Shown: positions 1-64,000, counted from the stretch's first letter. The stretch is DNA of 64,000 nucleotides from Selaginella moellendorffii (GCF_000143415.4 NW_003314309.1:1231034-1295033), one strand, 5' to 3'. Numbers and translations: made by a program. The notes: generated by a model from the letters alone, not told the origin.

Positions 1-140
1 TACTCTCTTTGCTCGATACTTGTGGAATCCCGGCCTTAGAATCTCTTCCTTCTCCCAAGAAAGGATTCCAGGGTCATCACCCCGAGAGGAGAATTCAAGC
101 AAAGATCTATCACAAGATCAAAGGGAACTAGAAAGAAGAA

Positions 141-2661
141 ATGGATCGAAAATCTTTGTCTAGTGTTCCTTTGCCGAGCAACATAGCCATACTTTCGGGC
201 AGCACTGTGCCTGGCCATTTTTCTTCTACTTCTAGTTCTACTGCTACTACTACTACTCTTCCTTCGAATCGAAACATTGTGGTAATTTTTGATGCGTCGA
301 GGGAGATGTCAAGCATCGCTGTGGAGTGGACGTTGGAGAGAATTCTTCAGCATGGGGATGTCTTGACACATCTTGGGATTTTACCGCAAACAGTCACAGG
401 AATTGCAAAACTCAGTAAGTTTTTCGCTTCTTTTTTGCCTTTTATTTTAATATTTATTGTTTAGTGCGATACAAGCCCCAGAAGGGGACTGAACAGTCTA
501 TCGTTGGCAACCAGGATGAGGAAATTTGTAAGAAACTGAAGCTCTACAGCTTAATTCTCAGTGATATTCAAAAGGCATGCGAGGATCTAAACGTAAGAAA
601 TCATTCTAAACTTTTGGTTTTTTTTTTAATGTATATTCTTTTTAACAGGCTAGTTTAGATCTTCGAATTGTTACTGGGTATCCACTGAATCTAGTTGCTG
701 TGACCGAAATAAGAAAACTACAGCCTACATGGGTTATTCTAGACAGGTTTTTTTTTTCTTCTTCTTCTTCTGTTTTTTAGGTCCTCATACTATGAATCTG
801 GATAGAAATATGAAGAGACATCGCAAGCATATAAACGACCAGCTCTCCTGCAACATGATTCTCATGGATCGGAACAACGAAGGCAAAATTCTCAAGCTTT
901 GTGCCCCGGTGGTGTTGGGACCATCTCTCCAGTTCCAAGACATCTCCTCCGACTCCCAAATCCTCGACACAGTTGGAAAGTATCGTCACTTTTCATCCTC
1001 CGGAGGGGATTCGGACAGCGATACGATCCTCACACACAGTAAACACGGTGAATAGAATTTTCGTTATTTACATTATTATATTCAATTTTTCCATGGTTTC
1101 ATGTTCAAAGCACGCAGAGGAGGAACATCAAATAACAGTGTCACTGTTGATCCTGGCCCGAGTGAGAATGCGGCAGTGGAGTTGGACGCTGTACTGCCGA
1201 GAGAATTGGATGAAACCAACACTGCAATCAAGCTGGATAAAGAGAAACTTACGACTGATGAAGCGATCACCGAGGACACCATCCTCTTCCCAAAACCCGG
1301 GAGCTCGGCACTGCCACTTTGCTCGATTTGCAAGCACAAGCCCCGCGATTTCAAGAGACAGACGAGAGAGTTTACGTATTCTGAGCTGGAGGAGGCGACA
1401 GACAATTTCTCGCATGCCAACTTTCTGGCCGAGGGAGGATTTGGGTTTGTGTACAAGGGCGTTCTCAAAGGTGGCCAACACATTGCCGTGAAGCAACACA
1501 AGCTCGCCAGCACGCAAGGAGGGAGGGAGTTTTGTGCAGAGGTCAAGGTTCTGAGTGGAGCACAGCACCGAAACCTGGTAACTTTGCTAGGATTTTGCGT
1601 TGAGGGTGGCAAGAGAATGCTCGTTTACGAGTTTGTGTGCAACAAGTCACTGGACTATCACTTATTTGGTACTTTCTTTTCTTTTCTTTTCTTTTTTTTC
1701 TAAACACTTGGCTTTGACATGTGACAATGGTGGCAGACAAAAACACGGTGCTACCATGGTGTGCAAGACAGGGAGTCGCTTTGGGGGCTGCCAGAGCGAT
1801 GCGATATCTTCACGAGGAATGCCGGGTTGGAACTATAATTCATAGAGATCTCAGGCCACACAACATTCTTCTCACACATGACTATGCTCCAATGGTAACC
1901 ATTGTTACTATATCGTTTCTAGATTACTTATATGGTACCAGGTTGGAGATTTTGGATTGGCTAGATGGCATACAAGCAGCCAGCCCGCAGTTGAGACGAA
2001 GGTAATTGGCACACTCGGGTAAGAAACCAAAACTCCTATGTTATTTTAATATGACATTTAATGTTTAGAATTGAAGGTATTTGGCTCCGGAGTATGCTTC
2101 AAGTGGACAAGTTACAGAGAAAGCCGACGTGTATTCGTTTGGTGTGATTTTACTCGAAATGGTCACAGGCCGGAGATCACTAGATATATCCCTGCCTCAT
2201 GCAGAACAATGTCTCACAGAATGGGTAAGATTCATTTTTTAAAAAATTTCTATTTAATATTAATTACAGGCTCGTCCAAAACTCGATGTAAGAGATGCCG
2301 ATTCTTTACTGGATCCACGACTGGTTAAAGATTTACTCCAGGAGTCACAGCTTTACGAGATCCAAGCAATGGTCCACGCAGCGGCATTTTGCCTAAGAAG
2401 AGAACCCTCGCAAAGGCCAAGAATGAGTCAGGTTGATACTTACGAAGAAAAATCATGAACTTACAAGGTTGACATTGTTGCATGTAGGTGTTGCGAATTT
2501 TGGAAGGCGAGAGAGGTGAAGCACCCACCATAGCTCTAACAATGTCTACCACCTGGGATCCCACAACCAAGAGCCGGATCCCACGAGTTCCAAGCAATAC
2601 CACGCCCAAAAGTCCGAGCAAGCAAAGCTTTCTCTCATATAATGAGATGATCACCAGCTAG
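141..2661 (+). CDS. Multi-exon receptor-like cytoplasmic protein kinase with N-terminal USP-like domain (SELMODRAFT_444075-like family)
   Basis: N-terminal [34 protein letters not shown]; kinase motifs [80 protein letters not shown]; short GT..AG introns (e.g. 415-464); ends ..[12 protein letters not shown] at 2661. Confidence 0.9.
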
Positions 2662-2786
2662 ATGGCATGAGCTATCATGAAAGTTGACTATAGGTAATAT
2701 ACTCAAGAGAAAAAGAGAAACTATTATTCGTGATGTTGTTACAAGAAGCTACTATAATCCAAAGTCATACAAATAGCTTCTCAGGA

Positions 2787-2990
2787 TCAAAGTTTCAAAG
2801 AGTGATCTTGGCTGGCGGCATCCATCGCAAAGAACTCGGAGATCACCTCCAGCGGCATGCCTTTCGTTTTGACAGGGTGAAGATCCAGGGCACTAACACC
2901 ACCACCGCAAAGCAGCCAAACAAGCCACCGATTCCCAGCACCCCGCGGAGCTTCAGGCACATCTTGGTGAGGAGGATGTTGCAAGTCCAT
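2787..2990 (-). pseudogene. 3' fragment of tonoplast monosaccharide transporter (TMT/MSSP), frameshifted
   Basis: KTKGMPLEVISEFFAMD C-terminal motif; a better-preserved copy lies at 36191-36470. Confidence 0.8.
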
Positions 2991-4339
2991 AAATGTCAGG
3001 TTCATTAAATTCAAAACAAGATTATAGATCCGTTGGAAGGAAGGAAAAATAATTTCTAGCCGATTATCTATAAAATAGAGACCTGGTTAAAATAAAAACA
3101 TGGCACCACATTGGGATTTCATTCGCCTTTGCTTTGTGCTCCTCTTCTACTTGGCCCATCATCCTCTAGAATGATTATCCATTTGGAGGTAATATTCTTC
3201 TCACAAGGTCACTCAGCATTGTTTACACTCAGAAAGACATAAAGGTGGACTTCATGATAGAAAATTAACTCTGCAAGAGTGTTAATGTTCTCCATTCGTG
3301 GGATCTATTTGCACCATTGGTTAATAATGCCACTTGAGGAAGAGAAAGCTTGAAAAGAACCGAGAAGAATTTCTCATTTTACTCTCTCTTTTATTTAATC
3401 AGTAAGGCTGATTGATTCTGCGCAGACCTTTCCTCAACCGGTTTAATCACCGTCTGGATGCGTTGATTCTTTGATATTTACCAGATTGGAGACAGCAGCC
3501 ATTTAGACAAGAGGTAGTTTGAATTTCAAGTTCACGGGGATCAAATCAACTTTACCTGCGAAGCAGGCGTTTTGTCTACTCTGGTTAGATTAAACATTCA
3601 TAACTCTAGCTCTAGATGTCAGAATTTGAATTCTGACATTCATGTTAACAGTGCTTAAATTCTCAGGAATCCCGGCGAAGGCTGTGATTTTCTTGGACAG
3701 TAGAATTACTGCCATGTGGGCATAACTACTGCCACATCATCTATACAACTTAAGGATGATCCACTTGTTTTTTATAAACAAGAAAATATCAAATCAAACA
3801 ATTTGCTTGAGTTAATGCACCCGATTCATGTGACCTGAATGAGGTGGAAACTGTCACAATCTGAGAGTGAGGGACTACAGTGCTTGTGATGGGTTTTGCA
3901 CTCTGATTCAATGGTAACTGCAGAAGAAGAGGAAGCATCTTTGCAAGGTACCGGACCGGCTTATTCGACTCGGAATCTTCCCGCTGGTATCAGCCACCAG
4001 TCAAGGGTCCACAATTTGTCCACTCGCCATTAGAAAAAAAATAAAAAAATTTCAATCTTCCAGACCTTAACTGGTAATTAAAACCAGGGCTTGATAGCAA
4101 TTTATTACTTTTGACAACTTATTTCCGGTGTCATTCGCTCCCATCCAATGGTTGAGGATGACGGAATAAGTGACATGTGCACAAGACTTCCAATACTATA
4201 AGTCCATGTCCCAATTAACCAGCTATAAAATACTCATGTTTAATGTGTGTCAATAATCCTTTTGCAGGTTCACCTATGGAAACCTTATTACAACTTCTAT
4301 TTCCTCTAAATGATAAGAATCATGCTTCTACACAAGCAT

Positions 4340-5900
4340 AAACTAAATGAGGCTATGCACATTTGATAGCAACGTAAAGGCAACATGGCTGCAAGGATTT
4401 AGTCTACAAGCATTCCTTGCTGCTCGTTCCCCTTGCTCAATCTCACAAGAGTTGTCCAAGCAATCTTATTGGCTGCAAAGTGCATGCTGTGGAGCAGCTC
4501 CTCGGCTTGCTCCAGCCGCCGTGCTTGTCCCAGCAAATCTATCAAACAGTGGAACTGCTTGATCACCAGTAAAATGCCATGAGCTTCCACCATGATCCCA
4601 AAGTGCTCCCTTGCTGAGTTGACCACGCCTTCGTGATTGCAAGCCATGAGAACGCTCACATAAGTGATGTAGCTCGGCCTCACTCCTTTGAGGAGCATTG
4701 AGCCAACGAGCTCCAGGATGGTTTTCAAGTCGCCATTCTAGGATGATCGAATTCCAAGTGTAGAGATCCTGCTTGGGCATTCGATTAAACACATCCAGGG
4801 CCTCCTCAAGCTGGCCATTTTGGGGAAAGCCAGAAACCATAGTTGTCCATGAAACTTTGTCATGGACAGGCATTTTCTCAAAGGTAACGATGGTATTACG
4901 CAAATGCCCATACATGCCATTCGCAGAAATGAGGCACTTCCACGAAAAAGCAATTCGTGTGGGCATAGTGTCAAACGTAGTCTTTGCCATCTCAACCCTT
5001 CCATTCTGAGAGTATGCCTGAATCATGGCCGTCCACGTGACCGAGTCCCAACAAGGCATATTTGCAAAGACAAGCTCTGTCTCATCAAGATCCCAGTTCT
5101 GGGCATAAACCGTGATTACGGACGTCCAGGCCACAACGTCCTTGGACGGCATTTTGTCAAAAAAACGCCTAGCTACGTCTACCAAGCCCTGATTCCATAC
5201 GCGGCTATCACGATTGTCCATGAAAGGGCGCTCAGGTCTGGCATGGACTCCCACGGCTCCACCGACTTAATAAAAATGCCCATTTTGGGCAATGTTTGCA
5301 CAATAGCTTTCCATGCGACCAGATTTCTTTCAGGTATTTTGGTAAAGATGTTCCATGCTTCAAGAACTCGACCGTTGCCAGCGTAGGCTGCCAACATGGC
5401 AGTCCACGACACAAGGTCGTGCTGACGCATACTGTCGAATATACTTCTTGCCTCGTCCAGATACCCTGCAACGGTATATGCTGACAGCATGGCAGTCCAC
5501 GATACCACATTTAGCCAGGGAGTCCTGTCGTACCAGATTCGCGCCTGGTCGACCAGGCCATTGTGGCTTTACGCTTTTGAGACATTTATTCCAGGATACA
5601 GCGTGTTCTCTCAAAGAAATCTCGTGCCATGTCAAGATGCCCATGCATGGCATATGCTGTAACAATAGAGTTCCACAAGCAAACATTCCGTTCTTCCAAT
5701 CTATCGACGTCCAGACAATGGGAAGTTTTACTTCCAAAGGATCAACTAATGATTCTTACGTTGGATCGGAAGCGCTCATCGCCCAAGACGCTCGCACACC
5801 CTGACCAAATCACCGCAGCAAGATTTCAGCAGCCTCACGAAGCCAGGAACATCACACATGAGACGGGTGAGATCGATCCATTGACAAAATTAACGAAATT
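4340..5900 (-). pseudogene. PLS/E-class pentatricopeptide repeat (PPR) pseudogene
   Basis: Repeated FDKMPSKDVVAWTSVIT / VSWTAMLSAY motifs and an E-domain-like tail (HFHCLIDLLGQARRLEQAEELL-like) split across several frames. Confidence 0.85.
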
Positions 5901-5914
5901 CTTTGCAGTCAGTC

Positions 5915-6400
5915 ACAGCTAAGAGCCGAGAAGAATCCCAGTCTTTCTCACACAACCCTTCACCTCGACGAGCTCCACGTCGAAGATCTCGAGTTGGGTC
6001 CTCCGGTCGGCCTCTCGACATTCTTTAGCTCCAAGCAGTTCGTACGTTTGATCCCTTCCTCAAACCCAGGAACCAATCCACCATCGCCCAGTCGCGTCTT
6101 GGATGGCTGCCCCTTCTGGTAGCTACTGTCGCTCCTTCTCCCGGACTCGTTGTAGCTAATGTAGTTGACGATCACTTCACTGGCCATCGCTGGGGAATTT
6201 GCCGCTCCCCTGTTCCAGGTCGAGGTAAATCAATCCGGTGTTCGTGGTCGGTGGTCACATACTCGGGGCTCGCCCACGACCTTGACCTTGAATCCCACCC
6301 GCTGGCTGGACTCCAGCAGCTTCTCTTCCTGCGCGGCGGCCTTGGATTTGATGACCGCTTGAGCGGCATTGCCCGCGCTGCCGATCGCGAGGGGAGAAAG
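5915..6400 (-). pseudogene. FKBP20-2: Thylakoid FKBP-type PPIase FKBP20-2-like pseudogene with internal micro-inversion
   Basis: GFKVKVV, LIYLDLEQGSGKFPSDGQ, YISYNESGRRSDSSYQKG..GLVPGFEEGIK and EIFDVELVEVKGC on the minus strand; ELGPPVGLSTFFSSKQF on the plus strand (5991-6041). Confidence 0.8.
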
Positions 6401-6439
6401 CCGAAAGCCCTAATACACGTGTCACAATGCCACGTGGCA

Positions 6440-7330
6440 GCGAGCCAAGAAATCTCTCATTTCGGGGCTTCCAAACGATGTCGCTCGCCACTGCCTCGCC
6501 AAGGTCCCCAGGATCTACCACCGCACCATGCGATCGGTGTCAACGACATTTCCTGGCGGTAAGAAGGAAGAATGGCATTGCGGATGCCTGGCTCGTTGTG
6601 ATCCTCATGGAAAATGGGCACAACTCCTACTGCATCTACAATCTTCCCTCCAAATCCAAAGCACCTCTTCCAGATCGGGGCTAGAATTCGGCGGTGCAAT
6701 TCGCCACATTCAAGACCGCGGCGGTGGGCACTCTCCTCGTCGCGCTGGAATCCAGGACGAGCTCTCGCCGCTCGACCGTGGAGAACCACACCCGGATCTT
6801 CGATTCTACCGAGAACAAGTGGCAGCCAGGATCACCGCCAACTGTCGCGCGGTCGCAGTTCGCTATGGCGACAGTGAATGGGAGCTGCGACCACGACGGT
6901 GACTTTGTCGTCGTGACCGAGTCGTACGATGTCGCGACCGACACGCCGCGGTCGCTCGTCCGGCGCTTCTCTTCGTCGCATTGCGAGGTGCTGGTCTATG
7001 ATCCTGGCAGCGATTCCTGGCACCGCGATTCCTCCGGGATGAGCGCCATGGATCACGGAGAGCTCATCTCTACCTCCAGCGGGATTTACAGCTTGACCGC
7101 CTCGGACCGCCTCTACAAGTTCGTGGACGGGGAATGGGTTCTCGCCGGGAGCATCCAGCGCAAGCCATCCCTCTCCGGCTTTCAATGTCCACTCGCAGCG
7201 GGCATTTGGGCTCCGGGACGAGATCTTCGTTCTGGGCGGTGATGATCTGGGAAGAAGCTCTTGATTGGAGAGGATCTCATTTGCCACGGATTGTTCCTCT
7301 GGTTTAGAGCTGGCTCCGTGGTCATGGGAT
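6440..7330 (+). pseudogene. F-box/kelch-repeat protein pseudogene
   Basis: F-box ISGLPNDVARHCLAKVPRIYHRTMRSVS at about 6458-6545; kelch-like RIFDSTENKW and VLVYDPGSDSW; multiple frameshifts. Confidence 0.75.
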
Positions 7331-7346
7331 AGGTCGATCCTGCTAG

Positions 7347-9176
7347 ATGAGCTTGCGGCGAATTCGGGTGCTCCGCGAGCGGTTCCACACGGCAGCGGCA
7401 TCGGTGATGAGTGACAATGCCAAGTTCTTGGAGACCGATGTGGACGGATGGAAGCGAAGGTATGGAGAACTCTCGCGAGCTGTGGATGCCGTGGTCGAGC
7501 AAGCAGGGGAGATCAGCATCAACACGACAGTTTCGAGAGCTTTCGTGTCTCTTCTCAAGTGGTGCGTACAAGAGAATAATCTAGCACAAGTTCGTCGTGT
7601 GCACGACTTCGTTTCCGCGAGGCATCCCGGCTGCGCCCAAGACCAGTTCGTGGGAAACATGATCCTACAGGCATATCGGAAGCTTGGGCAGCTTGATCTA
7701 GCGTGTGCGGTATTTGCCGGCATTTGCAACAGAGATCTTTTCTCGTGGACTATCATGATCGCAGCTTTTGCCCGGGATGGGCACTTCTCCGAGGCATTGT
7801 TGCTGTTTAGACGGATGGAGCTCGATGGAATAAAGCCATCCCCGGTGACTTGCGTGACAGTTCTTGCCTCCTTCACGGGACCCAGGCTTCTCCCGCAAGC
7901 TAGAAAGTTTCACGCAAGGATCGAAGCTTTGGGCCTGGAATCAAACGTTATAGTCGGGACTGCGGTGATCACAATGTATGGGAAATGTGGAAGCCTGACA
8001 GATTCCAGGCTAGTTTTCGAGAGAATGCCGCAAAAGAACCTCGTCACCTGGACGACGCTGATATCGACCTATGCCCAGCACGGCCATGGAAAAGAAGCGA
8101 TAGAGATTTTCGAGAGGCTGCTCGCTCATGGAGGATTGGAACCTGACGCGGTTGCTTGCGTGAGCGCTCTCGACGCTTGCTCGAGCCTGGCATCGCTAGA
8201 GCAGGGCAGGAAAGTTCACAGGATCGTCGTCTCGAGGGGATTCGAGAGCAACACAGTCGTAGCAAACGCTCTCGTGTTCATGTATGGGAAATGCGGGGCT
8301 GTGGAAGAATCGAGAGCAGCGTTTGACACGATCCAACACAAGAATCGCAACTCATGGAACTGCATGCTCACGGTTTACACCCAAGGAGGCCACTTCCGCG
8401 AGGCGATGGAGCTCTTCAAAAGGATCGACGTAGAGCCGGACCACGTCACTTTTCTCTGCCTTGTTCTTGCTTGCTCTGGTGCGAAAGACCTTGCCGAAGG
8501 AATTGCCACTCACAGGCTGATCGAAGAGAGCGAGGTTGCTTCGAACGAGGCCCTGTGCCACTCGCTCATGAACATGTACTCCAAGCTTGGGAGGCTAGAG
8601 AGCGTTCGGGAAATCTTCGAAAAGATGGCGAGCAAGAACGTGATCTCCTGGACGTCCATCGTCTCGGCCCACGCCCAAGCCGGGGATCTGGAGATGACGC
8701 AGTCGCTCTTCGCGGGAATGCAGCTCGATGGCGTCGCTCCAGACAGCATCGCGTTTGTGAGCGTCTTGTCTTCGTGCAGTCACGGAGGATTGCTCGAGAG
8801 CTTCCCAGTGCTCTTGCGGTGCATGGTGGAGGACTGCGAGATCCTTCCACGCGTGGAGCACTACGGCTGCGTTGTGGACGCTCTGGGACGGTGCGGGAAG
8901 CTTGACGAGGCGGAGAGGTTTGTGGAGGAGTTGCCGGTGAGAGTGGCAGTGCTGTGGATCGCGCTGCTAGCGGCGTGTTCCACTCACAAGGATGTGAGGC
9001 GCGCAAGGCGGGTCGCGGAGCGGGCATTTGCACTGGAGCCTCGGAATTGGTCGACGTATGTGATGTTCGCAAACATCCTGGGCGAGGCCGGTGAGCGGGA
9101 TGAAAGCGCCGCGATCAAGCAGAGAATGGAGGAGTTGAAAGCTCGATCACAAGAAAAAGGAGCACATATTTCGTAA
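7347..9176 (+). CDS. PLS-E class pentatricopeptide repeat protein (609 aa, intronless)
   Basis: Open ORF with repeated MYGKCG..A..F..M...N.V.W motifs and an E domain (EHYGCVVDALGRCGKLDEAE..LEPRNWSTYVMFANI); no DYW domain. Confidence 0.93.
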   Translation: MSLRRIRVLRERFHTAAASVMSDNAKFLETDVDGWKRRYGELSRAVDAVVEQAGEISINTTVSRAFVSLLKWCVQENNLAQVRRVHDFVSARHPGCAQDQFVGNMILQAYRKLGQLDLACAVFAGICNRDLFSWTIMIAAFARDGHFSEALLLFRRMELDGIKPSPVTCVTVLASFTGPRLLPQARKFHARIEALGLESNVIVGTAVITMYGKCGSLTDSRLVFERMPQKNLVTWTTLISTYAQHGHGKEAIEIFERLLAHGGLEPDAVACVSALDACSSLASLEQGRKVHRIVVSRGFESNTVVANALVFMYGKCGAVEESRAAFDTIQHKNRNSWNCMLTVYTQGGHFREAMELFKRIDVEPDHVTFLCLVLACSGAKDLAEGIATHRLIEESEVASNEALCHSLMNMYSKLGRLESVREIFEKMASKNVISWTSIVSAHAQAGDLEMTQSLFAGMQLDGVAPDSIAFVSVLSSCSHGGLLESFPVLLRCMVEDCEILPRVEHYGCVVDALGRCGKLDEAERFVEELPVRVAVLWIALLAACSTHKDVRRARRVAERAFALEPRNWSTYVMFANILGEAGERDESAAIKQRMEELKARSQEKGAHIS

Positions 9177-9290
9177 TTCACATGATCTTGGCGCTCGTGA
9201 GATGGTGCGCAAGAGCCTCATTCGTTTGAAAACAAGTGACCTTCTTCCCAGAGAGATCAGCAAGACCAATCGATGGATAGTTGAGGTGGC

Positions 9291-9375
9291 TTGCTTGAAC
9301 CATCTCCAAGACCATTTGATTACGGAGGTGGACATGTTAATCCCAATGCTGCAGCTCATTCAGGATCTAACATGT
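9291..9375 (+). pseudogene. Short subtilase (peptidase S8) fragment
   Basis: PFDYGGGHVNPNAAAH matches the conserved plant subtilase post-catalytic motif. Confidence 0.6.
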
Positions 9376-9821
9376 CAAACTACGTTGGACTTGTGTCTGG
9401 GCGACGGAAAGATGTGCTCAAAGCATATCAGTCGCTCTGCCATGACGGCTTCCATTTTGACAACAACAGCCTGTAAACTATTTGATCCAAGAATGCAAGA
9501 TTTCATAGTCAGTTGTAACCAAGGAAGATGTGATAGCTGCAAGACTCCTCTCAAGATGGTATGCTTTCAACAATGGAAGCCATGGAAGTTCCAGACATTG
9601 TCTGGAACCTATGGAGTGCTGCAGCTATAATAAATGGGAACCACATCAGGTTATATAAGGATTCCTAATTGTAGCAAATCCACCTTGATGATGGCAAGGA
9701 TTTGTGAGATGAGTAAACTTAAAGATGCTTAACCTTAAATAATTAATTGGAAAAGAAAGTGCTGGATTGAGAAATATTTACACTATATAGTTTTTCTCCC
9801 TAAACCCTACTTAAGAAAAAA

Positions 9822-9826
<5 letters not shown>

Positions 9827-9865
<39 letters not shown>
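9827..9865. repeat. (TA)n microsatellite
   Basis: Visible TA run of about 39 bp. Confidence 0.95.
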
Positions 9866-9867
<2 letters not shown>

Positions 9868-11911
9868 ACAAGAGAAAGATCAAACCTTTGTTCAAGTTCT
9901 AGAGTAGACTTTAAATTTGACATATAAAAGAATATGAAAAGACTAACTTGAAATTAGTAACTCACGATTGTGGCTTGATTAAAAACTTGGATTTTCCTGG
10001 CTTTGTTGCTGCTCCCTATAGCTATGTTCTTGTATAGATAAAAGGAAAAAATTATCTTAGATGAGAAAGCTTTACTTACCTTTCTTGTAGTCAAGAAAAT
10101 TACTTTTTGAATCAGCTCTTTTGGATATTTAATTATCCAAAACTCAGAATCAGCAAGCTTAATATCAGGCTGGGGAGGAAATACACTTTTTTATTAAACG
10201 AATGTTTGTTGTTGTCCCTAATGCGCCCACCCAATGGTAGAACATTTTGAGACTCTCTATTCAAGGAAATTGATTTTATTCCCAGGAACTACCTATATTA
10301 ATAAAAAGTCATTTCAAAAGTCAAAATTTTATTATAATCTCCATCTTTTGCTCATTTCTACAAGTTTTACTTTGTTTTTAGGATTCTTCAGTAGGCTCAT
10401 GGATGATTCACAATGTTAATATCATGGAATATGTGAGCATTGCTGAATTCTTCCATGCTGATTTTATAACACATTCATATTAATTAGAAGTTTTATTTGT
10501 TTATTGTAGTTAAATTATATATTTATGATATATCAACTAAGTCCCTATTTACCTCCTATATATCATAAAATATTATTTTTCTATTCAAATTGTATATAAG
10601 TCTTCAAATATTAAAGATTTTATATATTTGTAACATTTTTTGCAAGTAACAAATTATTAATAAAATATTTTACTGAATCTGGAATGTTTAAGATGTTTTT
10701 CTGGAAAAGAAATATCTTAATTTAAAAATAAAAAGCTATACAATTAGGCATTTTAATTTCTAAAATCTTTATGAATAGTTTAGGCTAATGAGATTGAATA
10801 ATATCCTAGACAATCTTGTGTGGGTTAAATACTTGGCTGGAACAGGTGCATTTGCTCATGGCAGCAAGCATTGTGAGTGCCTACATTTGATTGTGAGGAC
10901 GTCATGGGATTCTCTCACCAGACAGTGGGATTCTCTACGCATGCATTTCGTGAAGGATGGAGGTAAGAGTGATGCAATTGGCAAAGCCAAGGACTTGTCC
11001 AGGGCTGCACTGCCATTGCCAAGCAAAGAAAACAGGTTCAAGCCTCACATGTAAAGGCCATCAATAGGAAGAAGCTTGTGCTTGGTGATGGTGAGACTTG
11101 ATAGAACCTTAAATTATGCATTCTGGGTATGTCAATAGGAAAGAAAATAAAATAGAAATCTTAGAAGTTTGAGCAAGGCTTCTTGAAGTAGGACATCCTA
11201 TCTTCCAACTTCTCAAGATCCGCCAAATACAAGTTCCCAATATCGCCTTAATCATTATGTAGCTGCACTCGTCTAGCACTAAAATATCCAATTTTTTGCA
11301 AGCTCCAAGGACCGATACCTTCCTGGTTTTCAAATATCAATCCCCAATTACAGAATTTATCAATGCAGTTCATGAGCACTTTAGATTATATTTGTAAAGT
11401 ATGGCTTGCTACAGCGATGGTATGTATATCACAAAGTTTTCATATTTCTATCAATTTAAAACCTTTCTTGCAGTTAAAAGAGTTGCTCTTCTCGACAAAG
11501 TCTCGTCACGGTTTCAATAACATAGAGCATAATTAATAACTTTTAATAATAATTGATATTAATTCAGTTTTAACAACAGTGATTTTGGTTAATGTATTAA
11601 AATTAAGCTAAATTGACAACAGCCGCTAGATGAAAATTAATCTTATGACCCAAGGGCTTAGCGGCGAGTGGAGCGATGGGCAGCAGCGGCAGCGGTAAGT
11701 CACTCCCGATCGATTGGCGCCACCCTTGCCAAGATATCTCTCGCCAGAGCAAAGAGAATTCCCCCTCGAAGCTGAGAGATTGGATGCCAAGCAGAATAGG
11801 GTGGCAAAGAAGCTTTGTGGTAGCTCTATCCTCGTTTTTTTTTTCCAGGGAACTATATTGCGCCTGGAGAGAATCGTCCGTGCGTCCCGATTCTTTACGT
11901 GGAGTGCACTC

Positions 11912-14900
11912 TGTTGAGAGTGGCCCTGTGCCACGTGGCTAGTCCACGTGGAGAGACACGAGTCTTCACCGGTTCACCATGTCACACATATGTACATTTT
12001 CCATTCCACATATGCTATGACGGATCTTGAGCACCATCACACGGTTTCACCTTTCGTTAGATGGTATCGGAGCAATGCCTGGGAGAGCGCAAAGAATACG
12101 AAACCGTAGGATCAGGGCGACACCCGCTAGGGTGAATCGGAGCCTCCGTCTACGTAGACAGAGGCGTGCCCTAATCCAAACGCTCCAGGCCTTGCAAGAG
12201 GCACTGGACGACTAAGAACCTGGACCTAGACTTGAACGAGTGGTGGGATTGGGTGTCGGCACCCATGGCAGCCACTGTTCCTACAAATCCGCCTCCAAAT
12301 CCACCACCTATTTCCCCTCCCATCACAAATCCGACTGTGCCTACAGTGGATATCATTTCAGTGGACGCAAATCCACCAAAATTTGATGGGAGGAACTGGC
12401 GCTTCTGGAAGACAAAATTCGAATCCTATATGGATGAACGAGGCCTCTGGGACATCACCACAGGAACTGAGACACTTCCAGATACAGCTACAGTGGATGA
12501 AACTGCGAAGTATCGCAAGAAGGACCGGAGAGCTTTGGGCAAATTCCATGCAGCGCTGGAGGGGCGAGAATTCCATTGCATTGGACGGTGCAAGAGTGCA
12601 AAGGAAGCGTGGGAGGCCATGAAGCAGACTTACCAGATCCCTTCAACATCCCATCGCATATTTTTACGGAAGCAGCTTCATGCATTGGTGATGGCTGAAG
12701 GGGATGATCTCAAGGATCATCTTGCTGGTGTGAGAACCATCTTAGATGATCTTAAGGATGTAGGTGCAAACATAGAGGATGAAGAAGAAGCAGAGCTGGT
12801 GCTCGTCACACTTCCTCCATCCTTTGATCCTCTCATACGTAGCCTCACTACCACTGGAACTCCTCTAACCCTGAATGGCGTGATCAGTAGCCTCCAGGAC
12901 GATGATCTGAGACGAAGAGCAACAACAGGATCAGAGGCCGTTGCATTCTACTCTTCTCTCAGGAAAGAAACAGTGAACAAAGGGAAACAAGGAGCCTCTT
13001 CATCCAAGAAGCCCAAGTGTTCTCATTGCAACAAGAAAGGCCATGACGAAGCTCAATGCTGGGTGAAAAATCCATCTCTCAAGCCTGTAAGGAACAATGC
13101 AAAGAAAAAGGTGGTACACGCCTTCATCTTGTCACGAGCTATGGCTGTGGCAGCACTGTCTGCAGAGTGCATCTACCTGGATTCTGCTGCTACAGACCAT
13201 ATGTTCAACAGTGATAAGTACTTTGAAGCCTATGTTCCTACAGCCACAGAGGAGTATGTCATCGTTGGCAATGCCCAGCAGCTTGCTGTGAAAGGAATTG
13301 GAACCATCAAGTTCACTTTACCACAAGGAATAGTCGTAAAGATCCACGAGGTTCTTTATATTCCTGGTTTATGTGCTAATTTGTTCTCTGTGGGACAATT
13401 TGCTGAGGATGGGTATCAGTTCGCCATTACACCTCGCCAATTCCAGCTTATCTCGACCACAGGAGCCATCCTCACAGCGTCCCGGCCTGGACGGCGTGAC
13501 CTCTACCGCCTTACCATGCTGCCAGATCTTACTGGACGGAGTCTGGGCCTACACGCACAAAAGACAACGACCAGTCACTCACTGGAGCTTTGGCACGCAC
13601 GCCTGGGGCATCCTAGTGCTGATAGAATCAAGCAGCTCGCACGCGAGCAGATGGTTGAAGGTCTAGACCTGGACCCAAGAGCCGTTCTTCCATTTTGCCA
13701 GGGCTGTCAGCTAGGAAAATCTACTCGCCAACCTTTCCCCAAGACTGGAGCATCTCGAGCTACAGAGCTCATGGAACTTGTACACACTGATGTGTGTGGC
13801 CTGATGGCCACCACAGCAGTGGGAGGTATCCAATACTTTATCAGTTTCATTGATGACTACAGTCGTCGCACTATGATCTACCCTATGGCTCGCAAATCCC
13901 AATCGTTACACTACTTCCAGACTTTCAAGGATATGGGAGAAACACAAACTGGGAAAATGCTCAAGCGATTGAGAAGTGATGGTGGAGGCGAATTCACTTC
14001 CAATGCTTTCAACCAGCTGTGTGAGCAAGGAGGGATTGTGCGAGAACTTACAACGCGAGAGACTCCACAACAGAATGGCGTAGCTGAGCGCAAGAATCGC
14101 ACACTAGTGGAGAGTGCTCGGGCAATGCTACTTTCCAGTGGTTTGCCTCGCAGCTTCTGGTTTCACGCTGTCTTGACGGCGAACTATCTCCAGAACCGGC
14201 TCCCCACCTCTGCCCTTGCTGACATCACTCCTGAAGAAGCATCGAGTGGCAAGAAACCTACAGTTACGCATCTGAGAATATTCGGGTGTGAAGCGTGGGC
14301 ACACATCCCTGATGGAATGCGCAAGAAATTGGACCCCAAGAGCCAGAAGGCTGTGTTTGTGGGCTACAGCCTCGATCACAAAGCCTATCGTCTCTGGAAT
14401 CCAATCACGAAGCAGGAGATCCTGAGCAGAGATGTGGTTTTCAACGAGAATTCGTTTCTTCCTTCTAGTCAAGGTTCTACTTCCTTGACCGAAGAAAATG
14501 ACGTTGAAGCGGAACAAGATCAGTTGACTGTCGGCACGATCACTGTGCCGCTTCAAACAGTCCCTATGCAACAATCTATGCCCGCTTCTACTCCAACACC
14601 ACCAACCCCGCCGCCTCCTCCAGATCCTCTACGCAGATCGAACCGCACAAGGTGGCCTACTGAGCGTCTCATCGAGACAATGGTCTCCTCTCGTGCAGCT
14701 GGGACTCCTACTGTTCCGAGGACCTATGGAGAAGCCATTGGCCTCACAGGAAGCGTCTTACTGGCGTGTAGCAATGGAAGCCGAGATTGCTTCACAGCAA
14801 AAGAACGAGACACATGTTCTTGTTCCAACTGTGCCTTCCAATCGCCAGATTATCAAGAGCATGTGGGTGTATGCTCTGAAGCTTAATCCTGATGGCTCGG

Positions 14901-16102
14901 TTCGCTACAAGGCGCGATTGGTGGCGAAAGGATGCTCGCAAGTTCCTGGACTTGACTACAACGACACCTTTGCTCCAGTGGTTAAGCATTCTACTCTTCG
15001 TTCCTTGATTAATTTTGCTGCGGTGGGAGACTTTGATCTGGAACAGATGGATGTGACCACGGCGTTTCTTTATGGCGCACTTGAAGAAGAAATCTATATG
15101 GCACAGCCAGAAGGATTTCTAGCCGCTGGAAAAGAGGATCATCTCTGGCTTCTCAAGAAAGCTGTCTACAGCTTGAAACAAGCACCCAGATCTTGGTACA
15201 AACGCTTTGACGATTTTATACTAAGTGTGGGCTTTTCCCGTAGCGAGGCAGACCCAAATCTTTATATTCGGGTGGAGGGTGAATCATTTGTGATCATCGC
15301 TCTTTATGTTGATGATACTCTTGTCATCCATAATCATCGCTTAATGTTTCTCCAGGTTAAGCGAGATCTTTGCAGCCAATTTGAGATGAAAACTCTTGGC
15401 TCGGCTTCTTACTTTCTTGGCATGGAACTTGTGCGTGATCGCTCTCAACGCACTATCTATCTTCACCAAGCCAAGTATATAGAAGATATGCTGGCCAGGT
15501 TTTCTATGACGAGCTCTAATCCAGTGGCGACACCAATGGAACTAGGCTGCCAGCTTTCACGAGCCATGTCTCCTGAGACAGAGGACGACAAGAGAGCCAT
15601 GGACTCCATCCCTTACAGACAAGCTGTTGGCAGTCTCATGTATCCAGCTGTTTGTACGCGCCCAGATATTTCTTTTGCCGTCAGCAAAGTTAGCCAATTC
15701 CTGGCTAATCCTGGATCTCAACATTGGGCAGCGGTGAAACGCATCTTCAGGTACCTTCGAGGTACTACTTACCTTGGATTGTGCTACCAGGGAAAAGCGC
15801 TTACCCTCACGGGCTACTGTGATGCTGATTTTGGGGGAGACTGTGACACACGCAAGTCCACCTCTGGCTATTCGTTTTCCCTGGGCAGTGCGGCAGTCTC
15901 GTGGTGCAGCAGGAAGCAAAGTACAGTGGCAACCTCTAGTACTGAAGCAGAATATTTGGCAGCCTCACAAGCTACCAAAGAAGGTGTGTGGTTACGCTCA
16001 CTACTTTCTAACCTTGGTGTGAGTGTGAAGACTCCCACTCGCCTCTTCTGCGACAATCAAAGCTGCATTGCGTTAGCGGCCAATCCTCGCTTTCATTCAC
16101 GC
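11912..16102 (+). mobile_element. Ty1/Copia LTR retrotransposon, 3'-truncated (5' LTR about 11912-12059, PBS 12062-12073)
   Basis: Starts TGTTGAGAG exactly at the breakpoint versus the empty paralog; PBS TGGTATCGGAGC (tRNA-iMet type); gag-PR-INT-RT-RH order; ends inside RNase H at NPRFHSR. Confidence 0.95.
12232..16102 (+). pseudogene. Copia gag-pol polyprotein (frameshift about 14737, RNase H truncated)
   Basis: Zn knuckle CSHCNKKGHDEAQC; protease YLDSAATDHM; integrase LWHARLGH..CQGC, RLRSDGGGEF, QQNGVAERKNR; RT YKARLVAKG, LYVDD; RH GYCDADFGGD, SSTEAEY. Confidence 0.95.
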
Positions 16103-17554
16103 TGTCTGCATGGCCTCTTCCAGCGGGTGACTGGAAGAAATCTCTGGATGGCGCTTTTGGTTTTGCGGTGGATGCGGCAGCGAAACGTTTCAACCTGCGG
16201 AAGGAAGATCTGGAGGCCAAAATCAGTGATCCTAGCTACAAGAACTCGAGGCTGACGCCTGAGGCATGGGCCAGACAGAACTACATCAGGGTTGTTCCCA
16301 AGCCAGACCAGGGACTGGAGGGCACAAACACGAGACTCAAAGCTCTGAACTCCACGTTGATCCTGCAAGTCACCAACCAGAAAGAAGAGATCAAGAACAC
16401 AAAGGCACAGAATGACAAGCTTATGAAAGAGCAAGCTGAGAAAATCCAGGAGCTGCAGAAGGACTCAATGGAGATCGTCAGCCTTAAGGAGGAGATTACC
16501 AAACTCAAAGAGAGAGTGGCAAAGCTCGAGGAGGAAACTTCGAAGCTGAAGGAGAGAACTTCGAAGCTGAAGGAGGAGTTTGCAGCCCTGGGTCGTCAGC
16601 TTTCAGCCCAGGGCCGTGAACTCTCAGCATTGCGGCAGAGGTTATCTGCATTGCGCTTGTTCGAGCGAGTGCTTCTGCGAAAGCTCTGTGAGGCCGCTCG
16701 GGAGAAATGCGTGAGGCTTGCGAGAGAAGCAGATGTGGAGATCCCACTCGCAGCCGATGGAAAAACAAACTGGGATGCGTTTTTCAACATTCCAGGGCAA
16801 GTTTTTCTTTTTCTTTTTCTGTGTTTTCTTCTGTCACATGTGACTTTTATTTCTTTCAGAGTCGTGGCATTGTTAAACGATGCAGGGCTCACCGTGGGGC
16901 TCGAGTATGCCAGATCGATCCCGCGGCGTTTGCTTGCGGGTGCGTATCAAGTGGTGGAGTTGGAGGAGGTGTTCGTCGACACAGTGCTGGAGCTGATGCC
17001 CAACGAGTTCCGGACCAAAATGGAGAACATTCTGGTGTTCGTCTATCCAGCAGCACAAGCTTCTCTCCAAGCGGCCTTTGACGCTGACGCTCTGACTGAG
17101 TAAAGGTGTGTCAATTTCAAGCTTACTAAGCACTGAGCCCTTTGTTTCTGGTTTTGCAACGAATTTTTGTCCCCTTGAAATCTCTCCCTTAGCCATCTTC
17201 TCAGAGTTCTAGAGCCTCTTCTACAAGTCTGCTGTTCTTACCATTGGAAGATACAAGTAAGCTGAAGTAAATGTAGATGCACTTTTGTTGCTAAATCTTC
17301 TTGCTCATTTTCTTTGCCTGTCAAAGAGTGGCTTTCATCTAGCAAATAGAAATAGCAAATGAGTCAAGCAAAAATACCAGGAGGTGAAAGTTTCCTGCTG
17401 ACTAAGTGCACCACAGCTCTTTTACTGACTGGGAGCCACTCGCAGCATCCACACAGTGGTAACTGTTACCTAGAGCTTCTACTTTTTTGCCGCTGCTTCT
17501 TCCCTGTGGCTCTAAGGAAAACATTATTTACTTTTTATAATATGTTATAAACTT

Positions 17555-19950
17555 CTATTCCTAAAATGTTTTCAAATAACAATATTGGGGAATAGGTGTA
17601 TTAATTAGGGTTTAGAATGTTGTTTATATACAAGAATGGATGGTAATATATATATATATATACATGTATTTACAAAATTTACACTATCTTTTGATGACAA
17701 TAAATAAGGTGGAACATTTGGAGCTTTTACTGGGCAATTATAAACTATTATAAAAATTTGAAACTCCCACAAAACCACCAAAAAAGTTATTAATAACCAT
17801 GATTAAAACAAAACCTAAAGCTATGGCATAAGCATTAATCAATTACAAAATCTTGATGCATTAATTACAACTCCATGTGCAATTACCAAATGCTCAAACC
17901 AACCATGAAGCCATAATTTTGAACCAAAACAAATGATTTTGAGAACCATTATAATCCATAAAATGCTATTATAATAAACAATACATCCCATGTTTAAGTT
18001 TACTGGCCAATAATCAACCAAGACCATTGTTAACTAGGACTTATGCCCATAAGTAAAACCTATTTTTACATCTTCCTTTCAGTTAAGATTTAATACTTAT
18101 GTTAACTCGGACTTATGACTTTCGTCTCTATCTAACACCACACATAGAAGGTTAAATTTACTCTATTTGTCTTCTACATCCTCAATATCCCCTTCTTGAA
18201 GAAAACAAAGTTCTAAAGCACTAGCTTTGTTCAAGTTTATTACAGTCATTCTCACTTCACAATCTCCTCACTCCACTATTGCATCTATTTGGCCTCAAAC
18301 TAGATATTCCATTCAAACTCGTTATATTCATCCTCACTCCACAATCTATGTCATTTGTCCTCATTCCATTATTGTATTTGCTCGTCCTCACTCTATCGTC
18401 GGGGACCGGACTCCTATCAATCCCCTCTACCCCTTCGAAATAAAAAAAAAGTTTGAAGTGTCGGGGCAAAAAGGAGAAAGTAAGAAAAATTGAGGAAAAA
18501 TTATTGTGAAAGAAGAAAAAGTGGATAAAGAAGCATTATAAGAGGAATTTACAATAACTAACAATATAGAAATAAAGAAATAAAGAAAGGATATATGGTC
18601 AAATCTTGGAAAATAAAGGACTTCCTATCATAAAATATTTTGGCCACCAAAATATAAACATACTTGGAGACAGGAAAATTAATAACAATATCTACACTCT
18701 TAAGGGAATATATAAACTCCTTAGTAGCAACAGTAAAGCAAAAGCTCTCAGCAGCACTCACAAGTAGGGATATGCATTCAATCTAAAACTATACCAAAGT
18801 GACTTAATTTTTAGAATATCCTTTTGATGTTTAAAAGGTTGAGCATTTCCCCTTCTGAAATGACTTTAGCAATGTTGTCTTGCTCGGCCTGGGGAATACT
18901 TAACACTATAAGTGATCAAAGACTTTACTAATGAAACAAAAGTAAGATTCTCAACTTTATACACATACTTAACATCTAGATTAATATAAGAAGGACAAAA
19001 AACACTCAACTCAACACTAGACTAAGAATGAAAATCATAAAAGTTAAAAATGATTGATGTGCTAGGAAAATGAAATATTGCAAAGGAAGAAGGAACACTA
19101 AGAACATGAAAAAGAGCCCAGAAATTAAAAAAAAAAAAGAAATAGCAAAAGGTAAAGAAAAAGGATCAAATGACAAATTAAAGGATTAACACTTACCTCG
19201 TAAAATCTCTAAGTCATCTCCAAAACTATCTCCATAATAATTAAGTTCCTTATCACAATCTAAATTCCATTCAAACTTGTAAACATTGTTTTCCCATAAA
19301 CTCGATCCTCAAACATTTTCTAAGAACCAGACTATATTATCCAAAACTCTCTAATCGATGTCATGACCACGCTCCATATCAACAAGAGATGGTAGAACAC
19401 CACAAGTCATATAATCACATCCTATAGAAATTAGAAATGGTAACACACCAAGGATAGGTGTAGTACCAATATGATCACACTCCACAGCATCAAAAGCTCG
19501 ATCTAATGGAACAACATTAATAACCTCAAGTGATATACTCCTTGATGGATATTAGCGTAGTAAGAAGAAGAGAATGCAATGAAGATCAAAAGAAAGAGTA
19601 TCTAAGCACAGCAATAGCTAGAATTCTAGATCTTGCAAAAAGCTAATATAGATCTAGATCTAAAAGAGAATGAAGAAATAAGAATAAAACATACAATCCT
19701 AAATAGTAGAGCAAAGCATTATCAAAAGCTTTGCCCTTTAGGTACAAATTGTAATGCTTCTCAACTCCATTAATATGAGTGCTTGGGATATAGGAATAAA
19801 TATATTAATTGGGATTTAGACCCTTATTTATATACAAAAATGGATGGACTAAATTCAGTCTTGAATGGACAGTCCATATGTTATAATACTATATTACCTA
19901 GCTAGAGCAATATATGAATATACACATATGTATTTACAAACCTTACAAAC
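17555..19950 (-). mobile_element. Old degenerate LTR element related to the Gypsy at 20493-25514
   Basis: Diverged direct repeats about 17560-17685 and 19775-19950 (shared TTTATATACAA.AATGGATGG and ATGTATTTACAAA); 19620-19665 resembles the 5' UTR of the neighbouring Gypsy (TGCAAAAAGCTA..GATCTAGATCTAA); no usable ORF. Confidence 0.45.
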
Positions 19951-19984
19951 ATATTTTAAATTTCAATTATAAAACATCTATAAT

Positions 19985-20200
19985 AATACAGAGGAGTTGC
20001 CAAATTTTTTGGGCTGTTAGATCTAGCCAATGGAAGCCATCTGCTGGGGGGGTGGGTTATTTCTTTAACCACATCTTAGTGAATAATCATGATAATGTTT
20101 CCTCTCAGCCAATGGGAAATGGCTAACTGCCTGGGGTGAAAGAAGAAGGCATTATGATATATGTCATATGCAATGTATTGACCAGATTGCATCTGTCAAG
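19985..20200. repeat. About 200-bp dispersed repeat, copy 1 (others about 26035-26250 and 27110-27310)
   Basis: Shared GGAGTTGCC.AA.TTT.TGG, GGGTTATTTCTTTAACCA and TTAGTGAATAAT blocks. Confidence 0.75.
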
Positions 20201-20492
20201 TGAAGAAGGCTTGATAACATGGCCAAAAATAAGCATGGCATTAGGCCAATGGCTGTGATTTATTCATCTCCACCAACTTCCTGTTGAGTTTGATTTTTGC
20301 TCTATACATTGTTTGTAGCACTGAAAGAAATTCTTGAATTAAGTCTAATGAACAAACAACAAGGCTTGGATATTAAGTTCTAGACCTCATAAAGCTAATA
20401 TTCTTTATTTTTAGACTTTGTCTGGCTCTGAGTAATATTAATGTTCTTAAATCTTAGCATTATATATTTATTCATATTCTAAGTAAACACAT

Positions 20493-23400
20493 TGCGAGTG
20501 CTTGGAATATGGAAAAGGAATACAGAAAATGTGCATATCAATTAGCCCAAACACCCTAGCTTATATATAGGAGCGAGTGGTCCAGATTGAAACCAATCCG
20601 ACGGCTACCAAAATCCCACTACGCTAATATTAGTATACGGCATCGTAACCGTACACTTGGCCCTCACATCATCCCCTCCTCTCGAGATAATGGAAGACCA
20701 TCAGGGTTCTCTTGAAGATGGGCCAGGATTCGGAGGAACATTAGGAGGAGGCATCGGTGGATCTGTAGGTGGTATTAACTCTTCCTAATCCCTTTGTACA
20801 AAGTGTTTCAGCCGCTACACATGCACAATCTTTGGAGGATCGGCTTGCTGAATGTCATGCCGAACCTCATAAACTTGTGGTCTAACTTGCCGTAACACCC
20901 GATACGGTCCTTTCCATTGCACAAGAAGCCCCTTAGATAAACCATGTACCGTAAGATGGGAAAAATGGACTAACACTAAATCATCCACTTTGTACTCCGC
21001 AGGTAGACGATGATGGGAGTTGTAGCGCCGTTGTTGTCCCACTTGTACGTGGCCTAAGTGTTCGGCAGACTCTGCTCGGACAAGTGGAAGAATGCTCATC
21101 AAATACTGATCCCATGATCTAGTATCGGCAGCTTGTGGCAATCGCGAAGGTAAACCCAGCTCCATTGGTAATATTGGATCATGACCATATAGGAGTTTAT
21201 ATGGTGAAGCACCAACAGAACTCTGCACCCCTGTAACATATGCATACCGAAGAGATGGCAAATAACCATCTCAATCCGAATGCTAAAAGTTCACATACTT
21301 CGCAATCATCCCTTTGAATGTCCGAATGAGCCATTCCACCAGACCGTCTGATTGTGGATGATAAGCACTCATGAAAGTGTGGCGTATCCCCAACCGAGAC
21401 GTCAAAACATGAAATGCCTCACCCATAAATGCGGGACCATTATCCGAAAGAATCCGCTCTGGACAAGAATGCTGGAACACTACTCGATTGAGGAGGAAGT
21501 ATCCAACAGCAGTTGCAGAAGCGCTAGCAAGAGCACCAACTTCCACCCAACGAGTTAAGTAGTCAGAAGCAATAATAACATACTCATTGCCAGCAGTCGA
21601 CCGTGGAAAAGGTCCCATAAGATCAAACACCACTAACTCAAATGGACGGGAAACCGCAATTGACTCCAACCGTCCTTCCACAGCACGAGGGGGAGTATTA
21701 CGAGCTTGGCACCAAATGCAGCTACGCATATACCGGATAATATCACATTGCATCACCGGCCAATAGAAAGACCTGCGCAGCTTCTCGGTGACACGATGGT
21801 GTCCCATATACCCACCTAGAACAGGAAAATCATGGTAGGCATGGAGAAACTGCGGAATAAACACTGAAGACACCACCAACCGTAAATGATCATCAGGATC
21901 CGTCCCCACAAAATAAAGAAGGCCATCTTCAAGGCAATATTGAGAATGTAAATGTCGGAAAGGCAAGTCATCAGCAAATGATGCAGGATTCTCAAACCCA
22001 TCTCGAAGCCTTCAAATCCACGGCTCAATCTTTTGAGCCTCGCGAACCTCATCAAGAGAAAGTAGATCTTGCTCTACACCTTGTGGACACTTAACGTCAA
22101 GGACAGCAACCGCCGACGGCACTGAATCCTCATTTAGAAAATCCACAGAAGCTCGAATAATAGGTTTGTCAGAAACATGAGAAGTGAGTGGAGAAGGAAG
22201 AGGAGCTCGAGAAAGGGCATCAGCATTAGCCATAGAACTCCCTGGGCGATGAACAACATCGAAATCATATATCTGAAGCTTCAAAGCCCATCGAGCCGTA
22301 CGACCAACCAAGTTCTTTCGCTTCAATAATGAAGTAACAGCAGCATGGTCACCTTCAAGTAACATCCGAGAACCATGTAGATATGCATGAAGTTTCTCGA
22401 AACCATGTAGATAAACATTAAGTTTCTGCTAAACACTCCTCCATCGTGGAGTAGTTCATCTCCGCTGGTTGTAATGTACGACTTATGTATGCAATGGGAT
22501 GGCGCTGACCAGGCACACTCGAGCTCTCTTGCATCAACACACCTCCAAGACCAATGTTAGAAGCATCCACGAGCAAAATAAAAGGTCCAGTGTAGTCAGG
22601 ATATGCCAAAACCAGAGGAGTCATCAATAGGTCTTTGAGATCCATGAACGCCCGCTCACAATCTGGAGACCAGATGAAAGATGACGTTGATGACTTCAGC
22701 AACGCTCGCAATGGTGTAGTGCGATCGGAAAGATGATCCAGAAAACGACCAAGATACTACACCTTACCCAAGAAGCGCTGCACATCATTCACACACTTCA
22801 GAGTAGGGAACTTTAGAACAGCCACAAGTTTGTCAGGATCAACTTGCAAACCTTCACGAGAAATACGGTACCCAAGATAAGTTGTGTCCTTAGACCCAAA
22901 CACGCACTTTAACCGTTTCAGCTTTAAACCAATGTCGCGTAGCTGATCCAACACTTTACAAACATCACAAACGTGCTCCTCCCATGTCCCTTCCGAGTGG
23001 ATCAAGACATCATCAATGAAGTCAATAGTCACCTCCGGCATATCGCAAAGAACCTCGTCCATCATCCGTTGGAAAGTTGCTGGAGCATTGTTCAAACCAA
23101 ACGGCATCACCAAGAACTCGTACAAACCAAATGGTGTACGAAAAACAATCTTAGGAATATCTTCTTCGGCCATCAATACTTGCCAATACCCAGAAGCAAG
23201 ATCTAGCTTGGTGAACCAACGACTTCGCCCCAGACGATCTAAGAGATCAGCAGTGTGAGGAAGAGGATACACATCTAAGATCGTCACTTCGTTTAACGGA
23301 TAATAGTCGATGCAGAAACGAATACTCCCATTAGGCTTCATCACAAGATGAGGTTCACATGCCCAAGGACTCCGCGACTTCCGAATAACACCCTTCTTCA

Positions 23401-25514
23401 GCATTTCCTTGACGTTTGCTCGTAAAATCTTGATCTCCTTAGGTGACCGACGATGAACAGGAACCTTGATTGGACGAGCATCCCCGGTTGGAATCGGATG
23501 ACGGGTGGCAATCTTGGCCCCAGACGATAGGTCAAATTCAAAGAGATTAGAATACTCCTTCATGAGCCGGTCAACTGCCGCAACACAAAGATCGTCGGAG
23601 GGATCGAAAAAGGGAAAAGCAGAACAAGATGGAAACACAGGAGGAAAGAGTGGGGGAACAAGAGTAATGGAAGCAGAGGTAGAAGTAGAGGGACGAAGAG
23701 GTATGGAAGTGAGAGGAATGGATGAAACATAAGGAAGTATGAGACAAGGGGGAGAAGCCTCAAAGTCACACTTGGCATGATTGCGTTGCAACCAATCCAT
23801 ACCAAGAATAAGGTCAAAAGCTTGACTCGGCACCACCCACAACGACTGCAACTCAAGCACAAGATCACCCACACGCACAACCAGGTCCACCTCATCCCGT
23901 GCACATGCATGTGTACGGCCGTTGCCTTAAAGAATGAAAACTGGTTCCGCCGCACAACGCAAGTGTAGACGACAACGTGTGGCAACAGGTCAAGCAATAG
24001 AAGATAAACTCGAACTTGTATCAACCAACACGGAGAGAATAATAGGAGACCTCTTGTTATAAAAACGAGTTTGGAAAGTAAACACTAGATGAACCGGTGC
24101 TGAGTGAACCCCTTGATGATACTCCCGAAAGAAAGATGGAGGGGTCACTGATTTATTCGCTCAAGGTCCCTCCGTTACTCGCGCGACTCCTCGTTTCCCA
24201 GATGCACCTCGGTGTCCAAACCTTCCACTGCAGCAGCACCCACGGGACGTTGCTGACGCCAAGGTCTCCACTCAGGAAATGGAGGTCGCCAATCCGGAAA
24301 ACGTCGGCAACGCCGATAAGTATGACCAACTTCATCACACGCCCAGCAGTGAACATCACAGCCACGACCACGTCCTCGCGCTTGTCCTTGGACTCGAGCA
24401 GCAGCAGCATCAACCTCCATTGGAACAGGACCATCACCCATAGGAAGTGGAGCGGAAGGACGTGCAGCGAGAAGTGGAAGAGGCGACGTCTCATAACGTT
24501 GTGCCAAGCAAAGAGCATCGTCAAGGGTTGCAAGAGCAAGTGCATGCACAAGTCCGACAAGATCTTGACGAAGTGCTGGCCACAACATTCCTAGCTTGAT
24601 CCGCTCCGACATATTTAGCTCCGCACGAAGCAAAAGACTTCAGAAACGAACGCCAAATTGCATCACTGACTCAGATGACCCTTGGCAAAGATGATGCAAT
24701 TGTTGGAAAGCATCATCACAATCATCGGCATGTCCGAAGGCGCATTTGAAGACGTCCGGGAGAACACTCCAATCCCCACGAGTGGCTGCACTCAAACCAT
24801 TGTACCACTGCAACGTCGTCCCTTGGAGACACGTGGGAAACTCATGCAAATGTCGAGCATCATCCCAAGAATGATATGTGGCAATCACCGTGAAGTGATC
24901 GAACCAATGGTACACATCATCCCCAGGATTCCCGCGAAAGAACTTCGGCCGAACGCGAGGATTGGCACCAAGAACAGGAGGAGTTGTACCACGTGCTGTG
25001 AATGCCACCATCAACTGAGTTTGGTTATTCAATTGCAAGCAAATAGCATCAAGTAATTGTACTAACTGTTGCTCTAGAGTCAAAGGAGGAGATTGTTGAT
25101 CTGCCATAAAGATGAACGAAAAAGAAAGAGCAAAAGAAGAGAAATGACAAAAAGCTAGAAGGAAATGGTAGATCTAGACAATGCAAAAAGCTAGATCTAA
25201 ACCAAAACCCTGAAAAGAAAGAACAAAAGAAAGGAAATGGAAAAAACTAGATCTAGACGATGCAAAAGCTAGATTTAAACCAAAATCCCAAATCCAAGCA
25301 CTCCTTAAGGACAATCAAAGGTGCCCTTCACCTCCACCAATGTAAGTGCTTGGAATATGAAAAGGGAATACAGAAAATGTGCATATCAATTAGCCCAAAA
25401 ACCCTAGCTTATACAGGAGTGAGTGGTCCAGATTGAAACTAATCCGATGGCTACCAAAATCCCACTATGCTAATATTAGTATATGGCATCGTAACCGTAC
25501 ACTTGGCCCTCACA
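20493..25514 (-). mobile_element. Full-length but decayed Ty3/Gypsy retrotransposon without chromodomain; LTRs 20493-20668 and 25341-25514
   Basis: TG..CA LTRs of about 175 bp; 4-bp flanking repeat ACAT; PBS TGGTGGAGGTG (minus strand, next to 25340); PPT GAGAGGAGGGGATGA; gag (24175-25107), RT (KLDLASGYWQV, MPFGLNNAPATFQR, FIDD), RH, integrase (ILSDNG, YHPQSDGLVE, WKGPY); many stops and frameshifts. Confidence 0.95.
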
Positions 25515-26289
25515 ACATATAATTAAATAATGCTTTACTAAATTAATAATAGTTATTCTTAGTAATACTTCTTTTAATTTTGTTTGAGTCTAGTGCTCTT
25601 AAGATCTTAGTACTCTGAATTTTCTTATATCCCAAGTAAAACATACTGTGCATTAACATCTAATTAATACATTTATTTTTAGTACTTCTTCTTTTACTGT
25701 TTTTTATCTAATATATTAGTGTTTTTAAATTCTTAATGTTATAAATTTATTAGTTTTCTTATCTTATACTTTCCCTCTTATATCTTTTATAAACATATTC
25801 TTAGCAATTCATTTTTTAACTTTTTTCTGGGTTGGGTATTAGTTTTCTTAAAATCTAGGTGTTCTAAATATATTCATATTCCCTCTATGTTGTATAGTGT
25901 GTGTTTGTGTGTGTATATAAAGAGAAAACAATTATATGAAATTATTGATTTTTGTACTCAGCCAGCATTAATATTTTATATATATTCAGAAGTTTGCACA
26001 ATCCAATATTTGGTGGGCAATACAGGGCAATACTATAATAATGAGGAGTTGCCGAACTTTCTGGGCTGCTAAATCCAACCAATGGCAGCTATCCAATTGG
26101 GGGGGGGGGGGGGGGGGGGCGCAGGTAGGTAACTGTCAAAGGGTTATTTCTTTAACCACGTCTTAGTGAATAATTGCACTAATGTTTGCTCTCAGCTAAT
26201 GTGATATGTGATAGAAGGAGCTGTAACACATGTCATATGCATGTGTTGATGAGCTCCACTACCATTAAGAACCTTGCCAATGTTGATGA

Positions 26290-26730
26290 TCTTCTTCGTC
26301 AAGTTCTTGGCTTCAAAAGGGTTCTCTGGCTCAGCCAAATCAAATGGCCACTTCCCAAACATGACACTCGAGACCTAGTATAGCAATTCACCCAGTCCCT
26401 ACTGCAACACTTCTTCCCTCTCCTATAAAGAGGAAACTTTGCTAGAGATTTGATCCAAATGAGGAGAGATTGACAAACTTGGGCATCAGATTCTCTAGTT
26501 TCTTCTTGAGCTACTCAATCATAGAGACATATATTGACCTGGTTCATGTTGACAGTGCTAGATGTTGGAAGGATTTTCTGTGTAAGCCACTAGTAGATGA
26601 GCTAGAGTGCATAGTGTGAGACACTGAGGAAGAGCTGGTTGCCTAGAAGCTGCTTGTTAAACACCACTCAGCTGTGGACATGCTTAGGCAAAACTGGAAT
26701 GACTAGAGCCACACTGGCGAGCCTGAGGGA
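26290..26730 (-). pseudogene. Alpha/beta-hydrolase gene fragment
   Basis: Minus-strand translations RLASVALVIPV, SVSHYAL*LIY*WLTQKILPTSS and VMFGKWPFDLAEPENPF match a plant alpha/beta-hydrolase family. Confidence 0.6.
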
Positions 26731-26879
26731 ACAAGATCAAACTAGAGACAAACTTTTGTCCTCATAAAAGTAGTTTATGATCAATGAAGAAAAAAGATTG
26801 AATAGCAAGATTTAGATTGCATCAGTCAAGTGAAGAGGCATTGTGACTAATGCATGTATTCGATAATGCATTGTTGATT

Positions 26880-27560
26880 GGCATTAACACTCAACCTTTT
26901 GTAATGGAAACTCACGGGATTTTATAATTCCCTCTAAAGACTTTAATAGTTTAATTTGGGGAAACACATGTTTACAATTACTTCCTCAATTCATTTTTCA
27001 AAGTGGAATATAATACTGATATTATTCTAATTTATTTTTCAATATAGCAAAATTATAAAAATCAAAATAGTGTTTGCTAATTGGGCAGCATATGGTGGGC
27101 AATAGCTATAATAATAAGGAGTTGCCAAACTTTTTGGACCATCAGATCCAGCCAATGGCATCTATCTGATGGGGGGTAATAGTCAAAAGGTTATTTCTTT
27201 AACCATGTTTTAGTGAATAATTGTGTTGACATTTGCTCTTAGCCAATGGGAGGTTGCCAATTGTCTGAGGAGAGAAAGTGTTATTACATGTGTCACATGC
27301 AATGTGTTGACTAATATTGATGCTCAACCTTTTGCAATGGCACTGTGTCACTTGGATTTTATAATTCCTTCTAAGGAATTTAATAGTTTCCTATGAAAAA
27401 ACACACGCTTATAGTTATTTCTTCAATTCTTCTTTCAAAGTGGAATACAATAATTATTTTTTTGATACTATTCCAATTTAATTTTCAATGTAACAAAATT
27501 ATGACAATCAAAACAATGTTTACTAACTAGGCAGCATATGCTAGGCAATAACTAGTAATA
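26880..27560. repeat. Tandem duplication of an AT-rich unit (about 440-bp period)
   Basis: CTCAACCTTTTG..GGATTTTATAATTCC..AAAGTGGAATA..GGCAGCATATG repeated at about 26890 and 27323. Confidence 0.7.
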
Positions 27561-28423
27561 TAAAATAAAAATATTGTGTTATAGTGTGAATCTATATTAA
27601 TACAAATTTGGGATACATGATATTATAAAGATTTTCTATAAATTAAGTAATTTGATTAAAAAGATCATCAGATCTAAATATAACTACATAGTACATAGAA
27701 GCAATATAAATAAATACCTAAAGTGCAATAAAAGACCATATTGTGATACCACATTTTAAAATATAATAAAAATGACAATGTAGAAATAAAGAAGTTAAAA
27801 AAAGAACCTTAGCCATGAAATTAAAAGGTTTTCACATTACATTAGTAAAGATTTCTTTTGGTTATTACTTAAAGGTCTTATTGGCTTTAATAAATTTCAC
27901 TTTTCCTCCTTTCAGAGCAATTTTATATTTAAGTTTAATCAACTCCAAATCATAAAGAATTTGGCAATTTATTTTTTATGAAACATATTATAGTCAATAG
28001 CTTTTGTTAAAAAGTATCTATCTTAATAGTAGCCAGTACAAAAGGAGTTATGTAAATTATTACTTCTATTGGAGAATATATATATATCTTCATGTGTGAG
28101 AAATTGTGTGCGGAATCAGTACTCCCTCTGTCCTTGATATGTTCCTGTAATAGCTGCAGCGTTCCAGGAGCAACTCTCCGAGCAAGATCCGCTACGCACG
28201 ACTGGTGCATTGCTGTGGAAAGTGAAACGCTTGATTGTGTCAAAAAGAAGCTCATGCCCATGTGGCCTACTCAACTGCGTTCCAAGGTCACACTGATATT
28301 GGACAGGATGCTACGAATCCTTGGCCTGTTTACAGGGCCCCGCAAACCTAAAAAGGCGCTAAAAAAAAGCTGACTTTATCATCACACCTAGGTGGAGATG
28401 TAAAACAATACTTGGAAAATTAC

Positions 28424-28720
28424 CTCGATCCCCTCTATATGAAGCGCTTTCACCATTTACTTGAGCTCCAGAGATGCAGCTATAGGTCCACCTCCGTTAG
28501 TGGCAAGCCGGCTCATCAGAGAGAAGTTTATGGTTGAGTTGCCCCAAGCATTTACCTGTATAGAGGAATGAGTTTATGGAAATCACCCGTCGGTTCCTCA
28601 AGCTCAACTCGTACAACTCCTGTCAACAAAACCATTTAGCCTGTGAACAATAAAAAGACAAAAAGCACCTTGTCAATAAAGCCAAGGCACCTTCCCCCAA
28701 CACCAGAAGTGTAGCAGAGA
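28424..28720 (-). pseudogene. Isoamylase (ISA3-like, GH13) gene fragment
   Basis: VNAWGNSTINFSLMSRLATNGGGPIAASLELK*MVKALHIEGIEV and GGRCLGFIDK exon remnants with splice sites. Confidence 0.7.
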
Positions 28721-28806
28721 GCCACATCGTGAAGGCTGGACTGGGGTGAAGCCACTACTGGGGTGAAGCATCAACAGGGAGATTTCGGGATTCAAACAAC
28801 CTCGCT

Positions 28807-29256
28807 GAGTGTGCCAATTACCTTTGTCTCAACTGCGGGCTGGCTGCTTGTATGCCATCTAGCCAATCCAAAATCTCCAACCTGTTACCATATAGAAATG
28901 ATATAGTAACAATGGTAAATTTCTTACCATTGGAGCATAATCATGTGTGAGAAGAATGTTGTGTGGCCTGAGATCTCTGCGAATTATAGTTCCAACCTGG
29001 CTTCCTCGTGAAGATATCACATCGCTCTGGCAGCCCCCAAAGCGATTCCCTGTCTTGCACACCATGCTAGCACCGTGTTTTTGTCTGCCATCATTGTCAC
29101 ATGTCAAAGCCAAGTTTTTAGAAAAGGAAAAAAAAAGTACCAATTAAGTGATAGTGAGTGAATCGTTGCACACAAATTCATAAACGAGCCATCCTCGACG
29201 CAAAATCCTAGCAAAGTTACCAGGTTTCGGTGCTGTGCTCCACTCAGGACCTCTGC
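28807..29256 (-). pseudogene. Duplicated middle part of the kinase gene (corresponds to about 1535-2016)
   Basis: Close nucleotide match, including introns, to the gene at 141-2661, with small deletions. Confidence 0.9.
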
Positions 29257-29257
29257 G

Positions 29258-30420
29258 CGCCAAGGGCTTCAGGAGTGCATTATCGGGTAAGGCACTCACA
29301 TTTGTCATTCCCGGCAAGCATTCGGCTGTGCCTTAGTTTAGTTTGCTCTTGAGTCCTCATGTTTTTTGTTTCTGTCGATGTGGCATGCGTCTTTTCTACT
29401 TCTCTTTTTTTCTTCGTGTTGTAGCTACTATAGGTAGAGTTGTTATTTATTTCTTTTCTTGTTAGTTTCCTCACAGTTTTGTAATTATGCTAGAGAATTG
29501 GCATCTCAGATTTTTTTTACGTCTTTCCAGGATAAACGAAATTTATCCGCTGCTGCTTGTTGGTGGTGCCGACGTTTGTTTAGATGTTTCCAACCTGGAG
29601 AATTGCTCCATCCAGAGCCGAAGTTTTGGTTGGCACGCTGCTGGATATCATGCAGCGACTTTTCTTCCTTGAAAAGGTAGTAGCTCAACAATCTGAGACG
29701 ACTCTGGTGCCAACTTGTTGGAGATACGCAGGCTTTGTCAGTCTGCTTCCGGCTTCCTGGGCAACGGATAACCGGACTTTTCTCTGCGACAGGAACAATG
29801 AGCTTGCGGTGAAAGCTGGTTTTCGGCAGGTTAACAAGTTCGCTTACGCTTCGCAGCCCAGTATGATCCTCCTCATGATCCAAACACGTTTGTTCGCAGA
29901 GTCGGGCGTACTGCAAGAACAGGATGCATTGGACATTCAGTTGTTTTCCTTATGGCAAAAGACTTAAAGCATTTGTATCATATTTTCGAGCATTCAAGAG
30001 GAGCACCATTGTAACTACATTTCTGGTAAGCAATCCTTAATTCCTTGTTCTCTATTTGTATTTAGGTGGAAGAAACAGCAGGTTGGCAAGATTGCTATGG
30101 GATTTGGCCTCTTGCAGCTACCTTCAACGCCTCCCGAGAGAGATTCCAAGTCAGGGCCCCAGCAAAAAAAAGAAGCTTGAGAGCCATGGAGGAGTGGAAG
30201 AAGCAGCGACAAAAGGAGAAGCTCTAGGTAACAGTTACCACTGCATAGATGCTGCGAGTGGCTCCCAGTCCATAAAAGAGCTGTGGTGCACTTAGTTAGC
30301 CATTAGCACGCGAGGAAACTTTCACTTCCTGCTATCTTTGGTTGACTCATTTGTTATTTCTATTTGCTAGATGGAAGCCACTCCTCGACAGGCAAAGAAA
30401 ATGAGCAAGAAGATTTAGCG
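29258..30420 (+). pseudogene. DEAD-box RNA helicase RH18/SPB4/DDX55-like pseudogene with many internal deletions
   Basis: [74 protein letters not shown]. Confidence 0.8.
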
Positions 30421-30617
30421 ACAAAAGGAGCTTCTACATTTACTTCAGCTTACTCGTATCTTCCAGATGGTAAGAACAGCAGACTTGTATAAGAGGCTCT
30501 AGAACTCGAGAGGATGGCTATCGAAGGGAAAGAATTCGAGGGGACAAAAATTCGTTGCAAAACCTGACACGAGAAACAAAGAGCTCAGTGCTTAGTAAGC
30601 TTGAAATTGACACACCT

Positions 30618-31860
30618 TTACTCAGTCAGAGCGTCAGCGTCAAAGGCTGCTTGGAGAGAAGCTTGTGCTGCTGGATAGACGAACACCAGAATGTTCTCCA
30701 TTTTGGTCCGGAACTCGTTGAGCATCAGCTCCAGCACTGTGTCCACGAACACCTCCTCCGACTCCACCACTTGATACGTACCGGCATGGAAACGCCGGGG
30801 GATCGATCTGGCATACTCGAGCCCCACGGTGAGCCCTGCATCGTTTAACAATGCCACGACTCTGAAAGAAATAAAAGACATGTAAGTACTAGTTGACAGA
30901 AGAAAAAAAGAAAAAGAAAAAGTTACCCTGGAATGTTGAAAAACGCATTCCAATTTGTTTTTCCATTGGCTGCGAGTGGGATCTCCACATCTGCTTCTCT
31001 CGCAAGCCTCACGCATTTCTCCCGAGCGGCCTCGCAGAGCTTTCGCAGAAGCACTCGCTCGAACAAGCGCAATGCAGATAACCTCTGCTCCAATGCTGAG
31101 AGTTGACGGCCCTGGGCTGAAAGCTGACGACTCAGGTCTGTAAGTTCCTCCTTCAGCTTCGAAGTTTCCTCCTCGAGCTTTGCCACTCTCTCCTTGCGTT
31201 TGGTATTCTCCTCCTTAAGGCCGACGATCTCCCTTGAGTCCTGCAGCTCCTGGATTTTCTCAGCTTGCTCTTTCATAAGCTTGTCATTCTGTGCCTTTGT
31301 GTTCTTGATCTCTTCTTTCTGGTTGGTGACTTGCAGGATCAACGTGGAGTTCAGAGCTTTGAGTCTCGTGTTTGTGCCCTCCAGTCCCTGGTCTTGTCGA
31401 TCTGGCTTGGGAACAACCCTGATGTAGTTCTGTCTGGCCCATGCCTCAGGCGTCAGCCTCGAGTTCTTGTAGCTAGGATCACTGAATTTGGCCTCCAGAT
31501 CTTCCTTCCGCAGGTTGAAACGTTTCGCTGCCGCATCCACCGCAAAACCAAAAGCGCCATCCAGAGATTTCTTCCAGTCACCCGCTGGAAGAGGCCATGC
31601 AGACAGAGTGCACTCCACGTAAAGAATCGGGACGCACGGACGATTCTCTCCAGGCGCAATGTAGTTCCCTGGGAAAAAAAAACGAGGATAGAGCTACCAC
31701 AAAGTGTTTTCAACGGTCCTCTAACCCCGCAAATCTTTGCCACTCTATTCTGCTTGGCATCCAATCTCTCAGCTTCGAGGGTTCTCTTTGCTCTGGCGAG
31801 AGATGGCAAGGGGGGCGCCAATCGATCGGGAGTGACTTACCGCTGCCGCTGCTGCCCACG
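30618..31860 (-). CDS. Lineage-specific coiled-coil protein, copy 2 (no Copia insertion; intactness of the 5' end uncertain)
   Basis: ORFs 30923-31618 and 30618-31016 joined by a GT..AG intron (about 30863-30925); near-identical to 16103-17103. Confidence 0.55.
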
Positions 31861-34800
31861 CCGCTAAGCCCTTGGGTCATAAGATTAATTTTCATCTAGC
31901 GGCTGTTGTCAATTTAGCTTAATTTGAATACATTAACCAAAATCACTGTTGTTAAAACTGAATTAATATCAACTATTAATAAAAGTTATTAATTATGCTC
32001 TATGTTATTGAAACCGTGAAGAGACTTTGTCGAGAAGAGCAACTCCTTTAACTGCAAGAAAGGTTTTAAATTGATAGAAATATGAAAACTTTGTGATATA
32101 CGTCTTGTCCCTGTCACTCTTTTGCTATGGCTAGACAAAAGAATGGTTGCCGTAGCAAGCCATCTTCTCCGCAACTTTACAAAGGTCATCAAAAGTGCTC
32201 ATAAACTGCATTGATAAGTTCTTTTGCAGGCTTCCTGTCCCCAAAATAACAAGCTCAGAAAACAATTTACAAATTACGTGTTCTACTCATATAAATATAA
32301 GATATTATAATGTTATAATTGTTAATTAAATGTTAATCCTCCTAGTAATGTTTTCAATTGCATTTTCATCGTATATGGAAATCAAGTTTAGCTTAGTTAT
32401 TTACCAAAAGTAGAATGAGAAACAGAATTTTAACCATGTTATGTTTCTAAGGTTTTGATATAGTTTTTTGGTTTGCTTAAGCCAAAAGAACGATATTAAT
32501 GAAACAAACAAGAGAGCAAACCCTAAGCCCTTAAAATGTTACCATGAAATATTCTTAAAATATTCCTATGGTTATATTTTAGGTATATTCACTACCACCC
32601 TAAATATTTTAGGATATTCTACCATCTACTGGTTGTTATTCATTTAGATCAATCTTGCATTTATAATTTATAAACTTTCCTAAACACTTTTAGTATATTC
32701 TAGTTTATTCTACTATCTAATATAATATTAATATTATTTTTAAAAATTATAATATGTTTATAATTATAAATTTCTATTTGATCAATTAGAGTAATAAATA
32801 GAAATAATAATACTAGCATTGTTGCATTTTTTCCTAGGAGACAAAAATAAAGCCATACACCTGTTTAATAAATATCTTAGAAGAATCAAACAAAAAACCT
32901 TAAAAAGAATCAAACAAAGAATGTCATATTGATAATAATTAAGGGATTATGGTTATTTATGAAAATGCAATCAATCACTCACTATAGTGTTATTATAAGA
33001 AGTATGAAAATGTTAAATGTCACATTGAGAAAGAGTTTTAAGAGGTTTAAAAAAAAATAGTATTACAATTTGGTATTATGGAAATGTTGTACACTTAATA
33101 ATAGAAACTCATAAAAACTGAACATATTCTAATAATCACATCAATACAAATATTTAATTTAAATAATGATAGCCAAACAAATCTCTTGAGACATTTTGGC
33201 CTTTTAAAAAAAATGCTTTTGAATATGGGAGTGAATCTGTCTGATTCCCAAATATGAATTCTGTAAGAAAAATGGATCAGAATAAATACACCTGCGTGAC
33301 GTAGCGAGGCTTCCCAGTGTTTTTATGGAATTCAAGGACTGTACTCTGGCAAATTTCGTTCCACCAAGCCTTTGACTCGTACATCCCCTGAAAGTAGAAA
33401 GAAAAAAAAAACCAAAAGAAAGAGCCAAATATCACAGAGAGTAAACTTTGCTGTTGAAATGGAAGTTCTTTTTTAGTTCTTGCCTGAGATGTAGGTGAAT
33501 AGATTTTTATCCCTTGATTCGATTGCGAGGGATTTATGTCTTTCTGAAGACTGGAAATTTCTATGTAGGAGCTGACATAGACAATACAACTATAACAGGT
33601 CCTCGCGTCGAGGAAGCAATGTATCGGACTCTCCGGTGGACCAATCGCTGCATATCTATGGAGCTTTTCTTCTTGTCTCCTGCCACCGCAACTGATGAGT
33701 TTTGGGATCATTGGCTGCGCGGATAAAATCTCGTTGGCGAAGTCGAAGATGAGCCATCTGTTGATGGCTCGCGAGTGGATCGCATCGTTGCATTGTTTTG
33801 GCTGCTTTGATCTTGGCTATCTTCGTCTTCCAGTTTCTCGAGGACAGTGGAGTGCCGATCGAGTTCTTGGATCCAGGAGGTTGTCGCCGTGGCAAAAAGA
33901 CAAGAGCAAGACACAAGACTGGCTAGAAAAGGAGATCGCTCACCAGTTCGCTTTTTGTTAGGTGTCAGTCGATCCAGCAACTAATTGATGTTTAACACAG
34001 ATGTTGTCCAAGTTCATGGTGACATCTCTGTCATGGCTTCGCTTTGAAGACTTTGGTTTTGATTTCCTCTCAGCTGTTGCTCTGTTGCATTTTCCGTTGG
34101 CTTGAGTCACATGGTTTTGGAGATTCACTGCGTTGTCACTTTCCTGTCTGATCGGGCGGCTCGGGGACTCGTCCAACTAAGCGGTAAATCTCAAACTAGG
34201 ATTTCTCGGGCTTTCATGGAGAGTTTAATTCCCTGTGTCTGGCAGTGTTTCTCAGAGAACTTGACTTGGATTTCCTTGGAAGTCACCGATTTTTTACCAT
34301 TCGCACCGGCAATCTAATTCGGTGTCTTCCCTGATCCAGAAATTCTAGAAAGACGCTTTGATCTTGATGAGCTTCCTCTTATCCAAGTCTGTCGCTCCTG
34401 TGACATTTCTTCTCACTAGCGTCTAGATCACTAGGGAGAACCAAATGCCTGCTTCTTGGTGTATCGTCTGACTTATCAAAACTCTGGAGTATAGGGAAGG
34501 AGCAATCAACTTATCCTTGCCTTGCTTTCCAGAAGCTTGACGCTGCCACCATTTGGACTACTCTTTCATCAAAGGGAGAAATAGAGAATATTGAGAATTT
34601 ACTAAAGGCAAATCGCCATAAGGGTTAGGGCGTGGATCTTAGACTCTGGTTAGGGAAGCAGAAAATTCAGGGGTTTTACACGCCAAGCATGCTAATCCCT
34701 GGATGCACTTTTTTAGTTCCGGTAGAGAGTGTAGGAACATACCAACAGATAATCGAAAGTTGCTGCTTAAGGTGTAGTTACTATGTCTTTGCTATGTCTC

Positions 34801-35455
34801 ACATGACAAAGGAATCTGGTTCTTGGGATTACAAAAAGAAGTTGGAGAACATGGTTTGGAGCTCCCATGGACCATCATGGTGGACGACGAATCCCCGGAC
34901 GTTGCAGCTACTGGCGAAGAGAGCAGCTTCTTGCAGGTATATTATTTCAGTCAATCAGAGCATCCGCGAGATCGGGAAGTGCTAAGGCTGCGCAGAGAAA
35001 ACAGTTTGATCTGAGCTCTCGGTTTGATAATCTGGGCTTTTGGAATTGTCAATGGCAGCAAATTGCACTTTGGTTCAAGCTTTGGTCACAATTCAGTGAC
35101 CAACGTGGCAGATATGCCCATCATCGAACGAATGTGATGCAAATTTATGAGCTTGGGCTTGCCGCAATGCAAAAAATAAATCCCACCATTAAGCTTTTGG
35201 GTTGCACCGGCGATGCTACTGTCTATCCATGGTCTGAATTAAACATGAAAAGTTTTGGAGGATTGGGTTTGGGAAGCAAAAGGTAAACATACTAATGGTG
35301 CATAGACTGCAATTGGATGTTTTTCTCCCAGCAGTTAAGACTTGTGATGTGGAAGAAGATCTTTGTATTGATGCATTGTATTGTTAATAATATAATAAGC
35401 TTTGTTGAGACGCAAGGAAGAAGAGAAACTCCGTTTGAGATGGCTCTAAGATGGA

Positions 35456-36063
35456 TCGGGTAAGAAACCAAAACTCATATGTTATTTTAGAGATTTAATA
35501 TTTAGAATTGAAGGTATTTGGCTTCGGAGTATGCTTCAAGTGGACAAGTTACAGAGAAAGCCAACGAGTACCCATTCGGTGTGATTTTACTTGAAATGGT
35601 CACAGGCTGGAGATCACTAGATATAGCTCTAGAATCTCATAGAATGGGTAAGGTTCATATTTTTTATTTATTTCTATTTAATATTAATTACAGGCTCATC
35701 CAAGAGGTGCCGATTCTTTACTGGATTCACGAGTGGTTAAAGATTTACTACGGGAGTCACAGCTTTATGAGATCCAAGCAATGGTCCACGCAGCGCATTT
35801 TGCCTGAGAAGAGAACCTCGCAGAGGCCAAGAATGAGTGAGGTTGATCCTTACGAAGGAAAAACATGAACTTACAAGGTTGACATTGTTGCATGTAAGTG
35901 TTGCGAATTTTGGAAGACGAGAGAGGTGAAGCACCCACCGTAGCTCTAACAGTGTCTACCACCTGGGATCTCACAACCAAGAGCCGGATTCCACGAGTTC
36001 CAAGCAATCCACGCTCAAAAGTCCGAGCAATTTCTCTCATATAATGAGATGATCACCAGCTAG
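35456..36063 (+). pseudogene. Duplicated 3' part of the kinase gene (corresponds to 2015-2661)
   Basis: Close nucleotide match, including introns, with deletions ([16 protein letters not shown]..). Confidence 0.9.
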
Positions 36064-36190
36064 ATGGTGTGAGCCAACATGAAAGTTGACTCTATAGGTA
36101 ATATACTCAAGACAAAAAGAGAAACTATTCTTTGTGATGTTGTTACAAGCAGCTACTATAATCCAAAGTCATACAAAGAGCTTCTCAGGA

Positions 36191-36470
36191 TCAAAGTTTC
36201 AAAGAGTGATCTTGGCTGGCGGCATCCATCGTGAAGAACTCGGAGATCACCTCCAGCGGCATGCCTTTGGTCTCGGGAACCTTGAAGAGGGTGAAGATCC
36301 AGGCTGCCAACACCGCCACCGCGAAGCAGCCAAACAAGCCCCCGATTCCCAGCACCCGGAGGAGTGTCGGGATGTTGCAAGTCCACATCGAGGCCTGGCA
36401 CATCCCAATGCAGAGGCCGCGAACTCGAGTCGGGAAGATATCTGAGCCCAGGATGTTTGGGATGTGGACT
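36191..36470 (-). pseudogene. 3' fragment of tonoplast monosaccharide transporter (TMT/MSSP)
   Basis: IPNILGSDIFPTRVRGLCIGMC..FKVPETKGMPLEVISEFF; truncated by the Gypsy fragment at about 36470. Confidence 0.85.
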
Positions 36471-37922
36471 TGTTACCTCCTATGACACTTGCGCTTGGAA
36501 TAAGGTACCTCGCCACCTTCCTTCAGGTTTGCTTCATTCCCTCCCAGTCCCTTCAGGTCCTTAGTTGTGGTGGATCGCTTCACAAAGATGGCGCACTTCT
36601 TGCCATGTACCAAGGAGTTTTCGGGCGAGGACATGGTAAAACTGGTATTCAGGGAAATTTTCCGACTTCATGGGATTTCTACAGATGTGGTTTCGGATCG
36701 GGGGCCTCAGTTCATCTTTCATTTCTGGCAACGGTTTTTGCAGCTGCTTGGAGTGAAGGACAACCTCTCTTCGGCGTATCATCCTTAAACTAATGGACAG
36801 TCCAAGCGAACGATTCAGACGTTGGAACAATTCTTAAGGTGCTTCATCAACTATCATCAGGATAACTGGTTCGATATCCTTCCCCTTGCTGAGTTCTCCT
36901 ATAACAACTCTGTTCACTCCTCTCTTCGAATTTCCCCTTTCTTTGTGAACTCTGGCCGAAATCCCTGATTCAATCTCTCACTTCCTTCTCCATCCAAATC
37001 CTCTCGTTCAAATCCCCACTCTGAGGCATTTATCTCCAACCTCCAGGAAATCCACAACTCCATCTCCTTCCACCTCCATCGTGCTCAGGAATCTCACAAA
37101 ACATTTGCCAATGTCCATCGTCAGGATTGTCCCCCTTACAATATCGGGGATCTCCTCAGGAAAAATATCTCCACCACCAGGCCTTGTCCAAAACTTGATT
37201 TCAAACGCCTCGGTCCTTTCCCTATCACTGCCATCATTAATCCTGTCACTTATCGCCTTGCACTTCCCTCCTCATATCAAATTCACCCCGTTTTTCACTC
37301 CTCTCTCCTTGAGCCTTATATTCCTAGTCCTATTCCAAATCAGGTCATTCCTCCGCCTCCACCAGTGCAACTTGAGGATGGGTCTGAGTACGAGATTCAA
37401 GATATCTTTGATTCCAAGATTTCACGGTCTAAACTCTACTATCTGGTCGACTGGAAGGGTTACGGACCTGAGGAACGCACTTGAGAACTTGCGGACAACC
37501 TGATTCATTCTCCTGACCTTGTTCAGGACTTCCACCGCCGCTATCCTTCTCGTCCCAGTCCTCATTCTTTTTCTCCATCTCCCATCCCTCGCCGCTCATC
37601 TCATCCTCCTCGTCGTTCTCGTTCACATCCTCGTTCCACTCATTTTTGAGGAGGGGGTGCTGTCAGGAATCCCCCAATTCTTGCTACATTCCTGACTCTC
37701 ACCGGATTCCTAACCTGCAGACCACATTCCTGACTCTCGAGACACTTCCCTATTCCTGACTCTCTGATTCCTGAGTCTCGAGCCACATTCCTGATGATGA
37801 TGTGGTGCCTTCTCGACCTCAGCTATATTTAGACTGTCTTCGATCCAAGAGTGGTGGAGCTTTATCAACCTATAGTATATATAGATTAGCTTTGTTCCAT
37901 TTCTCCACAATCTGAATCAACA
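36471..37922 (+). mobile_element. 3' remnant of a chromoviral Gypsy (integrase, chromodomain, PPT, 3' LTR from 37661)
   Basis: VVVDRFTKMAHF, VSDRGPQF, SSAYHP, KRLGPF..IHPVFH, chromodomain EYEIQDIFDSK..YYLVDWKGYGPEER; PPT GAGGAGGGGG then TGTCAGG; LTR end approximate. Confidence 0.88.
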
Positions 37923-39544
37923 TTAGTCTAAGGCCTCTTCTTTCTTTCCACTAGCTTTTCTCTTTGTCTTTTGCATTTACACATAATATGCTTAAGCCTT
38001 GAACATCATGCCCATATCTCCACATCCAACACCGACATCCGCAAAATGCAAAATGAATGTCCAAAGCTTGATCATGAAGACCACATCTTTAGATATCCAC
38101 ATTGCACTAACACTTTTTTTCAACCACCTTCAAGATCCAATGTGAAGCCAAAACACTAACAAAAAAAATGACATGGAAAATCAAGCGTTAAGGAAAATTC
38201 TTCATCACTCTAAAATAACAATGCCACTTCCACTAACAAAAATGCTAGCAATGTTAATGCCTTAACTACACACCTTCTCCATCCAACAATTTACTCCAAG
38301 TGCTAACAGATCAACCAACAAGCCATAACAACTGAATGTTATAGCCCTTTCTAACACCACAATGGGCCAACTCAAGGAACTAAGGAACCGATTTAAGCTT
38401 AGCATAATGGACCACTATCGAGAATCTAGTCAAAGTTACTACAATGCTACTATGTGCAAGTAGACTAGCTTCACCATCAACCACTTTGGGGTTGATCATC
38501 GTTTAACCAAGCAACTTCGTAAACACATTACTTATGATCACATAGATATGATATATAAAAAATCACAATGTTTTGATCATTAATCAAGCAACACCACGAG
38601 CAATGCTAATGTCATTACTTCAAAGATTTATGTGAATATCAAGTACCAACTCGATTCAATAAAATGCAACATAAATGCTACACCCAATTCATAGAGATTT
38701 ACAACACTTAATACCACTAACTTTTGTTTATAACACGGACAAGCTCATGCCACTCTCTTTCTGACTAAACTCAAAACTAATCCAACACCAAGTTACTCAA
38801 GGAGCAATAGCAAGGTTTCCCGGAAAAGAATTGAGCATTGCAACCCAAGTCTTCCAATAGCAAGCCTAAACAAAATGGTTTAGCACTTCACCTCTATCCA
38901 TCCCACGACTCACCACTTGCAAGATTATCATTTCCAACATGCATCAAGGTTGGGACTCTTGATTGCATTATGTGAACACAAGCAATGAGTTACACTTCAT
39001 TGCGAATCATCTCTCCAACAAAAGAAAATAATTTATGTGTTTGATCTTTCGTCCCCGATGACTCTCTTTTCGGTCTCTACTTTGACTAAACCTCAAGCTT
39101 GCATTTGCATTGCCTTCAGTCCAATTCAAGAAAAGTTTATGAGAGAGCATAGCAATAACTACTTGAATTAATAGACTAATCCCTACAATCTTGGTTGATC
39201 CACTTGTAATCATACCTAGGAAGGATCCACTAGTGTTGTGCTAAACAGTTATGGACCAGCCTATTTGCCACTCATAGCAAACCCAGGGAAAGTTTACTTA
39301 AACCCATAGTACTATGAGACACAAAATCCCTAGGCCCCAAAGTGGAGCCGGAGGGGCGCCACGTGGTAGTGGCCAAAGCGAAAGCCAAACGAGCGTAACA
39401 CGTTTGGACTAAAAGCTCCGCCTTGAAAGGTCGAGAGCGGGAGTGGAACTCCTAACAAAGTGCTCGAGGAACAAGCACAAAGAGAGCAATAAGCGAGGCT
39501 CCAAAAAGGGACCCAAAAGGACCAACACATGATATGTGGAAGTG

Positions 39545-39995
39545 TCGAGATGGACCCGAGTTGGAGTCCGAAGTGGAGTCCGAGAAGGACCCCGAGATGG
39601 AGTCCGAGGTGGAGTCCGAGGTGGACCCGAGGTGGACCCGAGATGGACCCGAGATGGAGTCCGAGATGGACACGAGATGGAGTCCGAGATGGACCAGAGA
39701 TGGAGTCCGAGATGGACCCGAGATGGAGTCCGAGATGGACCTGAGATGGACCCAAGATGGGACTCGAGATGGACCCGAGATGGAGTCCGAGATGGAGTCC
39801 GAGATGGACCCGAGATGGAGTCCGAGATGGAGCCCGAAGTCGAGACCGGGACCCAGACCGAGACTGGGACCGAGACCGAGACCGAGACCGAGATCGGGAC
39901 CGAGACCGAGACCGAGGCCGAGGCCGAGGCCGAGTCCGAGTCTGAGTCCGAATCCGAGTCCGAGTCCGAGGCCGAGTCCGAGTTCGAGTCTGAGA
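39545..39995. repeat. Compound mini/microsatellite in the 5' LTR (GAGATGGAGTCC / GAGATGGACCC, then GAGACC, GAGGCC, GAGTCC)
   Basis: Directly visible tandem arrays. Confidence 0.95.
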
Positions 39996-42900
39996 GGGTG
40001 AAAGCCCAAAGTGTTCGTCTCCCAGACCCTGGGGGGTTTGGTGAGCTCCAAAAGTATAGTAGGGGGAGGACTGTAGTGGAGCCAGTTTGGCCAGGAAAGG
40101 CCAGTCTGGCCCAGGAAGGCCGGACCCAGTGTTGGGTGATGAGCTGCCCATTGGGAAGTCCAAGACTAGAGTGAACACGGACTGACAAGCGGGGTAGCTT
40201 GGTGAAGTGTTCAAGAGCCAGCTCTAGTTCCCCCAGGAGATCGACTGGCCGATGCTCCCAGTCCAAGTGTGGGTGGCACTACTTACTTGGATACCTGGTG
40301 TGGCTCAACGGAACCTCGCTCTAAGCCCATGGCTAGAGCACCCAAAGGTAGAAGGTGAGGAGAGTACCCACGAGGCCCGCGTAGGGCCACGGTGTTCCGA
40401 AATGTTGCCCCAAAGTCCCAGACTGTGGAAAGGAAGAGGAGTAGCCCTCTAGTGTGGTGACAAGGGACACAGTCACACAGTAAGGAAGTCCTAGAGGACA
40501 GTTGGACTTAGTGGTCAGGCTTATGGGCCTTGATCCAGTGGCAGTGTTGGTGAACACGGCCATGGACAGAAAGGGACTTGGTGGGGACCAAAAAGGAGAT
40601 ATTGGGGAAAGTTATTTCCCATGTCTGTGGGCATCCTAAGGATGCTAAGGAGTGGATCTGGGATGACCACTCATGGACGGATAGCCCAGTCTTGGAGAGA
40701 CGGGATTGCAATGCAGGTGGTGTTGGACCACCGATGTGACCAAGGTGATTGGGCATGGCCTAGCGTAACGGGCTGGTATGTTGGTGGTGCCTTGGGGTGT
40801 CGGTCAAGGGATCGGACACGTGGAGCACTTGGACCAAGTGCAAAAGTTGAGTGGCATGGATGCCATTCGCGGGGCTAGCAAGCCCCAAGTTCTGAATGGG
40901 ACTTATGGAGGTTGTGAATGAGACTCCTCCAAGTGGTCGGAGGTGCGGTTAAGTGACTAAAGTAGAATGGAAAAATTAGTCGCTTACAACTTGGTATCGG
41001 AGCTGTTCCTTAGTCCGACTTTTATTGGTGCTCATGTATATCACCATTGGTGTTGGCATCGGAAGGTCTGAGGAGTGGGCCTATCCATGAGGAGTAGCAG
41101 GTCGGGAAAACATGGCTCTCCATTATAGTTCATGTGTGAACTTGTAGACACGGTGGTGGATAGAAAAGGGCCAATGATGGAACGACTTTGGGATCTTGGG
41201 AACAGTGCAAGGTTTTCCTCATTGAGTTGAGGAGGTGATCCAGATGAGCATTTGACTCAACAAACTGGCTAATGTAGTTGTGGTAAACAACTATAGTTGG
41301 GATCACAGGGAAGATAGAGACTCCAAAAACAATAAAGGAGTCACAAGATTATCCTCATATAGTTGAGGCTGGTGCTCATGAAGGTGAGACCGGAATGGAT
41401 GACTGTGAGAGGTCAAGTATGTACGAGGACACGAGTGTTTGAAGTGGTAGCCAATGTTACCTTTAATAAATGCTGGAACAAGGGGGTGTGCTCAAAGGAT
41501 GAGTCAGTATTCTCATTATATGGACAGGTAGTCCTAAGGAGAAAAAGTAGCCCACAGAGAACGGAAAATAATAAAGTGTTAGAGTGACACTTGCAAAGAC
41601 GGTCCTTATGAGTAGGACATGAATACACGAAGTTGTATTCTGGTGTGCTAGCACCTCAAAAATAGGACCTTGTGGGTTATTGGATTGGCAAAGTCCGAAA
41701 ATGCTAAATGACTCGAGTAGAGTCAAAGGATGATCCTGAAGGATTGGTGAAAGCATTTAGACTGAGGTGTGTGGTGCCCCATGAAGGATGGGGAGGATTT
41801 TAAGATCCAAGTATGAGAACAGTAGGTATCTCATTGATGGCAGAAGGTGCCATGCTAAAGTCGTGGGAAAGAGTTTCCTGGAAGAAAACAACTTTCACAC
41901 AAAGTTGTGCATGGACTCTATGGTGCAGTGCTAATGGATAATTGGCATAAGAGACAACCATATTAGTTTTGGCAAAAAGACCTAGACACAAGTAAGAAGT
42001 GTCATAAAGGTAGGCTCGTGGAGCTGATGGTGTGGAGACACCGAAGGTGCCAAAGCGTGCTGCCTTGATGTCAAGTTAGCAGGTTTATGAGAACCCCTTC
42101 CAAAGGAATCCCAATGGAAATGGGAATAGCAGAGCCTATGTTAGAAGGCATGTGGTTAGAGTGTGGTGACCCAGATAATGATGGAGGTGTGGAAGCACCA
42201 GCAATGAGTTGTAGGACTTGACAACTATGAGGCAACTAAGCAAAATGTGCAAAATAAATCGTTAAACTGGTAGAAGGCAACTACCTAACACTTCTTATTG
42301 GGATAAGGAAGTTAGATATACCCTTATGGGGGAGAAATTACTTATATTGCGATATAGTAAGTCAATGTCGTAAAGGGAATGCTCATTGTCAAAGAAGCCA
42401 TCATTGGGACACCCAAGCACTCTGGAACACCAGGAGGTGGTGTTTGGTGCCGTGAGGGCACGGATAAGGCCCAAGGGACAAAGTCCCTAGTGAATGATGG
42501 ATAGGAAGTGCTATCCAAATGCCCAAGGTTGCGGAGACAGGGGAAGTCCGTTTACCCAAATTAGACAAAGCCAAAAAGGGATTTTGGCAAGGCTAGTGAT
42601 GGGCATATAAAGGCCCATAAGTAACAACGGTGATCCCAGGGTGTGGGATTACAAGGTGAGCAAACCCGGATTGAGGAACCACTCCCTAGGCTGTCGGGTA
42701 GGTTCATCCCTATGAATACTTGCCAAGGCATGGTAGAAAGTGCAAAGCTATCTTCCTAATCTGGAGGAGAATAACCGAAGGAAATGTATGAGGCCAAAAG
42801 GCAAGTAGTATAGGGATAGAACCGAACCATAGGAATTGACAGGCATGACTAAGGGTGGTTATGCAAGTTGGGAGTGGAGAATCAAGTGGGTGCTCAAGCA

Positions 42901-45264
42901 TGTTGTTACTAGCGACCGGGATGCCATGGAGAGTCTAAAGCATGGGATTGTCCATGTTAGACTATATAGTAATTGGAAAGCTTGCGAAAGGAGAGGCTTT
43001 AGCAAGCTAAGGAACAGAGTTCCTTGAACGTTCCCCTAGGTAGATAAGTACCTAGTCAGCCAAGTGTAAATGGTTCATAGAACGCGCGAAATCAGAGTGG
43101 CGCAGCAGAAGCGTGGTCTTGAAGCTTGCCATGAGGCGAGGCTATCAAGATTGGGGACGTAGTTCCTGAGCGTTCAACAAGAGGGCTTTGAACGAAAGTC
43201 GATGGTTAAGGACTTTCACACTTATGCATGAACCATGTTATGGTGGCCGAATGACTTGCTAAGTGAGATTGGCAAGCCGGGGGGAACGAATACCCTAGTT
43301 GAAGGAGCCAACTTCAAAGGGGGGCCTAGGAGGCTGAGCATGGAGGAGTCCATGCATGATTAGAGACATGTCAAGAGAGGACTTGGCAGTGCGGAGGAAC
43401 TGGGTTCCTAAGCTGTGATCTGTAGCGCGCTTTATATATAAGTTGGTGCACCGGCGTGGGGAGTCACGCCAGGCATCCGGTGTGATGCCATCCGTAAATG
43501 CATATACGGAGGTTGGGTTCGAGTCCCGACCCTCTAGTGCTTGGGTTCGAGTCCCAAATCACTAGGGCGTGGTGATGGTTTGGAATATGAGGACACTCAT
43601 ATTTTGGTGGTCATGGACTCTCAGTGAGGAGACTGGTTTGGGCACACCGCCAAGCGAGGGATGCCTTGGAGTCGTGATGCACGGTTAGATTGCTTAGTGT
43701 GAAAGCTCAGCATATCTAACTTGAACGCTTTGGTGCAAGTGGCACCAAGGACGTGGTGAGTGAGATGGGGACACCTAATCTCAGTTGCTATGAACCCTTG
43801 GCCGTAAGGGCTGGCTTGGGTGCACCACCAAGTGTGGGGGATGCCCCCGGGGTTATGGTCAACAACTTGAAGGTCTAGAAGACCAAGTACCTCTTGGCAA
43901 CTCTGTTAAGGTGCCAAGGTGAGATCACTAGGTGATCTTATGGCCAAATAAGGACAAGGTCCTTGGTTGGCTAAGGAAGGAAGTTCCTGGTTCAAAATGT
44001 TGATTTGAACTATTTAAGATGGTGTGGCTTGGTCAAAGTGATCAAGTGGGAAGAGCACCTAAGGGAAATAAGCTGTGTCCGTGTGATGGCATAGTGACTC
44101 CGAGGAAAGTAGTCTCTATAAGAGACCCATGGGAGGGTCACGAAGTTGAGCCGTGGATAGAGCCCATAGCAAAAAATGCTAAAGAGGTGTACTTGGAGTG
44201 AACATCCTCTGGACTTGGCAAAGAAGAGTCTTTGCTATGGAACTGAAGGGATACCTCGAAAATGGAGGTAGCGATCCTATGTTGCTGGGTGCAACAATCA
44301 AGGATAGGAGCAAAGGATTAGTGGCCAAGTTTGGGCCATGGAATTTAATGGAAGGGATCCAAATGACAAAGTTAGCCAAGGAACACTAATGTGTTTAATG
44401 CTAACGGCTTGTGGGAAAGGAAGTGGACTTCCAAGGATGGATTCCTAAGTGCTCCAATTTGGCGAAATAAAAGCTCCAAGTGAGGGAGCGGCAAAGTAGC
44501 CAAATGATAGGGCCGTGGACAACCCTAGCACAAATTATGATAACCGGAACTTAATGCCAAAGGTGGCACGAAATTAAAAAGAGGATGATGTTGCCCTCGA
44601 GTAGAGGACTTCCTAAGAGGGGGAAGTGGAGTTGCACAATATGTGCAATGCAAGGTGTCGGAGACACCCAGGAAATTGACTTCAAGAAGTCAGAATTAAA
44701 AGTTCCAAAATGCAAGGGTTATATCGATGGAAAGTGAGACCACTCGAGAATGAGTAGTGGGATTGAGTTAGAGAAGGTGTCTCTAACAGGTTTAGTGAGA
44801 ACTAAACCAATAAAAGGAAAGAACCACCACAAGTGATCGAATGAGCCTCTAAGTTGGAGGGGCTATGCTCCTTAAAGGATGGACAAGGCATGGTGAGCCT
44901 TTGGTGTCAAACCATAGACAAATATTGGCTAGGTGCCAAGGATGGAAATGGTAACACGTGCGGGTGTTACTTTATGAAAGGGTTTACCGTTTGATGAGGA
45001 CATCGAACTTTGTCTATGGGTGGTGGAGTTGTGAGACACAAAATCCCTAGGCCCCAAAGTGGAGCCGGAGGGGCGCCACGTGGTAGTGGCCAAAGCAAAA
45101 GCCAAACGAGCATAACACGTTTGGACTAAAAGCTCTGCCTTGAAAGGTCGAGAGCGGGAGTGGAACTCCCAACAAAGTGCTTGAGGAACAAGCACAAAGA
45201 GAGCAATAAGCGAGGCTCCAAAAAGGGGCCCAAAAGGACCAACACATGACACGTGGAAGTGTCC

Positions 45265-45935
45265 AAGATGGACCCGAGTTGGAGTCCGAAGTGGAGTCCG
45301 AGAAGGACCCCGAGGTGGAGTCCAAGGTGGAGTCCGAGGTGGAGTCCGAGGTGGACCCGAGGTGGACCCGAGAAGGACCCGAGATGGAGTCCGAGATGGA
45401 GTCCGAGATGGAATCCGAGATGGACACGAGATGGAGTCCGAGATGGACCCGAGATGGAGTCCGAGATGGACCCGAGATGGAGTTCGAGATGGAGTCTGAG
45501 ATGGACCCGAGATGGAGTCCGAGATGGAGTCCGAGATGGAGTCCGAGATGGAGTCCGAGATGGACCCGAGATGGGACCCGAGATGGGACTCGAGATGGAC
45601 CCGAGATGGAGTCCGAGATGGACCCGAGATGGAGTCCGAGATGGAGTCCGAGATGGAGTCCGAGATGGACCTGAGATGGGACCCGAGATGGACCTGAGAT
45701 GGAGTCCGAGATGGACTCGAGATGGACCCGAGATGGAGTCCGAGATGGAGTCCGAAGTCGAGACCGGGACCAAGACCGAGACCGGGACCGAGACCGAGAC
45801 CGAGACCGAGATCGGGACCGAGACCGAGACCGAGACCGAGGCCGAGGCCGAGGCCGAGTCCGAGTCCGAGTCCGAATCTGAGTCCGAGTCCAAGTCCGAG
45901 TCCGAGTCCGAGGCTGAGTCCGAGTTCGAGTTTGA
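45265..45935. repeat. Expanded compound mini/microsatellite in the 3' LTR
   Basis: Same units as the 5' LTR, about 220 bp longer. Confidence 0.95.
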
Positions 45936-48238
45936 AAGCCCAAAGCGTTCGTCTCCCAGACCCTGGGGGGTTTGGTGAGCTCCAAAAGTATAGTAGGGGG
46001 AGGACTGCAATGGAGCCAGTTTGGCCAGGAAAGGCCAGTTTGGCCCAGGAAGGCCGGACCCAATGTTGGGTGATGAGCTGCCCATTGGGAAGTCCAAGAC
46101 TAGAGTGAACACGGACCGACAAGCGGGGCAGCTTGGTGAAGTGTTCAAGAGCCAGCTCTAGTTCCCCCAGGAGATCGACTGGCCGATGCTCCCAGTCCAA
46201 GTGTGGGTGGCACTACCTACTTGGATACCTGGTGTGGCTCAACGGAACCTCGCTCTAAGCCCATGGCTAGAGCACCCAAAGGTAGAAGGTGAGGAGAGTA
46301 CCCACGAGGCCCGCGTAGGGCCACGGTGTTCCGAAATGTTGCCCCAAAGTCCCAGACTGTGGAAAGGAAGAGGAGTAGCCCTCTAGTGTGGTGACAAGGG
46401 ACACAGTCACACAGTAAGGAAGTCCTAGAGGATAGTTGGACTTAGTGGTCGGGCCTATGGGCCTTGATCCAGTGGCAGTGTTGGTGAACACGGCCATGGA
46501 CAGAAAGGGACTTGGTGGGGACCAAAAAGGAGATATTGGGGAAAGTTATTTCCCATGTCTGTGGGCGTCCTAAGGATGCTAAGGAGTGGATCTGGGATGA
46601 CCACTCATGGACGGATAGCCCAGTCTTGGAGAGACGGGATTGCAATGCAGGTGGTGTTGGACCACCGATGTGACCAAGGTGATTGGGCATGGCCTAGCAT
46701 AACGGGCTGGTATGTTGGTGCTGCCTTGGGGTGTCGGTCAAGGGATCGGACACGTGGAGCACTTGGACCAAGTGCAAAAGTTGAGTGGCGTGGATGCCAT
46801 TTGCGGGGCTAGCAAGCCCCAAGTTCTGAATGGGACTTATGGAGGTTGTGAATGAGACTCCTCCAAGTGGTCGGAGGTGCGGTTAAGTGACTAAAGTAGA
46901 ATGGAAAAATTAGTCGCTTACAAGTACATGGAACAACTCATGGAACCATTGATAAGCTAATATTAATCCTGCCAACTCAAAGTGTAACATTGAGTTGCTA
47001 ATGTGCGTCACTCACGAGCCCAAGCGCAAACTCGTGAAAACGGAATAACTTAATCCCTCTTATGAGCCCAAGAGCAAGCTCACATTATTATGGTACAAAA
47101 AGGTAACCAAAATCCACACCCAAGGAACAATTGCGAAGCCTTTGCACCCAAACGTGTACCCACTTGGATCATCATTTTCATCTCTGCATATGTAACAAGA
47201 CTAGTTGCCCAATCTTATTGGATAGTACTCGCCGAGACTCATCCTCTGATACCAAATGTAACATACGTGGTTTTGACCCTTTATCCTATGGTGATTTACT
47301 ATAGGATAACACCACGAAGCAGAACCTAAACCCTCCATGTGCCACGTGTCATATGCCATGTGTCCATAGGACAGTGGTGTGGAACCTGAGTTTCAGGGCC
47401 TTGGGCCACTAAATGAAGGAACGGTGCCAAACTCCCAAGCATGGAGCCAAGGAGTGACAAAACCAGTCCACAGAGCAACTCCCGAGCACACAGCCCAAGG
47501 AGCGAAGGAACAAGAGCACGGAGTGACTTGGAACAGTCCTGGAGTATCCAGCACCCCAATGCCAGGACCAGTATGCAAAACGGAGCCAAACGGATTCTGG
47601 CGCTATTTCGGCATACCGGTGGCCTAACGCAAGGATATGGGTACTCCACCAGCTAGAATGGAATGAACTTGGGCTTAGACCCAAGCCGAATGCAGAACAA
47701 AAATAGGCACACAGGTGAGATCTAGACTATGCCTCAGGTTGGTCGGCCATGCCCGACCTACCCACTATCCCTACTATAGATTTGGAACCCCCACAGAAGC
47801 TCTATTTTGTTAAAGTGGGAATTGTCATTATCCCACTTGTAAAATAAGGTTTCCAAACCTTTATATAGTATATAAATATAACAAAATTCAACTGCATTGA
47901 GGCACATGCCATTTTATTTTAAACAAGGAAATGTCTACTCAATCACTTCTCCTCCCCCTGCCACTGCTTCACCTCTTTCTTCTCCTTGTCATCGTCGTTC
48001 AATTTCTTTCCATCCTTTTAATATTGGCTCAGTTGCTCCGAGTCTAGGTGGAGCCCAAGTCCCCATTCAATCTTTACTTTCCCCTTATTAATAAAACAAC
48101 TTCGTAGACTTCCAATAACATGCTTTAACACTTCTAGTATAATGCAAATCCTCTCAAAGAATTGTCTTTTAATATTAATACAATGGCATGGAACCCCATG
48201 CCATAATAAGTTACATTTTTAAATAAATACATGCCATC

Positions 48239-49101
48239 TCAGACTATTATTTTTTGCCTCCAACGCCTATACAATAATCTTGGAATTTCATCACTCTCCA
48301 CACTATCAGGATTTAAACCCAATAGTAATGCCATCTCTTCTCTAATACGTCCACGCTCATGTTCAGTGGTCGAAGAACCCATTCGGTTGAGTAGATTATG
48401 GAGATGCGGATAGTGCTTGGCTAGACAATATACATGCCATAAATGATGACTGGTGTCTGTCCGATCAAATGGCTTTTGATATATCGTTCCATCTGCCATT
48501 TGGTTGATTTCTGCAGCCACCTCCTGGACTGGCCGGTTCTCTATCACCATCGCTCCAAGCCGTTTTGCAAGGTCCCTTAGAACATACGGTTTCTTCTCCC
48601 TAGTTTCCATACTGCAAGAGATGGGGTGCACTACATATGTGTGCGTGTTCGCTGCAGTTTTAATCGGCGAGTCATCGATGATGAGGATTTCACTTGACCT
48701 AGCAGTCCGGTTCATCACTACAGCCTCTGGCTTGACGAAGATGGGCTTGCTACCCCTCACATAGACCATAGTCAAGCAATCCTCTTGCGTTAGGAGAAAG
48801 TCAAATGGTAATATTACTCGCGTCTGATCGTGCATCATCTGTAGCAACGTTAATGCATTGTGGCGCATCATGGATGTCCAAACTCCCAATTGCAAATTGA
48901 ACCCGGCCCTCTGTTTTAAGTGTCGCATGGTCATTATTAGATCCCGCAGTTTCTCCTGTGTGATTAATGTGAATCTGTCTCTTTTGACCAACTTGCGACC
49001 GCAGGCTTTGGAGGGTGCAGTGACATTCGAGGACGAGCCACGCTCATGGGAGAAAAGGACACTGTTTAGATCAAAAACGATATAGTACCTTCGCTGTGAC
49101 T
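48239..49101 (-). CDS. FCP1/NIF-like HAD-fold domain (probably the terminal exon of the cargo gene)
   Basis: YIVFDLNSVL (motif I variant), LGVWTSMMRHNA, KPIFVK, ILIIDDSPIK..N; splice acceptor at about 49102. Confidence 0.7.
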
Positions 49102-49185
49102 CTGAAATGAAATGCGTCAGCATAAAAAATGGTACAAGTCAATTTTACCATCTACAATATTAGCGAATGGTGCTCCCGATGGTCG

Positions 49186-52100
49186 TTAAGAGGGTTTTGG
49201 TCGAGGAAACGTGAAGGGCGGAAATACTCTCCTCTGCAATGTGGGGTCAATCGCATCCGATGGCGTGTGGGCACATGCCATTTCAGCTGTAGACTCTGGT
49301 ACAACTGGCTCAACAGTGGCATGGGGTGGTTCCGATGGCGTGTGATCACACGCCATTTCAGCTGGTGCCTCCATTGGTAAAGTGGACATGACCGAACAGG
49401 CAGCAGGGGCGGTGTAGGGAGGTTCCAACGGCGCGTAGTCAGACGATTGGGCACACGTTGAGTCCGTTGGAAATGAGGATACGACCGGCTCGACGGCTGG
49501 GGCAGCCTCATGCGGGTCCAATGGCGCCTGGTCACCGTCAGTTGGATACGTGGACAAGATTGACTCAGTGGTATGGGCAGCATCAAGTGGAGCGTGGTCA
49601 GCTTGCTTGGCGTTGATATGGATAGTAGCCTCCACCAGCTCTAATGACTCTTGCAGGCAAGTAGAGTCCACTGGCGGATCCATATGCATGTCCAAATATC
49701 TCCCTTCGATTGAGATGGTATCCTCCCGTGCTACTAAAAACAAACTCATTAGCACATTGAATCAACTATACTATATTTACCATCAACTGCTATTGAGGAA
49801 CTAGGACCGATATCACTTGGGCGCACTGCTGATTCTGAAGGATTGAACATACGTTTCGACCCTTGCTTGGCACTATCCTTCCTCGACACTAAAGGCTAGA
49901 GTTTGTATCTTAATTCAACTGAATAATCTCTACTTACCATTTGCTCTGCGACCTACATGGACAATGTTAGAAATGGTAAAAGGCTAGGAATGGATGTACT
50001 ATTATTTACCTGATGGTTTGTCTTGTATGACCTTCCTCCGCTGCTCTTTGGCCACCTCAGGCTGGCTATCGTCGTCATCATCATCGTCATCGTTATTGTG
50101 ATCGTCACCATTGTGAGGACCATCCAAGTCCTCTTCGTCCTCCTCTTCTTCGTCCTCCTCTTCTTTGTCCTCCTCTTCGTCCTTCTGCTCTTCCTGCTCA
50201 TTATCTTTCTCTGGCTCCTCATCCCCCTCTTGCATTTCTTCCATAGGCTGCTCAGGCTGGATGGCTTGTTCTTCCAGGACCATCTTGGGAAAATCATCTG
50301 GCCGAGTCTTCATCTCAAAATACAAGACATCCATAGCCTATTTTAGTGCGTGACCTAGGACCGTATCCTCACCCGACTGTCTTAACATGGTTTCTGCACG
50401 TTCTTGCACCCTTCGAAGACGATGAGATGAGAAAAACGTGGCCCTGACTTGAAAAGCATCCCTCATCCATTGTACCTCTCCATTGAGATTGGGGAAGGGG
50501 AGTCCGCCATAGGAATCTGAGTCAGGAGGTGGTGACTAGCTGCTTTCACTCAGCCCTTGATTTGCAATGAATGGCATGAGCACACACGCCATAACCGCGA
50601 GGCATTACCTATCATCTTTTCGTTGCCCTTCTTCCTTTTCGAATCAAACGCCTCTGATCCCGGTGACTGTCCAACGTGCTTTCGCTTTTTATGACCACTG
50701 TCAGTTTGAGCTTGGCTGGTGCTTGCCTGTTTTGCCTTTGAAGAAGTGTCTCCTGCAAGGAATGGCATGAGACCACACGCCATTGCAAATATAATTTGTA
50801 CCTCCTTTTTTCTTATTGTTTGTCTGTTTGTCCTTCTTCGACGCGCCACCAGTGCGATTTTCAGTCCTCGTGTCTGAATATTCACAACGATCTATAATCA
50901 AAATGGCGTGAGGCCTTACGTGACCTTACCTTGTGCAGGTTGTGAGCTCGGCCCAACATGGGTATCTTCAACAGTAGCTGTTAACGCCGTTTCAGCATCT
51001 GGGGGTGGCCACGCTCCTGCATACAGAGCTTGTGAGATAACATTTAAACTTAAAGTGCGTACTCACCAGGTTTGCAGAGAAGATACTGTTTTTCTTTGGC
51101 AACTGTAATTATATGCTCCATTGAAGTCACCTCTTCAATGGAGTTTGTCACCACAACACACGGGACACCCTTGAGTAGTGTGGCTCGAAAGAATAGTCCG
51201 CCGCAGTTGTACTCGACAACGCATTTGCCCTTGGAGTCGGAAGCAGGTGACCCACCCGCTATTGCGTTGAAGACCCAGCTGAGCATTTCCCATGCTGCAC
51301 CTGGAGCTTTCTCTGGATTCGAAAGCTCCATAGCCGTCTTCAGTTCCTCAGGCACGGGTAAATTGACCTCCCTCAGATCAATTCGATCGGCCTTGTCGAA
51401 CGAAGCTGGGAAGTCACTCCAGTCCCACTCTGCTGCAGGACCAATAACAAGGGCGAGTGTGAAGATGCGGACATTCGTCGGTATCTTCTTCTTAGCCATT
51501 ATCCCATGGATCTCCCGCATCTCCTTGCCTTTCAACCGAGCCTTCACCTCGTTCAAGGCCTTCTAGAACTTGTGATAGGATTCGGAGTCGTAGATCATAT
51601 AGTGGACTGAAGATTCCACCTCCGCAAGTCCCACCATTAAGTCAATGATGGAGCTGACTTCGTCTGCATAAGTGATCTCCTCGTTTGTGAAGTCCATCAC
51701 ACAAAAGATGTTCTTGACCTGCTCATCTCCGCGGGAAACGATGCTCCTCCACCTTTGATCCTCATCCAAATTCACGTATACCCGGTAAGGTTCTCGATAG
51801 GCCTCTGCTGCGGGGTCGAGCTGTTTCTGAAGCCGGCGGTCGACATCCCTCTTAATGAAATTTGGATACTGATCCAACTTCTCAGCTTTACTTTTCGTGG
51901 CATCCCGCAGCAGATCAATGAACTTGGGGGCCCCCTTCACGTACTCGTCGATGTCTTCATTTGACAACTTCAGCTCTTCCATCATCTCTTGCGTGGTGTC
52001 GATGCTCACCCTCTCCACGGCCACTTGCTCGAAGATCCAATCCTTCAATAGCGCACGAGCTCTCAGAGTCGTGCACAAGTCCTCGTATGTCACAATATGG

Positions 52101-53850
52101 CCGGGAGTCATTTTGGTCTTGTTGAAGACTACCTCACCACGTAGAAGAGCATTAGCCACTGTCAGAAGGTCGTCATCGTCTAGAAACGCAAGGCGTTGAG
52201 CTTCAAATCATTGGGCTTCCGGCCGTCCTCCACACCCATTGAGTTTAGCAACTCCCCATCATGGTACCTCTTCAGCACATCTACCCATTTGTCAAAAACA
52301 ACTTTTGTTTCGAGTAGAATGTTATGGATGCTGAGTGTGTCATTGACCCCCAGTGTTTTCGAGAGAAGACTCGAGAATTCCTGCAATGGAAATGGCGTGA
52401 GGCCACATGCTATGCCACATGCAACGAGGCTTACCTGCCAGGCGCTAGTTGCTAGTGCACGTCCTTGTCCTGGTTTTTGTGGCTTCTTCAGTTGAACCCA
52501 GAGCTTCCTTGTTCGTGCCAATGTCTCGTGCAGACCCGATTTGTAGCACATTTCTTGCTTGACATTTTGCGCGTGGGAGATATATGATAGATTGGAGGGG
52601 CGAGTTGCCTTTTATTAGGCGGACAACTCTTGTCTTGAAGACTTTCTTCACCTCCTCGCCCACCATAATATCCACAACTATCTCTTGCATCGCCAAGCTA
52701 GAATGCTGCCCGGAGACGGCATAGAACCGGATGTTCTGATCGTCCAACACCTTTCTATTGATCAAGTCTGGAAATGTCGTCTCGCCCTTCATTGTTCGGT
52801 AGTAGGGGATCACGTCTGCGATGTCGGGTGTTACTGGACTTGCCAGCATCTTCTGCTTCAGTTTCTCCACCCACTCATCAGATACTAGCCTATGGTTGTA
52901 TTTTCTTTGGATGTCGATACGGCTCACGTCGATTGTATATACTTTGTTGGAATAGTAACAAGTACTATTATCTGCGACGATTTTTGCTGCCTCTTCTTGC
53001 TCTTTCTGCTCTTTGCGGCTCTTCTTTTTGGTGGGTGTAGTGTTCGAACCCGAGGCAATGGCATTACCGAGTAGCTTCTTTTTTGGAGCAGGAGAGTCGG
53101 ACGTCGGCTTGAGCTTGACCACCCTTTTCTGCTTCGGGGTAGTTTCCAGATCGACCCCCTTCCCCTTCGCTTCGCGAACTGGAGGCACTCTCAACGGCTT
53201 AATGTTGGAATATAGTTTTTGAACATCGCCGTAGGTGAGGTCCGTGGATTCCATGTGATCTTCATAGACCCGCAGCGTCTTTGAAATTGTGGGCCTCCTG
53301 GACAACCTCTCCCTAGCTCCCTCTAGGAATTCCTCATAGCCGCTGCCCCCCTCCGGGAAGCCGCTAGGATGTGCAAGGTGGATCTTGAAGGCAGACGCTG
53401 TCTCTACCACAAGTGCCAGTCCATATTCTTGCATGGAACTGCATGGAGTGTCTGTCACTTGGATGAGGATCCCCATGCATTCTTTTTTCCCACCATCTGT
53501 GTTGTACAGCCTCAGATCCTCGCCTTCCATCCTGAAAGTCCAACTGGTGAGCTCCTCCCCCTTCTCTGCATCCACATTGACAGTGGCTGGAAGAAGAACG
53601 CAATTCCTCGCCTGTTCAAAAATGCACAACAATTAGAGCTGACAGATGAAAAGCTAGCAGCTGGAAATAACGTGAGGCCACACGCCATTCACCACTGCAT
53701 CAGATGTCTTGAGGTTGCATCCTAAGATGGCGTGAGGCTACACGCCATCTGTAACCGGACTGCACTCGAGAGCCCAATCGGTGCATGCCAATGTTGCTAC
53801 TGAATGGCATATGGCCTCATGCCATTTTCTACTTGGTCTAAAAGACTTAC
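49186..53850 (-). pseudogene. Multi-exon transposon cargo gene: ParB/Srx-like domain, degenerate methyltransferase-like domain, acidic and Pro-rich linkers
   Basis: YNHRLVSDEWVEKLKQKM..FYAVSGQHSSLAMQEI..YL(S)HAQN; later EKAPGAAWEMLSWVF..KCVVEYNCGGLFFRATLLKGVPCVVV; frameshifts about 52577 and 52184, TAG at 51563; GT..AG mini-introns; domain calls by motif recall only. Confidence 0.55.
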
Positions 53851-54903
53851 CATTTGAAGCCGAATGGAGGCGTCACAATCGAGGCCGGACTTGCTGGGGA
53901 ATGTGCACTGTGTGTGCAGCGGATCGTAGCAGCAAGGCTACTCTGCCACTTACAATTGGAGAGTGGCGCTGAAATCTCCCGGGATGCCAAGTGGGCTGCG
54001 TGTGGGTGGCGGAGTGGGCGGCGGAGTTGGCGGCGAAGTTACAAACTGGGTGTGTCTTGAAGTGGATGCCGATGCACACAAGCGCGATGCGAGCACGATG
54101 CGAGCGCGAGTGTGATGCAAGCGCGAGTGGACGCCGATGCACACGAGAAACCTGTAGAGAAGGTAGATGAGCGCGAATGTGAGCGTGATCGCGAGTGGGA
54201 GCGCGATGCAAGCGCGAGTGTGCGAGCGCGAGTACGATGCAAAACCTAACCTCACACGCACGAAATGTCACGACGGTTGGTAATCCCGCAACGTCATCAT
54301 TCCTCGGACTTGGGCACCACCATTAATTTCTGGATCGCCACGCGCATGCATGCACGTGAAATCCAAAAGAAATCCGCAACGTCATCATTCCTCGGACTGC
54401 ATGCACGCGAAATCCAAAAGAAAGATCATGATTGGGATATCATTTAATACCCTCGCTATATTTATACCATGCATGATTGGATATTCCAAAGCATCTTGTA
54501 TTTCCAAAAATGCCAGATGTTCAGCTAAATAAAGAATGGTATACAATGTCCTTCTTGATGACCCTGCAAAGAAGCATCTCGATCGGACACCACATGAGAC
54601 CACACGAGCCTTACAATGTTTCAGAGGCATTTGCCATAGATCTAACTGTTATTTTGCTCCAAGATTCTACAGTTTGGTGTGCATTGACCTTTCCATCGAC
54701 ACTGCAAAGGGACATCACAATTAGATGCGGGATCACAAGAAACCAACTTCACTAACTCTGGTTTCACCAAGATCTACGTAAGGAGTTATGAAATGAAAGG
54801 ACCCTCTCTATTGAAATGTGTTTATGGTCCTAGGGGCATTGTGACATATCAAAGGATTTTGCATCAAGTTCTGTATTTGCATGTTTATCAAGCTACTGAA
54901 TTG

Positions 54904-54930
54904 CTAAACCCTAAACCCTAAACCCTAAAC
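54904..54930. repeat. Short interstitial plant telomere repeat (CCCTAAA)n / telo-box cluster
   Basis: CTAAACCCTAAACCCTAAACCCTAAAC. Confidence 0.9.
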
Positions 54931-56194
54931 ATGTGGCAAATGCTGCGTGAAGAAAGATGCCCTTTCTGGGCAAATGCTGTAAGAGGCAAATGCCGAGCAG
55001 ATGTATCTCAGGCTAGCGAAGGGGACAAACGAAAGCTAGCTATAAACATGACGGGATGCAAATAGATTACTAGGCTGGTCCTGCGAAAATCAAAAACCAT
55101 AATTGAAAACATTGAAAATGCAAAAAGAAAGGTTTATAATATTTTTGAATTTTAAGCAACCAAAGGAATGTAAGTAGGGCATGTGTTTGTAAGTTTAAAA
55201 ATGCCTCAACCACTTAAATTCCCAAGTAAATAAAGCTGTTTCTATTTTTGGTACAGGTAAACTTTATAGCGTGTGGGCTCATGCAATTTTGAACCCAAAA
55301 ATGCACCAAAAAATGCTCGACTAGCATTATTCTTTGAATGGCGTGTGGCCTTATATTGCCATAAATGGACGTACACACACAGCATAATTATTCCTTTACA
55401 CGGCGAATAATCTTGGTGCGGATCGCTGACATAGCATAGCAAAGTTCGAATCACTGACATGGCACAGCTGGATCGAGGCAAGGACATGATGTGACAAAGT
55501 TCAACCTCCGACAGCAAAGTCTAGAAGCTACTCAGTTTGAAATTTGTCAGAGGAATCATAAGATTTGGTTTGTCAGAGGATTTGATGTGACGTTCAAGCG
55601 TGTGTTATTTTTGAATTCTCGAACTCATTCCTAGGTCTATCATTTTTGTGCGCCCTGTTCTTGGTTCCGCTGAGCGCAGTGAGCGCTGCTTGTGTAAGCG
55701 GCGTTGTGAGCTGTGGTTTATGCGTCTACGAGCGGTTGCGGCATTGCGAGCGCCATTGCGAGCGGCAGTTTATGCGAGTGGCAGTTTGTGCGAGCGGCGC
55801 TACGAGTAGTTGCGGTGTTGCGAGCGGCACTGTCTTTGGTGTGGCTACCGCTTCCTCTTGATATTCGGCACTTGTGCTTCCTGGTATGTTCACCATGGAA
55901 TGGCTTAGGACCACATTTAGAAATGGCATGAGGCCACATGCCATCTTGGGCCCTTGCAATTTCATGGCTAGCGTATTGTCATGTATGTTTTTACTTGCCT
56001 GCAGCTATGTGTATATCAAGATGGCATGAGGCCTCATGCCATTTTTGTGAATGCAAAATTTCACGTGGGTGTCAATAGCATGTTTGAATAATGGCATGTG
56101 GCCTCATGCTATTGAGGTTGTTTGGTATGTTATGATTTAGGCCATTCTCCAATCATTTTTTGTATGGTCTTAACTTCTTTTCTGCACTTTCAGA

Positions 56195-59020
56195 ATGGCC
56201 TCCGCAAGTGCGACGCATGTTCCCTCCGTGGATCTTAAGAACCGTGCTACATGGATTCAGGCAAAGGTGTTTCTAAACAACCCCGAGGGGGAGGTGGTAG
56301 CTGAGGGCTTAGCCACAATTGTCGATCCAAGAGATGCGGTTGCTAATCAAGAATTGGGCTGGGATGATATTGGAGTTGCGATTTTAGAGGTTGTTGACAC
56401 AGAAGAAAATAGTATGACTATTAGAAGCATTGTGCGGTGGAAATTGAGGCACTTAGTGTTTGAGAATGTGAAGGATTCACAATCAAACACCACTACAACT
56501 GATGACAGAACATCTCTTCATGGGAAAAGAAAGTACACCTTCCTAAAGCGCAGCCAAAGGGATCTGAGCAACGAACCGAAAAGGCAGAAATTGGCGATGG
56601 AGGTTCGAATGGTCTCGACAGTTGCTTGTTGCAAGAGGAGGTGCTGTCAACATGCTGATTGGGATGCTATTGAAGAGGAGAGAGCAAGATACAAGACATT
56701 GTCCTGGAAGGCAGCTCGCAATTTTGTGTATGAGGCATTACGGTCATCTGTTGATGCTTCAGAACATCAGGTGGGGGGCATGGTCTTCCAGAGGGGTTTG
56801 GTCTGCATGAAGGCATGGAGAATCATTTATGGAGTCCCTCGAACCACATTCTACAGAATCAAAACTGAGTTCGAGGAACAAAGGGTTCAACAGGCAGTCC
56901 ATGGGAACGACGGTACTCACAAAACCAGGGGTCATGTTGTATATGGAGAGGCAATCTTCAAGAGGTTTGTCGAGACATGTAGCGAGCAGCAACCACATAA
57001 AACCCGCCTCTTGGAAGATGGAACTCGAGACACCCAACGAGTTCTCCCTTCCATGTATACCAAGGGGGCCATATTGGAAGATGTGAATCGGGAACTCCAG
57101 AGTAATGGCTACAGGAAGCTGAGCCAATCTAGATTTAGTAGATTGTGGAGCAACAGGTTCAGGGATGTGAGTATAGAAAAGTACTCCAGCTTTTCAAAGT
57201 GTGACGAGTGCACTGCTATCAAAATGGCTTTGTCGAAGAATTCTTGCATCGCTCAAGAGCGAGAGACGTTGGTTAGAAGGCGGCTCGACCACAACATCGA
57301 GCAGAGAAGCTGCAGAACTGCATATTATCATAACAGGATTCTCTCCATGGAGAGACCTGACTCTTACCTCTGCATCATCCACGACAAAATGGACCAGAAA
57401 AAGACGTGCTTACCTCGACTCAATCCTGCCCCCAAGGCAATCTCTTCATCCATGCAGCTGCCTGTGTCTCTGTTTGGCATAATCGCTCATGGGCATGGTG
57501 CCCAGAACTATGGGAACTTCTTTGTACCTCTATAGGGTGGCGGGGGTGCAAACATGATGATTGCGTCCCTAGCAAAACACTTAAGGTCTCTGCAAAGTGC
57601 GCAGACTGAGCTGAACGGCCAACCCTTGCATAAGGCCCTTGTCGATCGAACCCCATACAGGGTTCAGCTGGAGGAGGAGCAAAGGCTTGCAGTATTGCGT
57701 GGGGCCCCACGCCATCCCAGTGAATATGTTAGCCGTCAGATTGTAGGGTTATCACGTGAGGCCTCATGCCATTCCGACGAGGCTAGTCGCCCGGTGAATG
57801 CACAGCCTCATCCGAACGAAGCAGAATCTCAAGGAAGTTCTTGCGGCCGATGTGGCCTTCCACCCCATCTTCTGCTCCAAACAGACAATGCTGGCAGTGA
57901 GAACAAAATCATGTACGTCTTCGCGTACTTGGCGATGCTTGTTGCCAAAGGCATATTTGAAACGGTTACACTTGGCTTTCTCATGGTTGGGCACACTCAT
58001 GAAGACGTCGATGCCATGTTCAGTCACCTGGCAGAGTCCCTCCGGCGATCCAATGTCCTCACCCTCCCACAACTCTACGATGAATTCCAAAATTGCATCA
58101 AAGGCACTGTTGAAGCTGCACTTGTGACAGAGGTTCCAGACTTTAAGGGGTTTGTAAGAGGCTACATCAGGGACGGATCCAAAACGCTGATTGGCCACTC
58201 CAAGCCTCTTCAGTTTCATTTCAACATGCGTGACGGTGCTCCAGTGATGAGGTACAAGATGAGAGAATGGGACACAGTGTGGCTGCCAATGGATGGCATT
58301 GAACTCTTCAAGAGAGATCCCATAACTGGGGAACCTATGATTCCTCAGGGTTCCCCACGGCCGATGCACCCGGATGGACTCAAAGACCAGGAAAGTATAG
58401 TGGCCGGGATTAGACAGCATATTGCCTTTTGGAAGAGGGGGTTGGTGTTTAATGGAGAATCCTATTTTTAGAGGTGCAAGCCTTTGCTCGAATACTGGGA
58501 GAAGATTATATCTGCTATCCAAAATGGGCCGGTTGTATATGAAGAATTGGAAGAGTCCTTTTGGCCAGAACCCAGAGCACCAGATAGTAGCGGAACAATG
58601 TCCTCTGGAAATGCAGTGATAGATAACGATGTTGAGGATCACTATTGTGGGCCGAGGAACAAGAAGCCGGATTCAGCATTCAATCCAGTATAGGTTTGCA
58701 AAGGAATGGTCGTGCTTGTCAGACCCAGTAATAAAAAACAAATGATATGGGTAGGGCGCTGCATCACTGATGCAAAGGAGGACGCAGAAACTAACTCCTT
58801 CAATGTAACTGTGGAGTGGTTCAAGCCAAGTTCCGGATATACGAAGGATTGCCTAGAAAAGAGATGGGTGCTAAATCCAAGGGATCCCAGCATGAGCATA
58901 TCGGTGGATAATGTTGTGCATGGTTGGATGCGGAAGCAGAGTGCCACCATCACCTTGCCAGACCATGCAAGAGATGCAGCAAGAGCATTCATAACCCGGG
59001 TTCAAGGTGAGATTCATTAA
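56195..59020 (+). pseudogene. Sola-like DDD/E transposase, about 941 codons in one frame with three in-frame TAG stops (57533, 58469, 58691)
   Basis: CCKRRCC, VCMKAWRIIYGV, FSKCDEC, CIIHDKMDQKK, LQTDNAGSENK, FLMVGHTHEDVDAMFS; ORFs at 56195, 57554, 58484 and 58706 share one frame. Confidence 0.85.
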
Positions 59021-60635
59021 TATTCCTTTACTAAGTTTCTAATGTATTTTATTTCAAGGTGAACAATCCGAATCTAAATCAGAGGAGGCGTGATGGCATG
59101 TGGCCTTACACCATTCCTAGGTTAGATGATACAAATAACAAGTATAAATTCTTAGTTGTTCTAGCAAATCTTACTTAAAGTTCAAGGTGAACAAGCCGAA
59201 TATGAATTCATCGGATTGTTATAACAAATTGCGAGGTGATGGCATGAGGCGATACGCCATTTGAGAGTGGTAGCCATTCCTATATGAGGTGAGTGAAATA
59301 TTTATTAGAAATACCTCATTCAATTGTGCACTTCTAAGTCTTGGTCCACTCAGTACTGTTTGCATGTTTTTATTTTAATTCTTTCTCTAAAATGTTATTT
59401 AGCATGTGGCTTCATGCCATTGCTCTCCACAATCATGCATTGAATTTTTCTATCCTTGCATAATACTTCTCCATATATATAGCATGTGCGCACATGTGAT
59501 ATGGTTCATTAGGCCTGATATAGTGTGTGAGGTAAAACAAAGATGATGTGACATATGCATTTACCAATCACACGTGCATAAATCTAATAATATGGCATGT
59601 GGCCCATATTAATGGCACATAAACCCATATTGTGGGCTTATGTGCTTTATGTACCATCATTCCCTTGCAGTGTGTGTGTTGGTTTCCTTTTATAACACAA
59701 CGAACTCCATATTTTAGGGTGAAGAGCGTTCTCATGGCAAGCACAAAATCTGTAAGTGAGGCAGAAAAGGAGACGAAGAAGGAGATAGGTGAAGATGTAG
59801 AATATATAAGTCTTCCAAACTCCCCATACTATACTCCAGGTGATCATTTTTCTGAACAAACGGCAACATTAACAACTATCGAGAACGCCCCAGTAACGTC
59901 AGAGACAACAATCCAAAGCAAAACAACTGACCCGGAGAAGGATGATAGTACCGCGAGGTGTCCACTAGCGCTTAGGCTTATAATGGCGTGTGCCCTCATG
60001 CCATTTACTTGATCACCAAATACCTTTTTCCCTTTGCACTAGTATATCTTAATACCGGTCTGAGAAATAGAATGGCATGTGCCCTCAGGCCTTTTACTAA
60101 ATCACCTTTGAAAGAAATGCAAGCCTCTATGTCGTAAAAAAAAGGTACTAGAGAAATTCCTTAATAATATGAATGTTATTTAGTTTCATGAAAATACACT
60201 AAGGGTCAAATGAGTTAAATGACTTCTCCAGACTAGCAATGCCTCTTGCTACACCTTCACAATTAGATTTGTTAGAAAAAGATAACATTGAATAATATCT
60301 AAATGTTCTCACCATTAAGTTATATGTCTGGCTAATAGGAATGACGTTCATCTTGGAAAGCTCACCACACGCTTAATGAATAAACAAATAGTGTGTGCGC
60401 GCATGCCATCACTCTTCTTTAGCTTCAGATTCGGCTTGTTCACCTTGACAATGAGATTTATTATACAACCAGATGGACTCAGTCTGGACACAAAGTCACC
60501 GCGCTAGTCACCATGCCCCAGATATGTCTAGCCCCTGGACAAAAAACATATAATTTCACGTCATTTTCAAATACTTGAAAATTTGTACCTAGTCCCATTT
60601 TACTAAATAAATCCCACTTTAACGAAATAGAGCTT

Positions 60636-63600
60636 GCATTGGTAAACCATATTTTTGTACCCTATCTAGATCATTTTGTTGTCATTTATATTAACGACAT
60701 CCTGATTTATAGCGAGATGCTAAAGGAGCATGCTGAACACTTAACAAAAGTGTTTGAGAAACTAAGGGAACATAAGTTGTATGCTAAAGAGAGAAAATGT
60801 GACTTTGCTCAACAAGAGGTAAAGTTTTTTGGGCATGTGGTGGGGAAAAATGTGTTCAAGGTGGACATTGAGAAGGTGCAAACAATCCAAGAATGGGAAT
60901 GATTACTGAATGTACACAAATTAAGTGTTGTTGGAGTTATGCAACTACTACCAAAAGTTTATCAAACACTATTAACCCTACTTTTAACAGATCAACTAAG
61001 AAAAAGAAAGATGGTATAAATAATAGGTAGTATTTGTCCATTTCAAAGGGAAATTGAGGAACACTCCTGCATTGGCATTATCAAACTTTGGTAAGGACTT
61101 CGAGGTAGAAACAGAAACTTCAAACTTTGCATTAGGTGCAATTTTGAAGCAAAACAACCACCCAATGGCATTCTTCTTGAAGAAGTTGAACAATGCTCAA
61201 CAAAAATGGCCTACCCATAAAAAGAAACTATTTTTGGTGGTCAAAACGCTCAAGGAGTGGCAACACTACCATAGGAGGCACTTCAAAGTATATATGGATG
61301 TGGCAATAAAACACTTTTTGTCATAACCCGACCTCCAAGGGAAATAAGGTTGGTGGGCCAATGCTTTTAATGAGTTCAATTGTGAGATTTTGTATAAATT
61401 TAAGAAGAGCAATATCATGGCAAATTCTCTAAGTCAAAAAGTAAGCTTAAAGTTAGTGATATCTAACACAACAACAACCTTTTGGGATGATATACAGACA
61501 ACATATGAGGATGATGGTTTAGAACAAGAAGTGTTGCTAAGGAACTAAGAGGAGTAGGATGCTCACTAAAGAGGTGAGCCATCTAGGGAAGAGAAAATGG
61601 GTTATATGGAACACAATAAACTCATTTATTATAGGTAAACAAAGGTGTATGTTCCACAAGAGGAACTAAGGAAGGTAGCCTTTAAAGAGTGTTATAATGA
61701 ACTTTTTGTGGGACATAGCAAAGTGTCCAAGATGATGGGTTTACTTAAGAAAAAGTATCACTAGCCAGACATTACTAAGGACATTCAAAACTATGTAAAG
61801 AAACATGTCAGCAGATAAAGGTCATAATTAAAGTTACTAAGGGCTTGTTACAAAGTTTCCTAATTCTTAATCATCTGTGAAATTTTTTTATAATGGACTT
61901 CATCATAGGAACCCCCCCCCCCCCNNNNNNNNNNNNNNNNNNNNNNNNNNNNNNNNNNNNNNNNNNNNNNNNNNNNNNNNNNNNNNNNNNNNNNNNNNNN
62001 NNNNNNNNNNNNNNNNNNNNNNNNCTTAAAGTTGGGGTTTTTCCCCCCCCCCCCCCCCTTTGGGGGGGGATTCCCCCCCCCCTTGGGGGGGGGGGGTTTA
62101 AAACAAAAAGGTTTTTTAAGGAACTTGGGGGGGGGGGGTCCCCCCTAAAGGGGGGGCCCCTTTGGGGGAGGAAAAAGGGGTTTTTGGGACCCCCAAAAAC
62201 CCCTTTTTTTTGGGGAAAAAAGGGGGTTTTTTCCCCCGGGGGGATTTGGGGGGGGCCCCCTTAAAGGGGTTTTAAAAGAACTTTTTGGGGGACAAAACAA
62301 AGGTTCCAAGGGGGGGGGTTTTTTTAAAAAAAAGTTCCCCCCCCCCCCCCTTTTTGGGGCCCTTTAAAATTTTGTAAAAAACCCTTCCCCCCGAAAAAGG
62401 TTTAAATTAAAGTTTATAGGGGGCTGTTAAAAAATTTCCAAATTTTTAACCCTTGGGGAAATTTTTTTTAAAGGGGTTTTCTTAAGGGGACCCCCCCCCC
62501 CCCCCCCCCCCCCCCAAGTGAGAGGTTTGATGCAATATTTATAGTGGTGGATCGCTTTTCTACTGATTAAGTAAATAATTTGGGACTTACAAAAATGTGC
62601 TATAATAACTCACCACATTTGAGTATTGAGGTGAGTTTATAAGAAGTCATTAATAGATGAGTTATTGAAGGTCTCATAAAACTTGGCATGGCCAAGTATC
62701 ATCGAGAGTTACTTATAATGGAGATGTTCATGGTGGAAAGACTCAATATTTGGAATCTAGTGAAGGATTCCTTAGAATAGACTCAATAAATGCAAACCAA
62801 ATACACAAACCAAAAATGAAAGTTCTAACTTAAAGAGAAGGTATAGTTAAACACAAAGAATCTAAAGCTACCAAATGAGATCAGCTAGAAGTTGACCCAA
62901 AGGTAAAATGCATATATTCCTAAAAATGAACTAATCTTAAGTTCTTTAAACAAGTTTGCAGAGCCTTATGAGATTGAGGCTTAAATTTGTAAGATGGATT
63001 ATTGCTTCTGACTTCCCTGAAAGATGGGGAAGATGCATTTTGTATTTCGTATGAACTTATTTAAGCCGTACTTTGAGGACCTATTTTGCAAAGACCAAAT
63101 GAAAACTTTACCCAAGGTTATTCAAGGGTAGGAGGAATATGATGTTGAGGCCATCCTCAAGAGCAAGCAACAATGAATGAGTCCTATGTAAAGTGGAAAG
63201 GATTTCCACTTTACAAAGTAACATGGGAACCGGAGGAGAACTTAGTGAACACTCGAGATATAGTGGAAGAATTTTTACAAAGTAGAACTTTATATACCTA
63301 TGCAAAGTTCAATTAAAATATCCATTTGTGAAATTGAGTAATATCATATATTGGGACCCAAAGGTAAGCTAATTAGCATGGGTTTAGTTAAGTCGACCAA
63401 GCGTGGGGAGCTACACTTGACTTATAGAGGGGATATTAAATCTGTAGACATATTTTATAAAGGTTGGGTTCGAGTGCTAACTTTAGTAAAGCAAGGCTAT
63501 GTTAGTCCCAACCCTCTACTAAAGTGAGGTGAGGTGAGGGGTATAGGGACATTTATATCTTATTATCATGAGCTCCTAGCTAAAGAGATTAACTTAGACA

Positions 63601-64000
63601 CACCACTAAGTGGGAGGATGCCCCTAGAGACATGGTCAACAAGTCATAGGATTAAATAAAAATGTTTGATATGAGCATCAAACTTTTTCAATGGGTTGTG
63701 GAGTTATAAAGAATCAAATTTCCTGAGGTGTCGTAGGCTAAAGGATCACAAAATCACAACTCGAACGATAAAGAGTTCATCGAATGAGGCCAAGTCTAAA
63801 ATTCAAGATTAGATTTGAGACTAAGTCTAAATACTAATACAAGTCATGGGGTGAAAGCCCAAAGCTATTGTCTTCCAAGGGGGGAGGGGTTTCAAAAGTA
63901 TAGTAGGGATAGTGAGATTTAGAACATAGTCTTAAAAGAACACTCTTTTGGTGTTTCCAAACCGAGTTAAGGTTGAGAGTGAGGGTTAGTGGGAATGAGC
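60636..64000 (+). mobile_element. Decayed chromoviral Gypsy, 5'-truncated in RT; 3' LTR starts about 63705
   Basis: FVVIYINDILIYS, RH FEVETETSNFALGAIL, integrase MDFI..FDAIFIVVDRF, chromodomain EEYDVEAIL..YVKWKGF..VTWEPEENL (frameshifted); PPT-like ATGGGTTGTGGAGT. Confidence 0.85.
61925..62024. other. Assembly gap (100 N)
   Basis: Run of N. Confidence 1.

What the first reader, a model, noticed from the sequence alone, without database searches (positions are those of the whole stretch)
50540..53850. Tiny introns of the cargo gene carry copies of the palindrome
Seen: minus-strand GT..AG introns at 52381-52434 (54 bp), 50753-50801 (49 bp), 50874-50929 (56 bp) and 53612-53692, plus probable ones at about 50540-50608 and 53722-53850, each contain the 22-mer (the last contains two). 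The motif makes up about 40% of the smallest introns. Not every intron has one (e.g. about 51018-51066). Inference: introns may act as neutral docking space that keeps binding sites distributed through the gene, or the hairpin-forming motif may be linked to intron origin or splicing control.
Basis: partly seen in the sequence, partly recalled or inferred. Interest (0 to 1): 0.78.

Follow-up and report, generated by a model that had tools for sequence, protein, structure and literature searches.

The report
Transposon's own palindrome inside tiny introns
A young, many-copy plant jumping gene carries 23 copies of its own 22-letter palindrome, ten of them in predicted introns and three lying where a tiny intron's branch signal is predicted to be, so the palindrome is likely a docking site for one of the element's own proteins that was fitted into introns, rather than a splicing switch or a source of introns.

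Summary
The region is a 12.8-kb, high-copy DUF7869 (Sola-like) DNA transposon with 24-bp inverted ends. Ten predicted introns give the cargo gene a 1,643-codon frame; nine are needed for the frame; no RNA shows splicing. Motif density per kb: introns 9.5, other non-coding 2.2, coding 0.5; 4 of 10 tiny introns carry it. The two arms vary independently (no hairpin covariation), copies also sit in exons and spacers, and intron-less relatives carry other motifs in coding DNA, so it is likely a DNA docking site. In three ~50-nt introns its right arm supplies CTCAY at the predicted branch position. A distant relative has its own palindrome in a 69-nt transposase intron. Which protein binds is untested; the cargo's ParB and methylase labels are leads only. 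Ectocarpus Sola1-1_Ec32 has a like design, VANDAL/VANC has intronic sites, and this scan noted similar palindrome-bearing elements in other plant genomes before.

The parts
47797..60635 (.). Whole DNA transposon (DUF7869, Sola-like), 12.8 kb, high copy; ends are 47802/60630 if the flanking AGCT is a 4-bp target duplication
   Evidence: Inverted ends 23 of 24 identical; all but one motif copy confined to it; held over its length by runs whose whole assembly is 3-4 Mb
47797..47820 (+). Left terminal inverted repeat
60612..60635 (-). Right terminal inverted repeat
   Evidence: an X3 contig runs on into other DNA after 60635
56195..59094 (+). Transposase gene, one frame broken by three TAG stops in this copy; predicted last intron 59007-59058 (52 nt, no motif); two coding motif copies at 57694 and 57751
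   Evidence: Pfam DUF7869 E=2e-39; ORFs; 30-53% identity to homologues; last intron
55884..56193 (+). Predicted 5' intron of the transposase gene with three motif copies (55923, 56021, 56091)
   Evidence: GT..AG with pyrimidine tract before the ATG; not confirmed by RNA
48239..53853 (-). Cargo gene, 11 predicted exons, 1,643 codons; ParB-like stretch (lead), methylase-like stretch (by eye only), C-terminal NIF/HAD-like domain; this copy has four internal stops and two frameshifts
53612..53850 (-).
   Evidence: frame test
52381..52434 (-). Intron 2 (54 nt), motif at 52392-52413, CTCAC adenine 18 nt from the 3' end; in frame, so not required by the frame
51017..51066 (-). Intron 3 (50 nt), no motif, CTCAC adenine at -17
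50874..50929 (-). Intron 4 (56 nt, or 38 nt with the acceptor at 50892), motif at 50903-50924 just after the donor
50753..50801 (-). Intron 5 (49 nt), motif at 50762-50783, CTCAT adenine at -16
50562..50608 (-). Intron 6 (47 nt), motif at 50571-50592, CTCAT adenine at -16; acceptor is AG in the family, AA in this copy
49953..50009 (-). Intron 7 (57 nt), no motif
49889..49937 (-). Intron 8 (49 nt), no motif
49734..49780 (-). Intron 9 (47 nt), no motif
49102..49148 (-). Intron 10 (47 nt), no motif; its branch region aligns with the motif's right arm
49260..49356 (-). Two motif copies inside a cargo exon, read in frame, products of a 75-nt local duplication
59093..60409 (.). Seven motif copies downstream of the transposase
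48183..48204 (.). Motif copy downstream of the cargo gene
55266..55287 (.). Motif copy between the two genes (a weaker one at 55338)

Best explanation
The 22-mer occurs 23 times along a high-copy DNA transposon and is likely a double-stranded DNA site for a two-fold symmetric protein encoded by the element, most likely the cargo protein with its predicted ParB-like domain, which would mark or protect the element along its length; the predicted introns likely hold most gene-internal copies because there they cost no amino acids, and in ~50-nt introns the right arm is predicted to serve as the branch site as well. Shown: the copies, their places, their confinement to the element, the independent variation of the arms, the frame dependence of nine introns. 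Inferred: splicing, branch use, protein binding, the binder's identity and the purpose (anti-silencing or self-marking).
For: Confinement and number. Two half-sites ATGGCRTG around a looser centre; positions 6/17 complementary in 12 of 23 copies (11.1 expected) and 9/14 in 8 of 23 (9.3 expected). At half-site positions 5-6, CA 25, CG 18, TG 2: C5 is held while position 6 is free (P=6e-6), which plain CpG decay would not give. Density 9.5/2.2/0.5 per kb in introns/other non-coding/coding. No gap above 1,603 nt; coding copies lie where introns are lacking. CTCAY adenine at -16 to -18 in introns 2, 5, 6, where 5 of the 6 motif-free tiny introns have a YTRAY/CTCAC adenine at -15 to -17; random placement gives 6-9% each. 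Locus L049, a distant DUF7869 element, has its own 18-bp palindrome four times upstream and once in a 69-nt intron that splits the Pfam domain at positions 94/93 and ends in an in-frame stop. L003 has a third palindrome 8-9 times upstream of its transposase. Intron-less relatives L057, L068, L045, L079 carry their own motifs through long ORFs. Precedents: Sola1-1_Ec32, VANC21 sites in VANDAL21 introns, VirB on parS-like palindromes.
Against: No binding, expression or splicing data. The ParB label rests on an Atlas lead (DUF3723 on 14% of members at 0.94; ParB_N on 11% at 0.90) and on a motif read by eye; Pfam, PHROGs, NCBIfam, PDB sequences, 1.84 billion representatives and phage records gave nothing, and both folds were unusable (pLDDT 35 and 34). 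The stretch reads GQHS where ParB CTPases have an arginine motif (recalled). CpG content near motifs equals that far from them (0.66 and 0.66), and the error pattern of run X2 suggests most copies are methylated at CWG, so no protection is visible. Even spacing is significant only after a post hoc merge into clusters (P=0.001; single sites P=0.21) and in 2 of 13 related loci, which may be one family. The five closest relatives L001, L004, L005, L006, L010 show no motif on their short contigs.
Confidence: 0.58

Rival explanations
1. The palindrome is a site for the transposase itself (subterminal repeats or an internal enhancer spread through the element) that helps assemble the transpososome; the cargo is not involved.
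For: Copies cluster near the right end and before the transposase gene; relatives L003, L024, L027, L049 have motifs on both sides of, or upstream of, the transposase with no cargo identified on those contigs. Subterminal binding repeats are common in DNA transposons (recalled).
Against: The motif is not part of the 24-bp end repeat; the left end has only one clear copy within 1.4 kb; 9 copies lie inside the cargo gene, up to 6 kb from either end.
Confidence: 0.2
2. The motif works in the RNA: it folds into a hairpin that hides the branch site and so controls splicing of the cargo transcript.
For: Introns 5 and 6 are predicted to fold with the branch adenine paired (-14.5 and -16.2 kcal/mol); all four tiny-intron copies have the CTCAY form on the sense strand against 17 of 46 overall.
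Against: No covariation between arms; in intron 2 the branch adenine is predicted unpaired; 13 of 23 copies are outside introns; relatives use non-palindromic, strand-biased motifs in coding DNA.
Confidence: 0.08
3. The motif made these introns: units carrying it were inserted or duplicated (introner-like), or exon DNA became intron once the motif supplied a branch site.
For: Introns 2, 5, 6 end alike after the motif, and introns 2 and 6 start alike; symmetric introns proliferate in Hypoxylaceae (PMC8469720, abstract).
Against: Flanks of intronic copies are no more alike than chance among 506 comparisons; only two non-intronic pairs reach the 99.9% level. Motif-free introns have the same size and branch geometry. 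No exact intron-less DNA form of introns 3-6 among the four joints listed.
Confidence: 0.08
4. The palindrome is a site for a host transcription factor that the element has collected to drive its expression.
For: Three copies sit in the first intron of each gene.
Against: Exact half-sites: 35 inside the element, 3 in the other 51 kb; each related element has a different motif.
Confidence: 0.06

Closest known systems
Sola1-1_Ec32 of Ectocarpus (PMC12477816; passages and supplement rows seen; figures not seen)
   Same: Large Sola-type element with an accessory gene on the strand opposite the transposase; 4-bp target duplication; the authors propose that the ParB-like plus N4/N6-methylase protein binds and modifies its own element.
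   Different: 21.5 kb with 282-bp ends against 12.8 kb with 24-bp ends; 1,104 aa against 1,643 with a NIF-like domain; the word 'palindrom' does not occur in that paper's main text, so no target site is described there; sequence homology was not tested.
VANDAL21/VANC21 anti-silencing system of Arabidopsis (PMC5735166; passages seen)
   Same: Family-specific DNA motif gathered in introns, spacers and ends of the element and bound by an accessory protein of the element.
   Different: Mutator-like element; 9-nt non-palindromic motif multiplied in tandem repeats. Here a 22-nt palindrome stands as single copies outside tandem arrays, inside ~50-nt introns, on the predicted branch site; binding and demethylation are untested.
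ParB/parS and Shigella VirB (PMC10653881; passages seen)
   Same: A ParB-family protein loads at palindromic sites and, in VirB, offsets silencing.
   Different: Bacterial; CTP-dependent. Here the ParB fold is a lead only and the arginine motif appears absent (recalled motif).
Introner-like and symmetric proliferating introns (PMC8469720; abstract seen)
   Same: Introns with internal symmetry.
   Different: Those introns are copies of one another with 45-55-nt terminal inverted repeats; these share only the 22-mer and splice signals.

Membership tests
Spliceosomal U2 introns | GT..AG ends, branch-like signal near the 3' end | tested here: met
   intron 6 has AG in the family only; intron 8 has no YTRAY match
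Spliceosomal U2 introns | Removal needed for an open frame | tested here: met
   9 of 10; intron 2 not needed
Spliceosomal U2 introns | Removed from RNA | tested here: inconclusive
   No RNA holder listed; X20, RNA only by guess, spans introns 1, 6 and 10 without a joint
Sola superfamily DNA transposon | Sola-type DDE/DDD transposase | tested here: inconclusive
   DUF7869 E=2e-39; no paper holds the term DUF7869; the link to Sola is recalled and echoed by earlier scan notes; no Repbase sequence compared; subgroup not assigned
Sola superfamily DNA transposon | Terminal inverted repeats | tested here: met
   23 of 24 identical
Sola superfamily DNA transposon | 4-bp target site duplication | tested here: inconclusive
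   AGCT on both sides only if the ends are 47802/60630; a second copy also reads through 60635, so these letters may belong to the ends; the left flank is an LTR element
ParB plus N4/N6-methylase accessory proteins (Sola1-1_Ec32 type) | Opposite strand to the transposase within the element | tested here: met
ParB plus N4/N6-methylase accessory proteins (Sola1-1_Ec32 type) | ParB-like domain | tested here: inconclusive
   Atlas lead; no HMM, sequence or fold support
ParB plus N4/N6-methylase accessory proteins (Sola1-1_Ec32 type) | Amino-methyltransferase domain with catalytic motif | tested here: inconclusive
   No hit; by eye no DPPY/SPPY-type motif in the translation (motif recalled)
VANC-type anti-silencing system | Accessory protein binds the motif and removes methylation locally | not testable with these tools
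   CpG near and far from motifs equal; no methylome
VANC-type anti-silencing system | Motifs multiplied in tandem repeats | tested here: not met
   No tandem array covers a motif; only two local duplications
Introner elements | Introns are near-copies of one another along their length | tested here: not met

The most novel reading that the evidence does not exclude
A eukaryotic transposon runs a parS-like system: its cargo protein loads at a private palindrome kept at intervals of at most about 1.6 kb along the element, and in a genome with ~50-nt introns the site has been merged with the intron branch point, so one 22-mer is read as a protein site in DNA and as a splicing signal in RNA, and changes in the protein's specificity would be tied to splicing of its own gene.
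Probability: 0.22. Interest if true: 0.78.

Novelty: new variant of a known kind. Interest (0 to 1): 0.5.

Why it matters
Accessory ParB-methylase proteins of algal transposons are proposed to bind their own element, but the passages I read name no target site. This element offers a sharply defined candidate site and shows how such sites can be spread through a 5.6-kb gene at little coding cost. It makes self-recognition by these elements directly testable and gives a natural case of a DNA site overlapping a predicted branch point.

Tried and rejected
No whole genome held. No RNA holder listed; X20 is RNA only by guess and showed no splice joint; X24 laid nothing. Motif conservation among copies: in 50525-51110 run X1 shows only two variants above 5%, both in exons, so no rate comparison was possible; decay after insertion is in any case expected to be neutral (inference). 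The depth peaks of run X2 over introns are not intron-specific protection: depth follows the lack of CAG/CTG sites (rho -0.86) and not CG (rho -0.03), and the motif-free intron 3 peaks too. The exact motif was not found in metagenome contigs; the transposase was not found in viral contigs. Cargo searches were blank and no cargo homologue lay in the 80 loci; cargo proteins of L045/L068/L079 are related to each other but not detectably to the window's and have no family hit. Both structure predictions failed and their fold searches are meaningless. An automated intron finder on the loci was noisy and missed the L049 intron, so no count of motif-bearing introns in relatives is given. No Rfam match. 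The original Sola description could not be read. Paper searches; none listed a paper on palindromes in Sola introns, but most subscription papers are not held.

Full report
Setting. The finding lies in a 12.8-kb element at 47797-60635 with inverted ends identical at 23 of 24 bases. It holds a DUF7869 transposase on the plus strand (E=2e-39), broken by three stops in one frame, and a divergent multi-exon gene on the minus strand. The window also has PPR, copia and gypsy genes, so the host is a land plant; earlier scan notes call it a spikemoss (not checked by me). Of 24 runs listed, 20 hold the stretch, 17 of them with whole assemblies of 2-4 Mb, and contigs of X1 and X3 cover all 30 bins. I infer a high copy number; the tool's depth is not a copy count. 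This copy differs from the family mostly by C-to-T and G-to-A changes (116 of 148 places in X1).

The motif. 23 copies with at most 5 mismatches lie inside the element and 1 outside; simulations give 0.6 per window. It is two half-sites ATGGCRTG around a looser centre. The degenerate positions do not pair more than chance (6/17: 12 of 23, expected 11.1; 9/14: 8 of 23, expected 9.3); only the innermost pair 11/12 does slightly (16 of 23, expected 12.1, P=0.03). At positions 5-6 the 46 half-sites read CA 25, CG 18, TG 2, CC 1. That is the pattern expected of a sequence-read site for a symmetric protein, not of a selected stem.

The introns. A model with ATG at 53853 and ten introns gives 1,643 codons with four internal stops, given placeholders at two indels seen in other copies. 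Three of the four stops have another letter in the family (50538 and 50340 in over 99% of X1 depth, 49188 in 64% and not in X3); the fourth was not among the 40 of 154 rows shown. Retaining any one intron adds 3 to 81 stops, except intron 2 (54 nt), which adds none. Nine cargo introns and the last transposase intron are 47-57 nt; four of these ten hold the motif. Each gene also has a longer first intron with three copies. Splicing itself is not shown.

Where the copies sit. Ten of 23 lie in 1,058 intron bases, nine in 4,014 other non-coding bases, four in 7,767 coding bases. The largest gap is 1,603 nt and seven gaps are 1,077-1,603 nt; this is not unusual for 23 random points (P=0.21) and is unusual for ten clusters (P=0.001), but the 400-nt merging rule was chosen after seeing the data. 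In introns 2, 5 and 6 the right arm puts CTCAY with its adenine at -18, -16 and -16; five of the six motif-free tiny introns have a branch-like adenine at -15 to -17. Random placement gives 6-9% per intron, though a 22-mer in a 50-nt intron that must keep a branch site has few other places. In intron 4 the adenine is at -36, or at -18 with the nearer acceptor. Flanks of intronic copies are not alike beyond chance, and no tandem array covers a motif.

Other copies. In 50525-51110 the family is nearly uniform: X1 shows two variants above 5%, both exonic, and no listed joint removes an intron exactly. Run X2, of the same sample, has extra A-to-G and T-to-C letters at the centre of CAG/CTG and one-base indels, and its depth falls with CWG density. 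I read this, from recalled nanopore behaviour, as CHG methylation of most copies; the run's platform is not on record.

Relatives. Eighty loci with a related transposase were fetched. Of 52 longer than 3.3 kb, 24 have a repeated 16-mer exceeding both controls by three or more; several are minisatellites, end repeats or the same element assembled twice, and 28 show none, among them five of the seven closest. I inspected six. L003 has another palindrome 8-9 times at about 140-nt spacing. L057, L068, L045 and L079 carry strand-biased tandem heptamer or octamer motifs through long ORFs (11 of 15, 20 of 22, 9 of 19, 8 of 18 copies in ORFs of 300 aa or more). So a private dispersed motif is common in this transposase clade and needs no intron. 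Evenness was significant in 2 of 13 loci.

The cargo. The C-terminal exon matches NIF phosphatase just under the cut-off (21.0 against 21.8 bits). The ParB-like call is an Atlas lead; the methylase-like call is by eye. All other searches and both folds failed (see Tried and rejected). Which protein binds is therefore open.

What is known. Sola1-1_Ec32 carries an opposite-strand ParB plus N4/N6-methylase gene proposed to bind and modify its own element (PMC12477816, passages and supplement rows); I was led to it by earlier scan notes on similar plant elements with palindrome arrays. VANC21 binds a motif in introns and spacers of VANDAL21 (PMC5735166, passages). VirB shows a ParB-family anti-silencer on palindromes (PMC10653881, passages). 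PMC5751038 (passages) gave no Sola features that I could test. The works cited for algal ParB-methylase proteins and the original Sola paper were not read and may describe such sites.

Verdict. A real feature, with corrected coordinates; likely a protein docking site fitted into introns, with branch-site overlap as the new detail. New variant of a known kind; interest 0.5.

Noticed in passing
L057:971-2203, L045:7085-8086, L068:6190-7353: Large DUF7869 elements with a second cargo gene that looks by eye like a C5 DNA methyltransferase (three related proteins, no Pfam hit), next to their dispersed motifs.
   Followed up: partly
L045:3303-4991, L068:616-4347, L079:146-4378: A shared large cargo protein family of unknown kind in these elements; not detectably related to the window's cargo.
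   Followed up: partly
window 50525-51110, run X2: Miscalls at the centre of CAG/CTG and depth loss with CWG density, which may read out CHG methylation from assembled long-read data.
   Followed up: partly
window 54904-54930: About four telomere-like TTTAGGG repeats between the two genes.
   Followed up: no
window 53990-54233 and 55738-55798: CG-rich short tandem repeats upstream of both genes, varying in length among copies.
   Followed up: no
window 53917-53956: Other copies carry different or extra sequence here, in or near exon 1 of the cargo gene.
   Followed up: no
window 59660-59960: Possible small third gene or 3' exons with splice-like signals between motif copies.
   Followed up: no
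window 47257-47795 and 39300-46923: An LTR element begins one base from the transposon's left end and is itself interrupted by an LTR element whose LTRs hold 12-nt tandem arrays.
   Followed up: partly
window 61916-62503: A 100-N gap with a low-quality, homopolymer-rich duplicate of the preceding 400 nt: probably an assembly artefact.
   Followed up: no
L035:1-9819: Complete 9.8-kb DUF7869 element with long inverted ends and a cargo with a weak SET match.
   Followed up: no
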